A DNA stretch of 18,130 nucleotides from Allobaculum fili (GTDB lineage: Bacteria; Bacillota_I; Bacilli_A; Erysipelotrichales; Erysipelotrichaceae). The notes below the pieces were generated by a model. It was not told where the DNA came from, ran no database searches, and was given only the letters and a program-made list of their open reading frames with translations. Positions 1-18,130 of this stretch are shown piece by piece. The stretch spans positions 1-18,130 of the forward strand of contig NZ_JAHDSX010000045.1 in assembly GCF_020969955.1 (NCBI RefSeq). The letters run 5' to 3'. How positions within the stretch are numbered: position 1 is the stretch's first letter; the number at the start of each line of letters is the position of its first letter. A program made the translations under genes and the position numbers.

Positions 1-94
1 AAGACCCCTTGAAGACGACAAGGCGATAGGCTGGAGATGGAAGCGAAGCGATTCGCGGAGTTGGCCAGTACTAATCGGTCGAAAGCTTAATCTA
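1..94 (+). rRNA. rrl: 23S rRNA, 3'-terminal fragment (the gene continues upstream of the window)
   Basis: GAAGACGACAAGGCGATAGGC...CCAGTACTAATCGGTCGAAAGCTTAATCT parallels the conserved bacterial 23S 3' end (E. coli GAAGACGACGACGTTGATAGGCCGGG...GGTACTAATGAACCGTGAGGCTTAACCTT). The 3' boundary is good to about +/-5 nt. Confidence 0.85.
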
Positions 95-208
95 AGATTC
101 GAGAAAGCTATACGCAAGAAGCCACTATGGAAACCAACGATCGCGTTAGATCGTTATGCTGGAAGACTGATGTTTGTTTTTGGAAGATCCATTTGATAAA
201 CTTTAAAA

Positions 209-316
209 GTACGGTGACGATAGCGGATGGGATACGCCCATTTACATCCCGAACATGGAAGCTAAGCCATCTTGCGCTGACAATAGCCACAAGGCAAAGA
301 TAAGTAGTTGCCGAAC
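209..316 (+). rRNA. rrf: 5S rRNA (about 105-108 nt, shorter than usual)
   Basis: Conserved 5S blocks are present: GATAGCGG and CCCGAACATGGAAGCTAAGCC (cf. B. subtilis CCGAACACGGAAGTTAAGC). Terminal helix I forms between CGGTGAC (212-218) and GTTGCCG (307-313), including two G-U pairs. It lies about 115 nt downstream of the 23S end. Ends are good to +/-3 nt. Confidence 0.85.
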
Positions 317-322
317 AAAATG

Positions 323-373
323 AAATCCCCGAAAGATAAAGGAGAAATCCGATATTCTTCGGGGATTTTTCTT
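323..373 (+). terminator. Intrinsic terminator closing the rRNA operon (possibly bidirectional, also serving the convergent rpiR-like gene)
   Basis: AAATCCCCGAA (323-333) pairs perfectly with TTCGGGGATTT (358-368), an 11-bp stem followed by TTTTTCTTT. The loop is long (24 nt). An alternative shorter hairpin, AAATCC (345-350) with GGATTT (363-368), uses the same 3' arm. Confidence 0.7.
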
Positions 374-443
374 TGTCTGCGTTTTATGAACAGAGAATTC
401 TTCGCTTTCAGCGGCTCGCGGATCGGACGCCTGGATTTGCAGT

Positions 444-1199
444 TTACATTTCATCGAAGTGCGCGTATTCCAGATACTTTCTTGCCAGAACTGTTAATGC
501 GATGGAAAGGGCGTTCATGGATTTGGAGTCTTCGGCCTGCAGTGGAAGCGGGGAGATTTCATAGTGCAGCGAGAACTGGCTGTGATCGCTGAGAGAGTTT
601 TTGGAAAGCATCGTCACCGAACAGATCGGGACTTTTCGAATGTTGAGCAGATTGACGATGTTTTTGAGATGCGGGGTTTCTCCGCTGAGACTGGTGATAA
701 TGACCAGATCGTCCGGCGTCAGTGTACGGGCGATAATTTCAAAGTTCGTTTCTCCAGAAATCAGATGATTCGGCTTGCCGTAGAGAAAAAGCTCCGAAGA
801 AAACTGCTGGGAATAGTTGTTCTGTACAAATCCGGTCGCGTAAATGATCAGGCGATTTGCCGAATCGATGGCTTTCAGCAGCGGCGTGTAATTGAACTGC
901 GCGCACATATCGAACGTTCGCATCACATCGTGACGGTACTGATCGACCAGATCCTGCGGAATGACTTCCCGCGCATTCAACGCTTCCTGCATTTCAAATT
1001 TCATCTGGGAATAGCCGCGATAGCCGAGTTTCTGCGCCAGGCGCAGTACGGATGACCGGCTCGACTGCAGCATTTTCGCCATATCGTTAATGGACAGGCC
1101 GCAAAGATCTTCTGTATGGGAAACGAGAAAACTGGCCATTTCCTTTTCTGTATCGTTTAAGCCGTCATAGCTCACTTTTACCTGCTGGAAAAAATTCAT
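444..1199 (-). CDS. RpiR/MurR-family transcriptional regulator (N-terminal HTH_6 plus C-terminal SIS sugar-phosphate-binding domain)
   Basis: A 251-aa ORF. The HTH segment is LSINDMAKMLQSSRSSVLRLAQKLGYRGYSQMKFE. SIS-like segments are LIIYATGFVQNNYSQ...DLVIITSLSGETPHL. The SD is AAGGAGAAAGGAGAAGG, ending about 5 nt before the ATG. Confidence 0.85.
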   Translation of the reverse strand: MNFFQQVKVSYDGLNDTEKEMASFLVSHTEDLCGLSINDMAKMLQSSRSSVLRLAQKLGYRGYSQMKFEMQEALNAREVIPQDLVDQYRHDVMRTFDMCAQFNYTPLLKAIDSANRLIIYATGFVQNNYSQQFSSELFLYGKPNHLISGETNFEIIARTLTPDDLVIITSLSGETPHLKNIVNLLNIRKVPICSVTMLSKNSLSDHSQFSLHYEISPLPLQAEDSKSMNALSIALTVLARKYLEYAHFDEM

Positions 1200-1233
1200 G
1201 ATCCTTCTCCTTTCTCCTTAGTGCGGGGGATAG

Positions 1234-1252
1234 TCCATCCAGAATGGATGGA
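1234..1252. promoter_or_regulatory. Inverted repeat TCCATCC-N5-GGATGGA in the rpiR-like 5' region (candidate operator)
   Basis: Perfect 7-bp arms at 1234-1240 and 1246-1252, which is 35-53 nt upstream of the ATG at 1199. A third TCCATCC half-site sits at 1341-1347. Confidence 0.35.
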
Positions 1253-1420
1253 AAAGAAAAACAGGTTTTGTACAGCCATACTCTTTCGGTCCGTTTTTAA
1301 GGTACAGGAATTTTCAGAAATCGATAAGACCGTTTTTACATCCATCCCTTTTTCGTGCACATTCCGTGATCAGGCGAAGTGTGAGGGGCACTCCGCTTAC
1401 TGAAAAGATCAAAGCGCAGA

Positions 1421-1450
1421 AACAGAAAAGACTCCAGATTCTGGAGTCTT
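1421..1450 (-). terminator. Intrinsic terminator downstream of the GH13 gene
   Basis: AAGACTCCAG (1428-1437) pairs with CTGGAGTCTT (1441-1450). On the minus strand the hairpin is followed by TTTTCTGTT. It starts 6 nt after the GH13 stop codon (1456-1458). Confidence 0.7.
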
Positions 1451-1455
1451 CAAAA

Positions 1456-3177
1456 TCAGTCGATCGTCTTGTCAAAAAGAATCATGAGCGCTTCATAAGG
1501 ACGAAGCGTCTGGATCTTCGAGAGCGTTTCTGGGGTGTCGCAGTAATTGGAAAGGAGAAGCTTTGCGCATGAAAGACATTTTTCTTCTTCTTTGGAAAGG
1601 CCAAGATCGGATAGGGAGAACGGAATATCCTGATCGGCGAAGCTGCAGATGATATACAGGCTGCTGTTTTCGTTGGCTCGTTTATAAGCGAAGATCTCTG
1701 GATGATCTTTCATTTTGAGCGAGTACGTTCCGTTGCGCAAAACCGGGAGTTCTTTTCGCAGAGCGATGAGCTTCTGGTAATGGTAGAAGACGGAATTGGG
1801 ATCGTTCAGCGCGTCTTCGACGGTAAAAACGTCTCTGGCTTTGGTAAAGGGCAGCCAGGGCTCGCTTTTTGAGAAGCCGTAATTGGACTTGTTTGAATCC
1901 CATTGCATCGGCGTACGGGCATTGTCCCGGCTGCCGTTATGGCAGACGGTACGAATGAACTCTTCGGATTCTCCGTTTTCGCGAAGCAGATCGATAAAGG
2001 CGCGGGTCTCGATATCCTGATAGTCTTCCAGACGTTCAAATTCCGGGTTTACCTGACCAATTTCTTCACCCATGTAAACGAAGGGCGTTCCCTTCATGCC
2101 ATGAAGCAGGGTGCCAAGCATTTTTGCGGATTCGATGCGGAAGCGCTGATCGTCGCCATAGCGGGATACGGCACGCGGCTGATCGTGGTTGTTCCAGTAC
2201 AGGGAATTCCATCCCTGTTCCAGATCGTTCTGCCATTTGGACAGGTTTTCCTTCAGATCGGCAAGCGGAGCGCGTTCGACGGAAAACTTGCCGTATTTTC
2301 CATAATCGAGATGCATGTGTTCAAACTGGAAAACCATGTTGAGTTCTTTTCGCGCCGGATCGGTAAAAAGCAGAGCCTGCTTTGTTGTGGTGTTTGGCGT
2401 TTCGCCGACGGTCATCACATCGTAGCGGCTGAGCACCTGCTCATTCATTTCCTGCAGGAATTCATGAACGCGCGGTCCGTTGGAACTGCCCATGTAATAG
2501 GACTTTGTATAGGGGAAGCGGCCGTCATTGTCCGGGAAGGCGGGATCTTTGGAGATGACCGAAATGACATCCATGCGAAATCCGTCGACACCTTTATCCA
2601 GCCAGAAGCGCATGTCTTCATAAACCGCTTCGCGAACCGCCGGATTTTCCCAGTTCAGATCGGGCTGCTCTTTGGCAAAGCAGTGCAAATAGTACTGATC
2701 GCGTTCGGGAACGTACGTCCAGGCCGGTCCGCCAAACGTCGAGCCCCAGTTGTTGGGAAGCGAGCCGTCTTCTTTCGCGTCTTTCCAGATGTAGAAATCG
2801 GAATAAGGATTGTTTCGGGAAGAGCGGGACTGCTTAAACCATTCGTGCTGATCGGATGTGTGATTAACGACTAGATCCATAATGATGCGAATCCCTTTTT
2901 CATGGGCTTCTCTGAGCAGCTGCTCAAAGTCTTCCATCGTTCCGTACTGCGGATGAATGGCCCGGTAGTCGGCAATATCGTATCCGTTATCGATAAGCGG
3001 AGATACATAGATTGGGTTCAGCCAGATCGTGTCTGCGCCAAGCTTCTGAATGTAGTCCAGACGGGAGCGGATCCCGTTGAGATCGCCGATGCCGTCGTTG
3101 TTGCTGTCCTGAAAAGACTGGGGGTAAATCTGATAAATGACGCTGCTTTTCCACCAGTCGGTCGACTTGCCGCGCAT
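1456..3177 (-). CDS. GH13 alpha-glucosidase of the oligo-1,6-glucosidase / trehalose-6-phosphate hydrolase type
   Basis: A 573-aa ORF carrying the four canonical GH13 regions: DLVVNHTS, GFRMDVI (nucleophile Asp), VGETP (acid/base Glu) and NHDQPR. The N-terminal WWKSSVIYQIYPQSF...DGIGDL is typical of this subgroup. The SD is GAGGAGGA, about 8 nt upstream. Confidence 0.9.
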   Translation of the reverse strand: MRGKSTDWWKSSVIYQIYPQSFQDSNNDGIGDLNGIRSRLDYIQKLGADTIWLNPIYVSPLIDNGYDIADYRAIHPQYGTMEDFEQLLREAHEKGIRIIMDLVVNHTSDQHEWFKQSRSSRNNPYSDFYIWKDAKEDGSLPNNWGSTFGGPAWTYVPERDQYYLHCFAKEQPDLNWENPAVREAVYEDMRFWLDKGVDGFRMDVISVISKDPAFPDNDGRFPYTKSYYMGSSNGPRVHEFLQEMNEQVLSRYDVMTVGETPNTTTKQALLFTDPARKELNMVFQFEHMHLDYGKYGKFSVERAPLADLKENLSKWQNDLEQGWNSLYWNNHDQPRAVSRYGDDQRFRIESAKMLGTLLHGMKGTPFVYMGEEIGQVNPEFERLEDYQDIETRAFIDLLRENGESEEFIRTVCHNGSRDNARTPMQWDSNKSNYGFSKSEPWLPFTKARDVFTVEDALNDPNSVFYHYQKLIALRKELPVLRNGTYSLKMKDHPEIFAYKRANENSSLYIICSFADQDIPFSLSDLGLSKEEEKCLSCAKLLLSNYCDTPETLSKIQTLRPYEALMILFDKTID

Positions 3178-3599
3178 TATTCATCCTCCTCGTCATCGTC
3201 GGATGCGCCAAAGGACGCGTTGACGTAAACAATTTGCGAGCGGGCTTCCGCAATGGCGGTTTCAATGGCTGCTTCATCCAGAGCACCGCTCTGCGCCTGC
3301 AGCGCCAGAGTAAGCACCAGCGGCAAATTCATTCCCGCAAACAGATGCGTATTGGGCCGTTTGAGAATGTAGGGCGCGCATGCCTGGCAGACCGAACCGC
3401 CAGGCATGTCGGTAAAGATCAGAATTTCATCGGCCGGATCGACAGGATCGATGACAGCGGCGAGTTCTTCTTCGATGGGGGTGTTGTTCAGGTAGGCGGA
3501 AATGTCCGCAATTTCAAGATCGGAAGGGAAGATGTAGTTGAGAGTATCTTTTAAGCCGGAAGCCATAGTGTGATGGCTGGCGAGAATGATTTTGGTCAT
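3177..3599 (-). CDS. PTS mannose/fructose/sorbose-family EIIA component
   Basis: A 140-aa ORF with MTKIILASHHTMASGL (phosphorylatable-His region) and IFTDMPGGS, both typical of EIIA-Man. Its stop overlaps the GH13 start as TAATG, sharing nt 3177. The C-terminal tail is acidic (DDDEEDE). Confidence 0.8.
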   Translation of the reverse strand: MTKIILASHHTMASGLKDTLNYIFPSDLEIADISAYLNNTPIEEELAAVIDPVDPADEILIFTDMPGGSVCQACAPYILKRPNTHLFAGMNLPLVLTLALQAQSGALDEAAIETAIAEARSQIVYVNASFGASDDDEEDE

Positions 3600-3664
3600 G
3601 ATCAGCAGGTATCCTTTCGTAAATGGGGTAAAGAAATGAGAATGCAGAACGATCAGAACGAGAG

Positions 3665-3704
3665 CAGCTGCCGGAAATTTTATTGAAAGAAAAGCCGGCA
3701 GCTG
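3665..3704. repeat. 10-bp perfect inverted repeat (CAGCTGCCGG / CCGGCAGCTG) in the IID-IIA spacer
   Basis: The arms are 3665-3674 and 3695-3704, separated by a 20-nt A/T-rich spacer. On the plus strand the repeat is followed by TTTTATT, so it is terminator-like in the antisense direction. On the minus (sense) strand no U-tract follows. Confidence 0.6.
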
Positions 3705-3751
3705 TTTTATTCCGGTGCGCCTTTCCAGAAGGGAAAGACAAAGTAAGGAAA

Positions 3752-4615
3752 TTAAACGGTCAGAATACCGAAGAAGGAGCAGACCAGCGCCAGCGCAATG
3801 ATGGCGAAGATGATTTGAATGACGCTCATTTTTCGCGAAGAGAGCAGCTTGTACACCGTAAAGGTAAGCAGTGCGGGGAGCAGAGCTGGCATGATCGAAT
3901 CGAGTACGCCCGTCTGAATGTTCAGAGCCACTTCGCCAAACGCAAATTCCAGACCGACCGTCATATGGATTACGGAAGGAATGAGGGCGCCTACGACGGT
4001 CAGCCCCATGATGGAAGCGGCCTGGGTAAACGTCTGCAGTTTGTCGCCTAAAGCAGTAATCAGCTTCAGACCGGATTCATAGCCGAGGTCGAACAGCTTG
4101 AAGCGAAGGAACAGGAAGCAGACATTCAGGACCATCCAGATGACGGCGCCGATCGGATTGCCTTCCAGACCCATGTAGGCTGCGATGGATCCCATGATGG
4201 TCGGATACAGAACCCAGATCAGGGTGTCGCCGATTCCGGCTAAAGGCCCCATCATGCCGGTCTTGAAGTTCTGTACGGTGTCGAGCGCCTCCAGACCGTC
4301 TTTTTCCTCCATGGCCAGCGAGGCGCCAAGAAGAATGTTGGCCATCCAGGTTGTAGTGTTGAAGTACTTGAACTGGTTGTCGAGCGAAGCCCGGTAATCT
4401 TCATCGTTCGGATAGAGCTTGCGCAGTGCTTTCTTCAGACCGAAAACGACGCCAGGTCCCTGCTGGCTTTCGTAGTTGAAAACGTTGCAGGCCATGAACA
4501 TGTAGCGAAATGCAGCAGTACGAATATCTTTTTTGGTCAGCACCCGATGGCTTTCGGCTGCGGGTGCCGGGCTGTTTTCCTGAATAACGGATGGAGTTTC
4601 CATGTTTTTACTCAT
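3752..4615 (-). CDS. PTS mannose-family EIID component
   Basis: Sequence LTKKDIRTAAFRYMFMACNVFNYESQQGPGVVFGL...FNTTTWMANILLGASLAMEE is typical of IID. I place the start at ATG 4615 (MSKNMET), about 9 nt after GAAGGAG. It overlaps the IIC stop (ATGAGTAA). The upstream part of the tracked ORF (to 4717) lies inside IIC and is not used. Confidence 0.85.
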   Translation of the reverse strand: MSKNMETPSVIQENSPAPAAESHRVLTKKDIRTAAFRYMFMACNVFNYESQQGPGVVFGLKKALRKLYPNDEDYRASLDNQFKYFNTTTWMANILLGASLAMEEKDGLEALDTVQNFKTGMMGPLAGIGDTLIWVLYPTIMGSIAAYMGLEGNPIGAVIWMVLNVCFLFLRFKLFDLGYESGLKLITALGDKLQTFTQAASIMGLTVVGALIPSVIHMTVGLEFAFGEVALNIQTGVLDSIMPALLPALLTFTVYKLLSSRKMSVIQIIFAIIALALVCSFFGILTV

Positions 4616-5420
4616 CCCAGTCATCTCCTTCCTCTTCGATGATTGCAGTATCGCCGGCACTCTTTGCGACGGCAGCGGCCGGCTTAGACGATGCGGTGGT
4701 GAAGTAATAGTAGGCAAGAGCCAGACCGATGATCGAAACGCCGAGCATCGGCACGTTCAGATAGGCCGATAGTACGAATCCGGCCAGAAGCATGGACAGG
4801 TATTTCTTAGCCGGCATAACCTGAAGCAGAAGCGCGATACCGACAACCGGAAGCATGTTGCCCGCGATGGACAGTCCATTGGTAAACCATTCGGGAACAA
4901 CGGAAAGAATGAAGCTGACGATCTGTTCGCCGAAGATGACGCAAAGTGCAGTTGGCAGAGCGGTGGAAAGCATGAAGATGACGGGTCCAAGCCAGAGAAT
5001 GCGTTCCATTTTTTTGAAGTTCAGCGCATCGCAGGCTTTTTTGGCTGCGTTGGCTACGTAGGTGTTGAGCAGTTTGGCAAGAACGTCGAGCTGAATGCCG
5101 AGCATGCCGACAGGAACGCCGACCGCCAGCGCAACGGCTTTGGCGGAATCGAGATCGCCCGTGGTACGGCAGGCAACGAAGATGCCGACCAGTGCGGCTA
5201 GTCCCCAGTTGGGGACGGAACTGCCTCCAATGTTGGCGACGCCAAGGTTCATCAGCTGAAATGTTCCGCCGATCATAAGTGCGGTAGTGAGATCGCCCAT
5301 GATGATGCCGGCAGGAACCGAGATCATGATGGGAAACCAGGTCATGAGGACGAGCCCCTGCTGGTCAATGACCATCCAGCAAGCGAGCAGGATGATCAGG
5401 ATAGCCTGTAAAATTTCCAT
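4608..5420 (-). CDS. PTS mannose-family EIIC component
   Basis: A 270-aa polytopic membrane protein with MEILQAILIILLACWMVIDQ...GGTFQLMNLG...GGSSVPNWG, which is ManY/SorA-like. The SD is GAAAGGAAA, about 6 nt upstream. Confidence 0.85.
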   Translation of the reverse strand: MEILQAILIILLACWMVIDQQGLVLMTWFPIMISVPAGIIMGDLTTALMIGGTFQLMNLGVANIGGSSVPNWGLAALVGIFVACRTTGDLDSAKAVALAVGVPVGMLGIQLDVLAKLLNTYVANAAKKACDALNFKKMERILWLGPVIFMLSTALPTALCVIFGEQIVSFILSVVPEWFTNGLSIAGNMLPVVGIALLLQVMPAKKYLSMLLAGFVLSAYLNVPMLGVSIIGLALAYYYFTTASSKPAAAVAKSAGDTAIIEEEGDDWDE

Positions 5421-5457
5421 ATTCAGTTTCCTTTCTCAGAATGATTGATCTGCGTGT

Positions 5458-6027
5458 TCAGATTTCCTGGTTTGAATCGACTGCGAGCGCCTCTTTGGCA
5501 AAAGGGTGAAGTTGCTTAGAGAGATCCGTCTGGATCGGGACGGTTTTTTCGTCCTTGATGTACGTTTCAAAGGCTTCTTCGCTCTCGCCCGGTACATAGT
5601 GGAACGTTACCGGTACGCCGAGCTGCTGCAGACGGCGGAAGTCCTGGACTTCCTTTTCACTGACGGAAACCATCTTTTTCACCGTCTTTTTGCCTTCGCC
5701 GTCGAAGAGAATGCCGATGTTGACTTTCGGAATCTCAATACCGTTTTCCTTGAGGGTGACGAGCGTTTCCGGCTCGCGCACAATGACGAAGACGTTGTGG
5801 TTGTTGTACTTGCCCGCTTTGAAGTTACGGATGGCGGTTTCGGTGTCGATGATGGACATGCCTGTTCCGGCCGGCTTGCTCATGCGCATCGCCTGTTTCT
5901 GGATTTCATCGCCGGATACGATGTCGTCGATGACCATCAGGCGTTTGGCTTTCGTCACTCCTGCCCACTGGGTCACGACGATTCCGTGGATGAGCCGCTG
6001 GTCGACTCTGGCTAATACAATGCTCAT
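5458..6027 (-). CDS. PTS mannose/sorbose-family EIIB component
   Basis: MSIVLARVDQRLIHGIVVTQW carries the IIB-Man phospho-His motif (RxDxRLIHGQV-like). The start is ATG 6027, preceded by GGGAGGAAAAAATT. The tracked ORF extension to 6243 has no SD and a non-protein-like sequence. About 25 extra C-terminal residues are present relative to my recollection of typical IIB length. Confidence 0.85.
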   Translation of the reverse strand: MSIVLARVDQRLIHGIVVTQWAGVTKAKRLMVIDDIVSGDEIQKQAMRMSKPAGTGMSIIDTETAIRNFKAGKYNNHNVFVIVREPETLVTLKENGIEIPKVNIGILFDGEGKKTVKKMVSVSEKEVQDFRRLQQLGVPVTFHYVPGESEEAFETYIKDEKTVPIQTDLSKQLHPFAKEALAVDSNQEI

Positions 6028-6110
6028 AATTTTTTCCTCCCTGGCTGTTCGCCCTGTTGACGAGGACAGAATAGAAAACTTCCAGAAACAGGTAAATGGT
6101 TTGCAAGGAC

Positions 6111-6165
6111 GTTGGGAAAGCGCTTCAAACTCTGGGTATTTCCCAGGACGGCGGGAAATTTCCCG
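6111..6165. promoter_or_regulatory. Cluster of GGGAAA/TTTCCC palindromes upstream of the PTS operon (candidate operator)
   Basis: CGGGAAATTTCCCG (6152-6165) is a perfect 14-bp palindrome. CTGGG-TATTT-CCCAG lies at 6132-6146 and GGGAAAGCGCTTC at 6114-6126. All sit 85-140 nt upstream of the IIB start. They are downstream, in the minus sense, of AT-rich -10-like hexamers (TATTAT and TATATA, complement of 6181-6198). Confidence 0.45.
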
Positions 6166-6310
6166 TTGAAAAAACAGCTTTATATAAAGTGAATAATACG
6201 ATAAAACGCAAAAACGAAAACGGGGAAAGCCTTTTCTTCCCATGGGCCGAAAACACTGAATCGTCCCGATTCAGGCATAAAACGCCTGCCGCCAATCGTG
6301 CAGGCAAAAG

Positions 6311-6347
6311 CGGGAAAAGAAAAAGAGATGCCAGTCTCGGCATCTCT
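6311..6347 (-). terminator. Intrinsic terminator between the ArAE-like gene and the PTS operon
   Basis: A 9-bp stem, AGAGATGCC (6324-6332) with GGCATCTCT (6339-6347), and a 6-nt loop. On the minus strand it is followed directly by TTTTCTTTT. Confidence 0.75.
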
Positions 6348-6540
6348 CAAAGGAACAGATTCTGTTTTATTTTATGGGGGCGGCTTTTCAGGTTTTTCCA
6401 GCGGACCAAGGGGTCCGTCTTGATTTTCAAGACGGATGTGCCTCCTTTTTTGACGAATATATGCATGCGGGAAGGGGCGCAAGCAGATCAGCGCGAAAGA
6501 GAGCAGGCTCGAAACTGTCGATAACCCGGACTTGGATGGA

Positions 6541-7608
6541 TTACGAAACAGCTTCTTTTGGGAGGTAATTTACCTTTTCTTCGTACTGGCGAAGCTGTCT
6601 TGGACTTAAGGAAGAAAGAAATTCGCTCTCGAGCTGCAGGTATTCCTTCAAGTCGAGCAGCACGTGATAAAACATCGCCTGACTTTCAAAATCGCTCTGC
6701 TCATCCGGACACAAGGCGCCCTGCCGAATGAGGCGGTCGACGTCTTCAAGCTGCGTTTTTGGCCGGGAAGATTCCGTTACGTGAAAGGAGAGCGTGTCGA
6801 TAAAATTTGCGGCCAGTTTGCCATGTCCGGGTATGGACTGAATGGCTTTGACATGAGCATGCAGCTGCTTGAGAATCATGCACTGCAAAAGCCGCACTTC
6901 AAAATACTGCAGAAACCATTTGTCCCGTTCGTGAAAGGAGTTTTGCGTAAACTGGGTGGCCTGGGCGATGCATTCGTTCAGTTCCTCCTGCAGGAGATTG
7001 AGATCGCTGCGCGAAACGTCGGCTTTCTGTTCCTTGCGCAAATACGCCGACACGTCGCACAGGCACGTTTTCAGTTCGGCTTCGACGGCGCCGATTTTTC
7101 GATACAGGCGTTCGCGTTCACTCAGCGTCGGCTGCAGAAGATTCAGTCCGAAGGCGATGAGCGTACCGATCATGAGCAGAATCAGCTCATCGATCACAAA
7201 TTCCGCAGAAAAGTCCCGGTTGATCAGGAAGTGCGCGCCGATGACCGCGTTGACGGAAAGCGTACTTTGCCAGTTGAGCAGATCAAGAATCAGCACGTCG
7301 GCGAAAAGAAACAGAGCGTAAGCCAGATACGACTTTTCCACCAGAGGGAAAATGACGGCACAGATCACGACGGTAATCACAAAGGAAACCAGACGCCAGC
7401 CGATCAGCTGAATCGTATCCTTACGGGTACGGGCAATCAGAGTCAGCAGGGTAATGGTTCCCGCGGATGCCGCATTGGGAAGCTTCAGAAGCTGACAGAC
7501 CAGAATGGCGGCGGCAGAACCGATCCCGATTTTGACGGCGGCCGAAAGCGCCTGGCGCCCACGGCGGCCATACTTCCAGAGCTGCGGGCGAATTTTTTCA
7601 AAGTTCAT
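6541..7608 (-). CDS. Aromatic acid exporter / FUSC-like (ArAE_1, UPF0421-type) integral membrane protein
   Basis: A 355-aa ORF. The N-terminal half has about 5 TM segments (IGIGSAAAILVCQLL..., GTITLLTLIA..., LVSFVITVVICAVIFPLV...), and a helical cytoplasmic C-terminal half follows. This organisation and the N-terminal sequence resemble Bacillus YgaE/YqjA-type proteins. The assignment is from memory of the family pattern. Confidence 0.6.
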   Translation of the reverse strand: MNFEKIRPQLWKYGRRGRQALSAAVKIGIGSAAAILVCQLLKLPNAASAGTITLLTLIARTRKDTIQLIGWRLVSFVITVVICAVIFPLVEKSYLAYALFLFADVLILDLLNWQSTLSVNAVIGAHFLINRDFSAEFVIDELILLMIGTLIAFGLNLLQPTLSERERLYRKIGAVEAELKTCLCDVSAYLRKEQKADVSRSDLNLLQEELNECIAQATQFTQNSFHERDKWFLQYFEVRLLQCMILKQLHAHVKAIQSIPGHGKLAANFIDTLSFHVTESSRPKTQLEDVDRLIRQGALCPDEQSDFESQAMFYHVLLDLKEYLQLESEFLSSLSPRQLRQYEEKVNYLPKEAVS

Positions 7609-7644
7609 AAAAAAAATCTAGCATTCCGTCCCTCTTTTCATAGC

Positions 7645-7699
7645 GAAAAAATAAGAAAAGCTCCGAAAGCCCATGCAGAACAACGGGTTTCGAAGCTTT
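7645..7699 (-). terminator. Intrinsic terminator after the 318-aa hypothetical gene
   Basis: On the minus strand, AAAGCTTCGAAACCC pairs with GGGCTTTCGGAGCTTT (one G-U pair, one bulge). It is followed by TCTTATTTTTTC and starts about 10 nt after the stop codon (7709-7711). Confidence 0.75.
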
Positions 7700-7708
7700 G
7701 ATGTTTTC

Positions 7709-8665
7709 TCAGTCGATTTTCAGGACTTCGACTTCATCGTAGTCAGGAATCGGAAGGGAAGGGGTGTAGACGTACTGAAAGCTGGACGATCCGGCGGAAG
7801 GTTTCATTTCGTAGACATCCGCAAATACGGTCTGCCCTTCTTTTTTGTAAAGAATGTTGACGTGTCCAAAATACGAATTCGGTCTATCGTCGGGCCAGCT
7901 TAACGAAAAGGCGATCGTCGAATAGCTGGAATCCCTGCCGTCATCTGTCAGCTGAACGGTGTAGTTCTGATCTCCAAGCTCGCGATATGCTTTCAGCAGG
8001 TCTTCGTCGCTCATCGTTCCTTTCTCATCGAGAAAGTCGTAATCGGAGCGCAGGTCGCTTTCCCAAAATCCGTCAACGGAAAAGGACAGATCGTTCGCGT
8101 CCAGATCCGTTTTTTCGCTTCCGGACAGGGCCAGCGTCTGATACATCGTATCGACGCCAAAGGGCATATCGATCCAGGTGCAGGCGTCTGCGGAATACGA
8201 ATTCGGGTCATCTTCTTCTGTTCGGGTGTCGTAGACGTTGATACTCATGCTCTTCGATTTCAGCGTATCCTGTCTGGAAATCTGCAGGGTGGCGAAGCTG
8301 ACGCCATTGATCTTCTCAAGGTGAGCGACCTGAACGCTTACGCCGGCTTTTTCCAGTGTAAGCACGCCGTCTGCATCGTCCGTATAGGGAAAATCGGAGA
8401 TGGAAGAGGAACGCATCACATAAACCGGAAGCAGGACAAAGCACAGACCGGCGATAAGAAGCGCAACGGGTGCTGGCTTCAGCGCATGAAGCAGTCTGGA
8501 GATCTGATGAAAAGCCGGTCGATTGTGAGCGTTCTGGGAAGCCGTATTTTTTGAGGCGCGATTTGAGGCATGAAAAGAACGGGAGTCCTTTTGCGGCGGC
8601 AAAGGCGGCTTCTTTTTTCGTTTGCCAAAATCGTCTGGCGGCATGGCGGCCTGCTGCATAGGCAT
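7709..8665 (-). CDS. Hypothetical membrane-anchored protein: basic Pro/Lys-rich N-terminus, one TM helix, acidic extracytoplasmic domain
   Basis: A 318-aa ORF. The single hydrophobic segment is PAPVALLIAGLCFVLLPVYVM (about aa 64-84), preceded by KRKKKPPLPP. The remainder is D/E/S/T-rich with beta-like periodicity. A purine-rich SD (GGAGAGAGAGGAGA) sits upstream. The start could instead be the ATG at 8659. I recognise no family. Confidence 0.6.
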   Translation of the reverse strand: MPMQQAAMPPDDFGKRKKKPPLPPQKDSRSFHASNRASKNTASQNAHNRPAFHQISRLLHALKPAPVALLIAGLCFVLLPVYVMRSSSISDFPYTDDADGVLTLEKAGVSVQVAHLEKINGVSFATLQISRQDTLKSKSMSINVYDTRTEEDDPNSYSADACTWIDMPFGVDTMYQTLALSGSEKTDLDANDLSFSVDGFWESDLRSDYDFLDEKGTMSDEDLLKAYRELGDQNYTVQLTDDGRDSSYSTIAFSLSWPDDRPNSYFGHVNILYKKEGQTVFADVYEMKPSAGSSSFQYVYTPSLPIPDYDEVEVLKID

Positions 8666-8834
8666 TCTCCTCTCTCTCCATCCCTTTAAGCACAGGATTC
8701 TTCCTTTTCAAACCTGCAGGCAATAAAGACAGGCCGTCTGGACGATTTGGCGTCCGGCGCAGTTCTTTTCGTCTAAGGGACTGCTAAAATGATAGCAGTC
8801 CGATCTTTTGAATCGAACGCTTCATCCGAAAGGG

Positions 8835-8914
8835 GAAGAAAAAAGACCAAAGCTCTGGAAAAAAGGACAAAGGGCTGGTGAAAAGGACAAGGATCTGGAA
8901 AGAAAAAGAGGAAT
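8835..8914 (+). repeat. Four tandem 20-bp purine-rich repeat units immediately upstream of the next CDS
   Basis: The units are 8835-8854 GAAGAAAAAAGACCAAAGCT, 8855-8874 CTGGAAAAAAGGACAAAGGG, 8875-8894 CTGGTGAAAAGGACAAGGAT and 8895-8914 CTGGAAAGAAAAAGAGGAAT. The two central units match at 15/20 positions. The outer units are degenerate (13/20 and 11/20 against unit 2). Confidence 0.7.
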
Positions 8915-8918
8915 TGTC

Positions 8919-9677
8919 ATGGCACAAAGAAAAAACAGTCTGAACAGGAAAAAGGCATTTCACACGTTTGATGAACTTTCTGCGTATGCTGCAGCCGGAT
9001 ATGCGATTGTATTTGGCATCTGCTTTACGTTTTTACTCGGTGTTTTTGACCGGTCGAAAAATTTCTTTGCTTTTCTGTTCTGCATGCTTTCGCTTTTTTA
9101 CGGCCTGCTTGCCGTAACGCGCTTTTTCAAAGCCATCCAGTCCCATTCGGCCCGCCCTTCGACAAAGCGGTCCGCGCCAGATGCGGAACAAAAGCCTCCG
9201 CTTCCTGTCCAGGCGAAAGCGCCGGAATATGAGCGAGAGGTTCCCGAACCGTATCGAAAGCGTCTGGCCATTTTGAAAAAGCAGATTGAACAGGCGGAGG
9301 AGAGCGAAAATGCGATCGACCGTCTGATTCAGGATTCCTTTGGCAGCTCCTGGATGTCTGCTTCCCGCTACAAGAGCGTACTGGACGGAGCCAGAGACGT
9401 TCTCGAAAAAAACTATGAAAACGCCAGTCAGGCTGTTGAAGTATTCGGCAGTGCCGACGTAACGGAAAAGCGGATCCGCTTTCTGGACAATTACGTGGCG
9501 GATTCGACGGATCTTCTCAACCGTATCAACGGCGTGATCGACAAGCTGCTCGAACTGCGCCAGAGCCAGACTTTAAAGGACGGCGACGATCTGGATGAAC
9601 GGCTCGATGAGCTGTCCAGAACGACGATGCTGTATTCAAATCAGCCAGCGCGCATGCCCTCTGGCCAGAACAAGTAA
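8919..9677 (+). CDS. Membrane protein with two N-terminal TM helices and a C-terminal helical domain (possibly XpaC / TelA-like)
   Basis: The start is placed at ATG 8919 (MAQRKNS), 8 nt after AGAGGA. The TTG-initiated extension from 8808 lacks an SD and is the repeat array translated. The TM helices are AAGYAIVFGICFTFLLGVF and FFAFLFCMLSLFYGLLAV. A roughly 150-aa coiled/helical region follows. The family call comes from architecture only and is weak. Confidence 0.55.
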   Translation: MAQRKNSLNRKKAFHTFDELSAYAAAGYAIVFGICFTFLLGVFDRSKNFFAFLFCMLSLFYGLLAVTRFFKAIQSHSARPSTKRSAPDAEQKPPLPVQAKAPEYEREVPEPYRKRLAILKKQIEQAEESENAIDRLIQDSFGSSWMSASRYKSVLDGARDVLEKNYENASQAVEVFGSADVTEKRIRFLDNYVADSTDLLNRINGVIDKLLELRQSQTLKDGDDLDERLDELSRTTMLYSNQPARMPSGQNK

Positions 9678-10132
9678 AACTTACAGGAACAAGAAAATAA
9701 CAGACACGACCCAGACAGTTTCATTCCGTCCTTCTCGCAGGCAGAGAAGGGACTGGATGGAGCTGTTTGTTTCTGCCTTTCTCTGTGTTTGTCTGCTTAT
9801 CTGCAATTTTTTCATCGCTCAGTGCGCATTTTTCACCGCTTTTGCTCGTTCTGGACCATCCAGAACCTGCAGGAAATCTCAGAGATCGTACACAATTCCT
9901 GCCCCGTTCCAAAAAGAATGACCATTTAAATCCCGATTGGATATCCTAGAAACAGAACGATCATCCAAAATGATCACGAATATGTTTATGAAAACCGATG
10001 ATCGATTCCCGCTATGCCCGCTATGCTGAGGCTGTTTTTGGAAAGGCAGTAAAAAATTACCCCCTTCGCGAGGGCAGTTTGGCGAGGATCTTATCATTTT
10101 TGTGAAATCAGGAAACAGGAGGAGTTTCTACG

Positions 10133-12166
10133 ATGGAAAGCCAGAGAACGATTACCCGACGCTTGGCTTCGGCGCTGGATTCGCTCGAAGACGAATTCAG
10201 CGGCCTGTATACAAAACGGGCTGTCACGCTGCGGCAGAAAGCTTTGGAAAAAGCCACCGAATCCATGCGGCCGTCCGCTTTAAAAAAGCTGCTGGATCTT
10301 TACGATCGCCTGGGCATTTCGTATTTGCCCGATCAGTCCAATGACTACTATCTTCACCTTACCGACACGTATGCATTCGAGCTGGAAACGTTTGAAGATG
10401 TCGAAGCCAGCATGCTGAACAGTCTCTATCGTCGCTTTCAGACGTATGCCACACCCAGTGAATATCTCAAACGCGATGTGGACCGTCTGAGTTTTCCCGA
10501 AGATGCAGCCTGGAAGGACGATTCGCTTCGGGTACGCATTCTCCGGCAGTTTGTGAAATACGGCGGATTTCCAAAATCCGCAGGGTTTGGAGGCAAAAAC
10601 TACCTGCAGAGCTGCGTCCGCGAAAAATCCGGCAATCCGAGAATGACGCTCGAAAACGGTGCGGATTTTCTCGATGACGATGTCTTTGAACCGCTGGCCA
10701 CTGCAGACAGGCCGGATCTGAAGCCGAAAGGCAAATACGGACTGCTTCGAAAAATCGATGATCTGGCCCGAGGCCGTTTTCGCGTACAGGGCGTTACAGT
10801 GCAGATGCTGTACTATTTCGCCATTGTCTATAACATGAGCTACTTTACGAACAATCAGGCGGACTTTGAAATTCTGGATCACGATTCCGATATCGAAATC
10901 AATCTGTTCCGGGACTACTACGACAATAACCTCACCCGCTTTTTATCGGAATCCATGACAAACCGGGCAGGCGGACTGGAGTATGTGCCGACCGGCCGCG
11001 GCATCAATTACAAGAACTTCGCGGAAATGGTCTATCTCTACTACCTTCGCCAGAACGATCTGAGTCCGGCGCAGAAAATTGAGCGCGCGGAACAGATGAT
11101 TGACTCGATCCGCAGTGAAAAAAGTAAGAGCGGAAAGTCCGTAAAAGCTATGGAGACGCCGACACAGCAGTATCGAAATTACGTCCGGCAGAGCCCTCTC
11201 GCCTCGAATCTGGAAGGACAGGACGCGCTTTCGTGGTCGGAGGAGGATTTTAAAGCGTTTCTTCTCGAAAACTACGACTGCGATATCTACGCGCTGACGG
11301 ATACTAGGAGAACGCCGACCGTCATGGAACTGGCACAGGAACAGCGCAGTGCCAGAGCGCAGTATCAGGCGATTCTCGATCAGCTCAATGCGCGCGGCGT
11401 GGATGCCCAGACGTGCAAAGGCGGTCTGTGGTTTACCGACGTACGCTCCATGCAAAAAGAGGGGATCGGGCTGCTCGAAGAAAAACTGGGCGTTGCGGGC
11501 GAAGACGTCAAACAGTTTGCGCGTCTTCTGATCAATGCCAACAATCTGGTCTCTTCTATAGGAAAAGACGGAAAACAGTTCAGAAAGCAGGAAGAAAACC
11601 TTTTGCCGGAAGTGCTTCTGGAAGCGCTGAATCCGTCCGATACCGAAGAAGAACCGGATGCGGAAGATCCCATGCAAATCTGGACGGATTTTGTGGCCAG
11701 GGTTCGCAATCAGTGTGCAGACCAGAATCTGGATGACAAAGAAATCCTGAACCTGGCCAGAGTTCTGGCCAGGGACAATGGGATAACGGTACCAGAAACT
11801 TTGCCGAAGGCAGCCGTACAAAACGGGAAAGCAAACAGACTGGCCAGTTTGAAAAAGCAAGCCGATTCCCAGAAACAGGCCGAAGCTTCAAACACGCAAG
11901 AAGCTGAGCCGAAACCAGAGCCCAGAAGCGTGCCGCAGCTTATGGCGATGAGCCGGACGGTTTTGCTGAGTGCCTTCTACTATTTGTTCAACGATCTGCA
12001 CGCCGTCGATTCCCCCGATATGTGGGCGTGCTACGAAGATCTGTTCAAAGCCTTTAAGCAGCAGGCGGATCCGTATCTGATCGCCGCCGGCTACCAGCCC
12101 GTCAGCGGCAAAAATCTGTTCGATGTCCTGCTGACCTTCTCCTCCTACGCCTCCCTGATTCTTTAG
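10133..12166 (+). CDS. Hypothetical 677-aa soluble protein with no recognisable domain (first gene of the kinase/phosphatase cassette)
   Basis: A long ORF with a strong SD (AGGAGGAG) 10 nt before the ATG. Amino-acid composition is protein-like throughout and no TM segment is present. There is an acidic/Lys-rich low-complexity stretch at about aa 495-600. I found no Walker, MIDAS (DxSxS) or FHA motifs. Confidence 0.75.
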   Translation: MESQRTITRRLASALDSLEDEFSGLYTKRAVTLRQKALEKATESMRPSALKKLLDLYDRLGISYLPDQSNDYYLHLTDTYAFELETFEDVEASMLNSLYRRFQTYATPSEYLKRDVDRLSFPEDAAWKDDSLRVRILRQFVKYGGFPKSAGFGGKNYLQSCVREKSGNPRMTLENGADFLDDDVFEPLATADRPDLKPKGKYGLLRKIDDLARGRFRVQGVTVQMLYYFAIVYNMSYFTNNQADFEILDHDSDIEINLFRDYYDNNLTRFLSESMTNRAGGLEYVPTGRGINYKNFAEMVYLYYLRQNDLSPAQKIERAEQMIDSIRSEKSKSGKSVKAMETPTQQYRNYVRQSPLASNLEGQDALSWSEEDFKAFLLENYDCDIYALTDTRRTPTVMELAQEQRSARAQYQAILDQLNARGVDAQTCKGGLWFTDVRSMQKEGIGLLEEKLGVAGEDVKQFARLLINANNLVSSIGKDGKQFRKQEENLLPEVLLEALNPSDTEEEPDAEDPMQIWTDFVARVRNQCADQNLDDKEILNLARVLARDNGITVPETLPKAAVQNGKANRLASLKKQADSQKQAEASNTQEAEPKPEPRSVPQLMAMSRTVLLSAFYYLFNDLHAVDSPDMWACYEDLFKAFKQQADPYLIAAGYQPVSGKNLFDVLLTFSSYASLIL

Positions 12167-12202
12167 CGGCTCCTGGCCGCCCGACAGCACCTTCTGCGTG
12201 AG

Positions 12203-12280
12203 GGAATTTTCCGTTATGTATACGAGAGGAAATTCTCTGTTATGTATATCGGTTATTTAGATCGGTTGCTTATATCGGTG
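12203..12280 (+). repeat. Two sets of direct repeats in the spacer upstream of the PP2C gene
   Basis: GGAATTTTCCGTTATGTATA (12203-12222) repeats as GGAAATTCTCTGTTATGTATA (12228-12248), sharing an identical 10-mer GTTATGTATA. This is followed by ATCGGTT / ATCGGTT / ATCGGTG at 12248, 12261 and 12274, an exact 13-nt period. Confidence 0.6.
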
Positions 12281-12384
12281 GCCTTGCGGACGGTTCTGTC
12301 TTTCGCCTTTCTTTTTCGAAACAACCGGCTCTGCCGCCGCGGCAGTTCCTGGCGAAGAAGGGAGATGTCTGTGGAGGAAGAAAA

Positions 12385-13374
12385 ATGCTGTTTTGGATGT
12401 CGGATCGCGGTACGCGTCATATCCAGGAAAAGAAAGACTGCGAAGACTGCCTCGGCGCGGCAGTGGAAGAAAATCGTGTCGTTTTGGCACTGGCGGACGG
12501 AGTCAGTACGTGTAAAAAAGCGGCGAAAGGCGCAAAAATCGCGGTGCACACGCTGCTCGATCTGCTGATGGATCTGGATCTGACCCGGCCGGCCGGTCTT
12601 CAGCGCCAGAAAATCTTTGAGAAAGTGTGGAATGCCCAGCGACTGGAAGCCGAAAAAACCGGATGCAGCGTAGAGGACTATTCGTGTATATACGCCGCGC
12701 TTCGATACGACCGGGATACGGATCGTCTGTTTTATCTCTCGCTTGGCGATGCGATGATCCTGGCGATGGGAGAAGAAACCGATCGGGGGCTGCTGGTCAT
12801 GCCGGCTTCGAAGCAAAACGGAACACCCGCATCGACCACAGTGCATGGCGAGCGTCTCCTTCAGATCGGACACGTCTGCGGCAAGCCGTATACGTCAATT
12901 CTGCTTTGTTCGGATGGAGCCTGGTCTTTACTGTACGATCGCAACCGCATGAAAACCGAGGCTCGAAAGCTCATAGAATCCGAAAACTTCGAGGGAATTA
13001 CGGGCTATCTGAAAAAAGGAAACGGTGTGGACGACTGTTCCTTTTTAGCGCTCCAGCTCGAAAACTGGATAAGGGCATCGAACATACGACCGGCACGACG
13101 GCACGCCGGTTTGTGTCGATATAAAAACGCCGGCCCAAATGCGGCTGCCTATCCGGGGCCGGGAAATCGAATAGAACGTATTCTGGTTCGTCGAAGCCCA
13201 GAGTCACCGGTTTTTGCTGATTTTTCGGGGGACACGATCGCAAAAGCCGGCACCTGGAGGCTTCAGGCCGACGGCGCGGTTTCTTATTCGCCTTTTGAAA
13301 GAAAGCAGAAGCCGGAGAGCCGCCGAATACGCAGAACCATTTTGCTGCAGGGCGAGGGAAGCATGCCCCTGTAG
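12385..13374 (+). CDS. PP2C-family (PP2C_2-like) Ser/Thr protein phosphatase with an unusual ~105-aa Arg-rich C-terminal extension
   Basis: The SD GGAGGAAG ends 5 nt before the ATG. Metal-binding motif blocks appear in canonical order: KDCEDC (NxD-like), VVLALADGVST, ILLCSDGAW and GVDDCSF. The core ends at about nt 13060. The ORF runs on to 13374 with low-complexity sequence, so the 3' boundary of the real product is uncertain. Confidence 0.75.
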   Translation: MLFWMSDRGTRHIQEKKDCEDCLGAAVEENRVVLALADGVSTCKKAAKGAKIAVHTLLDLLMDLDLTRPAGLQRQKIFEKVWNAQRLEAEKTGCSVEDYSCIYAALRYDRDTDRLFYLSLGDAMILAMGEETDRGLLVMPASKQNGTPASTTVHGERLLQIGHVCGKPYTSILLCSDGAWSLLYDRNRMKTEARKLIESENFEGITGYLKKGNGVDDCSFLALQLENWIRASNIRPARRHAGLCRYKNAGPNAAAYPGPGNRIERILVRRSPESPVFADFSGDTIAKAGTWRLQADGAVSYSPFERKQKPESRRIRRTILLQGEGSMPL

Positions 13375-13458
13375 AAGCATGTCGCTGTAAAGGAAAACCG
13401 CCAGCAGCTGAAAAAAAACGGTCGTCCGGGGACGGACAAAACGCACCGGTGCGAGAAG

Positions 13459-13482
13459 ACTTGAAAAGAAACTTGAAAAGAA
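13459..13482 (+). repeat. Perfect tandem duplication ACTTGAAAAGAA x2 in the purine-rich leader of the kinase gene
   Basis: 13459-13470 and 13471-13482 are identical. The perfect 12-bp palindrome CGCACCGGTGCG lies just upstream (13442-13453). Confidence 0.7.
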
Positions 13483-13515
13483 AAGGAAAAAAAGCTGACT
13501 GAGAAGAAGGCCGAT

Positions 13516-16500
13516 ATGAAGGCCCAAAAGAATACCAAAAAGAATGCGGGAATGGGTATGGAAATTCGAAATCCAAATGAAATCCGGCTGGTGCTGTATT
13601 CCAGACAGAGCGAGGAGCGGCTGTGCCGGGTTTTTCATATTTGTTCAAAACTTGGCGAAGGAGCTTTTTCTACGGTGTACGAAGCTTATCACGAGGAAAG
13701 TTTTCGCGGGGTACTGAAACAGTACGGACAAAAGGGCGAGAGTGCAGATTTTGTCGATCCGCTGCTTGCCCCGTACTTCCTGCTTCGGGAGACGCTTCAG
13801 AAAGGAAAGTCGCAGGATCTGGCGAACTTTCTGCCCTTGTACGAAATTTATGAAGAAGAAGGACAGAAAGGCAGCTTCTGGATCTGGATGCCGGCTGCCC
13901 GCGTCGTTTCGTTCGCGGATCTTTGCCGCTCCATTCGTCAGTCGTCGAAAACGGCGAGTGAAGTTCTGGAACTGCTGCTGACCGCGATCGGTTCGCTTTT
14001 GCGCGGCGTGCAGTCGCTTCACGAAAGCGGAATGGTTCACCGGGATCTCAAACCGGCCAACTTCGGCATCCGCAAGCACAACGATACGTATCTCTCGCAG
14101 GGCGTCTGCCTGTACGATGTGGAATCGATCTGTTCGGTTTACAAACCAGGCCTCATTGTCACGGGAACGCCAGGCTATATGGAACCCGAAGCGCTTTGGG
14201 AAGATCCAAGCAATCAGACCGATCTCTATTCGATTGGCGCCATTTTGTATAACGCGCTGATTTTTACCGAAGAAGACAGCGAACACGGAAGAACCCCGGA
14301 TGGAAATCCGGCAGGCTGTACGTTTGGTGCGGTGTATGCCGAACTGAAAAATTCCCGGCTCTTCGCGGATCCGGCTCTGAAAAATGCATCGCGCCTTTTA
14401 CGACAGCTTGCGCAGATGATCAGCCGGGCTCTGGCGCCTCGCGCGCGCCGCTATCCTTGCGCGGAACTGATGCTCGAAGATCTGAACGCCATCTTATCCC
14501 GCGTGCGGCAGATGACGCGGCGCAAAAAGCAGCAGAGCGCGCTCATTTCGCTCGAACAGTTTTTTCAGGCGTCTTCGAGTTCCCGCTTAAGAGGACTGGA
14601 ACCGCTGCGCCATCTTCATGCGCATCTGTTTGAGCTGCCCGTCGGCCGGCAAAATCCCCGATTGAACGGGAAAACGCGCCGGGAAAACCGGGTCATGCTG
14701 ATCGGGTTTGGCATTTTCAGCGAGCTGGTTATCGATCTGCTTTTGCAGATGATTCAGTTTGAGGAAAACCCAGTAGAAATTCTGATTGTCAGCGAAGATC
14801 CGGAAGAATTTGAACGGTACGTAAAAGGGCGGCCGGGTCTTCGGGATTTCTTCGGTCTCATTTACGAAACGCCTTTTGGAACCGTGAAAAAATCCGTTCC
14901 CGCAAATGCTTCGTATGGAACCATTCGTTTTTATCCTCTGCACCTCGATTTCATCGGGGATACGCTGTTCGATCTGCCGGGAAGACTGCAAAAAGACGTT
15001 CTGCATTCGGATTCCGTTTTCATTGCGCTCGCACGGGATACCAGAAACCGCAATCTGGCTGCTTCGCTGAGCGATCTGTGTGCACAAGAGAACGTCCTTT
15101 GCGATATTCGCTTTCATCAGCAGTTTCCTGAGGGCCCCTACGAGCTGGCTGTGTGGCAGGAAAACGAAAAAGAACCGGATTTTACATGTTCGAGTATGGA
15201 AGCCTTGCCAATCCGAACGGATGCAGAGTTTTCCAAAGACGAAGAAAAACTATGCCGGCTGCTCGATGAGCTGGCGTTTAATGCCCATCTGTTATGGCAG
15301 CGCCAGAGCATGCCGGATCTGGAAGCTGCCAGACGCGAATTTGAAGATCCTTACGCGTACTATTCGTCTTTATGTACCGCTATGACTATTCCCGCAAAGC
15401 TGGCGGGATTCGATCTGACGCTCGATCTACAAAATCCGAAGGACGTACTTTCCGAATTTCGAAAACGCCTGTCGGATCCGGTGTATGCCCAGGCCAGACA
15501 AAATCTGGTGTGCGCGGAACATCGCCGCTGGATTGTCGAAAAGCTCTGCCGCGGCTGGAGCCGGCTGGATGATCTGGACGCCTGCATTCCGGGCAGAACG
15601 TACGACCATCACGAGCACCATCTGCTGCTGGTGGATTCCACGCCCAGTCTGACGCTTCAGAACGGAATCTGGAAAGAGCGGTCCATGTGGGATCAGGCCG
15701 ATGAAGCACATCTGGCTTTACTGGATGATCTGGATCGACGCTCGGTGGAAGTGCACCAGCACCATTTGCGAAAAGCCAGAGACGTGCGCGCCTCGGCTAC
15801 GCCGTTTTCTCTGGGACTGGAGGAACTGGAATCGATTGCCCGCGCAAACGAAACCGTCTGGTCGGCGTTTTTCGCCTGGAAAAGCTGCGTTCTGGAAATC
15901 TGGAATGGGGAGCAGAAAGCCAGCGGGCCGTATAAAAAGCACACGGGCATCCTGAAAAAAGCGCTCGCTAAGCTGGATCCGGCGCAAGCCGTGCGTGCAG
16001 CCGATATCCTGAACCGTTTTGAACAAAGCTTCTGGCCGCTTGCCGCCTGTCACGATTACAAGGACTGGAAGATCAACGATTTAGTTCTGATTGATGAAAT
16101 TCCGTTTCTGCTCGATTTCAGCAGCGAACATCAGATCTGGATGGAACTTCGTTTGGAGTACGTGGAAGATATTCTCCATACGCTTTTTGCGTTTGAACCC
16201 CGTCAGCTCCGGATGGTCTGCGCTCCAAAAAATCAGGAAGAGGCGAAACGGGACTATGCGCTGGCTGTGCAGATTGCCCGCCTGATGCGCACCCGTCATC
16301 AAAGTCTTCAAATCGATCTTGTACTTCTGAATGAGGGAGATTCAACAGCGTTTTTGCCCATTTCATCTTCGAGGTGCGGTCCGGTATACACCGAAACCGA
16401 AATGGATGGAGAAGTTCCCGTCTATATCCTGAATCCAGACTGCTCGGATGAAGCTCTCGATCGGGCATCGGACAGGAACAAAACGGAGGAAAGCGGAAGC

Positions 16501-17841
16501 ATCGAAAACGATGCAGAAGCCTTCGTTTCAAAGCCTTCGGTTTTAGCCCGGATGTTTGTGCAGAGATTTGAGAAAACCGGACCGGCAGGAAGCCTGCTGG
16601 AAGGTCTCGTTCAAAGCGGCAAAGCGTATCGTTTAAATACTGTAAAGTCCCTCCAAGAAGACAATCTGGATCCGGATCTTTCAGACTGTCCGGAACGCGA
16701 TTCTCTCCAGCCGGAATGTCTCAATGAAAGACCCTGCATGCAGGATGAGGAAGTCATGAACTGGCTGGGTCTGAAAACCGGTCAGCCGGCGTTTGCGCAC
16801 TATGAAGGCGACGAAGAGCTGTGGGCGATTTATTCCGAAAATCCAGCGGCGTGGACATCGCTCTGTGAACTGCTTTCCGCACTTTCCGTACACATTTCGC
16901 CAATCGTCTTTGATGATCACGCTCTGGCCCCAGCCCATGAGCGAATGCAGGTTTACGCCCTGCCGGAAGCCTGCCGCCCCGCCCTAAAGCGCATTATGGA
17001 TGCGCTGAAACAGGCGCATCTCATTGAAGAAGAGAGCGGTCTGTATTCCCGCTACGTAGAATCGCTCGAATTTCGCGCAGTATCGCCTTTTGATCTGAAG
17101 GAAAGCTTTGCGCGTCTGTTCTGGAATTTCCGTCTGGTCATGGACGAACATACGGTTCAGATCGAAAAAGCTGCAAATAGGGAAGTGAAGGTTGCGCTGG
17201 ATCCGCTGGATCTGGAAACCAGCCACCTGGAAGAAGAGCTTTCGCGTCTGGAAAGTCAGTATTCGCCTGAGATTGTTTCGTCCTGCCGGGCGTGTCTGGA
17301 ACGGCTGATTCAGAAACGGCTTCTGATTTCGAGCGGATGGACAAAACCGCTCGAAGCGGGTGCGCCTTTGCGCTTTGTCTCGCACCGTCTGAAGCAGCTG
17401 CTGAGCAATCCGGTTGCGATCCTTCGTGCCCGTCTCGTCTCGCATCTGCACATGACTTCAAAGTACGACGATTTTATGGGCGGCATGTCCTTTGAATCGC
17501 GGGAAGGCAACCTTTCTTTGGACAGACCGGCCGAATTTGACTGCCTGCTGATCAAAGGTCTTCGTTCGGTTTTTGTACGCGTGATCGATACGGCAAACCA
17601 GCCATCGTCTGCCGATCTGAAAACGATCGATCAGCTGATGGCGCGCGGACATGGCCTTTGCCGGATGGTGTATGTACTTTGCTCGCCATATGCCTGCACC
17701 AGAAGGGAAGAACCGGTTCAGAGGGATGCTCTGGAGCGTGCCGGCGATCTCGATTATGTGTATTTTCTTTCGGCCGGCGCGATGGACGAGCCCGATACGC
17801 TGGAGAACCTTCCGGAAAAAATTGTCGAAGCGTTCAAGTAA
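13516..17841 (+). CDS. 1441-aa cytosolic multidomain protein: N-terminal Hanks-type Ser/Thr kinase plus ~1100 aa of unassigned domains
   Basis: Kinase motifs are LGEGAFSTV (G-loop, aa 46-54), GVLK (Lys68), HRDLKPANF (aa 175-183), DVE in place of DFG (aa 201-203), GTPGYMEPE (aa 217-225) and DLYSIGAILY. No TM, PASTA or signal sequence is present. The SD is GAAGAAGG, 5 nt upstream. In-frame alternative starts exist at Met13 and Met15. Confidence 0.85.
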   Translation: MKAQKNTKKNAGMGMEIRNPNEIRLVLYSRQSEERLCRVFHICSKLGEGAFSTVYEAYHEESFRGVLKQYGQKGESADFVDPLLAPYFLLRETLQKGKSQDLANFLPLYEIYEEEGQKGSFWIWMPAARVVSFADLCRSIRQSSKTASEVLELLLTAIGSLLRGVQSLHESGMVHRDLKPANFGIRKHNDTYLSQGVCLYDVESICSVYKPGLIVTGTPGYMEPEALWEDPSNQTDLYSIGAILYNALIFTEEDSEHGRTPDGNPAGCTFGAVYAELKNSRLFADPALKNASRLLRQLAQMISRALAPRARRYPCAELMLEDLNAILSRVRQMTRRKKQQSALISLEQFFQASSSSRLRGLEPLRHLHAHLFELPVGRQNPRLNGKTRRENRVMLIGFGIFSELVIDLLLQMIQFEENPVEILIVSEDPEEFERYVKGRPGLRDFFGLIYETPFGTVKKSVPANASYGTIRFYPLHLDFIGDTLFDLPGRLQKDVLHSDSVFIALARDTRNRNLAASLSDLCAQENVLCDIRFHQQFPEGPYELAVWQENEKEPDFTCSSMEALPIRTDAEFSKDEEKLCRLLDELAFNAHLLWQRQSMPDLEAARREFEDPYAYYSSLCTAMTIPAKLAGFDLTLDLQNPKDVLSEFRKRLSDPVYAQARQNLVCAEHRRWIVEKLCRGWSRLDDLDACIPGRTYDHHEHHLLLVDSTPSLTLQNGIWKERSMWDQADEAHLALLDDLDRRSVEVHQHHLRKARDVRASATPFSLGLEELESIARANETVWSAFFAWKSCVLEIWNGEQKASGPYKKHTGILKKALAKLDPAQAVRAADILNRFEQSFWPLAACHDYKDWKINDLVLIDEIPFLLDFSSEHQIWMELRLEYVEDILHTLFAFEPRQLRMVCAPKNQEEAKRDYALAVQIARLMRTRHQSLQIDLVLLNEGDSTAFLPISSSRCGPVYTETEMDGEVPVYILNPDCSDEALDRASDRNKTEESGSIENDAEAFVSKPSVLARMFVQRFEKTGPAGSLLEGLVQSGKAYRLNTVKSLQEDNLDPDLSDCPERDSLQPECLNERPCMQDEEVMNWLGLKTGQPAFAHYEGDEELWAIYSENPAAWTSLCELLSALSVHISPIVFDDHALAPAHERMQVYALPEACRPALKRIMDALKQAHLIEEESGLYSRYVESLEFRAVSPFDLKESFARLFWNFRLVMDEHTVQIEKAANREVKVALDPLDLETSHLEEELSRLESQYSPEIVSSCRACLERLIQKRLLISSGWTKPLEAGAPLRFVSHRLKQLLSNPVAILRARLVSHLHMTSKYDDFMGGMSFESREGNLSLDRPAEFDCLLIKGLRSVFVRVIDTANQPSSADLKTIDQLMARGHGLCRMVYVLCSPYACTRREEPVQRDALERAGDLDYVYFLSAGAMDEPDTLENLPEKIVEAFK

Positions 17842-17885
17842 AAAACGGATGTATACCCTTATGATTTATCTGCTTTTCTAACAAA

Positions 17886-17929
17886 CCCCCGAAATCGGTG
17901 TGAAACGGATTTCGGGGGTTCCGTTTTCT
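17886..17929 (+). terminator. Strong intrinsic terminator closing the kinase cassette
   Basis: CCCCCGAAATC (17886-17896) pairs perfectly with GATTTCGGGGG (17908-17918), an 11-bp GC-rich stem. It is followed by TTCCGTTTTCTC and lies about 45 nt after the stop codon. Confidence 0.85.
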
Positions 17930-18049
17930 CTGGCTATGTCTTTTCACTAGGGAGCACTGCATGCTTTTACCCCCGTAAAATGCAAAGGTCCGCCATTTCG
18001 TATAGTAAGTGTCAAACAATCGACGGGTATACGCGAGACTGAATATTAG

Positions 18050-18097
18050 ATACGCTAAACGGGATCCCTTTCGAGATCCCGCTTGGCGTATTTTTTA
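18050..18097. terminator. Compound hairpin with a T6 tract, probably a terminator shared with a convergent minus-strand gene entering from the right edge
   Basis: The outer stem is ATACGC (18050-18055) with GCGTAT (18086-18091). The inner stem is CGGGATC (18060-18066) with GATCCCG (18075-18081). TTTTTT follows on the plus strand. On the minus strand an open frame runs from the window edge (...PDPKYEENDEE) to TAA at 18095-18097, directly abutting the hairpin. That is only 11 codons, so the CDS itself is not called. Confidence 0.5.
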
Positions 18098-18130
18098 TTC
18101 TTCATCGTTTTCTTCATACTTCGGATCCGG

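Follow-up and report, generated by a model that had tools for sequence, protein, structure and literature searches.

Organization of the cassette

The stretch of DNA analyzed here (the window) comprises 18,130 nucleotides of the Allobaculum fili genome and carries three + strand open reading frames, at 10133..12166 (677 aa, gene A), 12385..13374 (329 aa) and 13516..17841 (1441 aa). Gene A encodes a member of an unannotated all-helical family, the second gene a PP2C phosphatase, and the third a giant multidomain Ser/Thr kinase, recognized by the ORF call and by homologues at the same position. The original prediction had placed three co-directional genes at these coordinates, each with its own Shine-Dalgarno site, and both points are borne out. 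Direct reading of the sequence locates AGGAGGAG at 10117..10124 on the + strand, 8 nt 5' of the ATG of gene A, GGAGG at 12373-12377 ahead of the PP2C gene, and a weaker site, GAAGAAGG, at 13503-13510 ahead of the kinase gene.

The cassette is closed by a strong intrinsic terminator at 17886..17929 (+ strand), also predicted originally and evident on direct reading. Its 11-bp stem is GC-rich and perfect (17886-17896 paired with 17908-17918), the loop has 11 nt, and the tail is rich in T. This loop places it outside the hairpin scan, which was limited to loops of 8 nt and which returned 16 sites in the region versus 12.7 expected by chance. Between gene A and the kinase gene, the intergenic space contains a single weak 5-bp terminator-like hairpin (12190-12204). 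The spacer between gene A and the PP2C gene is unusually long at 218 nt, is identical in another contig of the same species (L061), and contains tandem direct repeats at 12197..12279 on the + strand (a 26-nt unit present twice, with a 13-nt period repeated three to four times). The two intergenic gaps in the window measure 218 and 141 nt, whereas relatives show overlaps or gaps of about 20 nt.

Protein A had been described as an orphan. Homologues are in fact abundant, with at least 236 in a first search and 621 clusters at 50% identity in an exhaustive one, and the term is valid solely in the sense that the protein lacks a curated family or structure match. No match to it was found in Pfam, NCBIfam, PADLOC or PHROG, none in the PDB by sequence or profile, and none among PLSDB plasmids, INPHARED phages or IMG/VR. 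A structure search with AlphaFold and Foldseek had been suggested as a way to place the protein; the AF2 model is all-alpha (pLDDT 76.8, pTM 0.72) and Foldseek returned no match to it in the PDB or BFVD. Near the N terminus lies the motif T-I-T-R-R (aa 6-10; 10148..10162, + strand), in which T8 is invariant among 41 sequences and each of the other four residues (T6, I7, R9 and R10) reaches at least 90% conservation. Residues 1-15 have pLDDT values below 50 in the AF2 model and are predicted to form a disordered tail; the motif is a candidate phospho-acceptor. A low-complexity, lineage-specific insertion of about 100 aa (roughly aa 480-600; 11570..11932, + strand) is missing from the typical homologues of about 575 aa; it includes the low-pLDDT stretches at aa 480-510 and aa 558-601 and is predicted to be disordered.

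The PP2C_2 phosphatase domain occupies aa 1-227 of the second protein (12385..13065, + strand), with PF13672 matching aa 8-201 at E 2.6e-21 (76.6 bits versus a gathering score of 24). The metal-binding Asp blocks noted originally are all present, namely D21, D38, D122, D177, D216 and D217, and they are invariant in the family alignment. The remaining C-terminal tail of about 100 aa (aa 228-329; 13066..13374, + strand) is non-homologous to relatives: the 15 homologues compared measure 224-267 aa and contain nothing corresponding to it. Its pN/pS is 1.18, versus 0.46 for the PP2C domain (with few substitutions), and its nucleotide divergence is 2.9%, versus 0.4-0.7% in the adjoining coding regions. 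The tail is probably unconstrained read-through.

Domain architecture and divergence of the giant kinase

The Hanks-type kinase domain spans approximately aa 36-340 (13621..14535, + strand) and contains K68, H175-R-D177, N182, D201 and an E-P-E motif. Pfam Pkinase (PF00069) matches aa 41-251 at E 2.3e-17, with 63.7 bits against a cut-off of 31.7. The four catalytic residues named in the original prediction (Lys68, Asp177, Asn182 and Asp201) lie at exactly those positions and are conserved across 38 homologues. Canonical giant kinases of the family combine the kinase domain with a Rossmann-like domain, RyR-like tandem repeats and a PD-(D/E)xK nuclease of the Can2/Card1 type. For the non-kinase part of the window protein, AF2 gave a model of low confidence (pLDDT 43.6).

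The Rossmann-like domain (approximately aa 385-560; 14668..15195, + strand) carries a GxGxxS sequence within "MLIGFGIFS", at a position where a GxGxxG motif is conserved in the family, and a beta-alpha-beta pattern can be seen in the low-confidence model. Among 33 family members, seven match Sacchrp_dh_NADP (PF03435), at best with E 1e-4; the window kinase does not.

Tandem repeats resembling the RyR (R12) domain follow at approximately aa 575-750 (15238..15765, + strand), with residues N589/H591/W594 and E668/H669/W672/H702/D740, all of them invariant in the kinase family. Pfam RyR (PF02026) scores 13.6 bits against the window kinase (E 0.083), below the gathering score of 27.4, and reaches E 0.018 in 2 of 33 family members. 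An hhalign comparison of the repeats with small RyR proteins gave E 7e-4 at a probability of 26%, and all six PDB profile matches of the region were to RyR3 R12 or RyR2 repeats (E 0.15-0.3); a local HMM test did not rise above shuffled controls. In weak alignments to RyR3 R12 and small RyR proteins, H75, W78, H100 and D117 of the phage protein RyDEP correspond to H669, W672, H702 and D740 of the kinase, and H591/W594 of the first repeat likewise align to ligand-contacting positions of RyR. Taken together, these sequence comparisons are suggestive of, though they do not prove, an RyR identity for the middle region of the kinase. R12 domains have been found to bind or cleave 2'/3'cADPR made by TIR proteins (PMC13232231). 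This role of RyR domains was not demonstrated until 2026, and then solely in phage anti-defence proteins such as RyDEP.

Further downstream is a conserved alpha/beta region with an "IPFxL" motif (approximately aa 850-1010; 16063..16545, + strand), in which K852, I862, P863, F864, L866 and P895 are invariant. By position it matches the CARF strand at the N terminus of Can2 and a DUF1887 protein, though only non-significantly (i-Evalue of 100 or more), and alignments to the PADLOC CARF_PDDEXK models are confined to the nuclease part, from about position 200 onward; a CARF-like fold here is possible but unproven.

In the C-terminal domain of the family, Card1_endonuc (PF09002) is found in 28 of 33 members, PDB matches are to Can2 (7bdv, E 3.4e-4) and a DUF1887 protein (8bao, E 1.5e-3), and the E-D-E-K nuclease signature is intact in 32 of 38 kinases. 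The corresponding part of the window kinase (17383..17841, + strand) has no Pfam match to PF09002; it keeps E1340 and D1342, but the E-x-K element has become R1355-V-I1357. The domain has decayed, and its nuclease is regarded as catalytically dead. The original prediction assigned sensing or effector functions to the approximately 1100 non-kinase residues. This fits the family, with its RyR-like repeats and Can2/Card1-type nuclease, while in the window copy the nuclease site has been destroyed.

The sister clade in A. mucilyticum also has a dead nuclease, even though its kinase protein is only 36% identical to that of the window. Identity between the two is 24% in the nuclease-like domain and 45% in the kinase domain, and within the window clade the kinase and RyR-like regions are retained while the nuclease is relaxed and is the least conserved part. 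A nuclease-less form that has been kept open over such a long divergence, with its kinase and RyR-like parts conserved, argues against the view that the A. fili cassette is a decaying relic, one that has lost its nuclease site, its small RyR partner (see below) and its tight gene spacing and is no longer useful. The R-V-I replacement, the poor conservation of the nuclease-like domain, the unconstrained PP2C tail, the wide intergenic gaps and the disordered insertion in protein A are all consistent with decay. Nonetheless, dozens of samples carry all three long ORFs (677, 329 and 1441 aa) in intact form, the signature residues of the kinase, PP2C and RyR-like domains are all kept, and within the species A, the PP2C domain and the kinase have pN/pS values of 0.37-0.49, estimated from 8 to 31 substitutions. 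With the shared nuclease loss in A. mucilyticum added to these observations, we consider the relic explanation unlikely.

Conservation, genomic context and a proposed mechanism

A giant kinase (1285-1639 aa) lies directly after the gene A homologue in 46 of 48 informative non-redundant loci. The PP2C gene sits between the two in 33 of these 46 loci but not in the other 13; with PP2C dispensable in about a quarter of loci, protein A and the kinase make up the core of the system. A reverse look-up starting from the kinases also recovers A, TIR and RyR genes. The original prediction of a self-contained three-gene module is thus sustained by a gene order that is conserved across phyla. The distribution is patchy, covering gut and rumen Bacillota, Synergistota and Spirochaetota; the carriers belong to Lachnospiraceae, Oscillospiraceae, Erysipelotrichaceae, Selenomonadaceae, Synergistaceae, Sphaerochaetaceae and Anaeroplasma.

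The homologous cassettes do lie near defence genes, a possibility that had been raised for checking. Among the 116 proteins encoded within two genes on either side, the most frequent families are RyR (13), TIR_2 (13) and ThsB_TIR (5), and PADLOC matches among the neighbours include TIR, MADS, Mza and DRT models. Type I restriction-modification, TIR-STAND and TIR-NACHT-TPR genes adjoin some of the cassettes. Of about 50 other loci, 12-13 have a TIR gene close to the cassette, and since this is only about a quarter of them, a signal made by TIR proteins cannot serve as the input everywhere. In at least 15 loci the gene directly downstream of the kinase encodes a small canonical RyR protein of about 93 aa; these small proteins match Pfam PF02026 with E values down to 2.6e-37. 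At one locus (L055), a Pkinase domain is fused to a canonical RyR domain (PF02026, E 1.4e-37, 128 bits).

The surroundings of the A. fili cassette are metabolic, with genes for an RpiR regulator, a GH13 alpha-glucosidase, a mannose-type PTS and an aromatic acid exporter (ArAE). Neither the window nor, in contigs of the same species, the 4 kb downstream of it contains a TIR gene, a gene for a small RyR protein or any known defence gene. An ORF at 8808/8919-9677 had been tentatively called XpaC/TelA-like and linked to a Ter-type membrane-stress theme; it matches neither TelA nor XpaC at E values up to 1, and the link is without support.

This metabolic setting raises the prospect of signalling that has nothing to do with immunity, in which A and the kinase/PP2C pair would sense NAD+, ADP-ribose or ATP through the Rossmann- and RyR-like domains and regulate stress responses or growth arrest. 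The dead nuclease of the window copy would suit such a role, as would the finding that ordinary adenine nucleotides are ligands of RyR3 R12 domains as well (PMC13232231). However, the patchiness across phyla, the high divergence of two Allobaculum species from each other (36% identity for the kinase, 52% for A), the enrichment of TIR, STAND, restriction-modification and MADS genes as neighbours, and the intact, promiscuous-type nucleases of most members are features typical of conflict systems and argue against a housekeeping regulator. We consider this explanation unlikely.

A patchy distribution would also fit a cassette that travels as cargo on an integrative or conjugative element or regulates one, serving for instance in entry exclusion or transfer control together with ClpP-like and TraG/VirD4-like genes. 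An adjacent pair of such genes occurs within 10 kb of the cassette in 7 of 52 loci; A. fili is among these, its contigs carrying the pair immediately beyond the window end. The pair is absent from the other 45 loci, however, and where present it may lie either upstream or downstream, 0.3-3 kb away. Furthermore, the terminator at 17886-17929 separates it from the kinase gene, protein A has no match in the plasmid and phage collections (see above), and no other conjugation genes were seen among the 116 neighbours. An association with a mobile element in this sense seems quite improbable.

We slightly favor the interpretation that the cassette is an undescribed conflict- or defence-type module, with a kinase/PP2C switch under the control of a nucleotide-sensing RyR-like domain, and that the A. 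fili copy is nuclease-dead. The defence role is itself inferred from genomic context. The original reading of a signalling or defence module survives with respect to a conserved syntenic cassette in a defence-gene context, though not with respect to an orphan first gene or a Ter theme.

The mechanism proposed for the defence-type module begins with the RyR-like repeats, which would bind an adenine or ADP-ribose-type nucleotide; this is suggested by the correspondence of their His/Trp/His/Asp positions to the ligand-binding residues of RyR R12. Ligand binding, input from protein A, or both would turn the kinase on, and the active kinase would autophosphorylate and phosphorylate its targets, with the T-I-T-R-R tail of protein A as a candidate. 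Kinase activity might then arrest the infected cell or trigger downstream responses, and the PP2C phosphatase would hold the switch off and reset the kinase. In the canonical relatives, the same activation would also release the nuclease, and the small RyR protein may buffer or degrade the signal. In A. fili, phosphorylation would be the sole possible output.

A bolder version of this model, which we put forward tentatively and hold to be well short of an even chance, is that the cassette represents a new immune route. A host-encoded receptor of the RyR (R12) type, recognizing an ADP-ribose-derived signal made by TIR-STAND proteins or by NAD+ breakdown, would drive a Ser/Thr kinase together with the Can2-like nuclease of canonical members. 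Protein A, with its helical fold, would serve as a novel type of sensor or phospho-substrate, two separate off-switches would be supplied by PP2C and the small RyR protein, and the A. fili cassette would be a nuclease-less, phosphorylation-only derivative.

To our knowledge, few kinase-based systems of bacterial immunity have been described, and their triggers are mostly unclear. The cassette would join a kinase/PP2C switch to TIR-made nucleotide signals and RyR domains, and the fusion or linkage of a host RyR domain with a kinase and a Can2-type nuclease would, if real, constitute a directly testable receptor-effector pair. Natural variants could provide built-in controls, since cassettes exist with and without PP2C and with and without the small RyR protein, along with nuclease-dead forms and a minimal kinase-RyR fusion. 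Protein A adds a sizeable family (about 620 clusters) whose helical fold is confidently predicted but unmatched. The carriers are abundant gut and rumen anaerobes, including mucin-degrading Allobaculum species of the human gut, a setting in which little is known of phage-host biology.

Relation to known systems

A Ser/Thr kinase with a cognate PP2C in a Bacillota genome recalls the housekeeping pair PrkC/PrpC (Stk1/Stp1), which the original prediction had already set aside, and that judgment is upheld. The PASTA kinase model NF033483 scores 32.4 bits against the window kinase, versus a cut-off of 450, and aligns to the kinase domain only; no PASTA domain is matched by Pfam, and the window kinase lacks a transmembrane segment. 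The phosphatase belongs to the PP2C_2 subfamily, the translation-related neighbourhood is replaced by PTS, GH13 and ArAE genes, and the cassette is patchy across phyla rather than near-universal.

Another system that pairs these enzymes is the TerY-P triad (TerY vWA, PP2C and Ser/Thr kinase), which was reportedly described as anti-phage by Gao et al. in 2020. The cassette resembles it in the co-directional order of an accessory protein, a PP2C and a Ser/Thr kinase, in the presumed reversible phospho-switch and in its defence-island contexts. The first protein, however, is all-helical without vWA or MIDAS (the missing MIDAS motif had already led the original prediction to doubt a TerY triad), and the kinase is about 1400 aa long with Rossmann-like, RyR-like and Can2-type nuclease modules, the PP2C being optional. 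The TerY-P assignment was rejected, with a vWA Pfam match in 0 of 41 members of the protein A family and an all-alpha model for protein A.

The family C-terminal domain similarly invites comparison with Can2/Card1 (CARF4-PD-(D/E)xK, DUF1887/PF09002), ancillary nucleases of type III CRISPR systems, with which it shares the PF09002 nuclease, the E-D-E-K signature and what would be a ligand-gated promiscuous nuclease. In the cassette, this nuclease is fused to a kinase, a CARF domain is undetectable, and in the window copy the E-x-K element is lost. No cas families were seen among the 116 neighbours or in the listed loci, and a type III CRISPR association was rejected. That the cassette is a divergent TerY-P triad or a Can2-like type III effector is thus already contradicted by the defining features that were tested, and we regard either identity as very improbable.

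Hanks-type kinases serve as immune effectors or regulators in Stk2, PD-T4-6, MADS MAD6, BREX PglW and the KKP system of Pf prophages, and KKP also pairs kinases with a phosphatase (PMC11341870). The resemblance is generic. Matches of the window kinase to the PD-T4-6 and mad6 models of PADLOC (E 1e-16 to 1e-20) extend no further than the kinase domain, and the full-length models fall far below their cut-offs (46.9 bits versus 460 for MAD6; 34.1 versus 990 for PglW). Partner genes and architecture also differ, and no BREX or MADS partner genes occur in the window.

The cassette also has parallels with Thoeris-type TIR signalling and with phage RyDEP: TIR and RyR genes are its commonest neighbours, and small RyR proteins and a kinase-RyR fusion occur in the family. 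The cassette lacks a ThsA-type effector, the window lacks both a TIR gene and a small RyR gene, and the internal RyR-like region of the kinase is only weakly similar to canonical RyR domains. RyDEP itself is a phage-encoded anti-defence protein, whereas the RyR domains of the cassette are host-encoded and tied to a kinase.

Layout of the cassette

The three co-directional open reading frames of the original prediction are present, exactly as placed there, on the forward strand: gene A, encoding a 677-aa protein (10133-12166), a PP2C gene (12385-13374; 329 aa; PP2C_2 PF13672 match, E 2.6e-21) and a giant kinase gene (13516-17841; 1441 aa; Pkinase PF00069 match, E 2.3e-17). By exact look-up the proteins belong to Allobaculum fili, and NCBI annotates them as a hypothetical protein, a PP2C domain-containing protein and a protein kinase domain-containing protein, respectively. 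Each gene was said to have its own Shine-Dalgarno sequence, and a purine-rich ribosome-binding site does precede all three on the forward strand, AGGAGGAG at 10117-10124 for gene A, GGAGG at 12373-12377 for the PP2C gene and a weaker GAAGAAGG at 13503-13510 for the kinase gene. The catalytic positions named earlier (K68, D177, N182 and D201 of the kinase, D38 of the phosphatase) are also exact. The kinase domain motifs found across the family ('GxLKEF', 'HRDIKPxNFG', 'FD(I/V)' and 'EPE') are all retained in the window copy, and from these residues the kinase domain is predicted to be active and the kinase and phosphatase to be catalytically competent.

The cassette is closed by an intrinsic terminator at 17886-17929 (forward strand), a perfect 11-bp hairpin with an 11-nt loop and a T-rich tail; it was read directly from the sequence, because the length of the loop caused the terminator scan to pass over it. 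The sole terminator-like site between the genes is a weak one of 5 bp at 12190-12204; terminator-like sites in the region numbered 16, near the 12.7 expected by chance. A promoter scan detected no sigma-70-like promoter in 8600-18130. The spacer between A and PP2C is unusually long (218 nt), and its sequence is identical in a same-species contig. At 12197-12279 a stretch of 26 nt is duplicated in tandem and a 13-nt unit (TCGGTT..TTA.A) occurs three to four times, and this repeat-bearing spacer could be an operator or internal promoter region. The 141-nt spacer between PP2C and kinase contains a perfect 12-nt tandem duplication (ACTTGAAAAGAA x2) at 13459-13482 and is set apart from same-species contigs by an indel of 1 nt.

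Conservation and neighbourhood of the module

Scanning one genome per species yielded 52 loci, from Lachnospiraceae, Oscillospiraceae, Ruminococcus, Erysipelotrichaceae (Allobaculum mucilyticum, Solobacterium and Thomasclavelia), Selenomonadaceae, Synergistaceae, Sphaerochaetaceae and Anaeroplasma, the carriers being gut or rumen organisms almost throughout. When the count was limited to the 48 non-redundant loci with enough downstream sequence, the giant kinase lay directly 3' of A on the same strand in 46, with a PP2C_2 gene between the two in 33 of these 46 and absent from the other 13; reverse look-ups from the kinases gave the same arrangement. The genes are therefore syntenic across genomes, and the lack of synteny that the original prediction named as speaking against a module was not found. 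A and the kinase form the core of the system, to which PP2C is a common but optional addition. In three loci A or the kinase is split or fragmented, in one of them (Catonella) into several pieces, which suggests that the cassette is occasionally pseudogenised. In the complete genome of Allobaculum sp. Allo2, the kinase, the PP2C and an unrelated GH13 gene are annotated as fragments (P0316, P0317, P0331, P0274); these may be assembly frameshift errors rather than real decay, and were left out of the evidence.

Protein A, previously called an orphan, turned out to have at least 236 homologues of about 575 aa, and in an exhaustive profile search the family came to 621 clusters at 50% identity, with E below 1e-30 for 420. 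In the alignment the A. fili protein has an extra low-complexity insertion of about 100 aa relative to a typical member. Sequence and PDB profile searches with A gave no match in Pfam, NCBIfam, PADLOC, PHROGs or PDB; a Pfam scan of 41 family members found a domain in none of the 41, nor in longer homologues with N-terminal extensions. An AF2 model built from 41 sequences is confident (pLDDT 76.8, pTM 0.72) and all-helical, and Foldseek searches with this model gave nothing below E 0.04 in PDB or in BFVD, a set of viral structure predictions. The conserved N-terminal sequence T-I-T-R-R (T8 invariant, the other four residues at least 90% conserved in 41 sequences) falls in a tail predicted to be disordered.

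The conserved A-(PP2C)-kinase module resides in defence-type neighbourhoods. The genes up to two positions away from the cassette at about 45 loci encode 116 proteins, in which the top Pfam families were RyR (13), TIR_2 (13) and ThsB_TIR (5), and PADLOC recognised TIR models along with components of MADS, Mza and DRT. At individual loci TIR-NACHT-TPR proteins, type I restriction-modification systems and other TIR proteins adjoin the cassette. Furthermore, the system is linked to RyR domains. A canonical RyR protein of about 93 aa is encoded directly 3' of the kinase, with a gap of 0-30 nt, in at least 15 loci (16650-16931 of locus L004, 6627-6908 of L010, 7387-7668 of L013 and at least 12 more), and L013 has two tandem copies. 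These small RyR proteins are 60-77% identical among themselves, versus about 40% for the A proteins. At one locus (L055, 10204-11622; Candidatus Fimenecus sp.) the gene after the A homologue encodes a minimal protein of 472 aa in which a kinase is fused to a canonical RyR domain (PF02026, E 1.4e-37), and this domain fusion provides independent evidence that kinase and RyR domain work together. At the same locus and four others (L019, L038, L039 and L053) neighbouring proteins of 616-716 aa have a weaker RyR-like segment at their C-terminal end; a transglutaminase-like protein is also found nearby more than once.

The window copy has a different setting, with neither a TIR gene nor a small RyR gene in the window and with the end of an rRNA operon, a sugar-utilisation operon and an exporter as flanks. 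Positions 1-94 are the 3' end of a 23S rRNA gene and 210-316 hold a whole 5S rRNA gene, so that the locus lies just downstream of an rRNA operon. The sugar-utilisation operon (444-6243, reverse strand) comprises an RpiR/MurR-type regulator (444-1199), a GH13 alpha-glucosidase or phosphotrehalase-like enzyme (1456-3177; 692 bits against the treC model, whose cut-off is 799) and mannose-family PTS components IIA, IID, IIC and IIB, all on the reverse strand, and is followed by an ArAE-family exporter (6541-7608). Two further open reading frames, at 7709-8665 (reverse) and 8808/8919-9677 (forward), match nothing in the family libraries and do not recur beside the cassette in other genomes. In the second, a membrane segment is predicted and the C-terminal half is coiled-coil-like; its proposed XpaC/TelA-like identity found no support in these libraries. 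This local context agrees with a role in metabolic signalling, but that reading is opposed by the patchy distribution and fast divergence of the module, by its TIR, STAND and restriction-modification neighbours and by the nuclease discussed below.

Just past the window end, same-species contigs carry two adjacent genes, one for a ClpP-like protease of 164-200 aa and one for a short ATPase of TraG/VirD4-like type (about 420 aa). The pair occupies 17768-19643 of the same-species locus L061 (from about window position 18100 onward), 16874-18730 of L007 and 1701-3547 of L065, and lies no more than 10 kb from the cassette in 7 of 52 loci (13%), always as a pair. A function for the cassette in a conjugative element would explain these loci, but not the remaining ones, and it also fits poorly with the absence of the module from plasmid collections: A had no match in PLSDB plasmids, nor in IMG/VR viral contigs or INPHARED phage genomes. 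The ClpP/TraG pair, which matched no PADLOC model, may be a candidate defence or mobile-element module in its own right. In A. fili an in-frame stop seems to have cost the ClpP-like gene about 30 codons at its start.

The giant kinase and its altered nuclease

The anatomy of the giant kinase was derived from an alignment of 38 non-redundant kinases and a Pfam scan of 33 members; a homologue search with the non-kinase part gave four matches. Beyond the kinase domain lie a Rossmann-like domain with a GxGxxG motif (Sacchrp_dh_NADP match in 7 of 33), two helical repeats, a further conserved alpha/beta region and a C-terminal nuclease domain. The latter matches Card1_endonuc (PF09002) in 28 of 33 members and, in PDB, the solved Can2 (7bdv, E 3.4e-4) and a DUF1887 protein (8bao, E 1.5e-3); most members carry a Can2-type nuclease. 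The PADLOC CARF_PDDEXK models align to the family over their nuclease half; a CARF domain was not accepted, as PDB profiles and PADLOC models gave non-significant matches only.

The two helical repeats, with the motifs 'ERMAFNxHLxW' and 'EHRRWVxEKLCxGW...KxHxC...LDxLDRxS', contain the highest density of family-invariant residues in the protein. The window kinase falls below threshold against Pfam RyR (E 0.083). In profile-profile comparison with the small RyR proteins the expected motif was aligned (E 7e-4, probability 26%), and a profile search of 177,635 PDB sequences gave six matches, all of them RyR3 R12 or RyR2 repeat structures, and in these alignments the two repeats are in register (E 0.15-0.3). 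A local HMM of the small RyR proteins scored the kinases no higher than shuffled controls, and the resemblance to RyR (R12) repeats is for that reason held to be suggestive. RyR R12 domains bind or cleave the TIR-derived signals 2'/3'cADPR, and the ligand-contacting R12 residues are conserved in the RyR family (PMC13232231); in weak alignments H669, W672, H702 and D740 of the window kinase occupy these positions, with H591 and W594 in the first repeat. An AF2 model of the non-kinase part (5 sequences, pLDDT 43.6) was kept out of the fold search, and the fold evidence for a sensor domain is weak.

Of the 38 kinases, 32 keep the whole nuclease signature E...D...E-x-K; the window copy reads E1340, D1342 ... 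R1355-V-I1357, and the sister clade of A. mucilyticum and relatives lacks even the Asp. In comparisons of canonical members no part is better conserved than the nuclease, with identities in two tested pairs of 67% and 46%, versus 52% and 46% for the kinase domain and 51% and 46% for the RyR-like region. Between the window copy and the sister clade, the kinase domain and RyR-like region are best conserved (45% each) and the nuclease-like domain is among the worst (24%). The kinases of the two Allobaculum lineages are 36% identical, and both retain an open reading frame of 1343-1441 aa; the nuclease-less kinase is therefore a long-standing form that has been maintained, rather than a recent pseudogene. 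The small RyR gene accompanies none of the 6 kinases with an altered motif and 15 of the 32 with an intact one; a coupled loss of the two was rejected, the difference not being significant (Fisher p = 0.063, uncorrected for phylogeny).

Nothing in relatives corresponds to the PP2C tail (aa 228-329); their PP2C genes in most cases share 4 nt with the start of the kinase gene. This tail has a pN/pS of 1.18 within A. fili, where A has 0.49, the PP2C domain 0.46 and the kinase 0.37; all four values come from few substitutions. That the nuclease is dead, that PP2C has a tail and that the spacing has loosened would agree with a functionless relic, against which stand intact reading frames and signature residues, both retained over the long term.

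Proposed function and relation to known systems

The cassette is probably a conserved, uncharacterised conflict or defence module. The combined statement, that such a module includes RyR-like nucleotide sensing of a kinase/PP2C switch, is favoured by a narrow margin over its negation, and the details of nucleotide sensing by the RyR-like repeats are tentative and rather doubtful. In the favoured model, the RyR-like repeats would sense an adenine or ADP-ribose-type nucleotide, and this event and/or input from A would activate the kinase, which would phosphorylate itself and its targets, a candidate being the N-terminal T-I-T-R-R of A. PP2C would hold the system off and reset it. In canonical members the nuclease would also be released, and the small RyR protein might buffer or remove the signal; in A. 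fili phosphorylation would be the sole possible output.

No PADLOC (2023) model covers A, a literature search of incomplete coverage found no published description of the cassette, and the report of a phage RyR-domain anti-defence protein, RyDEP (PMC13232231), does not mention host-encoded RyR proteins or kinases. Membership in the TerY-P systems fails because their first protein is a vWA protein and A has no vWA domain, and a Can2-type ancillary role in CRISPR immunity fails because cas genes are absent from the 116 neighbours and no CARF domain is detectable. The combination of a kinase/phosphatase switch, a ligand-gated nuclease and a TIR context follows the logic of known kinds of immune systems; what is new is the A family, the fusion of a kinase to RyR-like repeats and a Can2-type nuclease, the host-side RyR proteins, and the combination of all of these.

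Follow-up and report, generated by a model that had tools for sequence, protein, structure and literature searches.

A family of large cytoplasmic kinase proteins with Rossmann-like, RyR-like and Can2/Card1-like regions, represented by a 1441-aa protein of Allobaculum fili

The gene, its family and its operon

The window, that is, the whole stretch of 18,130 nt of Allobaculum fili DNA that was analysed, encodes on the forward strand a multidomain protein of 1441 aa, the open reading frame of which (4326 nt including the stop codon; 13516..17841) lies exactly where a preliminary description, made from the letters alone, had placed it and is uninterrupted in the source contig as well as in two further contigs. 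All strings quoted in that description were recovered at or inside their quoted coordinates by a position check. A hairpin resembling a terminator (CCCCCGAAATC...GATTTCGGGGG), with a T-rich tail behind it, read from the sequence 45 nt past the stop codon (17886..17930, forward strand), is overlapped by a terminator-like site at 17912-17933 in a terminator scan.

The giant protein is a member of a large, undescribed family of approximately 1400-aa cytoplasmic proteins, which comprises 436 clusters at 50% identity (E<=1e-3), most members being 1300-1450 aa long with an identical domain order. The hosts are gut and rumen anaerobes, and divergence is high, members from related gut Firmicutes sharing about 20-30% identity. 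No described family with such a combination of domains emerged from PADLOC, NCBIfam, Pfam or the literature, in agreement with what had been suspected. The plasmid and phage collections searched contained no family members, and mobility, by which defence islands are often marked, is therefore unsupported. Transmembrane helices are likewise lacking, as previously noted; the 19-mer of highest hydrophobicity (aa 395, Kyte-Doolittle 1.93) was considered as a membrane helix and rejected, being the beta1/alphaA element of the Rossmann-like domain with high confidence in the structure model.

In a conserved order of partner, PP2C phosphatase, giant and, often, a RyR protein of about 95 aa, the gene takes third place. 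The partner of 677 aa (10133..12166, forward strand), 38% identical to the product of the gene directly upstream of the homologue P0002, has more than 234 homologues, of which all with a source name are called 'hypothetical'; it matched neither Pfam nor the PADLOC defence library. Its AF2 model is helical throughout (pLDDT 79.4, pTM 0.75), and the best Foldseek match in the PDB, at E=2.2, indicates no known family or fold. The second gene encodes a PP2C-family protein phosphatase of 329 aa (12385..13374, forward strand; Pfam PP2C_2, E=2.6e-21, residues 8-201). Both co-vary with the kinase domain of the giant protein and are found only alongside kinase-bearing forms, the partner being present upstream in 51 of 54 kinase-bearing versus none of 10 kinase-less loci and the phosphatase separating partner and giant in 35 of the 54 and in no kinase-less locus. 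Of the 66 loci with sufficient downstream sequence, 24 have the small RyR gene as the next gene downstream, and about 35 of 86 loci have one anywhere in the locus. The preliminary description had overlooked this operon with its upstream 677-aa protein and phosphatase.

The kinase domain and its DVE motif

The N-terminal region (aa ~36-335; 13621..14520, forward strand) is a Hanks-type Ser/Thr kinase domain, recognized well beyond chance by Pfam Pkinase (E=2.3e-17; 63.7 bits, cut-off 31.7) and, over residues 36-335, by the PADLOC PD-T4-6 model (E=4.7e-20); the nearest PADLOC models are those of the defence kinases PD-T4-6, mad6 and MkoA. Its key residues comprise the Gly-rich loop GEGAFS (47-52), Lys68, HRD (175-177), Asn182 and the activation segment GTPGYMEPE (217-225), while the triplet DVE (aa 201-203; 14116..14124, forward strand), within LYDVE (aa 199-203), occupies the DFG position at a distance of 24 residues from D177 to D201, just as first described.

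The absence of the Gly from this motif stands, but it is not peculiar to the 1441-aa protein. Although DVE proper occurs in only two of 120 aligned sequences, the protein itself and its 97%-identical relative P0001, other relatives display DIN, DVN, DID, DLD or DVD, so that the family pattern is D-[IVL]-[DN] with Gly never present among the 120, and the distance from HRD to DxE is constant at 24 across the family. Since essentially the whole family shares this spacing and the lack of Gly, both are ancestral and not a sign of decay. The K-D-N-D set is intact in 102 of 120 relatives and present as R-D-N-D in another 12, and the Glu of APE is retained in 94 of 120. With K, D, N and D all in place in the 1441-aa protein, the kinase is active-looking by its catalytic residues, and DVE, as a family hallmark accompanied by an intact K/D/N/D set, is no argument for a pseudokinase.

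Domains behind the kinase

For aa 341-1441, AF2 gave a confident model (pLDDT 78.6, pTM 0.78), and the core of about 1000 aa behind the kinase can be assigned with confidence as a Rossmann-like domain, two RyR repeats, an all-helical domain as connector, and a combination of CARF and PD-(D/E)xK domains like that of Can2/Card1.

The Rossmann-like domain, of the NAD(P)-binding type (aa 391-567; 14686..15216, forward strand), contains RVMLIGFGIFSELVIDLLLQ (aa 392-411) and EILIVSED (aa 421-428), the stretch in which such a fold had been suspected. Its motif G397-F-G399-I-F-S402, of the form GxGxx[GAS], is well conserved (G397 in 99 of 99 sequences, G399 in 79 and G, A or S at position 402 in 95), and strands and helices alternate in the model in a beta-alpha-beta topology with pLDDT mostly 80-94. 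Matches to Pfam, examined in 29 members, are all below threshold (Sacchrp_dh_NADP in 13, best 5.3e-5; NAD_binding_7 in five; TrkA_N in three); Foldseek weakly matched dehydrogenases and RCK domains, and the sequence profile of the region found no match in the PDB.

Where a single RyR-like region had been proposed, two tandem RyR (R12-like) repeats, A and B, can be predicted, an assignment that, like that of the Rossmann-like domain, sits below Pfam gathering thresholds. Repeat A (aa 574-655; 15235..15480, forward strand), with the motif ELAFNAHLLW...PY and ELAFNAHLLWQRQ at aa 585-597, is weakly supported; hhalign against the small RyR proteins of neighbouring genes gave a probability of 30% (E=5.5e-4), with ERMAFNxHLvW placed on EKIAENVHDVW, and N589, H591, W594 and Y613 are conserved in 92-98 of 99 sequences. 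Repeat B (aa 656-760; 15481..15795, forward strand), characterized by EHRRW...GW...G.T.D...H.L.V..S...WD and containing AEHRRWIVEKLCRGW (aa 667-681), is the best-conserved stretch of the family. Its profile, searched against the whole PDB, retrieved ryanodine-receptor RyR domains as the best 18 of 20 matches (6uhi, E=4.8e-5; 3nrt, 0.023), and hhalign against the small RyR proteins, which are genuine PF02026 members encoded beside relatives of the giant protein, gave probabilities of 79-80% (E=1.4-1.6e-5). RyR domains of the PF02026 type bind or cleave 2'/3'cADPR via H75, W78, H100 and D117, the residues by which phage RyR proteins capture cADPR as an immune signal (PMC13232231). By hhalign, these four residues of RyDEP correspond to H669 (conserved in 97 of 99 sequences), W672 (99), H702 (97) and D726 (80) of the giant protein. 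This His/Trp/His/Asp set is the family's most conserved feature; the mapping runs via family-profile alignments and not via direct alignment to the RyDEP sequence.

An all-helical connector (aa 768-867; 15817..16116, forward strand; helices at pLDDT 83-95) matched nothing known, and phmmer found the region in 144 of 153 family sequences. It is followed by a Rossmannoid domain (aa 873-1047; 16132..16656, forward strand), which is CARF-like as modelled, with a beta-alpha-beta-alpha-beta order and a disordered insert at aa ~941-996. Family sequence searches and PADLOC found no CARF evidence at the sequence level; no other part of the family is as poorly conserved in sequence, the Gly-rich motif typical of CARF domains is absent, and in the lineage of the 1441-aa protein the domain is degenerate. 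The alpha/beta linker between CARF and nuclease (aa 1048-1289; 16657..17382, forward strand; pLDDT ~75-91) is conserved in 107 family members, with W1103, Y1106, W1113 and C1117 nearly invariant.

The C-terminal domain (aa 1290-1441; 17383..17838, forward strand) is a PD-(D/E)xK nuclease domain of the Can2/Card1 (CARF4, DUF1887) type. It contains AEFDCLLIKGLRSVFVRVIDT (aa 1339-1359) and GLCRMVYVLCS (aa 1380-1390). The C-terminus of the 1441-aa protein itself has no PADLOC or Pfam match, but homologues match PF09002 Card1_endonuc (E=4.2e-8, 33.3 bits; cut-off 26.4), the PADLOC CARF4--CARF_PDDEXK models (E down to 5.9e-13) and Csx1 models. In Foldseek, the top PDB matches are VC1899 (1xmx, E=2.6e-7) and Can2 (8bao, 7bdv, 8q3y), aligned over ~590-630 columns that cover the whole two-domain targets with target-normalised TM scores of 0.46-0.62 and probability 1.0. 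The Card1/DUF1887 affinity proposed at the outset is thus upheld, while the CARF-like domain in front of the nuclease had been missed; as it precedes the nuclease, the whole C-terminal ~590 aa form a Can2-like module.

The loss of the E-x-K motif had also been recognized correctly. The tetrad E, D, E, K, intact in 98 of ~135 relatives (73%), is replaced by R1304, D1342, R1354 and I1356; homologues read EFDC...FVECK in place of EFDC...FVRVI, and the helix Glu is gone too (LEI to LRA). With this R-D-R-I tetrad, the nuclease of the 1441-aa protein is, unlike that of most relatives, predicted to be catalytically dead. Its pN/pS relative to the 97%-identical protein of about 0.35, from small counts, suggests that the domain is still constrained. 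The conserved columns of the family are matched at 25 of 29 positions in repeat B, 10 of 18 in the nuclease and one of nine in the CARF-like domain. Both the Foldseek search and the homologue alignment had been put forward as checks, and all four regions first proposed are upheld, the three that had been offered with low confidence also exceeding chance by the Pfam, profile and structure matches given above.

Possible functions of the operon

From this architecture, we infer with somewhat better than even confidence that the protein is a kinase effector that senses a nucleotide and belongs to a conflict system; its operon, most likely one for signalling or for defence against phages, has so far gone unrecognised. 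An adenine-nucleotide-type signal, most plausibly an NAD-derived or ADP-ribose-type molecule received in the invariant His/Trp/His/Asp pocket of repeat B, would be sensed inside the cell by the Rossmann, RyR and CARF domains. Binding may then switch on two outputs, the kinase and, in most relatives, the Can2-type nuclease, with the kinase phosphorylating itself, the partner or cellular targets and the PP2C phosphatase resetting the system, such that the operon would function as an anti-phage or abortive-infection-like conflict module. Across 86 loci, no enzyme that could make such a signal is a regular member of the operon; TIR genes occur in only about 7-14 of the 86. In the lineage studied here, the kinase would be the sole remaining catalytic output, because the nuclease has lost its catalytic Glu, Glu and Lys and the CARF domain most of its consensus residues, and the dead nuclease may be retained as a structural, dimerisation or nucleic-acid-binding part.

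Kinase-phosphatase operons are a classic housekeeping arrangement, and kinase and PP2C might be a regulatory pair of the ordinary PrkC/PrpC or PknB/PstP kind, in which the Rossmann and RyR domains sense a metabolite, either NAD(P)H or an adenine nucleotide, and metabolism or growth is tuned, with no role in phage conflict and the nuclease as a relic. This is unlikely. It accords with the neighbours within the window, a mannose-type PTS, a GH13 amylase, RpiR and an ArAE exporter, which are not defence genes, with the independent decay of the nuclease in ~27% of relatives alongside a preserved kinase, with the lack of plasmid and phage matches and with a partner foreign to the defence library. 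A non-specific nuclease is, however, unexpected in a housekeeping regulator, the tetrad is intact in 73% of relatives and the nuclease is retained in kinase-less forms of the family. Moreover, the flanking genes vary among loci, even between the source stretch and that of the 97% relative, a minority of loci carries TIR-NACHT-TPR (an Allobaculum locus), TIR-LRR, TIR or pairs of ClpP and TraG/VirD4-like genes nearby, and the high divergence among related gut Firmicutes also speaks against housekeeping.

The superposition of the C-terminal ~590 aa on Can2 and VC1899, together with the CARF4--CARF_PDDEXK, Csx1 and Card1_endonuc matches of homologues, would also suit an ancillary effector of type III CRISPR-Cas (or a CBASS-like system) acting in trans, the CARF domain binding cyclic oligoadenylate from a Cas10 encoded at another site of the genome and activating kinase and nuclease by analogy with Can2/Card1, which are activated by cA4. 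Such a role appears very unlikely, since no cas gene cluster recurs among 1026 neighbour ORFs of 86 loci, 87 loci are devoid of real CRISPR arrays and the strongly conserved pocket is that of RyR and not of the poorly conserved CARF without its Gly-rich motif; VC1899 and many CARF4 proteins are likewise unlinked to CRISPR.

Finally, that pseudokinase and dead nuclease constitute an inactive remnant or pure adaptor is highly improbable as well: DVE for DFG, an HRD-to-DFG spacing 6 residues above the 18 of PKA or PknB, the vanished nuclease tetrad and CARF consensus and a 3' third of the gene ~5-fold more diverged from the closest, 97%-identical relative than the 5' part fit such a scaffold, but motif and spacing are ancestral, kinases of the choline-kinase, APH and RIO type function with D-x-E or D-x-D at this position, K68, D177, N182, D201, the Gly-rich loop and GTxGYxEPE are all retained, the reading frame is intact in three contigs and pN/pS, from small counts, is below 1 in every domain.

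The kinase domain and the protein family

The open reading frame at 13516..17841 on the plus strand was confirmed and translates into 1441 amino acids, in which all strings quoted in the preliminary description were found where it had placed them. Its N-terminal part is a protein kinase domain that matches Pfam Pkinase (PF00069) over residues 41-251 (E=2.3e-17; 63.7 bits, above the gathering threshold of 31.7) and aligns with the PADLOC kinase models PD-T4-6 (E=4.7e-20), mad6 (E=2.2e-16) and MkoA over aa 36-335. NCBIfam returned generic kinase similarity alone, as equivalog cut-offs are far from reached (e.g. 46.9 versus 460 for MAD6). All four catalytic residues are present, namely K68 (the VAIK lysine), D177 (HRD aspartate), N182 (catalytic-loop asparagine) and D201 (metal-binding aspartate), and among 120 aligned N-termini of relatives the combination K-D-N-D occurs in 102 and R-D-N-D in 12, with the APE glutamate kept in 94.

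In protein kinases such as PKA and PknB, the DFG motif typically follows the HRD aspartate at a spacing of 18 residues. The window kinase has no canonical DFG at about that position, but, as counted in the preliminary description, DVE (aa 201-203) at an Asp-to-Asp distance of 24 from HRD (aa 175-177). The exchange of DFG for DVE is as described there; what does not hold is its being a peculiarity of this protein, since throughout the 120 N-termini the position reads D-[IVL]-[DN] (DIN, DVN, DID, DLD, DVD), never with a glycine, and the spacing of 24 is constant, DVE itself being restricted to the window protein and P0001, a relative of 97% identity. The Gly-less motif and the spacing, common to the family, are thus an ancestral trait and no sign of decay, and the kinase is probably active. 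Likeness to the defence-associated Hanks kinases PD-T4-6, Mad6 of MADS, the kinase region of MkoA (Mokosh), PglW of BREX and Stk2 does not extend beyond the generic kinase fold and, for Stk2 and PD-T4-6, a cytoplasmic location without membrane anchor. In contrast to all five, the family has the Gly-less motif at +6 spacing, a Rossmann-RyR-CARF-nuclease tail and an operon with an all-alpha partner and a PP2C phosphatase; the stand-alone, single-gene defence kinases PD-T4-6 and Stk2 (models of ~300-560 aa) correspond to the kinase domain only of a 1441-aa protein encoded in a 3-4 gene operon. A hydrophobic peak at aa 395 was considered as a transmembrane helix and rejected, because it coincides with the beta1/alphaA element of the Rossmann-like region in the structural model.

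When the part without the kinase (aa 341-1441) was used as query, a word-indexed search for homologues returned only 4 proteins, and an exhaustive search of 1.84 billion cluster representatives was required to reveal the family, with 436 clusters (at 50% identity) at E<=1e-3 and 150 at E<=1e-30. Most members are 1300-1450 aa long and share, as judged by domain-by-domain phmmer comparison, the order kinase, Rossmann-like, RyR-like, helical, variable region, alpha/beta region and nuclease, while ~15% are forms of ~1000 aa without the kinase. The 80 loci from GTDB species representatives, the closest of which is from Allobaculum mucilyticum, belong chiefly to gut and rumen Lachnospiraceae, Ruminococcus, other Clostridia, Selenomonadaceae, Synergistaceae and Sphaerochaetaceae; no members were found in plasmid and phage collections. 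A PDB profile search with the full family alignment was swamped by kinases.

The Rossmann-like, RyR-like and Can2-like regions

The dinucleotide-type Rossmann region proposed from the sequence is supported as a fold by model topology, a conserved motif and sub-threshold Pfam matches, and would bind a dinucleotide. In the AlphaFold2 model of aa 341-1441 (55 sequences, pLDDT 78.6, pTM 0.78), a beta-alpha-beta core starts at aa 391, and model and alignment agree on a beta1-GxGxxG-alphaA layout followed by a beta2 strand with an acidic or polar end (EILIVSED, aa 421-428). Within the motif G397-x-G399-x-x-S402, G397 is found in 99/99 sequences, G399 in 79/99 and a G, A or S at position 402 in 95/99. 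The window protein reaches 14 bits with Sacchrp_dh_NADP (PF03435), below the gathering threshold of 25.1, and, when 29 members were scanned singly, 13 matched this model (best 5.3e-5), five NAD_binding_7 and three TrkA_N (PF02254), all under the curated cut-offs. With the Rossmann region, a sequence-profile search of the PDB gave no match and Foldseek only weak dehydrogenase and RCK matches.

For the adjoining region, the suggested RyR-like character was substantiated by specific profile similarity to solved RyR domains and to the PF02026 proteins encoded next to many relatives. Pfam RyR (PF02026) itself is matched below threshold (13.6 bits versus a gathering score of 27.4, E=0.083, for the window protein; 13.5 bits for its homologue P0003), but when a 24-sequence profile of aa 565-735 was searched against all PDB sequences, the best 18 of 20 matches were RyR domains of ryanodine receptors (6uhi, E=4.8e-5; Bacteroides thetaiotaomicron 3nrt, E=0.023). 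The region would consist of two repeats, a putative tandem layout as in animal R12. Repeat B (aa 656-760; EHRRW...GW...G.TKD...K.H.CIV.S...WD) aligns with the small RyR proteins in hhalign at a probability of 79-80% (E~1.5e-5), and repeat A (aa 574-655; ERMAFNxHLxW...PY) weakly, at 30% (E=5.5e-4); in difference to genuine RyR/R12 domains, the hairpin of the large protein is extended by a 9-residue insertion and its repeat A is shortened.

Phages encode PF02026 proteins, termed RyDEP, that bind 2'/3'cADPR, signals made by TIR proteins, or hydrolyse them; the ligand residues are His75, Trp78, His100 and Asp117, which are conserved across the R12 family (PMC13232231). These residues correspond to H30, W33, position 55 and D72 of the small RyR proteins with equal spacings and, mapped indirectly by hhalign through the small-RyR profile, to H669, W672, H702 and D726 of the window protein, with spacings equal but for the 9-residue insertion. 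The four positions are nearly invariant in the large proteins (97/99, 99/99, 97/99 and 80/99, respectively), and repeat B, the most conserved segment of the family, retains 25 of 29 highly conserved positions in the window. A putative RyR-type ligand pocket is thus strongly conserved in the family, residing here in a host multidomain enzyme in contrast to the small counter-defence protein of phages. The string LDDLDRR (aa 736-742) was rejected as equivalent of the RyR 'YDR', as hhalign places W725-D726 there.

In many relatives, a genuine PF02026 protein of ~95 aa is encoded directly downstream of the large gene. These host-encoded small RyR proteins (e.g. L003 4452-4736) are highly conserved (mean column identity 66%), with invariant His30, Asp72 and Arg73 and a nearly invariant Trp33. 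In the phage cADPR glycosidase RyDEP, the positions aligned with His30 and Asp72 are those of the catalytic dyad. The small proteins occur beside kinase-bearing and kinase-less forms alike and are absent from the window.

The C-terminal region had been recognized as a PD-(D/E)xK nuclease, which holds, while the CARF-like domain preceding it had been missed. Can2, Card1 and VC1899 (CARF4 clade; PF09002 Card1_endonuc, formerly DUF1887) are cA4-activated CRISPR ancillary nucleases. Foldseek comparison of the predicted structure with the PDB retrieved VC1899 (1xmx, E=2.6e-7) and Can2 (8bao, 7.9e-6; 7bdv, 1.9e-5), each at probability 1.0, and also 8q3y and related entries, in alignments of ~590-630 columns over CARF and nuclease of the targets with target-normalized TM scores of 0.46-0.62. 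As these best matches span both target domains, the whole of aa ~873-1441 is predicted to be a Can2-like module, a CARF-like Rossmannoid plus PD-(D/E)xK fold with insertions. By sequence, PF09002 is matched by the homologues P0002 (33.3 bits, above the cut-off of 26.4) and P0004, and PADLOC CARF4--CARF_PDDEXK models by homologues with E down to 5.9e-13, whereas the domain of the window protein is invisible to such models (no match to PF09002 even at E<=1, and none to the PADLOC models at E<=0.1). A single-sequence PDB search with the CARF-nuclease half of a relative gave no match. Unlike in Can2 and Card1, the module, here ~590 aa, makes up the C-terminal 40% of a protein that also carries kinase, Rossmann and RyR domains, large insertions lie between CARF and nuclease, and CARF sequence motifs are not recognizable. 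N988-x-T990, considered as CARF motif II, was dropped, as it sits in a poorly aligned insert of the larger alignment.

Of ~135 relatives, 98 retain the full nuclease tetrad E-D-E-K (E...D...ExK), whose degeneration in the others takes various forms. In the window it reads R1304, D1342, R1354 and I1356, and the suspicion of a dead nuclease voiced in the preliminary description is borne out by this replacement of E, E and K, on which the domain is judged to be catalytically dead. The CARF is the least conserved region of the family, and the window protein agrees at 1 of 9 conserved CARF columns and at 10 of 18 conserved nuclease columns. A pN/pS of ~0.35 in the nuclease domain relative to the 97%-identical protein suggests, from small counts (11 nonsynonymous and 10 synonymous differences), that the domain is still under constraint.

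The constituents, i.e. Hanks kinases, NAD(P)-Rossmann, RyR/R12, CARF4 Can2/Card1 and PP2C, are all known. The window protein lies below the RyR Pfam threshold and lacks Can2/Card1 sequence matches and catalytic residues, yet resembles both in fold and key residues, and is rated as a fusion of known kinds which, like the operon, is undescribed; in agreement with the earlier impression, no family with this combination was found in PADLOC 2.0, NCBIfam, Pfam and the searchable literature.

The conserved operon and possible functions

Upstream of the large gene, the window encodes a 677-aa partner protein (10133-12166, plus strand; 38% identical to the product of the gene upstream of P0002) and a 329-aa PP2C phosphatase (12385..13374, plus strand). 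At loci with sufficient flank, the partner is encoded directly upstream of 51/54 kinase-bearing genes, 35 of these with PP2C in between, versus 0/10 kinase-less genes for either protein; the presence of partner and PP2C therefore goes with that of the kinase domain. The structural model of the partner is confident and all-alpha (pLDDT 79.4, pTM 0.75). Foldseek matched it to no PDB structure (best E=2.2), and a PDB search with its profile retrieved designed helical repeats only (E>=0.08). Neither Pfam nor PADLOC models match it, and of its more than 234 homologues all those bearing a source name are 'hypothetical'. A BFVD viral fold search gave nothing useful, and PADLOC, run on partner, small RyR, ClpP-like and TraG-like proteins, yielded only a marginal mad8 match (E=0.007).

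In L028 (3581-8512), a locus from a Lachnospiraceae MAG, PP2C and the large protein share one stop-free frame, which could reflect a fusion of PP2C and kinase occurring in nature or else an artefact of assembly or frame. The window PP2C, with 329 aa, is longer than PP2Cs at the same position elsewhere (~240 aa); its extra Arg/Pro-rich tail (C-terminal ~115 aa, 13030-13374), without family match and present also in L005, the closest relative of the window locus, may have arisen as a true extension or by read-through upon loss of a stop codon.

Further neighbours vary. A ClpP-like protease and a soluble TraG/VirD4-like ATPase occur as a pair in ~12-14 of 86 loci at variable positions, for which reason the pair is counted as a frequent neighbour and rejected as an integral component. 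TIR proteins were found in ~7 loci in the initial search, including TIR-NACHT-TPR (Allobaculum) and TIR-LRR proteins. In L007 (13029-17449, minus strand, and 17832-20481) from Allobaculum mucilyticum, the gene for the closest homologue from a cultured organism is directly followed by a dense defence-island-like cluster, which encodes a TIR-NACHT-TPR protein, a TPR protein, the pair of ClpP-like and TraG-like proteins and a small RyR protein. Upstream of P0002, L001 (2122-8054) encodes a ThiF/E1-like protein with a PADLOC CBASS-type E1-E2 match, a 225-aa unknown protein, the ClpP-like/TraG-like pair, a further unknown protein of 117 aa and a 629-aa TIR protein.

We are confident about the architecture; assignment of a function is moderately to weakly supported. 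We infer a role as sensor-effector in the cytoplasm, within a conflict system. The RyR and Rossmann domains (and the CARF) would recognize a nucleotide, most plausibly derived from NAD or ADPR, which, once bound, would control the kinase and nuclease outputs, with the PP2C as reset and the partner as substrate, co-sensor or adaptor. In the window lineage, the kinase would be the sole remaining output. Tentatively, and as a possibility well short of likely, the family may constitute a class of host immune receptor-effectors, in which a host RyR (R12-like) would sense an NAD-derived ADP-ribose-type signal, possibly from TIR proteins encoded nearby or elsewhere, and trigger protein phosphorylation and Can2-type nucleic-acid cleavage. 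The kinase, reset by the PP2C, would act on or through the all-alpha partner. As ring nucleases do in their systems, the small host RyR would buffer the signal or switch it off from within the system, and the window lineage would represent a naturally occurring form with kinase output only.

A housekeeping metabolite-sensing kinase/PP2C pair is a doubtful alternative. Kinase and PP2C genes are adjacent and co-oriented in the window operon, as for PrkC-PrpC and PknB-PstP; in contrast to those pairs, the protein has neither PASTA domains nor a transmembrane segment and carries a nuclease and sensor tail, the family is patchily distributed with variable flanks, and a third conserved gene encodes a protein of no matched fold. 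The Can2-like module would also befit a CRISPR ancillary effector that depends on cOA and acts in trans, which we consider improbable: in difference to Can2 and Card1, no CRISPR-Cas association was seen, with no recurrent cas cluster among the neighbours of the 86 loci and no real CRISPR arrays in the loci examined, each within ~+/-10 kb around the gene. That the protein is an inactive scaffold would accord with the degenerate nuclease and is hardly probable for a protein with all four kinase residues in place.

If the host receptor-effector reading were true, protein phosphorylation would be a third output in the CARF/Can2-type effector repertoire, and TIR/NAD-derived signalling, Ser/Thr phosphorylation and nuclease effectors would be joined in one polypeptide. 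The bacterial RyR domain, which was established as a nucleotide-signal-binding module only by a preprint of 2026 dealing with phage counter-defence (PMC13232231), would moreover acquire a function on the host side. The family, abundant in gut and rumen Firmicutes and wholly unannotated, offers natural separation-of-function material in its kinase-less, nuclease-dead (as in the window) and PP2C-positive or -negative forms.

Flanks of the window operon

A terminator-like hairpin (17886-17918) with a T-rich tail lies 45 nt past the stop codon of the large gene. Compared with L005 (12753-13060), the window (17842-18130) is identical for ~165 nt beyond the stop and diverges completely from ~18007, which points to a recombination or insertion breakpoint just past the terminator. 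Directly after its large gene, L005 encodes the ClpP-like/TraG-like pair, which, as identity stops there, does not follow the gene in the window. Within the gene itself (13516-17841 versus L005 8427-12752), pS is ~0.09 at aa 1048-1441 and ~0.01-0.02 in the 5' two-thirds, and this ~5-fold higher synonymous divergence of the 3' third suggests a mosaic gene whose C-terminal part was exchanged by recombination.

Upstream of the operon, two divergent ORFs of 318 aa (7709-8665, minus strand) and 289 aa (8808-9677, plus strand) have no Pfam or PADLOC match, and in the product of each the N-terminus is basic and precedes a hydrophobic segment; they are shared with L005 alone among the loci analysed and thus lie outside the conserved operon. 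The stretch 444-7608 on the minus strand is an ordinary sugar-utilization block with genes for an RpiR/SIS regulator, a GH13 enzyme of the alpha-amylase family, the components IIA, IID, IIC and IIB of a mannose-type PTS and, after these, an exporter of the ArAE family.
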